Shown here in pieces: positions 1 through 64,000 of a stretch of 64,000 nucleotides of DNA. Position 1 is the first letter of the stretch. The number at the start of each line of letters is the position of its first letter. The position numbers and the translations under genes are program-made. The stretch lies in contig CAUYUJ010000126.1 in NCBI GenBank assembly GCA_963575745.1, positions 310,001 to 374,000 of the forward strand, given 5' to 3'. Source of the stretch: Prorocentrum cordatum (taxonomy: Eukaryota). The notes under the pieces were generated by a model. It was not told the origin of the DNA. It did not search any database and saw only the letters and a program-made list of their open reading frames with translations.

Positions 1-1334
1 CAGACAGACAGAGAGAAAACGCGCGATAGAGAGAGAGAGAGAGAGGATGGGTGGAGCGGAACTCAAGGGAGGGAGGAGGAAGGAGGGCAAGGGGGAGGGG
101 CAGAAGGGGGAGTAGGGCCAGCGTCAAACATCTGTCATGTGCTAGAAACCCAGGCCCCGGGCTCCCCGGGGCCGCAGCACACACGAGGTTCCCCATCGTC
201 CCCGCGCCCAGAGGCAGCACACTCCCCCCCCCCCCCCTAATTGACCCACTTTCGCCCCAGAGGCCAGCGAGTCCTTTCGAGGTCTCCAGGGGGGCTGTCT
301 GGACCTCCAGGGGCTTCCAAGAGGGCTCACGAGGACGCCAAGAGGCCACCAAGATGGCCCAAGACGCTCCAGTCACCCCTGGACGGCCGTGGAGGCCACA
401 ATATGCTTCAAGAGAGCCAAGGGAGCTTTCAAGATTGCCCAAGGGTCGGGCGTTGGTAGAACTGGGTTTAGTGGAACCTGTTTTAGTGATCTCTACTGGG
501 GGCGCCCCCCCGTCCCATTTCCACTACCTGGAACTGCCGTCACCCGAAAAAACACCAGCTATGGCAAACCTGGTTTAGTGATTCTGGCCAATTCGAAGGC
601 TCCGGGGCCCTACCACTAACTGGGTCCCCTTACCCGGGGTCCTGGCCATACCCGAAAGGGGGCTCCGAGACGGCCCCAAGAGAGCCAAAGAGGTTCCAAG
701 ATGCCCCCCCAATAAACAGGCCTCTGGAGGAATCGGAGAGGACCCGAGGGAGGAGGACGACGAGGAGGAGGAGGAGGAGGAGGAGGAGAGGGAAGGGGAC
801 CAGACCTCTGAGAGAGCGCGTTTCACGGGCGCTTGCCTTGGGAACATTCGGCGGCGCGTTTCGAACCGGAGGGTGGGCCCCTCCCCTCCCAAGACTCGGC
901 GCCGTCGATCAGAACCAGGGGGCCCCCCCTCCCCCCTATAGCCCCCCCCTCCCGAACCGCCCCCCCCCCCGCTCCCAAGGGGGGGGGTCCAAAACCCCCC
1001 CCCCGCGCCGGCGCCGGCGCTGGCGGCCGCCGCAGCGCCGCCAACGCAGCGACGATGACCCGAGAGGGCCCAGGAGTGGGGGGGGGGTTCAGATCCCCCC
1101 CAAGCGCCAGCGCCGGCGCTGGCGGCGGCCAGCAGCGCCGACGGCGGGGACGCAGCGACGATGACCAGAGAGGGCCGGAGGCTGCAGAGGGAACACACAA
1201 ATCGCCATATCGAGCCCTCGCATGCTCCCCACACGCCCCCGAAACCCTTCTGACGAAACCTCAAAAGGCATCCATGAGAAGTCTGACCGTTTGCCAAAAC
1301 ACAGTGGCGGGAAGAGCCGAAGGCCACACCACCG

Positions 1335-1950
1335 CCGGTCGCCACCACCACCGCCACCACAGACCACCATACCATCACCACCACCACCACCACAACCACC
1401 ACAACCCACCATCACCACAACCACCACCAGCACAACAGACCACCTCGCCACAACCACCACCAAGCACGCCACCACCACCACAATCCACCACAACCCACCA
1501 CAACCACCACCACGACAAACCACCACACCATTGCCACCACCACCAACACCACCGCCACAACACCACCATCACCACAACCCACCACCAACACCACCACCAC
1601 AACAAACCACCACCACCAACAACATCACCACCGCCACCATCACGACCATCACCATCACCACCTCAACCCACCACCACCACCACCACCATCTCACCACCAC
1701 AGAACCACCACCACCACAGCCACCACCACCACCACAACAGCTCACCACCACCACCACCATCAATACAACAACCCACCACCACTACCACCACCATCACCAC
1801 AATCCACCAAACCACATCCACCACCGCCACAATCACCACCACTACTACCAGCAGCACAACCCACCACCACCACCACAACCACCACAAGCCACCTCACCGC
1901 CACCACTACCACCGCCACTACCACCACCACCAGCACCCCCACCGCCGCCG
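1335..1950 (+). repeat. Degenerate (CAC/ACC/CAA)n microsatellite
   Basis: Low-complexity CAC-rich tract, directly visible. It explains the poly-His/Pro/Thr ORFs in the track. Confidence 0.9.
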
Positions 1951-2001
1951 CCAGCCGCCGCCGGCCCGAGGAGAGGGATGGAGGAGAAGTAGGGGGAGGG
2001 G

Positions 2002-2118
2002 GACGGGGGGGGGAGGGGTTCGAACCCCCCCCTCCGTCACGGGAAGGGGGGGAGGGGGGTTCGAACCCCCCCCTTCCATCCAGGTGGGGTGGGGGGAAGG
2101 GGTTCAACCCCCCCCCCC
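2002..2118. repeat. Three tandem G-run/TTC(G)AA/C-run hairpins
   Basis: Three copies of gggg-ttcgaa-cccc or gggg-ttcaa-cccc. Related copies lie at ~978-1003 and ~1078-1101. Confidence 0.7.
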
Positions 2119-2500
2119 AAGCAACCACAGAACGCGCTCTTTCGGACGGACCTCTCATCCTCCCCCTCCTGCGTTTCCTCTTCTTCCTTCTCCTGATCCT
2201 CCCCTCCTCCTCCCGTTTCTCTGTTCCCTCCTCCTCCAGCCTCCCCCTCATTATTCTGCCCTCCTTTCCGCTTCCTCTTCGTCCTCGCGCGACCTGCGAA
2301 TCTCAGGGCCCGCCGCAAGCAATCGTGTTCACTCTCGAGAGGTAGTAGCACATGTGTTTCCTTCTGCCAGCGGGCCGCGTAACTGGAGCCGTGCGCCAAT
2401 GGTCTCAGTGACAGTCTGGAAGAACCTCGCTGGAGTTGTGCCATCAGTGCTCTGGGTTGCATGTGTCCTGCGAGGGCTTCGATTCAGCGGGCCTACTTTT

Positions 2501-2873
2501 AGGTCGGGCATGTCCCCCTACAAGAAGATGTTGGACGAAAAATGAAGAATACTCGAACAATATTCAAAAATAGCAAAAAAATCAGTGGATGTTTTGCGCT
2601 AAGGAGATCGACCGGGCACCAGGGAGTCAGGGAACCCAAAACCCAACGAAATCGGCCAGGAACCAATAAGTGGGAACCCGGGAACCCGCCAGAACCTGAA
2701 ACCCGGGAACCCAGCCTGCTACCAAAACTGGCGGGAAACTTTCGCCAAATCTTTCAACTTCCGCTAGGACCCCTTTAGTGCAAACACTGATTGGGGAAGT
2801 AAACAAATAGTTCCCGGAGTATGTTTTAAAACTATGTTTGAACATTCCACCTGTAGAGGGACACGCCCGACTT
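2501..2873. mobile_element. Putative MITE with ~32-bp imperfect terminal inverted repeats (family A, copy 1)
   Basis: The left end aggtcgggcatgtccccctacaagaagatgtt matches the reverse complement of the right end aacattccacctgtagagggacacgcccgactt. A second copy is at ~34170-34502. Confidence 0.6.
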
Positions 2874-4766
2874 AAGCCTACTTGAAGAAAAGATAGGCAC
2901 CAAGAGAACCGGCAAGGGCCCCGATATGCCCTCCTCATTCTCATCGCATCGTCCGCGCCTCCCCCCCAACGCCTTCTTCGGCCTTCCTGCTCATTGTCCT
3001 ACCTGTGTTACGACCCCTCCTGGTCCTTCTATTCGGTTACTCCCCTCATCCGCGGGAGATCAATGGGCAAGGCAACACATAACGCATCGGGCCGCAATCA
3101 ATTCATATCGTTCACCCGACCGTCAGCCCAGAAGTTGAGCAGCGAGAAAGTTGCAAACACGCGAATTCAGCACGCAATGGTGTTGAGCACACGCGTTGGT
3201 GCCTGGTCGAAGGTATCTCCTCTCTGATATGTCGGTTTTCTGGCGTTGCGCGCCGAACAGCAAGCAGCGATTGCGTTGTGCCCCCTTTTGAGCTGCCTGC
3301 CCCTCTCGCGATTTCAGGGAAACGGATTTCCAAGACGATGTCTGGGATTTTCCCATCACAGCACTGAGAAGACCTGAAGCGCGCGCGAAGCGCGCGCGGG
3401 GTCCTAGTAACATAACAGGAGAAAGCAAAACAGGAGGGCGAGAGGATTCGGAGGAGCAGCAGCAGCAGCAGCAGGAAGGCCTGAAAACCACCGACAACCT
3501 CCCACTGAATCACAACAGCCCACCAGACATCCGATGCCCACATGCCCACATACTTCCAGCTCCTCCTCCTCCTCCTCCTCCTCCTCCTCCTCCTCCTCTG
3601 CTCTTCCTCATCCTGCCGTCCTCCTGCCTACATCCTTCTCCTCCGCCTCCCCCCATTCGCCTCCCTCCTCTCTCCTCCTCTTCCGCCCTCCCCTCCTCCA
3701 CTTCCCCCACCGCCCTCCTCCTTCCCCGCCGTCCTGCCTCCCCCCCGCCCCTCGCCCCCGAACGCCCGCCGAGCCACGACTCCCTCGCCGTAGCGCGCCG
3801 GAGGGACATAGCCTGACGCGGTACGCGCCCTCCCCATAGCCAAGAGAGGGCCTGGCCCGACGCCGCCCCCGCCGGCAGCGCACCCCAGCGCCTTTGACCC
3901 CAATCTGACGCCAGGTTCGCGCGTGGCCGGAGGTTAACCCTGGCCTGAGGTGGCCCCTGCTTTTCCAGGGAGGCCCAACTAGCCTCCAGGTTACCTTCAC
4001 AAAGCCTAGAGGGCCCTGAAGGCTCCAGGCTGATCCGAAAAGCTCGGGGAGCCTTGGGGCAGGATCACCTCTGACAACGTCCGACGGGCTGCTAAACCTG
4101 ACGCCGCCCCCGCCAGCACTCGCCAGGCCCACCAAAAGTGGGACAGTGGATGCCAATTCGCTTCAGCAAAGAGAAAGGTCGTGTCGATGGCAGAATATGT
4201 GAAAACCTCCCCCCTTCCCAACCCCCACACGTGCCGTCTACTGGCACTCGAGTTCGCGCGGAGCAGTCGCAATATCAAGTTTGTATCAGGTTGCCCAGGG
4301 CAGATGTGTCGGGGAATATGCTGCAGTTGATGATACTGTGTTTGTATATTGACTTCGCCCACCCCCGAGAGTAGAAGTACAAACAGTAGTACCTGTCGGT
4401 CGGAAGAAGTGGGTAGAAACATGACGTAGGAAGGCGTTGGAAGTAGATTGGGTCTCCGCCCGCCCCCTGAAAAGGGGGGAAGACGGACAACCGCTCGACT
4501 CTTGAAGTAGGAGGGTGCGTGAAAGAAATTGGGATCTAGCTATCCCAAAACACCTACTCTCAACGACCGGCGTGTACATGAACCTCAGATTTGGAAGGTC
4601 CGCGCGGACTACCTCGGTCGGCACTGGACCCCCCTCCCCTGGCGCGCAAAGCGCCTCAGGGGCGGCACCCTCTGGCGCCGCCAGCGCCGAGCGAAGCAAT
4701 CCGCAACTCTAGCGAAGGCTTATGGTCATGCCGCGTGTCATTGTTCGACAGAGGTCGGGGACCAAC

Positions 4767-4925
4767 TGACCCGGGTCAATTGAAGCCCCGACCGGCCGGG
4801 CCTTGCAGGATCCAGCAGGACCCTGCGCCCAAACCCGGGTCAGTGTAGCCCTGGCTCTGCAGGATCCTGCGCAAGGTCCAGCGCTCTGACTGACCCCTGT
4901 TTGCACTGACCCCTGTCTCTTCAGC
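4767..4925 (+). repeat. Dispersed repeat 'gatcctgc...cccaaacccgggtca...ctgaccccc' (family B)
   Basis: The same motifs recur at ~5340-5435 and, internally multiplied, at ~31977-32190. Confidence 0.7.
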
Positions 4926-5579
4926 CCCGAAGATCGGGGGCGGGTCGCCAAATCCATGGATCGGGGGAGGTGCCCTCCCCCAGAATGCGGCCGGTGCCGC
5001 CTTGCTCGGCGGCGGACATCCGCGATTTCCCATGGAAACGGGCCCCGTCGCTAATCCAAGCCCCCTTGATCCGTGTTTGCGATCGCCTGAGAAGAGGGAG
5101 GTCCTGACGCGGTACCGGAGCCTCTCCCGCGCCTCCTCGGCCGAGGACTTCTCCGCGGGTGCGGCGGCCGCCTGCCGCGCCGTCGGCCGACGCCGTCAAA
5201 ACGCTGTGGCCGCCGTCGCCGCCATCGCCGTCGCGGCCGCCGCCGTCACATTCGCCGTCGCTGCCGCCGTCGACACAGACGTCGCCACGGTCGCCAGTCA
5301 CCTTCGTCGCCGTCGTCCCCGCCAGGGCCAGTCGGGCTCTGCACCCAAGCCCGGGTCAGTGCAGCCCTGGCTCTGAGGGATCCTGCAAGATCCCGCGCTC
5401 TGACTGACCCCCGTTTGCATTGAACCTCGTCTCTTGGCCCCGATTTCTGCACCGTTCGAGGGCGCTCGCCGTCGTCGTGTTGGTGTCAGTGCTTCGTCAG
5501 TCGTCGTCGTCGTCGTCGCGCTGGCGCCCTGCCGCGGCTCTTCGCTGGCCCGAGGAGCAGGGGGGAGGGGAGGCTTATT

Positions 5580-5892
5580 TCTCCTCGTCCTCCTCCTCCT
5601 CCTCGTCCTCCTCCTCCTCGTCCTCCTCCTCCTCCTCCTCCTCCTCCTCCTCTTCCTCTTCCCCCTCCTCCTCCTCCTCCTCCTCCTCCTCCTCCTCCTC
5701 CTCCTCCTCCTCCTCCTCCTCCTCCTCCTCCTCCTCCTCCTCCCCTACCTCCCCTACCTCCTCCTCCTCCTCCTCCTCCTCCTCCTCCTCCTCCTCCTCC
5801 TCCTCCGCCTCGTCCCTCTCGTCCTCGTCCTCCTCCTCCTCCTCCTCCTCTACCTCCTCCTCCTCCTCCTCCTCCTCCTCCTCCTCCTCCTC
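5580..5892 (+). repeat. (CCT)n microsatellite
   Basis: Directly visible. Confidence 0.95.
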
Positions 5893-7069
5893 CGATCCGC
5901 CCCCTTCCATGCGCTTAGACAGGTCTAGCTCAAGATACAGATCAGTTCAGTCAGGATTCGGACGCAGAAGACGACATGATCCACAACACAATAGAGGACA
6001 ACACTGTTCAAAACAACACGGCATGGCGCAACACAACCTCTGGCACGGTGTCATCGCCATCGATATCTTCAACACTGCCTCTGCCCATCACCCAAGCCAG
6101 GTATGGAAACTCTTCCGTGCTTCGCGTCGCCATACCCCTTTCTGCGTTCCTCTATTGACATGTGTATGCTGGGCCGCGAAACAGCGGCGTCAAACTCTTT
6201 GTCGTAAGGCGTCTTGGCCAGAGCACCTCGGTGGAGGGTTCCACTGCCCATCACCCGAGAAAGCTCAGTGGTTGGACGCTGGAACAAGATAGGCCACGCC
6301 AGCACGCAAGCTCCCCGGCTAACGCACGCCGCGGCCGCCAGAGCATCCCACGGAAGCAACTATGGCGAAACCCGCTCCCGCAGACGAGCCGCAGCGCCAC
6401 CGCCCAGGCCTTCCAGCGCGCAGCGGGGAGACGCGTTTGTCCAGTAGGTGGCAGGTGCAGTGGCTGGCGGTGGCACGGTACTCCACGTTTTAGGTGGCTG
6501 CAGCTGGATGCACAGTGGCATCATGTCCTCTTGCGCGCATCTACCAGCCACTGCAAGTTCCACAGCTGCTGCTATAACTGCTTCTGGTCCTCCCTCCGCT
6601 GCCTCCTAAAGAGAAACCCAAACTCATGCACAAGCAAACTTTCGGAGGTCCGCGCGGATTGCTTGGATCGGCGCTTGGCCCCTCCTCTCTGGAGCGCGCG
6701 GCGCCCAGCGCTGAACCAAGACATCCGAGCAGACCTCCGAAAGTTTCTGCTCATCCTGTTCTCTGCTATTCGATCGTCCTCTCTGCCCCTCTCCCCTCCT
6801 GAGGGGCAACGCCAGGGGTGACTGGCTCAGGAGGGAAACTATCGATCCGAAATCGGCGCTACGTCGCCGATAGATCGGCGAGAGGCCCCCGATGCCGACC
6901 CCGCACGTACTTGGGCTTGGTGGCTCGGCCAGCAGGCCCCCATCGGCGAGCAGTGTGCGATTGGGGGTCGGTGCATCCGCCCCTGAGCTTCATCCCCCCT
7001 AACATTGCCTCTGATCTTTACTCCTCTGTCCTCCGCCTCCTCCTCCTCCTCCTGCTCCTCCTCCTCCTC

Positions 7070-7600
7070 CTCAGCCCGGCGGCAATGCCGGCAATCCTGC
7101 CTTAACTCCACACCCGTACACCATAGAGGCATCGTCCTCCAGGACACAGCCCGGCGGCGAGGCTGGCGGTCCTGTTCCCAACGCTGGCACACCAAAGGCA
7201 CTGACCTCCGGGACATAGCCCGGCGCAAATGCCGGCGGTCCTGCTGCCGTCCCGTACGCACATCAGAGGTGCTGACCTCCAGGACACAACCTGGCGACCA
7301 TGCCGGTGGTCTTGCCTCTACTCAACATTCGTGCACCATATATAGACGCATCGTCCTCCAGGACACAGCCCGGCGGCAAGGCCGGCGGTCCTGCTCCCAC
7401 TCAACACTCGCACACCAGAGGCACTGACCTCCAAAACATAGCCCGGCGCAAATGCCGGCGGTCCTGCTGCCATCCCATTCGCACACCAGAGGCATCGACC
7501 TCTGGGACAGCCCGGCGGCAATGCCGGCGGTCCTGTTTCCACCCCACACTCGCACAACAGAGGCATAGACCCCCAGCGGAAATGCTGGCGGTCCCGCCTT
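7070..7600 (+). repeat. Degenerate minisatellite, ~70-80-bp unit, about 7 copies
   Basis: cagcccggcggcaatgccggcggtcctg...cacaccagaggca..gacctcc recurs at ~7072, 7147, 7216, 7287, 7367, 7440 and 7510. Confidence 0.8.
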
Positions 7601-8866
7601 CGTTTTACCTCTCCAGTGCGGCGCGTTTCTACTTGCGTTGGGCTCAAATTCCAGACTCGCTGCATTGTATAACGAGGATTTTGTTGTCAGACACCCGTGC
7701 ATCATTGGTTTACCTTTCAGGGGATCGGGTCCTTACGTTTCGGCTTTCGGAGGCCTCTGGAAGAGGTGGCGGGCCAAAAGGAAGGGTCGCCGCGCCATGC
7801 CCCTCCAGGGGTCCACGGGCGGGCACGCACGGCCGGCCCATGAGAGCCGAGCCCGAATTCCCGCTGCGCCACTAGCGCCGACGCCTTTGTCTTCTCTCTC
7901 TCTCTCTCTCTCCCTTCTCTCTCCCTCTGGAGGGGATGAGAGGAAGTAGGAGGAGGGGGCTTTGGACACCGTACTCAAAAGTACATTTGAGGAACGCGTG
8001 CGGCCACGTAAATGTCCACCGGACAATTCGGCGTGCTGACCACACCAGAGGGCTCATCAATCAGAGCGTGGAGCACGCACGTTCCGCATTGTGAGGGGCG
8101 CGCTCGCATACGACCCCGGCCTGTTCCCATGCGAGCGCCTATCGCACCACGCAAACTCAGGACTTTCAGGATGAGACTTCCAAGCGGTCGTGGATCACCG
8201 AACTCTATGGGTCGCCTCATCCTTAAAGATGGGCTTAGGCGCCCTGAAGCCTGTAGCGTCCTTGGCAGTCCTCCTCTCTGAAGCAGGCTGCCCGCGGCCC
8301 TTCGCTGCTTTCTGCCCGAGGCGAGCGCGGGGAGAACGCCATCTCTACGCCGACGCCTCTCGTGGCCAGGCCCAGCTCTGCGCCCAGGGCCGACCCCCGC
8401 CAGGGAGCCCAAGGGGCCGCGGTCGGCGCATCGCCGGCACCCTCTGGCAGCGGCCCGCAGCCGTGCGCCCGGCCCCTCGGTGTCTGAACCACGCCACGCC
8501 CTAGTCGCCCCGCCAGCTCCTCGCCATGCAGCAATTGGGCTCCTCCTGCTCCTCCTCCTGCTCCTGCTCCTGCTCCTCCTCCTCCTCCTCCTCCTCCTCC
8601 TCCTCCTCCTCCTCCTCCTCCTCCTCCCCGCACCGCCTCCTCCACCTGCTCCTCCTCCTCCTCCTCCTCCTCCTCCTCCTCCTCCTATACAATTACACAA
8701 CATGAATAGTACTCTCCTCTCTCCCCTGGTGACGTCTGGGAAACATTCGGCCTCCCTCCGCGTGCTGGTTTTTGTACCCGCGCAGGATTCCCGGGAGTTT
8801 TGTTTTCGCTTGGATGTTTTTTCAGAATGCTGCTCTCGCTCAAGCGCTGGTCTCCTTTCGGGCTAC

Positions 8867-9378
8867 CGCTCGTTCCGGATCGTGCTCCCACCGCAACGCT
8901 GGCGTCCTTATTTCCAGCGCCATGCCACGGCATGGTTTTCGGTTCTTTCAATTAGGCCCCAAAATCTAAAACATGCACCCCGAAACAATCAGAAGTGATT
9001 TCACATTCGGTGTCGATTCGTTAACTTTTTGGGTCCCAGAAGCCCCCCACTACACTTGGGGCGTCGCCACGCCATGCTATGTCAGGCTACGCGTCCTCCG
9101 AATCGTACTCCCGCTGCAACGTTGGCCTCATTATCGCGCTTCCGCTCGTTCCGAATCGTGCTCCCGCTGCAGCGCTGGCGTTATCATTTCCAGCGAGCGC
9201 CATGCCACGGCATGGTTTTCGGTCCTTCCAACTAGGCCCCAAAATCTAAAAATTGCCCCCCCACCACAGAAACAACCACCGGAAGTGATTACACATTCGG
9301 TGTCGATTCGTTGACTTTTGGCCTGCAGAACACCCCCCCCCGCACTTTGGGGCGTCGCCACGCCATGCTATGTCAGGA
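8867..9378 (+). repeat. Tandem duplication of a ~220-240-bp block
   Basis: ~8867-9088 and ~9143-9378 share cgctcgttccg.atcgtgctccc...ccatgccacggcatggttttcgg...taggccccaaaatctaaa...cacattcggtgtcgattcgtt...gcgtcgccacgccatgctatgtcagg. Confidence 0.85.
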
Positions 9379-12289
9379 TACGCGTTGATCTTCAACACCA
9401 TGCTATGCCATGTAATGCTATGCTCTGCTAAGACATCCGACTGTGCAAATCCATATGATATCTACGGCATTGTAGGGGATGGGAGGGAGGGTTATGATGT
9501 CAGATATGACGCGAGCGCACCTAGCGTGCCTCCTCCTCCCCCTCCTCCTCCTCCTCCGCCTCCTCCCCCTCCTCCTCCCCCTCCTCCTCCTCCTCCTCCT
9601 CATCCCCTCCTCCTCCTCCTCTTCCTCCTCCTCCTCTTCTTCCTCCTCCTCCTCCGCCTCCTCCTCCTCTTCCTCTTCCTCCACCACCTCCTCCTCGTCC
9701 TCCTCCTCCTCCCTCTCCTCCACCCCCCTCCTCCCCCTCCTCCTCCTCCTCCTCCTCCTCCTCCTCCTCAGACGCCCGCAGACGATTTTTGTTTGTACCT
9801 GCAGGGAGGGTGGAAATGAATCAAATCGCTGGCTCTCGGTGGTGGTTTATACCTCGCCACCCGGCCCTAAGGCCCAGGAACGGTCCATCGGAGGGTGTCT
9901 GTGCACGTACTCCTGTGGCGCATGAGCGACGGCGCAGCCCGGGGCCGCTGTCGGTGCAGCGCCGGCATCCTCCGAGGGCGGCCCCCGGCCGCGCCCCGTC
10001 CCTGGGTGCCTGCGCGATGGCGCAGCTCATAGCAAGGGCTTTTTGGGTTTAGGGTCTCGGGTTTCAGCCACGGAACACGGGTCGCCCTGTGGGCGCGCCT
10101 GCTTGGCCCGCTGGCCGCGTGTGGTGCAGCAGCGGCGGCCTTCGCGCCCGGGCTGGGGCCCGCACCCCACCCCAAACACGAACGGCTGCTCTGGCACGGG
10201 GCCGCTCCTGGCGGGCGACGAGCGGCAGAAGAGAAGCTGCTCCGCCGTCGAGGGCGCCTGCCCCCCTGGCGGCTGGAGAGCTAATGCCCCTGCGCGGCAC
10301 CGCAGGGGCATCAACTTTGCGTCCGCCCGGGGGGCAAGCGCCCCCCGGCGGCGGAAAACGTGTTATTCTATACCTCTCTTCGCCCCCGAGCACCTCCGCG
10401 TGCAGCCGGCAGGCCCACGCGCCCAGGAGCCGCCGTCCTGCGGCCCCCGGCGGGGCCCGCGGCCGCAGCCGTGGGCCGCCAGGCGCCGCCCGGCATCGCC
10501 GCGGCGGTGGCCTTCACCATCCGCAGCCCCCCGTGAGGCGAAGCCAGGACGAACACTCGGGCGAGGAGAAATCGGGAACCTCTGAGATCCCGCGGCTCGG
10601 GCGCCGCGGCCTCCTCGGAGCGTCCTGGAACGCGCTGATCGGCGGCGAGCGAGAGGAGTGAGAAGGAGAGGGCCTTCCTAGAAGGCTCCAAAGTCCCCTG
10701 GCTTTCTGAGAAGTTTGCCGAGCTTTCCCCGAAGACATCGAAAACCTCTCAGAAGGCTGGAAGCCTTCTGAGAAGTCCCGCTGCCTTCTGGGAAGGCCTT
10801 CTCCTTCTCACTTCCCCCCTCGCTCGCCGCCGAGCTGAGAGCGTTCCAGAACGCTCTTCCACGGATGTATCCTCGTCCTGGCCCCGTCGGACCCCGCTGT
10901 CCCATCCTGGCGGCGGCGGCGACGACGGCGACGTCCGCGGCTGGGGCCGAGGCGCAGAAGGCAAATTGGCAGTGCCTAGCCGGCCACCTCAAACAGTGGG
11001 TGGCGCAGCTGCTTCCTCCCGCGCCTGGATGCGCGCCGCCGGCGCCAGCATCCCAGGTGTCGAGACGAGGCGCGAAGCGAACGCGAGGACGACGGTCCTC
11101 CTGCGCCTGAGGAGAAGGAGGCGTGCTGAGGGTACGCACTTCCCAAAGGCTCAAAGGCTTCGGTTGTTATTGGCCTTCGTGCCGGCTGTACTTCAAGGCT
11201 GCCCTGGGCTCCCGACATGGCCCAGGCCAGGCTGGGGTAGCGCTGACACAGGTCAGCCCGTCGCCAGAGGTCCGCTATCCCCTCGGCAGCAACAGCGACA
11301 GCGACATCGACAGAGACAGAGACAGCGACGACGACGACGACGACTTCCAGAAATATCTGGATGCGATGTCCCTGGAGGCCTCCAAAGGTCCCTGGAGGCC
11401 CCTGACAGGCCTCTGACCGAAGGCCCGAAAAACTACCAAACACGCCCGCTGGAATCCTCAGTCCTCAACCTTTCGAACCTCTGAACCTCTTACCGTCAAA
11501 GAAAAGTCGGCTACACGCAAGAGTGACCCTGGGTAAGAGTGACCTTTGGTGCGCGGCTTTTTGGGGGACCGCGGGGGGACCAAACCCAAGCGCGCGAGAC
11601 GCTATCATCGCATCGCGTTCGGCGATCGGGGGGCCCCAATGGACCCGCACCAAAGGTCACTCAGGCGAAGGGTCATTCTTACGTCTCGTCGAATGAAAGG
11701 GCTCCGAGGGAACCGCGTCCTGGTCCAGGGGTTCTCCCCGGGACCCACTTCCCATCCCAAGCCGATCTTATTAACGGCCCTGGGGGGGCCCCGGAGGCCG
11801 AAGACGGCAGGCAAACTCGGGGCACCTCCCTCTTGGGCCTCCTGGGTCCATGGGAACGCCTCTCAGAAGGCAGCTCTTCCTTAGAAGGTGCCGGCCCTGT
11901 ATCTACAGACAAGGCCGGCGCCTTCTGAGAAGCAGGGGTGCTTGTACTAGCCTCGTCAAACATACACAGAAGACTTCTGAATTCGGTGATTGTGGGGTCA
12001 GCACTACTCCAATGCTGACGGATGCCTCCTCGGACGCGGCGTTGTCCAAAAACTGGCCCCACCCTCTTAGCAGTGAAGAACGCGCTGTGCCCGTAAGCAT
12101 CGTGCTCCAAGATTTCAACTTTAGGGGGCCACGTGCGAACTCTACCCCTACCCCCCACGATTTCTGAGGGGGAGGGTGGGGTTTACTCAGTCCAGGAGCT
12201 CCAGAGCGAAGTGAACCCCACCCTCCCCCTCAGGAATCGTGGGGGGTAGGGTGTGGCCCCCTAGGGGACTCGGGCTGGCCTGGCGGGGC

Positions 12290-12440
12290 CACCAAGAAAA
12301 CGACGAGACCCAATCTGAAACTTGGCGCGAGCTTCTGCTGCAGACGTCCCACGAAAACTGGACCGTCAGAATTCAGGACGCTCTCGTCAAGAAGCGTGGG
12401 CAAACCCGAGTTCCGGCGTACTCGAGTCTTACGTTCCCCC
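12290..12440 (+). repeat. Dispersed repeat (family C), second copy at ~33710-33860
   Basis: Both sites contain acgacgag.cccaatctgaaa...cgcgagct...cgaaaa...ggaccg.cagaa..cagga.gc.ctcgtcaaga. Confidence 0.7.
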
Positions 12441-14469
12441 GAACCAGCCCTCCTCCGACTGAGGTGAGGGGGAACGTTAGGGAGACTGACCCCGCCGATA
12501 GATCGGCCACAGGCCCCCGAGAGCAAATCCGCAGTTTCCCGGCCCCCAGGGCCCATCCCCCCCATGTCGTTGCCCCCTGGTTCTCGAGTCATGTCGGGCG
12601 GATGCTAAGGGGGGGCGGCCCAGATTGGGGGTGAAGAGCGAGGCCTTCAAGGAGCCCTGCAGGGTCCCTTGTGGAGCCAGCAGGTGCCCGAAAGAGAGCT
12701 CCTTTGGGGCCTTTTTCCCCACCCCCTATGTGGATCACCCCCCCCCCCTTACCACCCGCCCGATCAGAAGTCCGCGCCCTGGCGGCCGTTCGGGACGATC
12801 CAGGTACCCCCCGCCACGCCCTCGGCGGGGCGCAGCCGCTGAAAAAAGCGTTCCGAGGCTGACAAGCCGCCGAGAACCGACGAACACGTTGAAGACCTCG
12901 ACTCCTCGACTCCTCGACCTCGGACCTCGTGGTGGGCCAGAGCCCGCGGAGCCCGAGCCCATCCTGCCCCCTGAGCCAATCCCCCCTCGACGCTGCCCCT
13001 GACGACCCAGGGCCGCGGAAGCGGAACCGAACCGCCGCGTGCCTCCGGCGGCGCCAAGGGCGCGCTCTCGGGCGGCGGGATCCCGAGGCCGAGCAGCCCG
13101 TGCCGCTCCAGCGCGCCCAGGCAGCGGTCCGTCGCCCAGCGGAGGCCGCTCCTGCAGACCTCGCGGCGAGGCGGGGGGCCGAGGTCGACGACGGCAATGA
13201 CGACCACGGCGGCGGCGTCGGCATCGGCGGCGGCACTGGCGGCGGCGGCAGCGAGGAAGTTGTCACTCCGCCCTGACGGCGGGGCAGACGAGGGCCAGGG
13301 CGAAGGCAGAGCAGGCTGCGCTGGATCGAACGGAGGGGATCGGATTGCCAACGAATCGTCCCGAAACGAATCGAAAACGGATCGCCGCGCCTTGCTCCGC
13401 CCGGCCCTGACCGATGCCGGTGAAATAAACCGAATCGAATCGGAACCGCGCCCCAGCCGGCGAATCGAACCGCATCGAATCGGATCGTGGGTGGCCCTGC
13501 AAGGTGGAGTCGAGCAGCCCATCTGTCAGCGCACTCCGCTTTCGCGCGGCTTCTCACCAGCTAAGATGTCAATAGGCTGTCGGGTGTGGCCACGTGCCAC
13601 GTCGGCGAGCGCGATCCTGGCTCTCCCTCCTCCGTCGTCGTCGCAACCTTCTCACTGCTCGCTCCTCACTCCCATGTCGAACGACGTCTGTGATACACGC
13701 CAGACAGCTGAAAACCACTCCCTCGGGGTGGACAAAGGGACCCCACGGGGATCCACCGCGTGAGCCACCCGAGGAGGGGCCGAAACGAGAGGCGCGGAGG
13801 CCCTCCTCCCGTCCTCCCCGTCACCTCTCCTCCGTTTCCTCCCGCTCCTCAGTCCCCCGCTCATCCTCTAGGTTCTCATCCTCCATCTCGTCCGCCCTTC
13901 CCCCCTTCGTCCCCATCACGCCCGCCCGCCCCCCCCCCCCACCTGGTGCAACAGGTAGATGTGCCCGCCGTGGTAGAGTCCAAGCACCCCCTCAGTCTTG
14001 TACCTCAGCTCCGAGCCGTGGCTGCGGGATGGGCGTGGAGAGGTGGAGGCGAGCACGACGACGACGGCGAGCAGGCGGCGCGGCTCTGCTCGTGGACGAG
14101 CAGAAAGACACCCGAGACGTCTCACTTCCAATGCTCTGCATCGTGGACGAGCGATCAGGACGAAGAGTATTGGGCATAGAACCTATTCTCCATCATTCGC
14201 GACAAAGTCCGTGACTGGCCCCACCCCCCCCGTGCCCCACCCCTGGACACGTCACGATTCGCGCTGGCGTTGTCTGGGAATCCAGCCAGCCCTTTAGTGA
14301 GTGGTTTAGGGAGTTTCCTCTTCCAATCTCCTTTTCTTCCCCTCCCCAGACACCCTCCCCCTGGGTCTGGACGGGGCGTTTCGCGAGTCGTTGGGGCGTC
14401 CAAGATGACCTTGGCGAGAACGCCACAATCATTGATTTTACCTAGGGGGGAACTGAATGTACTATGACC

Positions 14470-15430
14470 CCTCCTTTGAACGATCTCTTCCAAGATGGTC
14501 CCAAGATGGCCCCCGAGGATGCCCCAAAAAGGCTCCAAGAGGTGCGCAGGAGGCCCCAACAGGCCCCCACGGTACCCCCAAGATGCCCCCTGAGAGGCTC
14601 TCAAAAGACCCCCCAGAGGCACCCGAGACGCCACAAGAGGCCTTGGCGAGAAGGCCACACCATTGATTTGACTTAGTGCCACATTTCGGCCTCCTGGGAG
14701 GGGGGACCTGAATCTACTACGGCCCCTCATTTGAACGATCTCTTCCAAGATGGTCCCATGATGGCCCCCGAGGGGTGTCCCAAGAGAAGGCTCCAAGAGG
14801 TGCCCAAGAGGCCCCAACAGGCCACCACGGCGCCCCCAACAGGCTCTCAAGAGACTCCCAAAACGCCCCAAGAGGGCCCCCAGAGGCACCCGAAACGCCC
14901 CAAGAGGCCTGGGCGAGAAGGTCACCATGATTGATCGTAGTAGGTTGTTGCCGCATGCTGGCCTCCTGGTGGGGGACCCTAGGTAAGAAGGCCCCCCTCC
15001 TCCTCCTTACCCTTCCTCCTTCCCTCTTCTCCTCCCTCCTCCTCCCTCTTCCTCCTCCCTCCTCCCTCTTCCTCCTCCTCCTCCTCCTCCCCCTCCTCCT
15101 CCTCCTCCTCCTCCTCCTCCTCCTCCTCCTAGGGAAGAAGGCCCCCCTCCTTTGATCGATCTCTTCCAAGATGGTCCCAAGATGGCCCCAAGGTTGCTCC
15201 AAGGAAGGCTTCAAGAGGTGGCGAGGAGGCCCCAAGAGGCCCCCACGATGCTCCCAAGACGCCCCGACGAGGCTCCCAAGAGACCCCCAAGAGGCTTCAC
15301 GAGGCCACCCAGAGGACCCCACGACGCTGCAACAGGCCCCCAGGACTGCCGAGAGACGCTCAAGGCGCCCCAAGAGGATTCCAAGACACTTTCGAAATAA
15401 ATCTGAAGAGACTCCGAGAGACATCCACGA
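14470..15430 (+). repeat. 'CCAAGA'-rich degenerate repeat family (family D)
   Basis: Recurrent gatctcttccaagatggtccca.gatggcccc and ggccccaaga motifs. The same family occurs at ~300-440, ~660-720 and ~61110-62210. Confidence 0.75.
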
Positions 15431-16339
15431 GGCAGCTGGCCTTTCTGCTCGCCCTCCTCCTCCTCCTCGTGCTCCTCCTCCTCCTCCTCCTCCTCCTCCT
15501 CCTCCTCCTCTTCCTCATCCGCCTGCTTCTCCTCCATCCTCATCCCTCCTGCCCCTCCCCATCTCCCTCCTCCTCCTCCTCCTCCTCCTCCTCCTCCTCT
15601 TCCTCCTCCTCCTGCTCCTCTTCCGATTCCTCCTCCATGCTCCCCCTCTTGGGGTACGACGTCTTATCCAATATTTGACTCCACTGCATTATCCTGCGCA
15701 TCCCTGATCAGGACAACTCGTCCGGGCATCGTTTCTGGATGGGTCGGTGGGGTTACGCGAGCCGTCTAGAATCGGCCATTCTGTGGCATTCCCAAACGGC
15801 GCCAGCGCGAATCGCGATGTGACAAGCTCCCTCCCCCCACCCTGGTCACGCCCATTATCGCCAGGGGGTGAACAACATGGCGGAGGGGGGGGGACGACTA
15901 GAACGAAAAGCACAAGGACGAGGAGGTGAGGTGAAGCAGGGCCCTAGGCACAATGCCGCTTGCACCATACCCCTGCTGCAAAAAAAAGCTGTCCGTTTCG
16001 ACAGCGTCGTAGGACGCAAATTCGGCGGTCCAGCGGGCCAGTGGCGTCTCAGATCGTTCTGGCCAGTGTTCCCCCTAACCCTCAGCCAACGAAGACATTT
16101 CTTTTGTGTTGCTATGCGAAAAAACATCAGATGTGTCACAATCCCCCGACTCCAGCTGCCCTGGACACGTCTAAACCAATTCGCGCACAACGGAACGCGC
16201 TGCTGCCTGAGCCGTGTGTTGGTGATGCTGCTGATTACCATCGTTCGCAACTGCTGGGTGCTGCTCGGTGTTGGTTGCTGATGCCTGGTACTGCACGGTC
16301 TTGCTTGCCGCTGCCCGTTGCCTGTCATGCGCTCTCTCC

Positions 16340-16833
16340 CGCACTCCTCCTCATTCGTCCGCTCCTCCGCGCCGTTCATCCTCGTCCATGCTCCCCCCTT
16401 CTCTCCCCACTTCCTCACTTCTCCTTCTCCTACTCGCTCCTCACCCTGCTCCGTCTCGTCCTCCTCATCTTTCCTCATTCCTCCTCATCCTCCTCCTCAT
16501 CATTATCGCTTATCCTCACTGTGGAGTTTGCTCCTCCTCAGTCCCGCCTGCTCCCCCTTACCATCTTCATCTGCGTTCTTCCTCGCCCATCGCTCCTGAC
16601 TCCTCCTCCTCCTCCTCCTCCACATTGTGGTCGTCGTGGTTGTCCTTGCTCCTCCTCCCTCCTCCCCCTCCTCCGCCTCCTCCTCCTCCTCATCAGCATC
16701 AGCATCAGCATCAGCATCAGCATCAGCATCAGCATCAGCATCATCATCAGCATCATCATCATCATCATCATCAGCATCAACATCATCATCATCATCATCA
16801 CCACCATCACCATCACCATCACCATCATCATCG

Positions 16834-16881
<48 letters not shown>

Positions 16882-16991
16882 ACAGCATCAGCATCAGCAT
16901 CATCAGTCATCATCATCATCATCATCATCATCATCAGCATCAGCATCAGCATCAGCATCAGCATCCGCATCAGCATCAGCATCAGCATCAG

Positions 16992-17023
<32 letters not shown>

Positions 17024-17099
17024 CCATCACATCACCATCACCATCACCACCATCATCATCATCATCATCAGCATCAGCATCAGCAGCATCAGCACCACC

Positions 17100-17155
<56 letters not shown>

Positions 17156-17221
17156 GCATCATCATCATCATCATCATCAGCATCAGCATCAGCATCATCA
17201 TCAGCATCAGCATCATCATCG

Positions 17222-17291
<70 letters not shown>

Positions 17292-17593
17292 CATCCTGCT
17301 CGATCCTCCTGCTCCTCCTGCTCCTCCTCCTCCTCCTCCTCCTCCTCCTCCTCCTCCTCCTCCTCCTCCCCCCCTCTTCTCTCTGGTTTTCGCGCTTCCA
17401 CGCTCCTCTTCCTCCTCCTCCAGGCCCCAGGCTGGCGGCCTCTGTCACGCAGGTCGGGCGCGGCCGTCGCACCCCCCCCCCCCCCACCCACCCACCCACC
17501 CATCCGCGCCAGCGTGCATCCTCCTCCTCCTCCCCCTCCTCCTCCTCTTCTCCTCCTCCTCCTCCTCCTCCTCCCCCTCCTCCTCTCCTCCTC
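16340..17593 (+). repeat. Mosaic (CCT)n/(CAT)n/(CAGCAT)n microsatellite
   Basis: Directly visible. It accounts for the first ~320 codons of the 1725-aa track ORF. Confidence 0.95.
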
Positions 17594-20500
17594 CGATCTC
17601 GCCACACTGCTACGTTGAGATCAAGCTGGAGGGCCTCAGGGACGAGCCCTTTGTCTGGGTCGAGGCGCCCCCACGAGCCTTTCCTCTGGCCGACCAGGAG
17701 GCCAAGAGGAAAGCCAGGGAGAAAGCAAAGAGTGCCAAGGTGACCGACCTCACCTCGACCACGGAACCGCCTATGGTACCTGTGCTTGACGAGTGGCAAC
17801 TGGACGCCCCCGTGAACTCAGTCGAGGATGCGGCAGCGATGTGGTTCAAGGCGGCTGAGAAGTACCTGGTGCAGTTGTTCGAGATTCCGTTCTCGGACAG
17901 GAGGCTCTACGTTGGCAGGGAAAAGGGCGTGGTACTCAAGAAGAAGAGGCTGGTGGACTGTGCGAAGGCTATCCTAGAGCGACACGACGAGTCGGACACC
18001 AGAGCTTGGCTGAGTGCCCTCAGGCTATGGGATGCCCTATGTGTGGCATCGTCAGCTCCGTCTGGTTCGAAAGCAGGCAGGCCAGAGCACTCCGCGAGGT
18101 GCGAGAGACAGCTGCTGGCCCTGAAGCTCCCTGAGGCCATCTCGGATTCCCCCTCCCTGCAGGCGAAGGATGTCCAGAAGTGGGTCGCCTTGGCCAAGAG
18201 AGGAGGTCAGTTGTCTGCCTGGTTTCGAACTGTTCTAGCGGAGGAGGTGGATGTGCGCAGACGCAAGGACTCACAGGCCAGGAGTAAGGCCTGGAGAGAG
18301 TTCGGCGACCTCGCAGCTGATGGCTCTGGCAGGCTAGCGCACGCGATTTCCAGGCCCAAGCTGTTGGAGGAGGCGCCCACGCTGGCCAAAGGCAAGCCCC
18401 ATGGTCTGGTGGGAGCTGCTGCGATCACGGCGGTGCTGGAGGAATGGGAAGAGCTGTGGATCTCTGACGACAGGGCCCAGGAGGCAGCGCCGTCTGACTG
18501 GAGTTACCCGTGGAAGCTCGACCAGATCTCGGAGGACCAGATCGTCCAGGTCTGCCGCTCCTTTGGCTTTTCCACTGGTCTAGGCTGGGACAACTTTCAC
18601 ATGAGGTTGGTAAGCTTCCTGGATGGAGTGTTTGTTCGGAGGCTCCAAGAGATTATTTCAAGTTGGGAGCGCAATCCGCACTGTGAACGCATGTGGGTCA
18701 CGATCAATGTATTTCTGCCTAAACCAGGAGGAGGTACACGCCCGATCGGGCTCCTTTGCTTCTGGGCGCGCATTTGGAGCAGATGCAGGAGGCAGTATGT
18801 CAAAGGTTGGGAGGCGTCGGTTGATGCGAAGTTTTTCTGGGGAAAGGATGCCACGACCAGTTGTGACAAAGCGGCGTACGTACACAATATGCTTGCCTGC
18901 TACGCCAGAAGGAAGAGGCTGTCGGCCATAACTGTGTTCTATGACATCCGCAAGTTCTACGAGAATGTCAGTCATCAGCAGCTAAGAGAAGCAGCAGAGC
19001 ACTACAACTTCGACGGCGCCTTGCTGAAGGCGCTCTGCTGCCTGTATCGAGCGCCACGCCGTGCGCGCTGGACAGGAGGCGCGAGCAGAGTCAGTCATCC
19101 GAATGGAACTATCGTGGCTGGCTGCAGTGCGGCAACGGGAGTGGCGAAACTGATGACCTTGTGCCTCCTCAAGCGCCTGGCTGAGGAGACGCCTCCGTGT
19201 CGTGCGTTGAATGTGGTGGACGATTTGACGACGCATACCATCGGAGGCCCAAGGGCGGTTGTTGAGAACACGGTCAAGAGTTTCGAGATTGTCACCTCGG
19301 AGCTGGACTCGAGGAAGTTGCCAATTAATTGGGACAAGACTAGATTCATGATGTCCGATCACTCCCAGCTGCCTGCGTTGGTACAGGATCCCAGGTGGAG
19401 GCTATCGGACGACAAGCTGGTCATCGCCCACCGCGACCTCGGCGGCGACTCGCTGGACGGCAGGGCGAGACGAGTCGGCGCGCAGGCGTCGAGAATTGAG
19501 GCCGCCCGCAGCACTGCAGTTGCCCTACGACAGCTGGGGCAGAGTGAAAAGCATAGTAGAGTTTATCGTGTGGGCGCGCTGGCTAAAGCTTCTTGGGGAT
19601 CCCACATCTTGGGGATCCCGCCGACCACCCTCCATAAACTTAGGGTCCAAGCTGCGAGATCCTGGGGCCCTCTTCTTCCTGGCACTTCCCTGGGCTTCAG
19701 GTTTCTTCCGGCCGCTCGCCTCTGGCTCAGGGACCCGCTTTTGGTGACGGTGACGTCGGCTGTAAAGGAATTCGTCAGCGTTTGGTGGGCCCGCTCGATT
19801 TCTAAACCAGTGTTGGAAGCTTGTGTCCAGGACGCCCTGGCGGTCCAGGGGAGTAGGGCCCCCTGGGGCCAAGTCCGCCAGCCTGTTGCTGCGCTTTTCC
19901 TGCAGCTTGCTCGGATCCGCTGGACTTTCGATGTGTCTCGATTAGCCCTGGTTGACGACCTCAACCGTGTGTGGTCAATTGATCGGTTTTCGCCCAAATT
20001 TTTCACCCTTCTCCTGCGAGGCTCGGTCGTTCGGGCCATTGAGCGGGAGGAGCAGTTGAAACAATTTGATTTCGGGATGTGGAGCGGCCCAGTGTTCTGG
20101 CAGCCCATTCATCAGCTTCTAGGGCGGAAATGTTCGGAGTCGTGGACGAAGTCGCACAAGGCAGCTCTTTCAGCTCTGTGTGCGAATGTGTACTGGTGCC
20201 AGCACAGAGTGTGCGAGCATAGTCCAGAGGCCCCTGACCAATGCCAGCTGTGCAGAGATGGTAGAGGCACGTTGTACCATCGCAGGTTTCAGTGCGTTGC
20301 CTTCGCTCCCTGGCGGCGCGAGAACCTGGATCCCGTGGTTGCTAAGGCGGCTCGTGCGGTTGGCCATCTCCCCACTCCTGCTGGGGAACTTTTTAGCAGA
20401 TGTCTTTTCCCCAACCCTGCGGCCTGGGTGGAGCGACCCCCCCGCGACCCGCAGGACCCGTGCACCAGGCACTTTCAGTGGCCTCAGGACGGCCCCTTGT

Positions 20501-21860
20501 TTATTCCTGAGGGGGCTCATGTGTTCACGGACGGGTCGGGCTTTGAAGGGAAGCTCACAGGACTCGGGACCGCGGGTTGGGCTGTTGTGGTGCTGGACAG
20601 GCAGGGTAGGACCCTCGCTGCCCTTTTTGGTGTCGTGCCGATCGGGGAAGCGCCTGGGCAACAGGCACGCGACGGCGAGGATTTCGCTGTGCTGATGCTC
20701 TCCCGCCGTTCGGTCCTCTCCTCAGGTGTCTCGCTTCATGTGGACTGTGCGGCCACGGTCGGTTGCCTTCGAAACCTCGCGGGGGCAGCTGGTGCGTCGT
20801 CGGCCCGAGCCCACTGGTGGGCTGAGATTGGGGACCGTTTGGAGGGCTTGGCAGTGCATCAGATCCCGTCTCACTCGTCGATGGTTGATGTTAGGGAAGG
20901 CCGCATCACTGAAATGCAGCGTTTCGGGAACTCGGAGGCGGACAGACTCGCCAAGGAAGGAGCTGAGCCATTCCGAATTTCGATTGAGGACCGCCAATTT
21001 GTGACTGGATATGCAGAGCTTGTCCGACGTGTCGGGCTGTACAGTGCCAGGCAGCAGGCTGAGTGTAGGGATTTGGCCCTGAACGATCATCAAGGGTTGG
21101 AATGGCTCGGCTACGTCCTCCTGGATGCGGCCCCTGGCTTCCCCCTTCCTGGTTCGGACCCTGGGGGTGGTGAGCCAAGTGCGCCTAGCGGTGTGCCTCA
21201 GGTTGCGCCTGGTGCGGGGGAAGCCCCTGGCGAGGCCCCTGGTGCTGTTTCTGGTGAGCCGCCTCCCGAGAACCCCCCGACCCCAGGAGCATGGCTCCAG
21301 CTGGGGCACTCCCTTGAGCAGGGGGTGGTATATGAGTCGGATGGCTGCACGTATCACGATACGATGCTGTGTTGCACGGCTTGTGGTGCAATGGCACATT
21401 CCAGCACGAAACGGGGGAATCTTCGGTTGAGGTGTCGTCCTGTTGCGTCTGGGGGACGGGGGTTTTACCTTGACCGATTTCGTGCTGGAAGATATCCTGC
21501 CCATAGGAATCCTAAAGGGCTCACTATGGCGTACACGGGTGCCCCCTCTCTTGAGGTTCGCTCGGAGTGGGGGCCCTTCTTTGAGGCCTGGTCCCAGGGC
21601 CGCGACCGCCCTCCGAGAATAGCTCGGGGTGCCCAGCCCTCGCGCCGCGAGGGTCCCGCTGCCGACCGTGCGCGAGGCCTCGCCTTGCTCGGCCTGACGC
21701 GGGCGGAGGTCGTGGAGCTGGGGGCCGAGGTCGAGGCCAGGCGCTGGAGAGGCGTTCTTCCCGAGGAGGAGGAGGATCTCTTCGGCTGCCTAGGCCCCTC
21801 CTAACTTGTTTGTTTTTGTTGCATGCGAATTGGGTCACTCCCTTCGTGGTCGTGGGCGTC
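17594..21860 (+). mobile_element. Non-LTR (LINE-like) retrotransposon, 5'-truncated (LINE-1 of this window)
   Basis: One uninterrupted reading frame with RT, Zn-finger and RNase H motifs, followed by a ~56-nt 3' UTR. (CCT)n flanks both ends. Confidence 0.9.
17596..21804 (+). CDS. LINE ORF2 polyprotein (5'-truncated): reverse transcriptase, CxxC-H-C zinc finger, RNase H, C-terminal Cys motif
   Basis: RT motifs: FLPKPGGGTRPIGLL (~18712), FYDIRKFYENV (~18937), GTIVAGC (~19105), NVVDD (~19210). Zn finger: CQLC...YHRRFQC (~20242). RNase H: VFTDGS (~20521), GWAVV, EDFAV, HVDC, IPSH, GNSEADRLAKEGA (~20926). C-terminal motif: CCTACG...LRLRC (~21368). Confidence 0.92.
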   Translation: MSPHCYVEIKLEGLRDEPFVWVEAPPRAFPLADQEAKRKAREKAKSAKVTDLTSTTEPPMVPVLDEWQLDAPVNSVEDAAAMWFKAAEKYLVQLFEIPFSDRRLYVGREKGVVLKKKRLVDCAKAILERHDESDTRAWLSALRLWDALCVASSAPSGSKAGRPEHSARCERQLLALKLPEAISDSPSLQAKDVQKWVALAKRGGQLSAWFRTVLAEEVDVRRRKDSQARSKAWREFGDLAADGSGRLAHAISRPKLLEEAPTLAKGKPHGLVGAAAITAVLEEWEELWISDDRAQEAAPSDWSYPWKLDQISEDQIVQVCRSFGFSTGLGWDNFHMRLVSFLDGVFVRRLQEIISSWERNPHCERMWVTINVFLPKPGGGTRPIGLLCFWARIWSRCRRQYVKGWEASVDAKFFWGKDATTSCDKAAYVHNMLACYARRKRLSAITVFYDIRKFYENVSHQQLREAAEHYNFDGALLKALCCLYRAPRRARWTGGASRVSHPNGTIVAGCSAATGVAKLMTLCLLKRLAEETPPCRALNVVDDLTTHTIGGPRAVVENTVKSFEIVTSELDSRKLPINWDKTRFMMSDHSQLPALVQDPRWRLSDDKLVIAHRDLGGDSLDGRARRVGAQASRIEAARSTAVALRQLGQSEKHSRVYRVGALAKASWGSHILGIPPTTLHKLRVQAARSWGPLLPGTSLGFRFLPAARLWLRDPLLVTVTSAVKEFVSVWWARSISKPVLEACVQDALAVQGSRAPWGQVRQPVAALFLQLARIRWTFDVSRLALVDDLNRVWSIDRFSPKFFTLLLRGSVVRAIEREEQLKQFDFGMWSGPVFWQPIHQLLGRKCSESWTKSHKAALSALCANVYWCQHRVCEHSPEAPDQCQLCRDGRGTLYHRRFQCVAFAPWRRENLDPVVAKAARAVGHLPTPAGELFSRCLFPNPAAWVERPPRDPQDPCTRHFQWPQDGPLFIPEGAHVFTDGSGFEGKLTGLGTAGWAVVVLDRQGRTLAALFGVVPIGEAPGQQARDGEDFAVLMLSRRSVLSSGVSLHVDCAATVGCLRNLAGAAGASSARAHWWAEIGDRLEGLAVHQIPSHSSMVDVREGRITEMQRFGNSEADRLAKEGAEPFRISIEDRQFVTGYAELVRRVGLYSARQQAECRDLALNDHQGLEWLGYVLLDAAPGFPLPGSDPGGGEPSAPSGVPQVAPGAGEAPGEAPGAVSGEPPPENPPTPGAWLQLGHSLEQGVVYESDGCTYHDTMLCCTACGAMAHSSTKRGNLRLRCRPVASGGRGFYLDRFRAGRYPAHRNPKGLTMAYTGAPSLEVRSEWGPFFEAWSQGRDRPPRIARGAQPSRREGPAADRARGLALLGLTRAEVVELGAEVEARRWRGVLPEEEEDLFGCLGPS

Positions 21861-22094
21861 CTCCTCTCCTCCTCTCCTCCTCTCCTCCTCTTCTCCTCTT
21901 CTCCTCTTCTCCTCCTCCTCCTCCTCCTCCTCCTCCTCCTCCTCCTCCTCCTCTCCTCCTCTTCCCCCTTCTCCTCCTCGCACGTGCCTGCGCCGCGCGA
22001 GTCCGTCTATCTGGGCCTATCGCCGCGGGAGCTGGAAGCGCGCAGTTGCGGCCAGCGCCCGGGCGCGGGGCTCGGGGAGAAGCTCGAGAGCGGC

Positions 22095-22172
<78 letters not shown>
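21861..22172 (+). repeat. (CCT)n tract (21861-~21980) and (CT)n tract (22096-22172) between the two tail-to-tail LINEs
   Basis: Directly visible. Confidence 0.9.
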
Positions 22173-22175
<3 letters not shown>

Positions 22176-25100
22176 CTTACAGCGTTCTATGCTAGCGTGG
22201 AAGCAGCGGCTACCTGGATGGATTGGGCGGCGGGGGAGACGGGGCCAGGGCGAGCGATGGGGCAGCCAGGAAGAGAGGGGGCGTTCAGGACACGGGAGAG
22301 GATGGCAAAACATCGAGGACAAGACCAGGAGTGGCCGAGAGCGTCACGATTAGAATCTAAACCAGTCGGCGTGCACCCGAGCAGGCACGCGCAACTCTTG
22401 TTGAAGCGTTCTTCCGTGGTCCAGCCACGGATGAGTAACTTGAGGACAGCGCCAGCGGTCACTGGCGTAGCCTTCAGGAGGACGGCCTGGACCTTTCGCC
22501 ACGGCCTGTTCGGGGCACGGGAGCCAGCTCGCCAGGCGAGCAACAACGACGTCAACCAGAAGATCGGGAAACCGATTGCCCAGCAAGGCCGCGGCGAGGG
22601 TGCCCTGAATTCGGATCCTAGGAAGCCTGGGGGTACCTGGTCCGTCTTGGGGCTGCGGCGGGGGGGAGGGAGGGCAGCGATCGCAACGGCAGTCGGACGA
22701 GAGAAGAGATACCACGAGGCAGCGAGGGAAATGACCAAATCCGTCCCGAGGGGTCGCGGAAACTTCTCGGCGGCAACCTCGAGGAATTCGGCGAAGGACG
22801 GCTGGCGCCGGAAATCAGGAGACAGCTGGCCTCGCAGCGCTCTGCAGGATGGGAGAGCATCTTCGGCGGCAGCTCTGAGCAGCGGAAGCATGTCGCGCCG
22901 ACCGAGGATGGCGTGGAGGCGAAAGCGGGCGAGAGCAGCGGTTGTAGAGACGAGCAGACCAGGGAAGTGGGGACCATTCCAGCGCCAGAAGTTAAACCGG
23001 CCCCCGCGGGGGATGGCGCAGTGGGCTGCGTGCCGCAGCCGAGCCAGCACGGCTGCCTCTTGGGGCGGGGCATCACTGGGCATGGGCATGAATTGCGCAA
23101 CGTAGCTGAGCACAGACATGACGCGGGTACTGCAATTGAGCGCCATCACTTGATGCGGAGAGACACTCAGGGCGAGAAGTTGACAACGCTGCTGCCACTT
23201 GCGCATCGGAGCGGGCCAGCATTCAAGAAGAACTAGCGGGCCCAACCACATTCCGAGGTACGCGAGCGACGGGGCGACCATGACATTCTGCCATTCCGGA
23301 ATGTTCAAAGACAGCCACGATCGGCACTCTGCTGCCAGCTCGTCACTGAATGCGCCTGCCAAACGAACAATGTGGCACTTGGCCACCTTCAATGCCAGTG
23401 CAGCAACTCGTTCAGCAACTCTGAAGACACGCCCCATGACCTTCAGCGTGGAAATGGAGGCGACGGCGGCGCCGACGTCGCCATCGCAGGCGCGGACTAT
23501 GCGAAACTTCGCGGCGCCCGCCGAGCGGGCGAAATCCCTCATCAAAGGGTCCGCGGCAACGGCGAACAGGAAGCCCGAGGCCAGGCGGCCCTGGACTACG
23601 CCGATCATGATCGCGAAGAGCAGGAAGGACTGGTGGAGGTCACCAAAGTAGCACGTGGCGTTATCGAACGAAGATTCACATAACTGCATTAGAGCGAGCG
23701 GCATGCCCGCGTGGCGTAGGACGAGAAACATCCACTAATGGGCCAAGCTCGGGAAGGCCCGCTAGAAGTCATAGCTCAAATGGCTCGGCACGTTCATGGC
23801 GGCGGACGGCCGCGTCGAATCTGCCCGAGCGCGGGCGTCGACCTCGACGACGTCGCTGGCGAAACTGCGGGGCGGCGCGAACCCGCGTTGGATCTCATGA
23901 GTGATCTTCGGGAGCTCTCGGGATGATTGCCTAGAATGGGCGCGCCAGCCATCGTCTTATCATCGGTATTCTTGAGGCCTGGCGGGCACAGGTTATCGGG
24001 TGCTCTCGCGCGCCCGCGGGGGGCGCCCGCCTGCTCGGGGCCCTCGAGGGCAAATGTGCCCGGCATCTCGTTATTGGAGCACCCCGCGGCGCAACCGTTG
24101 AGCTGCCGCCGCATAGCGTCCAAGAGGATGGGGGCCGAAAGCGCGGAGGCGCGATGAGCTCCGTGAGTTAGCCCGCCGGGGCCAGGGCCAGTGGGAGAGG
24201 CGACGGCGGAAATGTCCAGTGTCCTGGCGGGTCGGCGGTCGGGCGCCCGCGGCGTCGAGCTCGGGGCGGCGCTCGCCGAGGCGCACTGCGGCAGCGCGGG
24301 CATCGATCTTCTTTTCCTGACAGGGGGGCCAATGCGCAGCGATAGTGGCGTTTATGGGGCATCTCGAGAAGAAGCGGCTGACCCGACTCTGCGTCGTACC
24401 ACCGCGCGCGGCATCTGGCGGTCGAAGGGCGCCCGCGCTTTGGCGCCCGCGCTTTGGCGCGGTGGGTCAGGCGCCGCGGCCGCTTGCGAATCTGAGCGCG
24501 CGAGGCCGTCGACGCACCGGCACTCTCGGCTGCGCCCAACTCAGCTCGGAGCGATCATCTGCTCCTGAGCGTCTTCGAATGGAAGCTCGCCCAGCCGGCG
24601 CGCATAGGCCCCCAGGCCCCTGGGCGCGAGCCTGGAGGGGGGGGGGTCGAGGTACATGCGTGCCATGTGATGTAGGTGAAGACGTATTGCTAAACTATGA
24701 TGGCGTCGCCATGCTGTGCTCGCAATAGAACGAAGTCAGATGAGCCGGGCCTGGGGGGAGGGCGGCTCGGAGACCAGGATGGCGCCTCTAGCGCATCTGC
24801 TGATCTGGCACCCTCTCAGAGCACGCGCTCGAATAAATCCAGGGTAATATAAGAGGGGGCGCTCGTGTCGATCGTCGGCCACGTCGTTCCCGCGTATTTC
24901 GCGGCGTGGGGGCCCTGGAAGAGGCGCCTAAGAATCGGGCGTTCGTCGGCGGCGGGGGGGGGCGATTGCGGAGGGCGGCCAGGGCGGGGGCGTGGTCGGA
25001 TATGCGTCGCTGCCCCAGGGTCTCGCGGAGCTTTCGGACCTCTGCCACAGTGTGGAAAGAAGCAAGAATCCACCCAGGACAGGACATGAAGATCCCATCT

Positions 25101-26920
25101 ATCGCCGATGCGCGGTCCCTGGAACCCTTCGCTTTGCACGTGCTCGCTGGTGTCCAACTCAACCATCTGCCGAAGAAGACGCGCCAATGGCGATCGCTGC
25201 AGTCGCCACCGCTCTGGCAAAGCAGCGTCTGGCGCGCCGTCGAGTTGGGGGGCGATCGCCTATTGGGGGCCCGCCCGGGATCTTGGAATCGCCGGGTCGT
25301 GCTCGGGGCCCTGAACAGCTTTCAACAGCTCCGCCTGCGCATGTCCCAAGAGAAGCCGCGCTTGCTGTCCCGCGATCCCATGGATCCCATAGTGATAGAT
25401 GTTCTAGTGGGAGGTGGTGGTGGGGGTCTGATCAAGGCTGTTCAGGGCCGTGCGTGAGTTGAACGTAGAATGAAGCGCTCGACCGCGAACCAATACCTTG
25501 CGAGTTGCGGAAGCAACGGACCCCGGGAAGATAATGAGGCTTCGGGAAGAGCGCGACCACGCCACCCTTGTTGCTGCATGGGGAAGGAAAACGAGAAGGC
25601 CGAGTACTGCGCCCCAGAGAAGCGCAGGACATTAGGAACGCAAAACTACGACCATGCGCTTCCTGAGCAAAACAATAACCCGAAACCCTCAACGCATTGC
25701 TTGCAGGTAGTTTTGTTTCATGGTCCGCACTCAGACCCCAGAGGAAATAGCGCGCGGGCGCTCAGGATGCTGAGCGCCATCTCGGGGAGCGGCTTGCCCC
25801 CGGTAAGTCCAAACCAAGTGGTACACCAGCCCGCTGCGGCGGCGCCGCTCTCAAGGGTGCGGTTGACCATCGGCTCGAGCTCGCCTCGAGAGGGGCCCAG
25901 CGCTGAGAGGTTGATCTCCTCGTGCTCAACTGGCGGCTTCTCGCCCATGCTCGGAGCGGTGCGAACCAATGGTTTCCACGCTGCGCTGCTGACGCCAGCC
26001 GCCCTGTCAGCGAAGAGTTCGGCGTTGGGCCGCGCCTCTGACATGATTTCGCGAGTGTGCTTCGTGCTGAGCTCGCGGCGGATCTGGAACACGCTCTTGT
26101 CCTCCGACATGGAGAGGTCCGACCGCGCGCCCGTGGCCGTCGAAGCTGCCAGCCTCCCGAGCTCGCTGTTCGGCAGGCGCACGCTGCCCGGGGCCTGTGA
26201 GGCCTGGCGGGCTGCCCAGCCTGCCGCGCCTCGCATGCGCACCACTCAACCTTTGCCGCACTTTGCTACCTTCGAGCCTGCACGATCCCTCCTCGAAGTT
26301 GCCGTCCTGCAGTAGCAGGAGCAGCGCGTCCATCACGGACTTCTTGGCGGCCAGCCGCTGGGAGCGGACCGCGATGATGTTCGGGTCCGCCCTGCGCGAG
26401 CAGGCTCCACCCTGCTGCGCGGCGGGCTGGGGGTCGGCCGACTGCATGATGCCGAGGGCCGTCTTGAGCTCGGAAATCTCCGTCGACATGAATTCCATGC
26501 GGGAAGAAATAATAGCCGTGTCGCCTCTTGCTTCAAATGGCGCCTCTCGACCTTGTTGTTGAGCGAACCGAAGTTCTTGTCGACGGACCGCTGGAGGGTG
26601 CCACAGGCCTCCTGCTGGTTGCAGTGCTAACGGTGCCCTATGGTCCGACGCCTGCGAACTGCAGGGCGTCCCCACGTCGACGAAACCAAGGCTAACAGCA
26701 TGCACGCGATCAAGGCCATGCACGAGGGTGCCAGGGAAAAACCGTCGGATGAGCAAAACGCCTCGACCTGCTCCTCAAAGAAATGGTAGCCGTTGGTCGT
26801 CTTGCCTTTGCCGTTGGGCCTGCCACACTTGCCTTCAGTGACGCGAGGGTACTTTTGATCAGATGCGCCATCGGCGGGACGATCTGCGGACGCCGAGGAT
26901 GCTGCATCCTCGGGCATGAG
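22173..26920 (-). mobile_element. Decayed LINE retrotransposon (LINE-2): ORF1-like, APE and RT remnants
   Basis: Minus-strand fragments occur in the correct order. ORF1-like, coiled-coil-like: EFMSTEISELKTAL (~26460-26500). APE-like: LSILSARALF (~25750), FAQEAHG (~25660), GGVVAL, IDGIFMS (~25090), ISDHAP (~24990). RT-like: PPGLKNTDDK (~23960), YDF*RAFPSLAH*WMF (~23730-23775), GVVQGRLASGFLFAVAADP, ACDGDVG, KCHIV, YLGMWLG. The 5' boundary is uncertain. Confidence 0.8.
22187..23775 (-). pseudogene. Reverse transcriptase (domains 3-7) and C-terminal region of LINE-2, inactivated
   Basis: The QG motif and YLG motif are present. The catalytic xADD is mutated to CDGD and there are in-frame stops in domain 3. 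A C-terminal C-x3-C...H-x2-C motif reads CLLGC...GHSWSCP. Confidence 0.82.
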
Positions 26921-28948
26921 CCGAGAGGCAACATGCGCAGACGACTGTGTTGAGAGCGGGCTGTCTCTGACCTGGGAGAGGAACGAACAAAACCCACGGC
27001 CACACGATGGTTCACCGTGGGGATCGTGCGAGAAAACTTGTTGTGGGCGGGCACGCCTCGGGCAAAACCCTTGGCAGCACACGAGCACGAAGCCGCAGGA
27101 CGACGGTTTCGTACTCGAGGCAAGCCACCCCGGGGGCTCCCGGGAGGCAGGGCAAACCGAGATGGGGGAAGGGAACAGGACTCCAGCTGCTCCCCTCCTG
27201 GCACAAGAGGGGAGGGGAGGGATAGGGAACCCACAAAGAACGTTCGCGCCCAATCACGTACATGAATACGGCCCCCCAGTCCACGAAACCAGCCTGGTGA
27301 TACGACCGTGCGCACAATGCTTACTGTCGAAGTCAACGAAGATTCATGTACGTGTACATACTGCTTTCGTTCCTGAAAGGAGGGACCCTGACATCCTGGC
27401 GTTGCATTTTTTCACAACGGCCGGTGTCGCCCAATTCCGGGCCGCGGGACATTCCCTCACTGATCGACCAGGCTCGAAAGACATGACGTAGAACAATTGG
27501 GTCTGGGGCTCTGGTCGTGTTTTGTTTGCGATGTTGAAGTGTGCTCCAACATCTGGTCTCAGGGGAGCGAGGGAGGCGCGAATCAGGGAGCTCCTGCGGC
27601 AGCGCTGCACGGCGTGCGAACACTTGCATCTACTCAGGCCGTGCCGCACGGGAAATCAACAGCATACAGCCGCCCCTCGTGCAGTCGCGAGGAACGCTGA
27701 GTGATCAGGAACGGAAGGGCGCTCCTGACCACGGCGAGCCTCGGCCGCGAAGAGGCCCCCCGAGCAACGCGCAAGGAAGGGGGAGCCCCTCCTGGGCCCG
27801 AGGTGCAGCGTCCAGCTGGCATGTGATCGTCCCTCCAGCGCCGAGCGGTTGGGCCCGTGCTACTTCGGTCCAGAGAAGGGAGACTGGGCACGCCCGAGAT
27901 GGGTACGTGAAGACAGGTACGACGCCCAACAGCAGGTCTTGTCCCCAACCGACGGCAGCCGGTAATGGGCAGGCACCCTTTGCCTCCGATGGACAGCTTC
28001 CGCGGCGACACCGACAGTGAGCCAGGATCAGAAAGGACAGAAACTGCTGTCGGTCTTCGTCCTCTTTTGGCAAGGTCTCGGGCTGCGCAGAGACAAGCCA
28101 GACCCCCACGGGCAGTCCCAGCTGGCCTCAACAGGCCCCCGAGTAGAGTCGGGGCGTTGACCTAAGGAACCCTAAATAAGGAACGAGGCCCCTTTTTTCC
28201 ATAAGTGAAACTTCGATTTCCGATCGAAAACATAAGTAAACTTGAAGAAAGCTGTGAAACACTTAAGGAACGCGGAGCCCCTCCCCAGCCAAAAGGGTTC
28301 CTTCTTCAGGGCCCCGACTGTAGTCCCAGCTGACCTTCACAGGCCCCCCGAGCAGCCCGAAGCGGACTGCCCCGGGGGGCTGACGAGGCCAGCCCTGGGA
28401 CATCCTGGGGGGTGGCTGCCTGTGCGTCGCCTGACGCCCCACCACTCATGCTTTCTGTAATTACCCGTCTCGATCGTGTCGAGGGGAGGAAGCCCCCGGG
28501 GAAGCAGCCCCCGCAGAGCACCCGCCACAAGCCCTTCGCACGCTCCGCCGACGACCACTGTTGAACCGGCCCCTCTCCCCATGGGTGTGGCCTGGTCCCC
28601 ACCGGCGGATGTACCCCCCCTACCCCCCCGGCCGGGGATACAGGCCGCTTCCTTTTGGTTTCGAGGGGTACATCCCAAGCTGGGGTGCTGAGATGGCGGG
28701 GCTCTGGATGGAGATTGGGAGAGGAGTCGGTCAAGCGATGCTGAGCCGAGGCCCGGGCGCGTGCTGGATGGACAGCCACGTGGCCGCGAGGGACGACGGC
28801 CTGCCCGTGCCCCGCTCCTGGCGGCGGGGTGCGGGCGCTGGCGGCGGCCGCGCGCGTCGCGGTCGCAGCCCCGTGGGGCGCCACCTTGTTGGGGCAATCC
28901 GTCGCGGCGGTTCAGAGATGGGGCCCTGAGGGACGGGGACCTTTAGCG

Positions 28949-29104
28949 GCGCGCAAAAGGGGGTAGGGGGAGGGAGAAGGCTTCTTCGAAACAGGCTGCT
29001 TTGAAGGAGGCGCTGGCCTTACATCTACAGATAAGACCCGCGCGTTCTAAGAAGCAGCCTCCTTCTAAGAAGCTTTCCCCCCTCCCCCTACCCCCTCTCC
29101 GCGT
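28949..29104. mobile_element. ~155-bp foldback/palindromic element (family E, copy 1)
   Basis: aagggggtagggggaggg.gaaggcttctt... pairs with ...ttctaagaagctttccccc.tccccctaccccct. Another copy is at 34203-34374 and a partial core at ~11863-11942. Confidence 0.8.
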
Positions 29105-30584
29105 GGCCGAGGCCTAAGGATGGGAAGGAATCCAAGGGTAGATTTACACTGTTCGAGGCGCCTCGCCCTGAGGGCTTCGTCCTCAAGACCCCGTCTCTGA
29201 ACCACAGACAGTTTGGCAGCCCCCCCCTCTGGTTGCGCTGCGCCCGGCCACGCTCAGGCCGGCGACCAGGGGGGGTGAGAAGAAGAGAAGCGGTGGGAAG
29301 GAGATCTAACGATGGCACCCTTGCGGCAGAAGCCCCAAGGGGGGGCCACCATGGGAGGCCAGGTGGGAGGTCGACTTCGGGGGCCCGCTGGGCGTTAGAA
29401 GACTTCTCCGCCACCGTGCCCCAAGGCATGAGCTGGAGTGTCCTCAGGGCAGTCGAAGCCTCCGCCCTCAGACCTGAGGACTTCTGGTGAGGGGCCCACT
29501 GTGGGCCGCCCACAACCCCGAACTCAGCGCGCTCTGGGCGCTCTGCACCCTGACCCGTGACGCTCTTGGAGCCCAGAGGGCCCCAAGACGCCCCAAGACG
29601 GTCCAAGGAGGGCCCGGCCCTCCTCCGCCGCCCGTCCTTCTGAATCACGAATTCCCGGTCGCACCCCGGGGCCCGTCGGAAGGGCGGGCCGGGCTCTTCG
29701 CCCGAGGCTTCCTTACCACGTGTGAGCCTGAAGCTTCAAAACTGGCAGCAGCTTCGCAGATGGAGGGCGGGTCGCTTCCAAGATGTGGCTCTCGCTGTAG
29801 CGCCGCGCACACTCGTCTGAAACAATATTGTCAGAATTTCACCGATTGAGGGCGGATGGTTTTCAAAACGTGGCCCTCGCATTAGCGCCACGCCTCCTGC
29901 GCGGGACTCGATTCACCTCCTGCGCCTGCCTGCATCGGAAGACTACACCCTCGAGCACCCCACTCCCGTGGCTTCTGCGCAGCGGTGCGGAAAGGCCTCC
30001 GGGCCCTCGACCGCGCGATCCGTGACCTGTTCTGCGCCGCGGGCCGCGGCCGCCCCAGGCGCGGAGGGAGGCGAGGAAAGATGTCTACCGCGCTCTGCCG
30101 CAACGGCACTGGAGACCTGCGCCCATCCTGTGGAAGGTCGGGGCCAGGACGGGGATCGACCTCAACGGCGTGTGTCGTGCTCGTTCAATGTTCGTTCTCC
30201 ATTGCTTTGTGTTCGCCCCGCCTGTGTTGCAAGACGAGATCGAAACGAAAGCGGTCCACGAGATTGTCCAAACTAGACAAGCACGCTCCGCTAAACCGAA
30301 AAGTAGCTGCTTGCGAGTGGCCTGGATCCGCCGCGAGGAATTTGCAATGCACTACACCGGGGCAAACGAATGGTTTTCAGACGTTCGCGAGGAGGCACTT
30401 CGCGAGTAGTGGCACATAGTGGAACGCGATCGGTGACAAACAACGTTTTGGTCGAGCCCCGGGCAGGGGGCTGCCCCCGAACGCGTCCTGACGCCTGGTG
30501 CCGAGGCGAGCCCCGCCGGGGCGACGGGGCCGCCCCGGGAGGCAGCACATGCAGGCAAGACGCGTCGATGACCCCCCACCCCTT

Positions 30585-31460
<876 letters not shown>

Positions 31461-31976
31461 TCCTCGGAAGACGGGCAGTCGCTTGACGGCTTGCCGCCTG
31501 AGAGCAAACGAGAACACGACCCAGCGTCCATGCCACCGTCCGCCGCCGGCCCCGCTGCTGGCGACGCCTGGTGTCTGGAGCGGAGGCCAGAAAAAGAAAG
31601 GTTCCCCATAAATGCTGGAGGTTGCCGGGCCGAGGGCCGCCTCTGGCAACACCCGATCGCGGCCCAGCCCCCCCCCCCCCCTGAGCATCGTGCAACTGAT
31701 CCCTACCCGCCCTGGCCGAAACAGGTGCGCGTACGCGCTGTTCCCTTCTGGTCTCGCGGGGCCTACAGTAGGAGCCCGACCACAAGGAACCTTCCACAAG
31801 AAACCCAACCCTGAGACCCAGGACGTCCATTGTTTTTAAGTGTGGGAACGTCACGCTGTCCATAGCAAAACCATCGAAACCCAAGAAACCCTGGCCTGGA
31901 GGCAGGCAAGGTGCTTCTTGGCATGGGTCCCCACCGTATCCCAACCTGGGCCGGGTGGCCTGGTGGTCGGGGGTCC

Positions 31977-32190
31977 TCTGACCCGGGTCAATCCAGACCC
32001 GGGTCAGTCAGGCCTTGCAGAATCCTGCAAAATCCTGCAAGATCCTGCACCCAAACCCGGGTCAATGCGAAGGACCCTGCAAGATCCTGCAGGATCCTGC
32101 ACCCAAACCCGGGTCAATGCCTGGCCCTGCAGGATTCTGCAAGGTCGGGGCGCTCTGGCTGACCCCCGTTTGCGTTGACCCCCGTCTCAA
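31977..32190 (+). repeat. Dispersed repeat family B copy with internal gatcctgca/acccgggtca repeats
   Basis: Shares motifs with ~4767-4925 and ~5340-5435. Confidence 0.7.
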
Positions 32191-34169
32191 GGCTCCCGAG
32201 GTGGGACCGAGATGCCTTGGCCCGGTGGGGATGGGGATCGGCTAGACGATGCTGACCCCCGTGGCCCCGCCCCTCCCGCGACGCCGGGGTGGGCCGGGCC
32301 TAGAGCGGGCCGGCCTCCCAGCCCCTCGGGGCTAGCCGTGAGCACAGGAGGCAGCCGGCAAGCTGGGGCGGAGCGGCCGTCGGGAGGGGAGAGCGCTTCC
32401 AAGCTGAGCAGCCTTGCCTGCCTCGGACTGGACGTCTCCACTTTGTTCTCCAGGGGGGTACGAGCATCTTGGGCCAGAATGGTCCGGAGGGAAATGAGGA
32501 GGAAGGAGCGGCGGGGGGGGGAACCCCGAGCGTGGCCCAGCCGTGCGAGGCCATGGGGCTCCTTCTCGCAGAGCATCTTGACATTGGTCAGCACCAGGGG
32601 GTAGTTCAACTGCCGGCGTGCGCGAAGGAGGCCGTGGGGTGGTGCAGGCCCCCACCATGCTGAAAAAATCAGGACGGCGGGATGTTCCTCCGACGCCCGT
32701 CTCGGGCCCCAGGGACCAGCAATGGACCACCCACCGCAGCGCGACGTCCATGCGAAAGATGGGGTCCGGAGCTACAGGGCCACTCTCCAGTACGATGCGT
32801 AGTAGACGGTCCCGCCCAGCTTGTGTTGAAACCTGGGTGGCTCAGTGGGGGCGCCACGGGAGGGCCCGATATGTTCAGAGACGGCCCCTAAGACGGCCCA
32901 ACAACGTCCCCTAAGGCTTCAAAAAAAGACCCCCCACGACGGGCAGGCCTCCCGGACGGAAAAACGGCGCCTGAGGAGGACCCTCCAGAGGCCGCCAAGA
33001 GGCAAACAACATTGATTCTCCGCTCGTTTGGGCCCAGATCTCGGAGAGCCGAAGCCGAGGCCCGAGCCCGACAGCTGGGCCTCTGCAGGCTCGGTTGCAG
33101 TGGGCACCCCATCCTCGCAAGATGCTTGGAGAGAGCGTCGGGCAACCACAGTGGACTCAATTTTGTCGTCCTCCCCAGTGGAGGACCGGGGGAAGGGGGA
33201 GGGCGTGCCTGGGACAAATACAGGCATCGCGCTACCACGAGGAACGCCGAAGGAGGAACGAAAGGCTCATTCTCGCCATGGCGAGCCACGGCCACGAATA
33301 GATTATCCGACTTATATCCAAGACATTGCCCGCAAACCAGACCCCCTCTTGAGCCCGAAGTGATCCTTACGTCAGCGCATTGGCTGTGATTGTCCTCCCC
33401 CTTGGAAGATGGGGGGGAAGGGGAGGGCGTGCCTGGGACAAAAAATGCGGCCAGACTTGACATTCCAAGCACCGATCTTCTCCACAAGCATCGCGCCCCT
33501 GCGACGAACTTCCAAAGTAATTGCAGACAGCAACAACAGAGGAACCAACATGTTTTGAAACAGATGTGGCCCCGAACAAGGAAAAGCCAAGGAATAGCCT
33601 CTCCTTGGCAGGCCAAGGGCTGAGAGGAGGCCGCGGCACGCGAACAGCAAGAGTCGGGGAGACGGAAGACTCGCGCACGAGGGACGCGGGTGGGTCCGAC
33701 GGGGCCATCATAAAAACGACGAGGCCCAATCTGAAATCTGACGCGAGCTCCCGCGGCAAGCGTCCTGCGAAAAACGGGACCGCCAGAACCCAGGAGGCGC
33801 TCGTCAAGAGACGCCGGCGAACCCGAGCCTTGCCCTTCCTCGAGCCTCACGCTTCCCCGAGGGAGGGCCGACACGCGGCGCGGCACGGTGTGCGGGGGGG
33901 GCCCAGAGAGTCGGGGATGGACAGACCTCCCTTTAGCAAAACGTGGTCTAGTGAGAACGACCTGAGGCCCAAACCTGGCGGGCGAAAGCCTGGAAAACAA
34001 CGGCCGCGGCGCCCTCTCGAGAACCGAAAACGGACAATTCACTGTGGGGGGTTCTGTCCACCCCCGAGAGAGGCGGCGGGCGCCGCGCCAGGAAGAAGGG
34101 AGAGGGGTACTCCACAGCCAGCGGGTTCTTGGCGGCCCTGGCGCGGCCGCGCGTCGCACGCATGGGGCT

Positions 34170-34502
34170 AGGTCGGGCGTGTCCTCCCACGGCAGATTTT
34201 GTTGGCGGCGCGCACAAGGGGGTAGGGGGAGGGGGGAAGGCTTCTTAGAAGGAGGCTGCTTCTTAGAAGGCGCCGGCCTTACATCTACAAAGAAGAAGGC
34301 CCGCGCCTTCTAAGAAGCAGGGGTGCTTCTAAGAAGCCTTCCCCCCTCCCCCTACCCCCTTCTGCGCGTGGCCAGTTTTGGGCGAAAATGGAGGACACCC
34401 CAAGAATGTAAAGAACAACTCAAAAATATGCAACACATCGTCCCCCGTCGATTCGTTCAAACTATGTTTGAATGTCTTCCTGTAGAGAGACAGGCCCGAC
34501 TT
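34170..34502. mobile_element. Putative MITE family A copy 2, containing a nested foldback element
   Basis: Left end aggtcgggcgtgtcc and right end aaactatgtttgaatgtcttcctgtagagagacaggcccgactt match the ends of 2501-2873. Confidence 0.6.
34203..34374. mobile_element. ~170-bp near-perfect palindrome (family E, copy 2)
   Basis: aagggggtagggggaggggggaaggcttcttagaag and cttctaagaagccttcccccctccccctacccctt are reverse complements. An inner arm gcttcttagaaggcgc.ggcctt / aaggcc.gcgccttctaagaagc also pairs. Confidence 0.88.
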
Positions 34503-35727
34503 CAGCATAGGGCCGGGCGAAGGTACAGAAGAAGAAAGCACAACACCTGCAGAAGTTTTCGGAGCCCCGCGCGGATTCATTGGATTGGCGCTGGGCCCCC
34601 CTGGCGGTGCCTCCGGCGCCGCCCCCGGCGCGCTCCGCCGGTCCGGGAGGGGGGTCTAGCGCCGATCCAAGGAATCCGCGCAGAGCTCCAGAGGTTTCTG
34701 TGTATGCCGCTGTCCTCCTTCGAGACAGGGGGGTAGTTACCGGAGAGAGGGCTAGCGAAGCAGCACCCGCGGCTGGTTCTCCCTGCGCCTCCTGGCGCCA
34801 GAAGCGCCAATGCCTCAAGGAGGACGGCCCGAAACCGGCTGCACGCAGCAGAGTTCGTCACTGGATCGATGGCTGGCGGGCCTGGTGTCCGAGAGCAGCC
34901 ACCCGACGCCGAAAGCGACGAAGGATCTCCCCCATTCCGAGCCTGCTGCCCTCCCCCGACGTACACCACTCCACTCTCCGCCCCCCCCCACCCTCATCCA
35001 GGCCCTACCCGCCGCAACAGCGTGATTGGCAACGATATAGGACGGGGACTGGCCCAGGAAGGGAAACATCGACCAAACATCGGCGGTACGTCACCGACAG
35101 ATCGGCGACAGGACGCCGATGGCGAGCCCGCACGGGGGGCGCATCAAGCCCCCATCGGCGATCAATGGGCGGTTGGTGCCCGATGCACCGGTGGTTTTCG
35201 GGCCACGACTCGGGTCTGAGGCGGCCGTTCGGAACGCTCTGGGCACCCTTGGAACGCTCTTGGCGAGGCGCAGCCGCAAGAGAGCACCCAGAGGCTGGAA
35301 AGCCGCCGGGGACTGACGAAAACCACCGAAGACCTCGAACCTCGAAGCTGCCTCCCCCCCCGAGGCCGAAAAACCGCCGAGAACCGACGAACCGTCCCAA
35401 ACCCTTGAACCTCGAACCCCCTGAGCTGCTCGGCGGCGAGCCCAGGGGGGGGAATGCAGAGGGGGACGGCTCGAAAGGCTCATCTGGTACCTTTTCTACG
35501 CCTTCTCTCGAGACAGAGACAGGCAGCTTCCCAGAAAGCCAGAGGGCTCCTGAAAAGCGCCACCGCCTTCCGAGAAGGCCTGCCGACCTGAGCCTGTCTC
35601 CCCCCGGATGTGGCCCCGGATAGCGCCGACCTGAGCCAGTCCCAGGAGCGCTGAGCACGGCTACGTTCCTCAAGCGAGAAGGCAACCCAGCGACAACGAC
35701 GAGACTCGTTCACGACAAGGGGGGCGC

Positions 35728-35842
35728 AGGCGGGGGGCGAAAGCGGGAGGCGAAAGCGGGAGATAAAAGCGGGAGGCGAAAAGCGGGAGGCGACAAGCGG
35801 GAGGCGAAAGCAGCGGGAGGCGAAAGGCGGGAGGCGAAAGCG
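35728..35842 (+). repeat. ~13-bp tandem repeat (gcgggaggcgaaa)n
   Basis: About 8 visible copies. Confidence 0.85.
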
Positions 35843-36119
35843 CTGTTCCGTCCCTCCCCCCCGGACGTCGCCCCCGATCCCCGCCGCGGGAGCGGCCTGC
35901 CGATGCCCGGCAGACCGAGCGCCTGCTGCGCCATCGCCAGTGGCCCCGCGCGCGCGCCGCGCGCCGCGCGCCGCACACGAAGTAGGCTCGCGGCGCGCTG
36001 CGGCGCTGCGGCGCGCGAGCTGATCGGGTCGCCCCGCGACGAGCCCGGAGATCCGACGCCCCAAAATTAGCCTGGCGAAGGGCCCAACCATCGTCGTTGT
36101 ATGCAGCGCCGCAGGAGGG

Positions 36120-37205
36120 ATGTGCCCAAATCGGTGCGGCGGGCGCATGCGAGCGCAGCCACTTGGGCCGTCGGTGGACCTGCCATTGGGACCACGAAGC
36201 GTGGGCGCCGTGTACCAAAATAGGTGCGGTGGGCGCATGCGAACGCAGCCACTGGGGCCGTCGGTGGGGCTGCCTGTGAGGCCGCGAAGCATGTGATGGG
36301 TGTGCCAAAGTGGGCGCCGTGGAAGAATGCGAACGCAACCAGTGGGGCTGGTGGAGCTCGCTATGGGGCCGCGAAAAGTGCGAGGGTGTGCCAGGATGGG
36401 TGCCGTGGCCGCACGCGAACGCAGCCACTGGGGCCGTCGGTGGAGCTCTCGATGGGACCACGACACGTGCAAGGGGTGTGCCAGAATGGGTGCGGTGGAA
36501 GCATACGGACACAGTACAGCCACTGGGACTTCGGTGGAGTTGCCTATGGGGCCACGAAACGTGTCAGGGGTGTGCCACAAAGGGTGCGGTGGAAGCATGC
36601 GAACCCAGCCACTGGGGCCGTCGGTGGAGCTCCCTGTGGGGCCGCGAAACGTGTGAGGATGTACCAACATGGGCGCGGTAGGCGCATGCGAACGCAGCCG
36701 CTGGGGCCGTTGGTGGAGCTGCCCATGGGGCCACGAAGCGTGCGAGGGGCGTACCAAAATAGCTGCGGTGGGCGCATGCGAACGCAGCCACTGGGACTAC
36801 GGTGGAGTTGCCTATGGGGCCACGGAGCGTGTAAAGGGCGTGCCAAAATGGGTGCGGTGGGCGCATGCGAACGCAGCCACTCGGGACTACCGTGGAGTTG
36901 CCTATGGGGACACGGAGCGTGTAAGGGGTGTGCCAAAAAGGGGGGCGGTGGGCGCATGCGAACGCAGCCACTGGGGCCTTCCGTGGAGCTGCCAATGGGG
37001 CCACGAAGCGTGTGATGGGTGTGCCAAAATGGGTGCGGTGGGCGCATGCGAACGCAACCACTCCAGCCTTCGGTGGAGCTGCCTATGGGGGCGCGAAGCG
37101 TGCGAGCGGGTGTGCCGAAATGGGTGCGGTGGGCGCATGCGAACGCAGCCACTCGGGCCTTCGGTGGAGCTCTCTGTGGGGGCACGAAACGTGTGAGGGT
37201 GCAAG
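36120..37205 (+). repeat. ~90-bp minisatellite, about 12 diverged copies
   Basis: The unit gtgccaaaatgggtgcggtgggcgcatgcgaacgcagccactggggccgtcggtggagctgcctatggggccacgaagcgtgt starts at ~36122, 36212, 36302, 36388, 36478, 36572, 36661, 36751, 36840, 36930, 37021 and 37112. Confidence 0.92.
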
Positions 37206-37559
37206 GGATGGGAGGAGCGGGAGGAGGGAGAAGGGAGAGGATGAGGGGAAGAGGAGGAGGAGGAAGGAGACGCGGGGCGCTGTCTCAATTCAAAACGAGG
37301 ACCCAACACCACAGGATGGTTGGGAAAAAATGAAGCGGGCCGTTTTGGGTAGTTTTCGGCCTCCAGTGGCCCTCGCCAGGCCCCAAGATCGTCAACATAA
37401 TGACGCAGGAAGAAAAACAGGCCTGGGGAAGTGCACCTCCGATGCTCACGCATCGAAAAAACTGCAGCAGCTGGATGTCTGGGAGGGGGGTCCCGCTGCT
37501 GGAGACTCCAGAAGCCTCCCAAATGGGGTCGGAGCAGATGGAATCGGAAGATCGCGCCG

Positions 37560-37685
37560 CGTCGCCAATGCATCGCCGATGCATCGGCGATGCACCGGTG
37601 ACGTCGGCGATGCATCGGCGACGTCGGCATCGAGAAAATCGCGCTCCACATCGAGCCGCATCGCCGATGCATCGGCGATGCGGGG
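37560..37685. repeat. Nested palindromes ATCGCCGATGCATCGGCGAT
   Basis: The self-complementary motif is repeated several times. Related atcggcg...cgccgatagatcgg blocks occur at ~6835-6895, ~12490-12520, ~35060-35120 and ~38205-38260. Confidence 0.75.
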
Positions 37686-38289
37686 CGATCCTCCGATCCC
37701 ATCCACTTGGACCCCATCTGGGAGGCCTAGATCCTTGGGAATCCCAAGCCAGTGCGGTGACAAACCATGCGTCGACCTCGAAATTCAAAAGACTTCACCG
37801 CACGGTCCGTCCGTCACCGCACTGGTTTGGGACCCTGGAGGCCCCAATCGCCCGAGACGTCCTCGGAAAACCATCCAAAAACCCAAAACGTGCGGTCACC
37901 CCGAATCCGCACTGATTCGCCACACGGCGTGGTCACTGCACCGTTCGAGGCCCCCCGATTCCTCCACGGATCTCTGTGACGGGGCAAAAGGAGCTCCAGA
38001 GCCGACGCGCGCCAGCGAGAAGTCGGGGCGCTGGGGGTTCACATGAGTGATCGGTGCACCGCCCTGCGGTTGTTCAAGATGGGGCCCTCAGGGATGGGGC
38101 CCGATGGGAACGGACCCCGAGCTGAACTTGCCCTGTTCGAGGGCCCTCGTCCTTGGGCCCCCATCCCTCAGGGGGAACGAGCAGGGGGGACGGGCTCAGG
38201 GGGGGAAGCATCGACCTGAAATCGGCGATGCATCGCCGATAGATCGGAGACAGGCCCCCGACACCGAACCGCATGTTCCTGGGCGGGGC

Positions 38290-39504
38290 TTCTTCTCCTC
38301 CTCCTCCTCCACCTCCTCCGCCTCTTCCTCCTCCTCCTCCTTTTCCTCCTCCTCCTCCTCCTCCTCCTCCTCCTCCTCCTCCTCCTCCTCCCCCTCCTCC
38401 TCCTCGCCCTCCTCGCCCTCCTCGCCCTCCTCGCCCTCCTCGCCGTCCTCCTCCTCCTCCTCCTCCTCCTCCTCCTCCTCCCCCTCCTCACCCTCCTCAT
38501 CCTCCTCCTCCTCCTCCTCCTCCTCTTCTTCGTCTTCTAGTTGTTAGTATTATTATTATGATTATCATTTTTCTGATTATTATCATTATTAGTAATATTA
38601 TTGTTATTAATATTATTAATATTAGTATTATTATTATTATTGTTAGTATTATTATTATTATTATTTGTATTATTTGTATTATTATTATTATGAGTAATAA
38701 TAATAATAGTAGTAGTAGTATCATTGTTATCATTATTATCAGCCTTGTCATTATTATTCGTATTATTAGTACTATTATTATCATTCGTATTATTATCATT
38801 ATTATTATTAGTATTATTATTATTGATACTATTATTAATATTATTGTCATTAGTATTGTCATTAGTAGTATTATTATTATTAGTATTATTATTAGTATTA
38901 TTACTAGTATTATTATTACTAGTATTACCAGTATTATTGGTATTAGTATTCTTATTAATAATAAAAATATGGTATTATCATTGTTATCATTATTATCATT
39001 ATTATTAGTATTATTAGTACTATTGTTATTAGTAGTATTATTATTATTGTTCGTATTATTAGTATTATTATCATTATTTCTATTATTAGTATTATTACTA
39101 TTAGTATTACTATTATTACTAGTAGTATTATTTATATTAATATTGTTGCTACTATTAGTAGCATAGTATTATTATTACTACTACTACTACTATTATGGAT
39201 ATTATTATTATTAATAATATTATTATATTTAATATTATTAGTATTATTATTATCCTCCCCCTCCTCCTCCTCCTCCTCCTCCTCCTCCCCATCCCCTCCT
39301 CCTACCCCTCCTCCTCCTCCTCCTCCTCCTCCTCCTCCTCCTCCTCCTCCTCTTCCCCCCTCCCTCCTCCCCCTCCCCCTCCTCTCCCTCCTCCGCCTCC
39401 TCCTCCTCCCCTCCTCCTCCTCCTCCTCGTCCCCCTCCTCCTCCTTGTCCTCCTCCTCCCTCCTCCTCCTCCTCCCTCCTCCCCTCCTCCTCCTCCTCCT
39501 CCTC

Positions 39505-39535
<31 letters not shown>

Positions 39536-40214
39536 TCCTCCCCCTCCTCCTCCTCCTCCTCTCTCTCCTCCTCCTCCTCCTCCTCCTCCTCCTCCTCCTC
39601 CTCCTTCCTCCTCCTCCTCCTCCTCCTCCTCCTCCTCCTCCTCCTCCTCCTCCTCCTCCTCCTCCTCCTCCTCCTCCTCCTCCTCCTCCTCCTCCTCCTC
39701 CTCCTCCTCCTCCTCCTCCTCCTCCTCCTCCTCCCTCCTCCTCCTCCTCCTCCTCCTCCTCCTCTCCTCCTCCTCCTCCTCCTCCTCCTCCTCCTCCTCC
39801 TCCTCCTCCTCCTCCTCCTCCTCCTCCTCCTCCTCTCCTCCTCCTCCTCCTCCTCCTCCTCCTCTCCTCCTCCCTCCTCCTCCTCCTCCTCTCCTCCTCC
39901 TCCTCCTCCTCCTCCTCCTCCTCCTCCTCCTCCTCTCCTCCTCCTCCTCTCCTCCTCCTCCTCCTCCTCCTCCTCCCCTCCTCTCCTCCTCCTCCTCCTC
40001 CTCCTCGTCCTCTCTCCTCCTCCTCCTCCTCCTCCTCCTCCTCCTCCTCCTCCTCCTCCTCCTCCTCCTCCTCCTCTCCTTCCCCCCCCCCCCCTCGCTC
40101 CTCCCCCCCCCCGCCCCCCCTCCTCCTCCTCCTCCTCCTCCTCCTCCTCCCTCTTCCTCCTCTCCTCCTCCTCCTCCTCCTCCTCCTCCTCCTCCTCCTC
40201 CTCCTCCTCCTCCT
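38290..40214 (+). repeat. Compound microsatellite: (CCT)n, then (TAT/TAG)n, then (CCT)n
   Basis: CCT at 38290-38535, AT-rich TAT at 38540-39253 and CCT at 39254-40214, all directly visible. Confidence 0.95.
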
Positions 40215-40236
40215 TCCGTAGCCATTTTGGCTCAAG
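40215..40236 (+). other. Genomic dinoflagellate spliced-leader sequence (DinoSL, 22 nt) at the 5' end of LINE-3
   Basis: TCCGTAGCCATTTTGGCTCAAG is an exact match to the DinoSL consensus DCCGTAGCCATTTTGGCTCAAG. It is followed by ATG rather than a GT donor or SL-RNA intron, so it is a retro-integrated leader and not an SL RNA gene. Confidence 0.93.
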
Positions 40237-40373
40237 ATGCTCCGTTCCACAGGGGAACAAGTGGATACCGCTAGTCCGCGGCCAGTGCCAGGGCGATTCT
40301 GCCCGACAGTCTTGTTTCCGACCCTTTTGGCCCTGTGGCTGGCCTCGTTGCTCTCCCAAGCAGGCGAGGGACC

Positions 40374-41447
40374 ATGGCGCCTGGGGGCCGCGGCGGTGGC
40401 GGTGAGACCAAGCCCGACTGGTACTGCCTTTTCTGCAAGTACGAGCGTGGGCCCAAGATCGGCATGCCGTGCATCACGTTCGGCACCAAGCAGCTCTGCC
40501 ACTTCTGTGGAGGCGCCAAGGACCGCACCTTCCTGGGCCATGTCCGTGGGGAGGAGGGTCTGCGCCGCGGCCACAGTGGGACCTCGGGGGCTGGTGGTGG
40601 CGCAGGCGCCGGCGCCGCTGGGCAACACCCTGCGATGCAGAGGGAGCTCACCAGGCTGCGTGAGGAGCTCAAGACCCTGCGCGCGGAGGGCAAGAAGGGC
40701 CCCGTGGCGGAGGCGCCCAGTGGTGCCGACGCCGAGGAGGGCGCTGAGGGAGGAGACGAGCAGCGCAAGATCGAACATCTTGATTGCCAGCTACGGGTGC
40801 TGCGAGGCCCCCCCGACCCAGGGAAAGAAATTCTCGACACAATCGAGCAGCTGGCGGCTCAGCGGCAGGTCTTGGCGGAGCAGGTGCGCGCCAAGAAGCC
40901 CGTTGTCGCGCAGCTGCTCACACTCCAGAAGAAGCTCAAGTCCAAGCAGGACGCTATCGGCAGGCAGGATGCGGCGGTGGCCAAGGCGCAGGAGGCAGTC
41001 ACCGCGGCGCAGGCTGCGTTGGAGGCCGAGCGTGAGAAGGGCACGAAGCTGCGTGCTGATGCTGCCGAGCTGGAGGAGCAGGCGCGGGCGCTCAGCGCCC
41101 AGGTGCCCAAGCCCCCCGATGCGAAGGAGTCCGCGGGGGCCCCAGGTGGCGCGCCGAACCTCGATGGCTTGGCTGACCTCCTCAGGGAGCTTGGGGCGTC
41201 GGGCGAAGTCACGGAGAAGTTCTTGGCCCACCCCAAGATCGCGGCGTCTTTCTGCCCTAGGGCTGCGACGCGCGCGCGGCCTGCTGGCGATGGGGATCCT
41301 GGCGGCGTGGCGGCGACGCCGCCTGACGCCAAGAGACTGCGCACGGCGGCGGACAAGGCGCCCCTCGAGCAGCTGCGGGACAGCATCGCGGCCGCTGGAG
41401 TCCAGGCCCCCACCGAGGAAGCGGAGATCAGGGCCAAGGCGCACTAG
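40374..41447 (+). CDS. LINE ORF1 (gag-like): N-terminal W-x-CxxC...CxxC zinc finger (RanBP2-like) plus coiled coil, 357 aa
   Basis: Start context ACCATGG. Zn motif DWYCLFC...CHFCG. Heptad-rich segments ELTRLREELKTLR and LLTLQKKLKSKQDAI...LEEQARAL. GC3-rich codon usage. It lies upstream of the APE-RT frame. Confidence 0.8.
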   Translation: MAPGGRGGGGETKPDWYCLFCKYERGPKIGMPCITFGTKQLCHFCGGAKDRTFLGHVRGEEGLRRGHSGTSGAGGGAGAGAAGQHPAMQRELTRLREELKTLRAEGKKGPVAEAPSGADAEEGAEGGDEQRKIEHLDCQLRVLRGPPDPGKEILDTIEQLAAQRQVLAEQVRAKKPVVAQLLTLQKKLKSKQDAIGRQDAAVAKAQEAVTAAQAALEAEREKGTKLRADAAELEEQARALSAQVPKPPDAKESAGAPGGAPNLDGLADLLRELGASGEVTEKFLAHPKIAASFCPRAATRARPAGDGDPGGVAATPPDAKRLRTAADKAPLEQLRDSIAAAGVQAPTEEAEIRAKAH

Positions 41448-41535
41448 ATCGCTGCGGCTGCCAGTGCTTGGGCCTACCGTGCCTACTAGGCGCCAGGTGC
41501 CGAGGCTTTGGTTGTTCTGGAGTACCATACTCAGT

Positions 41536-43615
41536 ATGATGATGGGAGTATCTGGTAATACTAAGTACGGTGGCAGTGCGGACACTGTCAAAGGGGTGCT
41601 GACCACGGTCAATGTTTCATGTGCGAGAGGGCTCACTGAGTACCTCGCGGAGGACCCGAAGGGCGACATCTTCGGCGTGCAGGAGCACCGCGTCTTGGGT
41701 GACAAGCTGTGCTCCCTGCAGGACCAGGTGAAGGACCTGGGTTTCCATGGTCTGTGGGCCCCAGGAGTGGCCGCAGGTGGAGGCCCGCTGGATGTCTCGA
41801 GCGGCGTCGCGCTCCTCGCGCGCTACGTCATCCCTGTGACGGCGCCGCCCTTCACGCCCTCCCACGTCCTGGAGGTGGCGCGTGTGTTGGCGGGCCACGT
41901 GCACTGGGGCGTGAAGGGTGGCATCATCGCTGTGGTGGTCTACTTGAGGCACTCAGTAGGCATGGGCGAGGATAACTCGGACACGGTCCACGAGCTGCAG
42001 CGCTACCTCAGGGTGCTCAACGCGCGTGGGCTGGACTGGGTCGCCATGGGCGACTGGAACATGGAGCTCGAGGGGCTGAAAGGCGCCATGGCTTGAGCAG
42101 GTGCGGGGCGTCCCGATCGTCCCGTCTGGGCCGACCTGCTGGCAGACGGTGGAGGGCCCCCGCCTGGACTACCTCATCGTGGCGCCGAACCTGGACCCGA
42201 GGCTAGGCGAGGCATGGGTCGCGACGGATGCGGCTCTGCACCCGCGCGTCCCCGCGCACGTGAACCTGGCCACGGTCGACCGCGAGGCCCTTGTCATGGT
42301 CGCCGTCGAGCCGAGGGGGTTCACTGCGGTGCCGCCAGTGGGCGAAGCGCCTTTTCCTCATGACCGAGGGTGGCTGGCGGCGCTGCAGCAGGTCCCCGCG
42401 GCGGAGGAGCCTGGCCTCCTGGCGCAGGCGTGGGGCGCGGTCGTCGGCATGGCGGAGGCCGAGCTCTGCAGCCGCTGGTACCTCGCGGGGGTGGAGAGGC
42501 GGCAGCACACTGGCAGGGCGGGCGAGCCTGTCTTCAAGCTTGTCCAGCCGACGTGGCAGCCGCCGAGACGGAGGAAGCTGTGCGACCCGATAGTCAGCGC
42601 CCACATGGTGGCGGCAAGGTGGGCTCGGCATCTGGATGCTGCGCGCGCGCGATTGGTCAAGTTGCTCGGGTGCGACCTGGATGACCGCATCGAGAGGGCC
42701 GTGGACCTCATCCTCGAGACCCACCGCTACTACGGCAACGTGGCGAAGTCGCAGCGCGTGCTCAGCCAGCTCTCGGATGGCGTCGCGCAGTGGCTCTTGG
42801 GTGGCGCGGGCCAGATGAGCAAGAGGATGTGGACCGCCCAGGTCGAGAAGATCGTGGCGGAGGCCGAGCGGCTCACCAGGCGCTACAATGGCGAGCGGGA
42901 GAAGGAGTGGCGCGCGTGGGCGGCCAAGAGCCTCGCAGGCGGGGCGGGCGCTGCGCACCGCTTCACGAGGCTACCTCCTGAGGCTGAGGTCCGTGGAGCC
43001 ACCACGCGGGCTAGCCCGCGCCAGCTGGCGGACCGCGAGCTCGATGGATGGAGGGGCGCGTGGGCCGTCCACGAGCAGGGCGCCCTGGAGAAGCCCCCTG
43101 ACTTTGACGACTGGGCCGAACTCCCGCGGATGAGCGCCGGCCACCTCAGACGCGCGGCGCTTCGTTTCAAGGAGCGCACCGCGGTGGGCCAGGCGGGCAT
43201 TGCACCACGGGCCCTCTGGCACCTCAGCGACATAGGCCTTTACGTGCTGTCGGCGCTCTTCAGCCAGCGCGAGAAGTTGGGGGCATGGCCGACCGACAGG
43301 GTGCACACAGCGCTGGTGCGCCTGCCCAAGGCGAGTGGAGGGTGCAGGCTGATTGCCCCTGTGAACTCTTTCCTCCGTCTGTGGGCGAAGGCGCGCTCGA
43401 CGATTTCGCGGGCCTGGCTCGACCAGGCAGAAGTGCCCAATCTCTGGGGCGCAGGTGGAGCTGGCAGGACCTCGACGGCGGCGGCGTTCCACCGCAACCT
43501 GACGGCGGAGATCATGAACATCAACGGAGGACACAGCGTCACTGTGCTCCTAGATGCATGGAAGGCGTTCGACTGCTTGATTGGAGGCAGACTGCTGGAC
43601 GAGGCTCGAGCGATG
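41536..43615 (+). pseudogene. LINE ORF2 N-terminal part: apurinic-type endonuclease and RT domains 0-3, with a frameshift at ~42085-42100
   Basis: APE motifs: LTTVNV, IFGVQEH, SGVALL, VVVYL, MGDWN and, after the shift, RLDYLIV. RT motifs: LVRLPKASGGCRLIA, RLWAKAR, LLDAWKAFD. Confidence 0.87.
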
Positions 43616-44183
43616 GGGCCAGTGATTTCGCTCTTAGCCACATCGCCTCGTTTTTTTTCGAGATTCTCCTGAGGCAGGGGATCCAGCGTTGGCAAATGCG
43701 CCAGATTGCCGCTCACCACGATGCCGCCACGCCTCTTTGGCCGCGAGGCCTGCGAGCTTGCGCGGGCGGGAAGGGGGCGGCGGTGACTGGGGCGGGGAGG
43801 GTCGGAGCTCTGCGCAGTCTGTGGTCTGGCTCTCTCTGGCCGAAAGCTAAGTTGTATAGCAAAGGAATGTGTGATGATCAGAAGTGTCGAGCGTGCCCGC
43901 ACGAGGCTGAGACGCTTGGCCATTGTTTCGTTGAGTGCCCAGCGTTGACGCAGCGCTTGTTAGACGATGAGGAAGATTGTGGTCTTGATCCCAAATTGGC
44001 CGCAGCTCGCGACACCATGTTGGAGCACGGGCCGATTGGGGAAGGCCGCCAGGATGTTGATTATGTTGCCCTCTCGGTCGGGATCCCCAGGTGGCCCAAG
44101 GTTGAAGTGCCGCAGCCTCCTGAGTCGCCTCCTTGTTTCTTTTGGGGAGATTGGGAGTCGGATCCCGAACAATGGAGTGTTTT
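43616..44183 (+). pseudogene. LINE ORF2 post-RT region with CxxC-H-C zinc finger, cut at the start of RNase H
   Basis: SPRFF.EILLRQGIQR resembles LINE-1 SPKFFTLLLRGSVVR. Zn finger CRAC...ETLGHCFVECPAL. The frame ends at WSVF, where LINE-1 has HVFTDGS. Confidence 0.75.
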
Positions 44184-47100
44184 TTCTCCACATCCTGAGT
44201 GGGGTTCTTGTTTTCCCAGAACACCCTCTCCTTCCCACCCACCTCCCGCTCCATCTTCCATACAGCACAATATTATTCCGACCGCACACACCATACCATA
44301 CCATAGTTCCTACCACACATACCATACCATACCTCCCACCTCTCCAGGGAGGCCCCGCCTGAGCGAGGAGGGTATCCGCAAACCATACTATTTACATGGT
44401 TTCGTGCCCCTCCCACCTCTCCACGGAGGCCCCGCCTGAGCGAGGAGGGTATCGGAATACCATACTATTTACATGGTTTCGTGCCCCTCCCACACCTCCA
44501 GGGAGGCCCCGCCTGAGCGAGGAGGGTATCCGGAAACCATACTATTTACATGGTTTCGTGCCCCTCCCACCCCTCCAGGGAGGCCCCGCCTGAGCGAGGA
44601 GGGTATCGGAAACCATACTATTTACATGGTTTCGTGCCCCTCCCACCTCTCCAGGGAGGCCCCGCCTGAGCGAGGAGGGTATCCGAAACCATACTATTTA
44701 CATGGTTTCGTGCCCCTCCCACACCTCCAGGGAGGCCCCGCCTGAGCGAGGAGGGTATCGGAATACCATACTATTTACATGGTTTCGTGCCCCTCCCACC
44801 CCTCCAGGGAGGCCCCGCCTGAGCGAGGAGGGTATCGGAATACCATATTATTTACATGGTTTCGTGCCCCTCCCACCCCTCCAGGGAGGCCCCGCCTGAG
44901 CGAGGAGGGTATCGGAAACCATACTATTTACATGGTTTCGTGCCCCTCCCACCCTCCAGGGAGGCCCCGCCTGAACGAGGAGGGTATCGGAATACCATAC
45001 TATTTACATGGTTTCGTGCCCCTCCCACCCCTCCAGGGAGGCCCCGCCTGAGCGAGGAGGGTATCCGCAAACCATACTATTTACATGGTTGCGTGCCCCT
45101 CCCACCCCTCCAAGGAGGCCCCGCCTGAGCGAGGAAGGTATCGGAACACCATACTATTTACATGGTTTCGTGTCCCCCCTCCACTCCTCCAGGGAGGCCG
45201 CGCTTGAACGAGGAGGGTCGCGGAAAGTATTACTCTTCGCCAGGTTTCGTAGCCCTCCCCCCTTCCAGCGGGGCCCCGCCAAAGCGAGGAGGGCATCAAG
45301 AAAATGTGTCCCACGAGACCGTTAATCTCTTTATGTGGGGAACTCCGTTCGCATAATTTTCCCCACGTCCTGAGTGGGGTTCTTGTTTTCCCATAACACC
45401 CTCTCCTTCCCACCCACCTCCCGCTCCATCTTCCATACAGCACAATATTATTCCTACCACACACACCATACCATATCATAGTTCCTACCACACATACCAT
45501 ACCATACCATACCATACCATACCACCCACACATTCCTACCACACATTTCTACCACACATTCCAGGGAGGCCCCGCCTGAACGAGGATGGTATCGGAATAC
45601 CATACTATTTACCTGGTGTCGTGCCCCTCACACCCTTCCCATATCACACCAATGCCACACCGTACCATGCCATACCATACCTCCAGTACCATACCATACC
45701 ATATCATACCATACCGTACCATACCATACCTACCATATATTTACATGGTTTCGTGCCCCTCCCACCCCTCCAGGGAGGCCCCGCCTGAGCGAGGAGGGTA
45801 TCGGAATACCATACTATTTACATGGTTTCGTGCCCCTCCCAACCCTCCAGGGAGGCCCCGCCTGAGCGAGGAGGGTATCGGAATACCATACTATTTACAT
45901 GGTTTCGTGCCCCTCCCACCCCTCCAGGGAGGCCCCGCCTGAGCGAGGAGGGTATCGGAATACCATACTATTTACATGGTTTCGTGCCCCTCCCACCCCT
46001 CCAGGGAGGCCCCGCCTGAGCGAGGAAGGTATCGGAATACCATACTATTTACATGGTTTCGTGCCCCTCCCACCCCTCCAGGGAGGCCCCGCCTGAGCGA
46101 GGAGGGTATCGGAAAACCATAATATTTACATGGTTTCGTGCCCCTCCCACCCCTCCAGGGAGGCCCCGCCTGAGCGAGGAGGGTATCGGAATACCATACT
46201 ATTTACATGGTTTCGTGCCCCTCCCACCCCTCCAGGGAGGCCCCGCCTGAGCGAGGAGGGTATCGGAATACCATACTATTTACATGGTTTCGTGCCCCTC
46301 CCACCCCTCCAGGGAGGCCCCGCCTGAGCGAGGAGGGTATCGGAATACCATACTATTTGCATGGTTTCGTGCCCCTCCCACCCCTCCAGGGAGGCCCCGC
46401 CTGAGCGAGGAGGGTATCGGAATACCATAATATTTACATGGTTTCGTGCCCCTCCCACCCCTGCAGGGAGGCCCCGCCTGAGCGAGGAGGGTATCGGAAT
46501 ACCATACTATTTACATGGTTTCGTGCCCCTCCCACCCCTCCAGGGAGGCCCCGCCTGAGCGAGGAGGGTATCGGAATACCATACTATTTACTTGGTTTCG
46601 TGCCCCTCCCACCCCTCCAGGGAGGCCCCGCCTGAGCGAGGAGGGTATCGGAATACCATACTATTTACATGGTTTCGTGCCCCTCCCACCCCTCCAGGGA
46701 GGCCCCGCCTGAGCGAGTAGGGTATCGGAATACCATACTATTTACATGGTTTCGTGCCCCTCCCACCCCTCCAGGGAGGCCCCGCCTGAGCGAGGAGGGT
46801 ATCGGAATACCATACTATTTACATGGTTTCGTGCCCCTCCCACCCCTCCAGGGAGGCCCCGCCTGAGCGAGGAGGGTATCGGAATACCATACTATTTACA
46901 TGGTTTCGTGCCCCTCCCACCCCTCCAGGGAGGCCCCGCCTGAGCGAGGAGGGTATCGGAATACCATACTATTTACATGGTTTCGTGCCCCTCCCACCCC
47001 TCCAGGGAGGCCCCGCCTGAGCGAGGAGGGTATCGGAATACCATACTATTTACATGGTTTCGTGCCCCTCCCACCCCTCCAGGGAGGCCCCGCCTGAGCG

Positions 47101-48944
47101 AGGAGGGTATCGGAATACCATACTATTTACATGGTTTCGTGCCCCTTCCCACCCCTCCAGGGAGGCCCCGCCTGAGCGAGGAGGGTATCGGAATACCATA
47201 CTATTTACATGGTTTCGTGCCCCTCCCACCCCTCCAGGGAGGCCCCGCCTGAGCGAGGAGGGTATCGGAATACCATACTGTTTACATGGTTTCGTGCCCC
47301 TCCCACCCCTCCAGGAGGCGTGCCTGAGCGAGGAGGGTATCGGAATACCATACTATTTACATGGTTTCGTGCCCCTCCCACCCCTCCAGGGAGGCCCCGC
47401 CTGAGCGAGGAGGGTATCGTAACACCATACTATTTACATGGTTTCGTGCCCCTCCCACCCCTCCAAGGAGGCCCCGCCTGAGCGAGGAGGGTATCAAGAA
47501 AATGGGCCCCACGAAACCGTTAATCTCTTTATGTGGGGAACTCCGTTAGCATAATTATTATTAGTATTATTATGAGTAATATTAATATTATCACTGATAG
47601 TCTTATTATTGTGATTATTCCCCACATCCTGAGTGGGGTTCTTGTTTTCCCAGAACACCCTCTCCTTCCCACCCACCTCCCGCTGCATCTTCCATACAGC
47701 ACAATATTATTCCTACCACACACACCATACCATACCATAGTTCCTACCACACATACCATACCATACCATACCATACCATACCATACCACACCATACGTAC
47801 CATACCGTACCATACCATACCATGGCGTACCATAGCATACCATACCATATCACACCAATGCCGCACCGTACCATACCATACCATACCATACCTCCAGTAC
47901 CATACCATACCATATCATACCATACCTACCATACCATTCCATACCACTCCATACCGAAAACCATACTACTTACATGGTTTCGTGCCCCTCCCACCCCTCC
48001 AGGGAGGCCCCGCCTGAGCGAGGAGGGTATCGGAAAACCATACTATTTATATGGTTTCGTGCCCCTCCCACCCCTCCAGGGAGGCCCCGCCTGAGCGAGG
48101 AGGGTATCGGAATACCATACTCTTTACATGGTTCGTGGTTTCGTGCCCCTCCCACCCTCCAGGGAGGCCCCGCCTGAGCGAGGAGGGTATCGGAATACCA
48201 TACTATTTACATGGTTTCGTGCCCCTCCCACCCCTCCAGGGAGGCCCCGCCTGAGCGAGGAGGGTATCGGAATACCATACTATTTACATGGTTTCGTGCC
48301 CCTCCCACCCCTCCAGGGAGGCCCCGCCTGAGCGAGGAGGGTATCGGAATACCATACTATTTACATGGTTTCGTGCCCCTCCCACCCCTCCAGGGAGGCC
48401 CCGCCTGAGCGAGGAGGGTATCGGAATACCATACTATTTACATGGTTTCGTGCCCCTCCCACCCCTGCAGGGAGGCCCCGCCTGAGCGAGGAGGGTATCG
48501 GAATACCATACTATTTACATGGTTTCGTGCCCCTCCCACCCCTCCAGGGAGGCCCCGCCTGAGCGAGGAGGGTATCGGAACACCATACTATGTACATGGT
48601 TTCGTGCCCCTCCCACCCCTCCAGGGAGGCCCCGCCTGAGCGAGGAGGGTATCGGAATACCATACTATTTACATGGTTTCGTGCCCCTCCCACCCCTCCA
48701 GGGAGGCCCCGCCTGAGCGAGGAGGGTATCGGAATACCATACTATTTACATGGTTTCGTGCCCCTCCCACACCTCCAGGGAGGCCCCGCCAAAGCGAGGA
48801 GGGTATCGGAATACCATACTATTTACATGGTTTCGTGCCCCTCCCACACCTCCAGGGAGGCCCCGCCAAAGCGAGGAGGGCATCAAGAAAATGGGTCCCA
48901 CGAAACCGTTAATCTCTTTATGTGGGGAACTCCGTTAGCATAAT
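44184..48944 (+). mobile_element. Three tandem copies of a composite non-autonomous element: sub-TIR, (ACCAT)n, 77-bp tandem array, sub-TIR
   Basis: Units span ~44184-45357, 45359-47555 and 47618-48944. Each starts tt(c/t)ccac(a/g)tcctgagtggggttcttgttttccc and ends catcaagaaaatg.g.cccacga.accgttaatctctttatgtggggaactccgtt.gcataat. Confidence 0.7.
44343..48880 (+). repeat. 77-bp satellite, ~45-50 highly similar copies in three blocks
   Basis: Unit: ccagggaggccccgcctgagcgaggagggtatcggaataccatactatttacatggtttcgtgcccctcccacccct. The ORF track repeats with a 77-nt offset. Confidence 0.97.
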
Positions 48945-49755
48945 AATTAGTATTATTCTTAATATTATCATTAGTATTATTAATGTTTTTATTAGTAGTA
49001 TTATTATTATTATGTGTATTATTTATAGTATTATTACTATTATTATTAGTAGTATGGGTATTCTTCTTAGTATTGTCATTATTAGTATGTGTCTTCATCA
49101 TTGTTCTTATCTGTTCGCACTATTATTATTGATATTGTTAGTAGTATTGCTATTTTTATTAGTATTGGTAAAAGTATTATTATTATTATTATCATTATTA
49201 TTATTAAGTTGATTATTATTCTCCTTGTTCGCCTCCTCCTCCTCCTCCTCTTGTGTTTCGTATTTTTCTTCTTGCTCCTCCTCCTCTTCCTCCTCCTCCT
49301 CCTCCTCCCCCTCCTCCCCCTCCTCCCCATCCTCCTCCTCCTCCTCCTCCTCCTCCGGTTCCTCCGGCTCCTCCGCCTCCTCCCCCCCCTCTTCCTCCTC
49401 TTCCTCCTCCTCCTCCTCCTCCTCCTTTTCGTTTTATTAGTATTATTTGTCTTCTCTTCAAGTTATTATTATAGTTCGTACTCTTCTTCTTCTTCTTACT
49501 ATTATTATGCGTATTCTTCTTCTCCTCCTCCTCCTCTTATTATTATTCTTATTATGCTTATTGTTCTTATTGTTCGTCTTATGTTTCTTATTCGCATTCG
49601 TATTATTATTCTTATACTTCCTATTATTAGTTGTATCAGTCTTATTATTACTATTCTAATTCTTATTAATATTATTCTTGTTATTATGATTATTCGTCTT
49701 ATTCGTCTTTTTCTTATTATTCTTCCTCCTCCTCCTCCTCCTCCTCCTCCTCCTG
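48945..49755 (+). repeat. (TAT)n/(CCT)n/(TTC)n low-complexity tract
   Basis: Directly visible. The ~130-bp block at ~49420-49550 is duplicated at ~50640-50770. Confidence 0.9.
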
Positions 49756-50419
49756 GGCTATGGGTCCCCTATCGGCGATGAATGGGCCATTTCGGGGTCG
49801 ATGCGCTCCGCCTGGAGCCGGCGGCCGGCCATGACGAGCCCAGAACCCCCTGGAAGGTCCTCGGCAGGCGCAGCCGCCGAAGAGCCTCCCCCGAGGCTGG
49901 AAGACCGCCGAGGACCAATGAGACCGCCAGAAAACCTCAGACCTCGAAACTCGAAACCTCAAAACCTCAAACACCTAAAACACCTTGAAACTCGAAACCT
50001 CAAACCTCGAAAACCTCAAAACTCAAAGACTCGAAAATCGAAACTATCCCCCGAAGCCCTCAGGGCCCCATTTCAAATAATGGACCGAGGCACGTGCGCG
50101 GCTCAGGGGGTGGGCCAGAGGACGCACTGAGACGAGAAGAGGTGTCATGAAATCTGGGGAGACATCGTGGCCCCCGCCATGATTTCCCCCCCCCCCCTCG
50201 TCGCCACCCCCATCTTGGCCGCCCCGGAAGCCCTCCGGGCTCCCATCCTTGCACCGCCGAGCCGTGCCGAGGGAATGCGCGCTCGTTTCTGGCATCCGGC
50301 GCTTACCGGGCGGGGCCGCCAGTGGCGGCTCGGCCCGCGCGGGGCCGTGGCTCAGATCAGGCTGTTGAGCACCTCGGCTGTCCGCCCACCACAGGGTCAC
50401 GGCGCTGGGCGCCCCCGAT

Positions 50420-50957
50420 TTCTCCTCTTCCTCCTCCTCTTCCTTCTCCCCCTCCTCCCCCTCCTCCTCCTCCGCCTCCTCCGCCTCCTCCTCCTCCTCC
50501 TCCTCCTCCTCCTCCTCCTCCTCCTCCTCCCGCTCCCCGCTCCCCGCTCCTCCCTACGTACTGCTCCGCCTCCGCTTCATCCCTCCTCCTCTCCCTTCTC
50601 CTCCTCCTCTTCCTCCTCCTCTTCCTCCTCCTCCTCCTCCTCCTCCTTTTCGTTTTATTAGTATTATTTGTCTTCTCTTCAAGTTATTATTCTAGTTCGT
50701 ACTCTTCTTCTTCTTACTATTATTATGCGTATTCTTCTTCTCCTCCTCCTCCTCTTATTATTCTTCTTATCATCATCATCATCATCGTCATCATCGTCAT
50801 CATCATCATCATCATCATCAGCAGCATCAGCATCAGCATCAGCATCATCATCATCATCATCATCAGCAGCAGCATCAGCATTATCATCAGCATCAGCTTC
50901 AGCTTCAGCATAATCATCATCAGCATAACCATCACTATCACTATAACTATCATTATT

Positions 50958-50992
<35 letters not shown>

Positions 50993-52035
50993 GATCATCA
51001 TCATAATCAGCATCATCTTCATCAGCATCATCATCATAATCATCATCATGTACATCATCAGCATAAGAGGCAGCATCATCATCACCTTCGTCGTCTTCAC
51101 CTATCCCATAGCCATCACGATCACCACCATCACCACCACTGCCACCACCACCACTACAATAATCAGTATCATCATCACCATCATCACCCCGTCATCGTCA
51201 TCATCGTCATCATCAGCATCATGATCATCATCATGAGCATCATCATCGTCATCATCGTCATCATCATCGCCATCGTCATCACCACCATCACCACCATCAT
51301 CATCATCATAATCGTCATCATAGTCATCATCATCACCACCAGCATCATCAGCATCATCACCACCACCACCAGCATCATCAGCATCATCATCATCGCCATC
51401 ATCTTCTTCATTGTCATCTTCATCATCATTTTCAACATCAGAATTGTCATCAAAGTCATCAGCATCACCACCAGCATGATCGCCATCATCACCACCACCA
51501 TCATCGTCATCATCATCAGCATCATCATCGACATCATTGTCTCAATCTTCTTCATCAGCATCATCGTCCGCATCAGCATCATCATGCATCATAATCAACA
51601 TCATCACCATCAACATAATCATTGTACGCATCATCATCGTTATCACCGTCATCAGCATCATCATCTTCATCAGCGTCAGCATCATCATAATCATCATCGT
51701 CAGCACCAGCATACTCATCGTCACCATCACCACCACCATCCTCATCATCATCAGCGTTAGCATCATCATAGTCGTCATCGTAATCATCATCATCGTCATC
51801 GTAATCAACATCATCATCAAACTCATTACTATCATCATCACCGGCATCGCCGGCTTCATCAACATCATCATCATCATCATTATCATCACCACCACCACCA
51901 TCATCATCATCAACGCCGTCATCATCATTATCATCATCCCCTCCTCCATCTCCTCATCCGCATCCCTTCCTCATTCCCATCCTTGATTCTCTTCCCCTCC
52001 GCCTTCTCCTCCGCCTCCGCCTCCTCATCCTCATC
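50420..52035 (+). repeat. (CCT)n followed by degenerate (CAT)n microsatellite
   Basis: Directly visible. Confidence 0.93.
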
Positions 52036-52189
52036 CTTGTCGTCGTGGCTACCTTCACCTCCTCCACTCCCTCATCCTCAAAGCAACTCCATCTTGTCGT
52101 GTCATCAGACGTGCTCGCAGGACTGGCTGGGCGTTTGGTTTGAGACAAGCTGAAAAGACTCCACAAACGATAGTGATGGAGGACATGTT

Positions 52190-52740
52190 GTTATCAAAAT
52201 GCGGCTCTCGCCGATGCACTGCGCACAGTCGGTTTAGAAGCTTCAAAAAATTACAAGGAAGGCCTGTCTGTTTTCAAAATGCGGCTGTCGCCTATAAGCA
52301 CCACGCGCGCACGTCTGAAAGCCCAGCAGTTATACCCATGGGGGGGTAGTTAAAAAAATGCGACTCTCGCCTTAGCGCGGCGCACATTCGTTTTCAGATC
52401 CTCTAGCACTACAAGGGCGGAGGCCGATTCGCTTTCAAAATGCGGCTATCGCCTAAGCACCACTCGCATTCGTCTGACAAGTCCAACAATTATACCTGTG
52501 GGGCGAGGTAGTTTTCAAAATGTTACTCTTGCCGTAGCGCGGCGCGCATTCGGATTCAGATCCTCTAGTACATACCAGGACGGAGGCCGGTTCGTTCAAA
52601 AATTCGACTATCGCCTGAGAGCCGCGCACACTCGCCTTGATATCAACAATTATATTAATGAACGGGGTGGATTTGAAACTGTGGCCCTGGCCTTAGCCCC
52701 GCGCACATTCGCTTTGAAAGCTGCCAACAATTACAAGGAT
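52190..52740 (+). repeat. Degenerate ~80-bp tandem repeat (tcaaaatgcggct.tcgcc...gcgcacattcg), about 7 copies
   Basis: The motif recurs at ~52195, 52274, 52355, 52435, 52515, 52596 and 52675. Related copies occur at ~29780-29890. Confidence 0.7.
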
Positions 52741-54574
52741 GAAGGCTTGTTCAGTTCCACGATGCCAGGACAGCTCAGAATCGAATAGATAAGTCGGATC
52801 GGCGATTGAAATGAACCGGATCGGCGGAAATCGGCAGCCAAGTCGGGAGAAATCGAATCGGCGGACTTCGGCAGGCTTAAGCCTCCGTTGAGAAATAGGA
52901 ACCTATATCGGAATACGAAGCCGAATCACATCGGAATCGGAATCCATCGAAATCGAATCGAATAACGTTGGAGGAATCGAAAAGAGCCCTGGCTGCGGCT
53001 TTCGATTCAGACTTCAACAAGTGACCCGAAATTTCGAATTGGACAACAGCGACGCACTTGGAAAGCGGTTCCTACTGAAAATGGGGCTCTCGCGCGAGAC
53101 CTCCGCAAATGTTTTGCCAGGAACTTTGAACATGTGTGCAATATTTGCACTGTTGGAGGACTGATCTGTTTCAAAACGTGGATCTCGCGGGACGTTTCCT
53201 TGAACTTTCTTATCCTACCTCTCTGCGGAAAGACTACTTGTAGGGAGGAGGGTACTTGGGACGGAAGAGTGTATTGCGACATCGTTTATGGATCCCGAGG
53301 CTATCCTGAAACTCCTTCTCCTTCTCCTCTTCCTCCTCCTTCTCCTCCTGATCACCATTCCTCAGCCCTGCTCCACATCCCACCCGCCCTTCTCCTGGAA
53401 ACCAGTCTGGCAACCAACGTTCGCGTGGACCCCCGTTGACGGACAACAGGAGAACGCGACTGTTTCGGGTGCGGCTGCTGCGGGACATGCTCGACTCGAT
53501 GGCGGCGGAGGCCTTGTCCCAAGGCGTCATCATCCTCCCCAATCGTTGCCCCTCCCTCTGTTGCCTCGCTCTCCCTCTCCTCCTCCTCGCCCCACGTGGA
53601 CGGCGCAGGTCGCAGGTGCACTTAGTGCGAACATCCGGCCACCAAGGCCAAGCCAGCAGCATGGATAAAAGCGAAGCGTTTCATGACAATCAATAGTGGT
53701 GTGCTTTTCTGTTGCTGTAGCCTGACAGAACAGAGCTGCACGTAGCTGGAGGGGTCGTCCACCCCAGCCATACTAGCCAACTTCGTGGCAATCTGGAGCT
53801 CAGATACTACAGGGGTTGCGGTTCCGATAGTCATAACCAGCTCGCAACTCTCGGTCAAGTCTTCCAGCGTCGACCGTTGACCGAGCACGGAGAAGGCTGA
53901 ACACCTCGGCCGCATTTCGCGAGGGATCTGGCCAAAGGCCCAGAGCAAAGAAGAAAAAACATCAGGACGCAAGCAGGCTGTTCAACTGCCTCCTGTTCGC
54001 GCTGAACTTGCCACGTGGTCAGACGTGCGCGAACGCCGCCCGCTCGCTAGGTGGGAACACGCCCCAGTCCACATAAGAAGCTGTGCAGCACTTGCTTCTT
54101 GCATTATGGGAGTGCTACAGGGTGGGAATGGGCAAGACCCCCTTCCTGCTTCGACCTAGCTGACTTGACTCATACTCATATCCCTCCTCCAGCTCCTCAT
54201 CCCCCTCCCCTCCTCGTCACCCTCTCTTCCTCTTCTTCCTCCTTCTCTTCCTCCTCCTCCTCCTCCACTTCCTCCTCTTCCTCTTCCTCCTACGCGCTGA
54301 GGCGCTGGCGCGCGAGGAGATGGGGGCAGCGTCTGCCGGCTCCTCGCCGCCCCCCCCCTCGCACACGGCCCTGTGACGGGGAATGGGCACGGCCCGACAT
54401 CCATGCAATTATTTCTGTTTTGGGGGGCAAAGAAGAAAACTGGCGGGCAATCGCGAATTCATAACGCCATGTGCAAATGCAACGAGTACACCATCCGTGT
54501 CAATAGCTGCATGATCGAATGTTGGATTAGAAACTCCGTGAATCAACGCGCGAGCGTTGCACGACCCTGAAGAC

Positions 54575-55980
54575 TGATGGGGAAGGAGGATGAGGAGGAA
54601 AAGGGCGAGGGGAGGGGGAGGAGGAGGCGGAGGAGGAGAAATAAAAGGAAGAGGAGGAGGAGGAGGGGGTAAGAAGAGGGGGCAAGGGCCGGAGAGAGAA
54701 CGAGGAGAGGGGAAAGAGAAGAAAAGGAGGAATCATAAGAAGGAGGGAGGAGGAGAAGGACGAGAAGGTGGAGGAGGCGAAGGGGAAGGAAACGGGGAAA
54801 AAGGGGGAGGAGAAGGGAGGAAGTGGAGGAGGAGGAGGCGGAGGAGGAGGAGGACGAGGAGGAGAAAGGGAAGGCGAAGCGGGAAGGAATAGATGGGGCG
54901 AGCGGGAAGAGGGCGGAAGAAAAAAACAGAGGAAAGAGAGAGAGAGAGAGAGAAAGAGAGAAAGAGAGAGAGAGAGAAAACAAAAAAACGCATCGCATCC
55001 ACAATGTATTCTCCTGTGAGCAGGTCTTCAACCGTGCATCGACGCCGATCATTGCCGAAAAGGCCATTCCTGGGCCAAGGACTGGTGATCACTGCTTAAG
55101 AGGGTGCCCCTCCAGGGCTCCTCCTCCTCCTCCTCCTCCTCCTCCTCCTCCTCCTCCTACTCCTCCATCCTCCTCCCACTCCCTCCTCCCTCTCCGCGGA
55201 ACATTTTCTCGTAGACTCGGGGGGCGAAGACGGCCCCCCCGAAGCCCGAGATGGGCAAGAGAAGCGCAGGGCGTGAGGGACAAAACACCGAGAATCGGGG
55301 CTTCCACTGGTTTCCGCGGGAGCGCAGGAACGGAGCAACATCGTGAAGAACCCCCCACTCCTCCTCCCCTCCTCCCCCTCCTTCCCTCCCTCCCTCCCTC
55401 CCTCCCTCCCTCCTCCCTCCCTCCCTCCCTCCCTCCCTCCCTCCCTCCCTCCCTCCCTCCCTTCCCTCCCTCCCTCCCTCCCTCCCTCCCTCCCTCCCTC
55501 CCTCCCTCCCTCCCTCCCTCCTCCTCCTCCTCCTCCTCCTCCTCCTCCTCCTCCTCCTCCTCCTCCTCCTCCTCCTCCTCCTCCTCCTCCTCCTCCGCCC
55601 CTCCTCCTCCTCCTCCTCTCCTCCTCCTCCTCCTCCTCCTCCTCCTCCTCCTCCTCCTCCGCACGGGGGTCGGGGGAGTAGGGGAGGGAGGGCGGGTCGG
55701 GAGCGCGAGAAAAAGGCCGACGCCATCAGCACGCACCTTTCGCGGCGGACACCGCTCTCGCCAGGTCATCCTCTTCCTCCTGCCCTTTTCCCCCCCTCCT
55801 CCTCCTCCTCTTCCTCCTCCTCCTCCTCCTCCTCCTCCTCCTCTCCTCCTGCTCCTCCTCCCTATTATCTCCCCTCCCTCCCTATTTTCCTTCCTGCTCC
55901 TCTTGTTCTCTTTTCCTCTTCCTCCTTCTGCTCCTCCATCCTCCCCCTCCTGCTCCTCCATCCTCCCCCATCCCATCTTC
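54575..55980. repeat. Purine-rich (AGG/AG)n tract followed by pyrimidine-rich (CCT)n/(CCCT)n tracts
   Basis: Directly visible. Confidence 0.9.
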
Positions 55981-57266
55981 CCCTAGGATTATTTCTCCAT
56001 TTGTTGATTCTGTCTCTCCTTCCTTGACTTCTGCAATTTCATAATATTTCCCTCCGCCTGCTTCCCCCTCCCACTTATTTTGCTCTTCCTCCTTCTCTCC
56101 TACTTCTCTCCGCTTCTCCCTCCCACTTATTTTGCTATTCCTCCTTCTCTCCTCCTTTCAATTCCTCCTCCTCCTCGTCCTCTTCATCCTCCCTTCTCCA
56201 CCCTCCTCTTTACAGTCAAAGTTTTGCTCTAGGACACCTATGTGAGACGCGAAGCCCATATTCATTAAACCAGTGGACAAGAACAGAACGCCCAAGCAAT
56301 TGCCCAATCGTGATCCCTCGATTTGGGTCTCTCCGCGCAAACATTTCATGAGTCTCGCGCGAACTGAGGCAGAGCACACCCCGCCCCCTGGAACAGCTCG
56401 ACACCTCATACGTAGAACCTTGTGAAGCCTCGAGAAAGTCCCTCACCTATTCCTCTCCACTTCTCTGGAGGGAAACAAAACGATGACCATGACCAAGACT
56501 GGGCCCAGACACGTCGTCCATCTCCGCGTGCCATTCTCGCGAATCGGCGACGGTCGGCATGGACCCTGATCAAGATCGGCGTCGACAAGATCCCACGACA
56601 TGTTGGTCATGGTCATCGTGCTTCTTCTATCGATCCTCACTCCTTCCTGCCTCTCTCCCTCTTCGCTCCCCCCTCATCCTTCCCCCCTCCTCCCCCTATC
56701 TCCCATCTCCTCCTTCCCCTCCCCTCCCCCGTACTCCTCCTCCAGCCTCCAGCCTTGACCTTCCCCTGCCCTCCCTCCTCCTCCTCTCCCCTGTCCCCTC
56801 CTCCCCCTCCGCCTCCTCATCCTCCTCCTCCTCCCCCCGACGACGACCTCGGACGACGCCCCCCGCTGACGCCCGACGATGCTCGCCGGCGACGACCGCG
56901 GTGGGGGCGTCGGCCGCAGCGGCGTCGGTGGCAGTGGTGACGACCGCGGCGGCGACAACGCTGGCGACGGCGGCGGCGGCAGCGGCGGCGACGGCGCCGG
57001 GTCCTCGCCGCCGCCGGGCCCCGGAGGCGCCCTTCGGCGCACGGCGGGCCCCCCCCGGCCCGGGAGGGCGGTGCTCCTCGGCGGCGCCGCCGCTCGGCTG
57101 CGTGCGGCGGCGCACGGCGGCGTTCGGCGAAGGCGGCAGCGACCGCGGCCACGGCCACGGCCAGGGCAACAGGAGGAGGGAGGAGGCGGAGGGGAGAGGC
57201 GGAGGGGGATAGTCTTCTCTCTCCTCCTCCTTCCCACCTCCTCTTCCTCCATCCTCCTCCCCTGGG

Positions 57267-57358
57267 AGGACGCTGGCGAGGAGATGTTCCAAGGGTTCCC
57301 GAAGGTGTTTCTGTGGCAGGATCTCAAAAAGGTGGCCAAAGACTTTCAAAGGAAGTGA
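57267..57358 (+). CDS. Possible isolated exon of an unidentified host gene (DAGEEMFQGFPKVFLWQDLKKVAKDFQRK)
   Basis: A short, complex, protein-like island with GC3 bias between pyrimidine tracts, with a candidate AG|G acceptor. I recognise no homology. Confidence 0.3.
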
Positions 57359-59302
57359 TGATCCTCGTCGTCTCATCTCCTCCCTCACTCCCTCACTCCC
57401 TCCGTCCCTCCTCCATCACCCGCGCGCCGCTTCATCATGCCTCCGTCTCCTCCTCCTCCTCCTCCTCCTCCTCCTCCTCCTCCTCCTCCTCCTCCTCCTC
57501 CTCATCCTCATCCTCATCCTCATCATCATCCTCCTCCTCCCTCCTCCTCCTCCTCCTCCCCCTCCTCCCCCTCCTCCCCTCCTCCTCCTCCTCCTCCTCC
57601 TCCTCTCCTCCTCCTCCTCCTTCATCTTCCCCTCCTCCTGCTGCTCCTTCCCTCCTCCTCACCTCCTCCTCCTCCTCCTCCTCCTCCTCCTCCTCCCCTT
57701 CCTCACCTTCCTGCTCCTCGTCGTCAGCCTCCAACCCATCCTCATCCTCGTCCTCCTCCCGTTCCGTTCCGCCGCTCCTGGCTCCGTCCCCCCCTCCCGC
57801 CCCTCCCTCCCTTCCCCGGTGTCCTCTTCACTTCGCTCCTCTCTGTCGCGGCCTCCCAACCTTTCCCTTCTTTCCTCGTCCCTCTTCCTCCTCCCTCCTC
57901 CTGCTTCCTCCCGTCCCTCTCCTCCCCCCTCCCTCTGCCCTGCTCCCACACTCCGTCTCCCTCGGACCGTGCCTCCTGCTGCTGCTCCTCCTCTCCACCC
58001 CCCGAGGATGTGGAACTGCCTCTTCTGGTCCGCTCGCCTGATTCGGTGCGACGTCTCAGTGGCGAAGCTGTGACAGAGAGCTGGAGTGGGCCATCGAAGC
58101 CAAGCTAAGTTTCGCTGGAAGTGTCTGTTTTGGTGCGGTTGAAGTATTATTGGTCTTCACGCGCGTCTGCAGTGTAGAAATGTCTCATGGGTTGACTCTC
58201 GCCAGATGCGGCTGGGACTAGACCACATGCTCGCTCCAGTGAAGGCAAGCCCTGGATGGGGCCCGAAACAGCCCAAAAAACCAACCGCAATGGCCAGCGA
58301 GGACCATACGGCTCTAAAAACCCACCTCCACCCTGTAAAACTAGCGTACCGTTCGAGACATCCCCACTCTCTGGGCGCGACCAGGCCCGTGACACACCCT
58401 TCGTCGGCATAGCACTGACCTGCATCACCAAGCGCGATCGAGCCGCATCCAGCCCAAGCGACGAAGAAGTGTCCCGAGAACATTGAAAACACGGGTACCT
58501 GTCTGACAGCAATGCGGGCATTATCCCTCCCCCCCGTCCTCAGTCATCCTGATACTCCTCCTCCCCCTCCTCCTTCGCTTCGCACTCCTCAACGGTTGCT
58601 CGGAATTGCGGGGACGTCTCATGTCAAACTGGTTGGACCCCCCCGCATGCGGCATCTCTTTGCCCACAATTGCGGGGACGTTTCAGGCGAAACAGACAGG
58701 ATTACCTCGTGGGCGGCACCTTGAAGCCTAGTGTAGCGACGATGTCTCAAGTCACACGGACGACGCAACCTCAGGTCACAGTATCCCGAGCCCAAACTTT
58801 GTGAGGATGCTTCAGGCGATGTGGGCCATGCCACCTCTCGCGTAGCGTGTGGAAGCCCAGAATGCGAGGCTGTCTCAAGCGAAGCGGGCCAAACCGTTTC
58901 AAATGTGGTCGTCTCGGAACGTAGACTTGTGAGGATGTCTCATACGGAACAGGCCGAACCACCTCAGCATGTTGCCAATGTCTCGAAGCGCGAGCCCCCC
59001 GAGCGGTAATTATTCGTTCTTACTACCAATGCCCTCCGGCACCGGCTGGGCGACTTGGGAGCATTCCAATACAAAACCTGTTGAACGGAAACAAACCCGA
59101 AGTTCCAACATGTGTCCGCTGCCACTACCACGGCAAAGGCAGCAGGGCCATGCGACTTGGAGAGCCTTGTGCTGGGCGAGAGGAGCCCGGTGCTGGCAGG
59201 ACGGCGAAGACACGTGCTCGGCAGAGTGCCCCGTGCCTCCCCTCTCCGTGGTGTGCCCCCTGTTCCCGCCAGGCCTCAGCAGTCGGAGGGAGCCCAGAAG
59301 TA

Positions 59303-59475
59303 CAGTCAAAAACCCTAATAAGGACGCGCGGTAAGGACGCAAGACCCTTGGAAGCCGAAGTTGGGATTTTTGGGGCAAGCGAAAGAGGCCAAGGACGAGC
59401 CGCAAGAGCAAGGAAGAGCAAGGACGCAAGGGTACCCTGAGCAAAGTCGCGCGTCCATACTAGGGTTTTTGACTG
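59303..59475. mobile_element. Tc1/mariner/pogo-type MITE, 173 bp, TA target duplication
   Basis: TA|CAGTCAAAAACCCTAATAAGGACGCGCG ... CGCGCGTCCATACTAGGGTTTTTGACTG|TA gives 28-bp TIRs with 2 mismatches. Internal aaggacg repeats are present. Confidence 0.88.
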
Positions 59476-60229
59476 TACGCTCCCGGCCCACCCGCTCTGT
59501 GGGCCCAGCCGAGGCCATCCCCAGGCGTCCTCGGGCGGAGCCCGAATCTGCGGCTCGTCCGCCGCCTCTGGAGGGAGCAGGCGTGGGGAGAGGCTGCGGT
59601 GGGTCCGGGCGCTCTGGGCGCAGGCGGTTTAGACGGCTCAGGCTACGTCAGCTCGGACCAGCGGGCTCTTCTCTGAGGCCTGGTGCGGGCCAGTCTGTGC
59701 TGCCTCCAGAGAGCTTAGCTAACCCCACTCGAGGGTCAGCCTGCTGGGCTCTCCACTGGCCCCCCGGAGAGGGCGTCATCAGATGCTGAAACAATCCTCC
59801 TTCCCCTCCTCCACCTCCACCTCCTCTTCTCCTCTTCTCGTCGTCACCGTCATCGTCCTAATGCTGTCGTATCGCTCCTGTCGCTGTCGCCCTCCTCCTC
59901 CTCCTCCCTCATTGTCGTTCCTGTCGCTTCCTGGACAACTCGTCGCCGCCGCACGCCGCCGAGGGCCCGCCGAGCGCCCGTCCGCAGGGCCGCTGGAGGG
60001 GGGGCGCTCCTGGCAGCCTCGGGGCGGCCAGCGCCATCTGCAGCGACGGCCGCCTTGGCCGCGGCCGTGGCCGCCGCCGCTGGGCGTCCCGCGGCGGCCT
60101 TGCGGGCCTGGCGCTCCTCGCGGCGGGGGCCCAGGGCAAAGGTTGGCTGTTCGCCGCTGTCGGCCCCTGGGGGCCCTGCAAGATGCTGCCAAGGGGGCCG
60201 GGAGAACTCCTCTGGGGAGGGGGGATGAT

Positions 60230-60879
60230 GACGGAGGAGGGAAAGAAAGAGAGAAAGAGAGAAACATAAATAAAGAGCGTGAGAGGAGGGGGAGGAGGAG
60301 GAGGAGGAGGAGGAGGAGGAGGAGGAGGAGGAGGAGGAGAAGGAGGAGGAGGAGGAGAAGGAGGAGGAGGAGGAGGAGAAGGAGGAGGAGGAGGATGAGG
60401 AGGAGGAGGAGGAGGAGGAGGAGGATAAGGAGGGCGACGATGACGGCGGCGGCGGCGGAGGCGGCGGCGGCGGAGGCGGCGGAGGAGGCGGCGGAGGCGA
60501 GTGGGCCAGCCAGCCAGGCGGCGCCGCGCGCGGCGTCAGCCGCGCTCCTCGACCCGCTGGCGCAGCTTGGCCTCCGGCCGGGAACGGGGGGAAGAGCGGC
60601 AGGAGGGGGGGAAGCAGGAAGGCGGAGGGGAGGAGGAGGAGGAGGAGGAGGTGGAGGAGCAGGAAGGTGGAGGAGCACGAGGCAGGAGGCAGCTAGGTGA
60701 GGGAGTCGGGGGAGCAGCAGGAGGGGAAGGGGGATGATGCCGCAGGGCATTTCGCCTCGTGGCTCTCCCTCCTGCTCACCCTCCTTCCCCATCCTTTTCC
60801 TCCCCTTTTCCTCCGCCTCGTTCCTGCCATTTCCTCCTGACTCCTCCTCCTCCTCCTCCTCCTCCTCCTCCTCCTCCTC

Positions 60880-60926
<47 letters not shown>

Positions 60927-60930
60927 ATCC
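60230..60930. repeat. (AGG)n, (GGC)n, (CCT)n and (CTG)n microsatellites
   Basis: Directly visible. Confidence 0.9.
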
Positions 60931-61109
60931 GCCACCGTGCCTTTAGGCGCGGAAAGGCATGTCCTGAGGTCCCTTCCTGCAGTCCCGTCCTCCGGACGAA
61001 GGTTCCTCGGGAGCCCGGATCCCAAATTGCCAAATCTTCTTGGGCTTGCCGCGTGCCCCCCGGCAGCATCCTGTCGCGAGACTTTTTCGGGCCCCACGGT
61101 GGGGTAGGA

Positions 61110-62210
61110 GGGCCCCAAGAAGCCCCCAAGACAGCCCAACAGGCCCCAAGTCGCCGAACAAAAACGCCCCAAGACGCCCAAGATGGCCCCCAAAAGGCCT
61201 ACAAGACGCCCCAAGGGCCTCCAAAAGGACTCCCAAGAGGGTCCCAAGAGGCACGAAACTCTGATCTTCCGTAGGTTTATCACAGATTCTGGCGTTCTCG
61301 AATTTTCGGCTTCCCAACGCTCCAAGACGGCCCAAGAGGCCCCAAAGATCGCCCAAATACGGCCCCAGAGACCCTCAAAAGGGCCCGGCCCAAGAGGGCC
61401 CCAAGATGACCCAAGAGGCGCCCAAGACGGCCCAAGAGGGCGCAAAGACGGTTCCAAAAGAAAGCCCTGATGGGGAACCCGAACGGACATTTCCAATCTT
61501 CGGGCCCGAGGGGCCCCCGTGAGGCCCCAAGAGGCCCCCAAGGCTCCGACGAGGCCTCCAAGAGGCCCCCAAAAGGCTCCAAGAGGCCCCCAAGAGGCCC
61601 CCAAGAGGCCCCCAAAAGGCTCCCAAGAGGCTCCCAAGAGGCTCTAGGCCTCCGAGAGCGCTCCGAAGAGACCCCAAGAAGCATCCCTGAGAACTCTGAC
61701 TCACAACACAGGCACGGTGGCGCGGGATTGGCGGACGGCCATCAATTCCGCCGCCCCCTGTTGACTTATCACAGAAGTGTCTGGCGTACTGAACCCTACG
61801 GCTTATGGTCTTTTCCAAAAGAAAACCCCCTGGGCTTCGGCCCCGCGTGCCGGGTGCCCCTCCCGTCAGTTTTTCTCTGCCAATATTGCCTCAAGATGGC
61901 TTCCACAAAGGCCATGATGCTTCCAATACGGTCAAGACGGCGTAGGCAAAGCCCAAGATAGCCCCAAGATGGTCCCAAGATGCCTCTAAGATCGCCAAGA
62001 TGGCCCACGAGAGCCCAAGACGGCCCACGAAACGCTTTAAGATGCCCCGAGGATGGCCGAAAAGGCCTCCAAAAGGTATTCCAGGAAGGCCCGAAGAGGT
62101 CCAAATCATTGATTCCCTCAGGTTTTTGAAGGATGTTCGCATTTGTTTCTTTTCGGCCTTCCGACGGCCCAAGAGCCCCCAATATCGCCCCGAGATAGCC
62201 CAAGATGCCC
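61110..62210 (+). repeat. CCAAGA-rich repeat family D, including ~11-bp (ccccaagaggc)n
   Basis: Tandem ccccaagagg units at ~61550-61645 and dispersed caagatggccc motifs. Confidence 0.75.
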
Positions 62211-64000
62211 CTCCTCCTTCTCCTCCTCCTCCTCCTCCTCCTCCTCCTCCCGGTCTTCCCCGCCATTCTCCCCCAAGTGTTCCCTGAAAGGTTTCCACTA
62301 CGGCTGGGAGGACGCATGGTCCGCTAGCTTGGCAGAGTTCTTGCCACAACGCCAGGCCACGTGGGCGATTCCACAGGGCAGGGGCGGCGGTGACTCGCGG
62401 TAGGCGTCCCCGATCCATACAGACTCCCACTCGGCCGCGCAACCGGCCGGTGGCCACCGGATCTGGGAGGTCACATCCTGCCGGTGGGGGAACAATCCGG
62501 CATCAGCATGTTTCGTCTCGGCACGGGCGGTCCGTCGTCGGCGCTTCAGACTGCGCGGCAGGAGAAGGACGTGGCGCACATCCCGCGCGAAAAGCCGACA
62601 TGCCGTCCTCGCCCTTGGCGCCACGGCAGCTTGCTCTGGAGAACGATTGGGTCCCCGCCTGGGCGCGGCGTACGTCCTTCGCACGCAGCTTCGTCGACGC
62701 GCGAGCGGACGAACGAGTCGTTCGTGCCTCGGCGCCGCGACGCAATCTCTTCGGCCGCCCTTCTGGAGGGAGTTCCCAGCCTGGAACATGTCCCGATCCC
62801 TATGCCGGGCACCTCCTCGTCACGATGCCGATCTCAGGGACCCCCTTTATCTCTGGAGGGCGAACCCCTGAGACCGTCATCGCCTCTTGGCGTGTCGATC
62901 TTAGGCATAGGGATACGCTCGAGGCTGGTGAGGCAGGGGCCGCGCGAGCGGGCGACGCGTCGCCCGCTCGCGCAGTGAGGCCCCGTGCGCGGCTCCCGCG
63001 GAAGCGGCGCTCCCGCGCGGGGCGCCGCGCACGGCGCGCTCGCCGAGAGCGGCCGCGGCAGCGGCCGCGGCCGCGGGGCCGCGGCAGCGGGCGGACGAGG
63101 CTCCGACCTCGCCCGCGGGGGCGCGTTGTCTTCGGCGTGGCCCTCTTCGGAGGGGGCTGCCGCTCCGCGCCCGCCCCCCTGGCGCGGCCCGCGCAGCTTC
63201 AGAAGCCGTCGGAGGCGAGGTCGCGCGCGCGACGGCCTGCCCTCTGCAGGGTGGGGCCGCGAGCCAGTCCCAACATCAGGCTGTGCCGCGAGTGATTATT
63301 TTATGTTGAGGGAGGGAGAGCGGGACCAGGCGGGGCCCTCCGACTTGCTCGGCTTGGCTGGCTTGCTCCTCTGCACGTGCTCGTCCCTCCCTCTCAACCC
63401 TCCTCCCTCCTCCTCACTCTTACTCCTCTTCATCCTCCACCCCGTCCTCCTTGCAAACTCTATCCTCCACCCCGTCCTCCTTGTAAACATATTTGACCCT
63501 TGGGCATGCTCCATCAGGATTCGAGATCCCTGAGGTAAAGACCCATGTAGACCCTGATTCGTTGGGCTTAAGTCGAGAAGCAACCAAATTCGGCCGACAA
63601 ATAATCATGGGAGACTCTGTGTAAAACCGATTGTATTGCAGTACGTTGCCTGTGCTCTTCTCTTTGACCTTCTCCCCCATACAGGGAAGCTGGCTCTAGC
63701 CAGGCCGGGAACGCAAGCTACCTCATCGACGCGCGTGGGCCGAATACCCCACAACATCCATCAAGCACGGAGGTGGAGACAGGAAGACTATGGGACCTGC
63801 CTCCGCCGTCAAAAGTAAAGCACCAGATCAAGGGTGGAGCAATCGCATATCCATTACCTTCTCCCCCTTCCCCAAAGACCGAGGCATGTGCACAAATGAG
63901 CGGGGGGCGAGACCATGGAGCGTACAGGAAGAAAATGAAGGGGCCCAGGGGCACACAACTAAATGGACAAAGCTCCCAGGATTTCCCATATTTCCCACAT

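What the first reader, a model, noticed from the sequence alone, without database searches (positions are those of the whole stretch)
40215..44183. LINE retrotransposon whose 5' end is a perfect dinoflagellate spliced leader: a candidate trans-spliced, promoter-less retroelement
Seen: the (CCT)n tract stops at 40214. An exact DinoSL (TCCGTAGCCATTTTGGCTCAAG, 40215-40236) follows, then a short UTR, a zinc-finger/coiled-coil ORF1 and an APE-RT ORF2. Established: DinoSL is added to dinoflagellate mRNAs by trans-splicing, and relict SLs mark retroposed host genes. Most LINEs define their 5' end with an internal promoter or a self-cleaving ribozyme. SLACS, CZAR and NeSL elements insert into SL RNA genes, which is a different arrangement from carrying the leader. 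Inference: this element's RNA was trans-spliced, fully reverse transcribed and integrated. The genomic SL ends in AG, so it could act as the acceptor in the next round, letting the element be cut from any read-through transcript and regenerate the same capped 5' end without a promoter.
Basis: partly seen in the sequence, partly recalled or inferred. Interest (0 to 1): 0.9.

Follow-up and report, generated by a model that had tools for sequence, protein, structure and literature searches.

The report
Dinoflagellate LINE copy capped by spliced leader
A broken copy of a jumping gene (LINE) in a dinoflagellate genome starts exactly with the 22-letter leader that these algae splice onto all their messenger RNAs, which shows it was copied back into DNA from a fully processed messenger, and two unrelated public contigs show the same arrangement.

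Summary
An exact 22-nt DinoSL lies at 40215-40236, directly after a 960-bp (TCC)n tract. It is followed by a 137-nt UTR, an ORF1 (zinc-knuckle-like CxxC pairs plus a 95-residue helix) and an APE-type LINE ORF2.

It has a frameshift near 42080. About 290-330 codons holding the RT catalytic core are deleted near 43640. It is also cut off at about 44175-44183, before the RNase H region and stop codon of its relatives.

The SL is not part of an SL RNA gene. No GT intron follows, the flanks are repeats, and the endonuclease is APE-like, so a SLACS/CZAR/NeSL-type arrangement is rejected.

A scan of misbinned MAG contigs for the SL gave two independent LINEs that begin with the SL. One is uninterrupted (8.9 kb; RanBP zinc-finger ORF1; APE-RT-RNase H) and sits inside an (AG)n microsatellite. 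So SL-capped LINEs recur.

Best reading: retrotransposition of a mature, trans-spliced LINE mRNA, copied to its 5' end.

Two things are untested. I could not show that this family depends on the SL as a promoter-less cycle. I could not show that other copies share the junction, because no genome or RNA data were available. I found no paper describing SL-capped LINEs.

The parts
39253..40214 (.). (TCC)n microsatellite, the 5' flank of the element. It is preceded by (TTA)n at 38544-39253.
   Evidence: TRF; sequence
40215..40236 (+). [quoted passage not shown]
   Evidence: exact match, the only copy in the window, 0 of 100 shuffles matched
40237..40373 (+). 5' UTR of 137 nt. It starts with an upstream ATG at 40237 that opens an R/S/P-rich frame unlikely to code. 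No Rfam family and no unusual fold.
   Evidence: fold z-score 0.22
40374..41447 (+). ORF1, 357 aa: N-terminal CxxC...CxxC followed by long helices (coiled-coil-like). No sequence relatives found.
41536..42093 (+). ORF2 start and APE endonuclease domain (frame 1). The frame is lost at about 42080-42093.
   Evidence: Exo_endo_phos, E 5.6e-05; tblastn of P0001, P0002, P0151; one base fewer at 42079 in 4 contigs of run X1
42080..43669 (+). ORF2 continued in frame 2: APE end, linker, and the N-terminal part of the reverse transcriptase up to the D..KAFD motif
   Evidence: (1245 hits at E<=1e-3)
43618..43675 (+). Internal deletion breakpoint. About 290-330 codons of relatives (most of RVT_1 and what follows) are missing here.
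   Evidence: P0001 998->1285, P0004 608->876, P0151 878->1212
43657..44154 (+). ORF2 C-terminal piece in frame 1, with a zf-RVT-like CCHC at about 43819-43947. No stop codon before the element ends.
   Evidence: zf-RVT, E 1.1e-04
44172..44183 (.). 3' breakpoint where LINE sequence gives way to satellite. The RNase H region, stop codon and 3' UTR seen in relatives are absent.
   Evidence: homology to 45357 and 47611 starts at 44177-44182; loose ends 'before' at 44180-44184 in X1, X2, X3
44177..48884 (.). Higher-order satellite forming the 3' flank: 157-bp head segments at 44177, 45357 and 47611, and a 77-bp tandem array at 44332-48884

Best explanation
The stretch is a dead, rearranged copy of an APE-type non-LTR retrotransposon (LINE) of a dinoflagellate.

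I infer that its parent RNA was a mature messenger that had received the 22-nt DinoSL by trans-splicing, as dinoflagellate nuclear mRNAs do. The element's reverse transcriptase copied that RNA to its very 5' end, and the cDNA was integrated at a (TCC)n microsatellite. The leader therefore became the first 22 bases of the DNA copy. This is the same process that leaves SL relics in front of retroposed host genes, here acting on the retroelement's own mRNA.

The copy also carries a frameshift, lacks the RT core, and was cut at its 3' side by the neighbouring satellite; when each of these defects arose is not known.

Shown: the SL, its orientation and position, the LINE domains, the defects, the repeat flanks, and two independent LINEs with the same 5' end.

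Inferred: the trans-splicing itself, target-primed reverse transcription, and the order of the later damage.
For: 1. An exact 22/22 SL lies in the sense orientation, 137 nt upstream of the ORF1 start.

2. Only the exon is present. No SL intron follows and no SL-gene context surrounds it. Real SL genes sampled continue with GTAC (4 contigs).

3. LINE identity is supported by APE, the RT N-terminal part and a zf-RVT-like motif, by 1245 homologues at E<=1e-3, and by P0151, which has APE, RVT_1 and RNase H and is 31% identical over 96% of the RT fragment.

4. There is independent recurrence.
- L141 (a 9096-bp contig) reads: (AGAGAGAC)n/(GA)n 1-116; SL 117-137; ORF1 123-1340 (Zn_ribbon_RanBP, E 1.6e-07); a 2536-codon open frame with Exo_endo_phos (5e-09), RVT_1 (5.4e-11) and RNase_H (1.3e-05)...GGGTAAAAAA; then (AG)n 9005-9074.
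- L137 reads: SL, a 286-codon ORF1, then ORF2 with APE (E 7.1e-08).
- These are 2 of the 11 SL-relic contigs that had at least 1 kb downstream in the genome contigs sample.

5. In all 3 LINEs the SL lies 93-137 nt before the ORF1 ATG, which is a normal 5' UTR length.

6. The family has many copies in run X1: 958 contigs laid, 134 of them at 99% identity or more.

7. There is no Rfam ribozyme and no unusual fold at the 5' end.
Against: - No transcript evidence was available. One search lists only DNA runs.
- The junction was seen only once for this family. cannot tell whether the 4 X1 contigs that start matching at 40216 with other upstream sequence are further copies of the element or other SL relics.
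- Loose ends 'behind' 40285 and 40316 leave room for a different 5' history in other copies.
- The second LINE in the same window (about 17596-21858) has no SL. It also lacks an APE domain, so it is probably truncated at its 5' end and says little.
- A preprint (10.1101/783902, passages read) reports no overlap between the functions enriched in DinoSL-relic genes and those enriched in RT genes in two Symbiodinium genomes.
- The natural 3' end and any target-site duplication of this copy are lost, so target-primed insertion cannot be checked here.
Confidence: 0.8

Rival explanations
1. Family strategy. The LINE has no promoter of its own. It is transcribed as part of read-through or polycistronic RNA and cut out by SL trans-splicing. 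The DNA-encoded SL, whose last two bases are AG, serves as the acceptor in the next round, so each generation regains the same capped 5' end.
For: - Three unrelated LINEs begin with a single, complete SL and carry no 15-nt relic behind it. Re-use of the terminal AG would give exactly this.
- One of them (L141) has uninterrupted ORFs, so SL-capped copies can be potentially active.
- In the window the SL lies behind 960 bp of polypyrimidine (TCC)n, a good acceptor context.
Against: - There is no RNA evidence.
- Relics in recycled host mRNAs are reported as CCATTTTGGCTCAAG (PMC12014239, passage; an example is L132). I read that form as use of the internal AG, which would build tandems that none of the three LINEs shows.
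- L141's upstream flank is purine-rich (GA)n, not a polypyrimidine tract.
- A single SL is equally expected if each copy is a first-generation product of an SL-less master.
- n = 3.
Confidence: 0.25
2. The DNA-encoded SL works as a carried-along promoter or leader. Once copied into DNA, the SL (with its TTTT/TTTG motif) drives or positions transcription, or gives the RNA a host-like leader without fresh trans-splicing. It would then act as the element's internal 5' control region.
For: - Song et al. propose that the TTT(T/G) motif of SL relics acts as a promoter for retrogenes. They note that few retrogenes carry multiple SLs, as this idea predicts (PMC5585692 abstract and passages; PMC6050394 passages).
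- All three LINE copies have a single SL.
- In giant-virus bins many genes carry a hard-wired SL behind a conserved AT-rich box, which suggests that an encoded leader may be useful without retroposition.
Against: - No promoter assay exists for any SL relic in the passages I read.
- The viral cases have their own upstream box, which the LINEs lack.
- Nothing in this window bears on transcription.
Confidence: 0.15
3. Chimera by template switching. The reverse transcriptase jumped from a 5'-truncated LINE RNA onto the 5' part of an SL-capped host mRNA. On this view the SL and the first 50-80 nt (40237 to about 40285 or 40316) are not LINE sequence.
For: - Contigs in X2, X3 and X1 match up to 40285/40286 or 40316/40318 and then go on with other sequence.
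- The SL is followed at once by an ATG and a hydrophobic stretch in frame 1.
Against: - ORF1 is complete, and its reading frame is open from 40275.
- The same SL-UTR-ORF1 layout occurs in two other LINE families.
- The loose ends can equally be diverged subfamilies falling below the 85% alignment threshold.
- The frame-1 'protein' is R/S/P-rich and does not look coding.
Confidence: 0.05
4. SL-gene-specific element (SLACS/CZAR/NeSL type). On this view the SL is the left half of a spliced-leader RNA gene into which the element inserted.
For: Only the adjacency of a LINE and an SL sequence.
Against: - The whole 22-nt exon is present and ends exactly at the element.
- The upstream flank is (TCC)n, not an SL gene promoter.
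- No GTAC intron appears at the 3' side. The 3' flank unit recurs twice in the window with no SL before it.
- L141 is flanked by (GA)n/(AG)n on both sides.
- The endonuclease is APE-like.
Confidence: 0.01

Closest known systems
DinoSL relics of retroposed host genes ('mRNA recycling'; Slamovits & Keeling 2008, recalled and cited in papers I read; Song et al. 2017, PMC5585692; PMC12014239)
   Same: A DNA-encoded spliced leader lies 50-150 nt upstream of a start codon. It was left by reverse transcription of a trans-spliced mRNA. It has the same 22-nt sequence and the same orientation.
   Different: Here the cargo is the retroelement's own mRNA (ORF1 plus APE-RT ORF2), not a host gene. Song et al. 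noted the GO term 'RNA-dependent DNA replication' among relic-bearing genes but read those as retrogenes. None of the passages I read describes the SL as the 5' end of a LINE.
SLACS, CZAR and NeSL-1 (non-LTR elements specific for spliced-leader RNA genes; properties recalled, not tested against a paper here)
   Same: A non-LTR retrotransposon lies next to spliced-leader sequence.
   Different: Those elements insert inside SL RNA genes and use a restriction-like endonuclease. This element carries only the exon at its own 5' end, sits in microsatellite or satellite DNA, and has an APE-type endonuclease.
L1Tc/ingi Pr77 promoter with HDV-like ribozyme, and the R2 5' ribozyme (PMC1874656, PMC3185411, PMC3383444: listing abstracts only)
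   Same: They solve the same problem: giving a LINE RNA a defined 5' end that is carried in every copy.
   Different: They use an internal promoter and a self-cleaving ribozyme, and their transcripts are unspliced. Here the 5' end would be made by the host's trans-splicing machinery. No Rfam ribozyme match was found.
SymbioLINE elements of Symbiodinium (de Mendoza et al. 2018, PMC5890265, passages read)
   Same: They are dinoflagellate LINEs with an ORF1 and an APE-RT ORF2, and they lack poly-A tails.
   Different: They are described as having conserved 5' UTRs. The main text has no occurrence of 'spliced leader' or 'DinoSL' and one of 'trans-splic', in a general remark. Their ORF1 is a DNMT, whereas here it is a zinc-knuckle plus coiled coil. 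I could not test relatedness to this family.

Membership tests
APE-type non-LTR retrotransposon (LINE) | Apurinic-like endonuclease domain at the N-terminus of ORF2 | tested here: met
   Exo_endo_phos, E 5.6e-05, 23.4 bits (cut-off 24.5) at 41557-42093. tblastn to the APE regions of P0002 and P0151. Both relatives carry PF03372.
APE-type non-LTR retrotransposon (LINE) | Reverse transcriptase domain with its catalytic core | tested here: inconclusive
   Only the N-terminal RT part is present. It gave no Pfam hit, but 1245 homologues and alignment to P0151 up to residue 878 of its RVT_1 at 781-1028. The core is deleted in this copy.
APE-type non-LTR retrotransposon (LINE) | No long terminal repeats; ORF1 upstream of ORF2 | tested here: met
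   A self-BLAST of 40215-44400 against the window finds no flanking direct repeats other than the 3' satellite. ORF1 at 40374-41447 precedes ORF2, which starts at 41536.
APE-type non-LTR retrotransposon (LINE) | Target-site duplication and a natural 3' end | tested here: not met
   The 3' end is truncated at about 44175-44183, before the RNase H region and stop codon of relatives. No duplication can be read. This reflects later damage to this copy. L141 has matching (GA)n/(AG)n flanks.
DinoSL relic of a retroposed trans-spliced mRNA | Match to DCCGTAGCCATTTTGGCTCAAG, in sense orientation, within the usual UTR distance of a start codon, without an SL intron | tested here: met
   22/22 identity, + strand, 137 nt before the ORF1 ATG, followed by ATGCTCC and not GT.
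DinoSL relic of a retroposed trans-spliced mRNA | A source transcript that carries the SL at this junction | not testable with these tools
   No RNA run is listed and no genome is held.
SL RNA gene | Exon followed by a GT intron | tested here: not met
   The window has ...CTCAAG|ATGCTCC. The sampled SL genes have ...CTCAAG|GTAC (L126/L140, L127/L128, L133, L139).
SLACS/CZAR/NeSL site-specific elements | Insertion inside an SL gene, so that SL gene halves flank the element | tested here: not met
   The flanks are (TCC)n and a satellite whose unit recurs without an SL.
SLACS/CZAR/NeSL site-specific elements | Restriction-enzyme-like endonuclease C-terminal to the RT | tested here: inconclusive
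   An APE domain is present instead. However, the C-terminal part of this copy is missing, and no REL-endonuclease model was searched for specifically.

The most novel reading that the evidence does not exclude
Dinoflagellate LINEs of several families routinely use the host's spliced-leader trans-splicing to make and cap their 5' end. They carry the leader in every full-length DNA copy, where it serves as acceptor or promoter for the next round, so they need no promoter of their own. The same repeat-seeking LINE machinery is the long-sought reverse transcriptase behind the mass retroposition of SL-capped host mRNAs in dinoflagellates.
Probability: 0.25. Interest if true: 0.85.

Novelty: new variant of a known kind. 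Interest (0 to 1): 0.6.

Why it matters
**The 5' end problem.** A LINE must recreate its own 5' end in every generation. The known ways are internal promoters and 5' ribozymes. A LINE whose 5' end is made by host trans-splicing would be a third way, and it would fit an organism in which nuclear mRNAs are reported to be SL-capped.

**The source of retroposition.** Which reverse transcriptase drives the very large-scale mRNA retroposition in dinoflagellates is an open question. A 2018 review leans towards Ty1/copia LTR elements (PMC6050394, passage). LINE copies that begin with the SL show that non-LTR machinery does copy SL-capped RNA to its end and integrate it, so LINEs become concrete candidates.

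**A testable question.** With any assembled dinoflagellate genome one can tabulate LINE 5' junctions and relic numbers, and compare the insertion sites of LINEs and retrogenes.

**Limits.** The locus itself is a dead copy. The underlying biology, SL relics arising from retroposed mRNA, is already established.

Tried and rejected
**Source genome.** None is held, so the decisive table of 5' junctions could not be made.

**Earlier findings of this scan.** Nothing by place, words or sequence.

**Sequencing runs.** No RNA holder is listed; there are 3 DNA holders with shares 0.27, 0.11 and 0.07. The contig lay-out showed a multi-copy family and fixed the 3' boundary. At the SL it was ambiguous. Loose ends 'behind' 40236 (12 contigs in X1, 8 in X2) are other sequences following an SL. 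The 4 X1 contigs with other sequence 'before' 40216 could be copies of the element or unrelated relics. 180 loose-end rows were not shown. X4 laid nothing.

**ORF1.** No relatives in metagenome contigs (430 pattern matches, 0 confirmed). None among the 8000 candidates of 196-625 residues scored in the protein collection; longer and shorter proteins were not searched. ORF1 of L141 is not detectably similar (E 0.63).

**Related LINE loci in metagenomes.** My own degenerate pattern for VRLPK..GG.RLI found 1 stretch (L120), which has no LINE match.

**SL scan of IMG/VR.** 119 stretches and 134 unique SL sites. None of the 134 had a match to the RT/APE queries downstream. These are mostly AT-rich giant-virus bins, not nuclear DNA.

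**The five MAGs holding SL contigs.** 0 of 5 matched this element's RT fragment.

**Clade assignment.** No Repbase is available. PDB sequence searches gave nothing for P0151 and only RNase H1 for L141. The clade stays unassigned.

**Rfam and folding.** No family at E<=1 in 39800-44600. The 5' UTR fold has a z-score of 0.22.

**Microsatellite targeting.** 5 of 16 SL relics (the window plus 15 relic contigs with readable upstream sequence) directly follow a microsatellite. But 17% of the window is short-period repeat, giving a binomial p of about 0.12. This is a lead only.

**Literature.** The searches and the passages read gave no description of a LINE beginning with a DinoSL. Subscription journals and supplements were not searched.

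Full report
**1. The observation**

The + strand reads ...(CCT)n-T|TCCGTAGCCATTTTGGCTCAAG|ATGCTCCG..., with the 22-nt DinoSL at 40215-40236. The 21-mer without its first, variable base occurs once in the 64-kb window at up to 3 mismatches, and none of 100 shuffles gave a match. Relaxing to 6 substitutions adds only a 6-mismatch hit on the other strand at 37018. TRF places (TCC)n at 39253-40214, preceded by (TTA)n at 38544-39253. A 77-bp satellite runs from 44332 to 48884.

**2. Anatomy of the element**

ORF1 (40374-41447, 357 aa) starts 137 nt after the SL.
- It has a CxxC...CxxC pair near the N-terminus.
- A single-sequence AlphaFold2 model (mean pLDDT 62) shows helices at 86-106 and 125-144, and a 95-residue helix at 149-243 with pLDDT above 90. 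This is the look of a coiled coil.
- It has no Pfam family.
- It has no relatives in the metagenome contigs or among 8000 scored candidates of similar length.

The ATG that directly follows the SL (40237) opens a long frame whose product is R/S/P-rich. I treat it as non-coding.

ORF2 starts at 41536, 88 nt after the ORF1 stop.
- Its APE domain is recognised weakly by Pfam (E 5.6e-05) and clearly by tblastn with relatives.
- The frame shifts at about 42080-42093. In run X1, 4 contigs of other copies lack one base at 42079.
- The next 530 codons (42080-43669) match 1245 proteins at E<=1e-3 in the representative library, 15 of them at E<=1e-30.
- The best full-length relative, P0151 (1752 aa; 31% identity over 96% of the fragment), has Exo_endo_phos at 201-402, RVT_1 at 781-1028 and a weak RNase H at 1375-1522.
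- One further relative is named by its source as a Prorocentrum cordatum protein.

Mapping relatives back on the window shows two further defects.
- P0151 residues 879-1211, P0001 residues 999-1284 and P0004 residues 609-875 have no counterpart between about 43618-43636 and 43657-43675. Most of the RT catalytic domain is therefore deleted.
- Homology to P0151 ends at its residue 1367 (window 44154). The frame then runs on into the flank without a stop codon. The RNase H region, the stop codon and the 3' UTR are absent.

The LINE sequence gives way to satellite at 44172-44183.
- The 157 bp from 44177 recur at 45357 and 47611.
- Contigs from three runs begin matching at 44180-44184 with other sequence before them.
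- Summed contig depth (which is not a copy number) jumps from 119 to 7842 in the last bin in X1.

So 44183 is a breakpoint, not a natural 3' end. The copy is 5'-complete but dead.

**3. What the SL is not**

It is not an SL RNA gene and not a SLACS/CZAR/NeSL-type insertion.
- Only the exon is present.
- What follows is ATGCTCC. In the SL genes I happened to sample, the exon continues with GTAC (L126/L140, L127/L128, L133, L139).
- The upstream flank is a microsatellite.
- The 3' flank unit occurs twice more in the window with AT-rich sequence, not an SL, before it.
- The endonuclease is APE-like.

It is not a ribozyme-defined end as far as Rfam can tell: no family at E<=1 in 39800-44600. The 5' UTR folds no better than shuffles (z 0.22).

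**4. Does it recur?**

The decisive test is the 5' junctions of other copies in the same genome. I could not run it, because no genome is held.

Laying public contigs on the stretch showed the family has many copies in one organism. In X1, 958 contigs were laid: 134 at 99% identity or more, 296 at 95-99%, 370 at 90-95% and 158 below 90%. At the SL itself the result was ambiguous.
- 12 X1 contigs and 8 X2 contigs match up to 40236 and then differ. These are other things that follow an SL.
- 4 X1 contigs start matching at 40216 with unrelated upstream sequence.
- A few contigs leave the element at 40285/40286 or 40316/40318.
- 180 further loose-end rows were not shown.

I therefore looked for SL-LINE junctions elsewhere. 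A scan of the GTDB genome contigs for the exact 21-mer gave 20 stretches on 18 contigs, evidently dinoflagellate DNA misbinned into bacterial MAGs.
- 4 contigs are SL genes.
- 14 contigs carry relics in front of other sequence, and 11 of these have at least 1 kb downstream.
- Two of those 11 are LINE 5' ends.
- Of the other 9, L121, L122 and L129 were also scanned with Pfam and showed no retroelement domain. L124, L125, L130, L131, L135 and L136 were screened only by tblastn with RT/APE queries, without a hit.

L141 is the whole 9096-bp contig behind L134. It reads as follows:
- (AGAGAGAC)n/(GA)n at 1-116;
- SL at 117-137;
- ORF1 at 123-1340 with a RanBP-type zinc finger (E 1.6e-07);
- an uninterrupted 2536-codon frame with Exo_endo_phos (5e-09), RVT_1 (5.4e-11) and RNase_H (1.3e-05);
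- ...GGGTAAAAAA;
- (AG)n at 9005-9074.

This is a complete LINE with open reading frames, inserted in an (AG)n microsatellite and beginning with the SL.

L137 (2541 bp, 43% GC) reads: SL, a 286-codon ORF1, then ORF2 with APE (E 7.1e-08), up to the contig end.

The three LINEs are not close relatives.
- The ORF1s of the window and L141 are not detectably similar (E 0.63).
- The window's RT fragment finds nothing in the five MAGs searched, G001 (which holds L141) among them; the MAG that holds L137 was not searched.

In all three LINEs the SL lies 93-137 nt before the ORF1 ATG. SL-capped LINEs are thus a recurrent arrangement, not an oddity of this locus.

**5. Mechanism**

The best-supported account is the ordinary dinoflagellate 'mRNA recycling' route applied to the retroelement's own messenger. 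The LINE RNA was trans-spliced. Its reverse transcriptase copied it to the 5' end. The cDNA was integrated. I put this at 0.8.

What is shown is the structure. Trans-splicing and target-primed insertion are inferred.

It is compatible with the single, relic-free SL in 3 of 3 LINEs. It is not supported beyond that.
- A passage in PMC12014239 gives the relics in recycled host mRNAs as CCATTTTGGCTCAAG. L132 shows two of them. I read that form as use of the internal AG of CCGTAG, which would create tandems.
- A single SL is equally expected for first-generation copies of an SL-less master.
- It is also expected under the published idea that the relic's TTT(T/G) motif acts as a promoter (PMC5585692, PMC6050394).

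A template-switch chimera with a host mRNA 5' end is unlikely. ORF1 is complete and the same layout recurs in three families.

**6. Context in the window**

A second LINE-like element lies at about 17596-21858 (+).
- Its RT frame is open and carries RVT_1 (E 9.8e-11).
- It is only 23% identical to the first element's RT fragment.
- It has no APE domain and no SL, so it is probably truncated at its 5' end.
- It sits inside (TCC)n, with that repeat on both sides: 17519-17594 and 21859-21979.

L141 sits in (AG)n and element 1 lies behind (TCC)n. Three non-LINE relics also directly follow microsatellites: L121, L124 and L136. Together this hints that LINEs and retrogenes land in simple repeats. 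However, 17% of the window is short-period repeat, and 5 of 16 is not significant (p about 0.12). I report it as a lead.

**7. Known or new**

SL relics as marks of retroposition are textbook for dinoflagellates.

Song et al. 2017 found 'RNA-dependent DNA replication' enriched among relic-bearing genes. SL-fronted RT genes have therefore been counted before, but as retrogenes. [quoted passage not shown] De Mendoza et al. 2018 describe SymbioLINEs with conserved 5' UTRs and no poly-A. Their main text has no occurrence of 'spliced leader' or 'DinoSL' and one of 'trans-splic', in a general remark.

My four literature searches and the passages I read turned up no description of a LINE whose 5' end is the SL. 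Subscription papers and supplements were not covered.

I rate the finding a new variant of a known kind. It would be of real interest to transposon and dinoflagellate genome specialists. It is tempered by the fact that it follows naturally from known biology and that this copy is dead.

Noticed in passing
window 17596-21858 (+), flanks 17519-17594 and 21859-21979: A second, distantly related LINE-like element. Its RT frame is open (RVT_1, E 9.8e-11) and it has a 57-nt 3' UTR. It has no APE domain, no SL and no poly-A. It lies inside a (TCC)n microsatellite, with the repeat on both sides, and is probably truncated at its 5' end.
   Followed up: partly
L001-L119 (IMG/VR), e.g. L020, L031, L054, L056, L066, L073 and L029, L039, L053, L070, L071: In AT-rich giant-virus MAG bins the exact DinoSL is encoded in the DNA in front of many genes, on both strands. 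It lies directly behind near-identical AT-rich stretches of about 30 nt, in two recurrent forms. Some sites have tandem SL-plus-spacer repeats (L024). This looks like hard-wired host-leader mimicry behind a viral promoter. A literature search listed no paper on it by title or abstract.
   Followed up: no
window 44177-48884, with heads at 44177, 45357 and 47611: A higher-order satellite made of a 157-bp head segment, (CCATA)n-like runs and a 77-bp tandem array. In run X1 the summed depth of the contigs laid on the 157-bp head (not a copy number) is roughly 70 times that on the LINE.
   Followed up: partly
L121, L124, L136, L134/L141 and window 40214/40215: SL relics directly following microsatellites (GT-rich, (TCA)n, (GACA)n, (GA)n, (TCC)n): 5 of 16 relics with readable upstream sequence. 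Not significant against the 17% repeat content of the window (p about 0.12).
   Followed up: partly
L122 (contig of 5.3 Mb) and L129 (contig of 209 kb): Exact DinoSL relics with eukaryote-like microsatellites and ORFs lie inside very long contigs filed as bacterial MAGs. These are likely chimeric assemblies or contamination.
   Followed up: no
L132:42-62 (-): An SL followed by two CCATTTTGGCTCAAG relics, the classical signature of repeated mRNA recycling. I read that relic form as use of the internal AG as acceptor.
   Followed up: no
window 40237: An ATG directly follows the SL and opens a 619-codon frame that overlaps ORF1 and joins the APE frame. Its product is R/S/P-rich and looks non-coding, but it would act as an upstream start codon on the mRNA.
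   Followed up: partly
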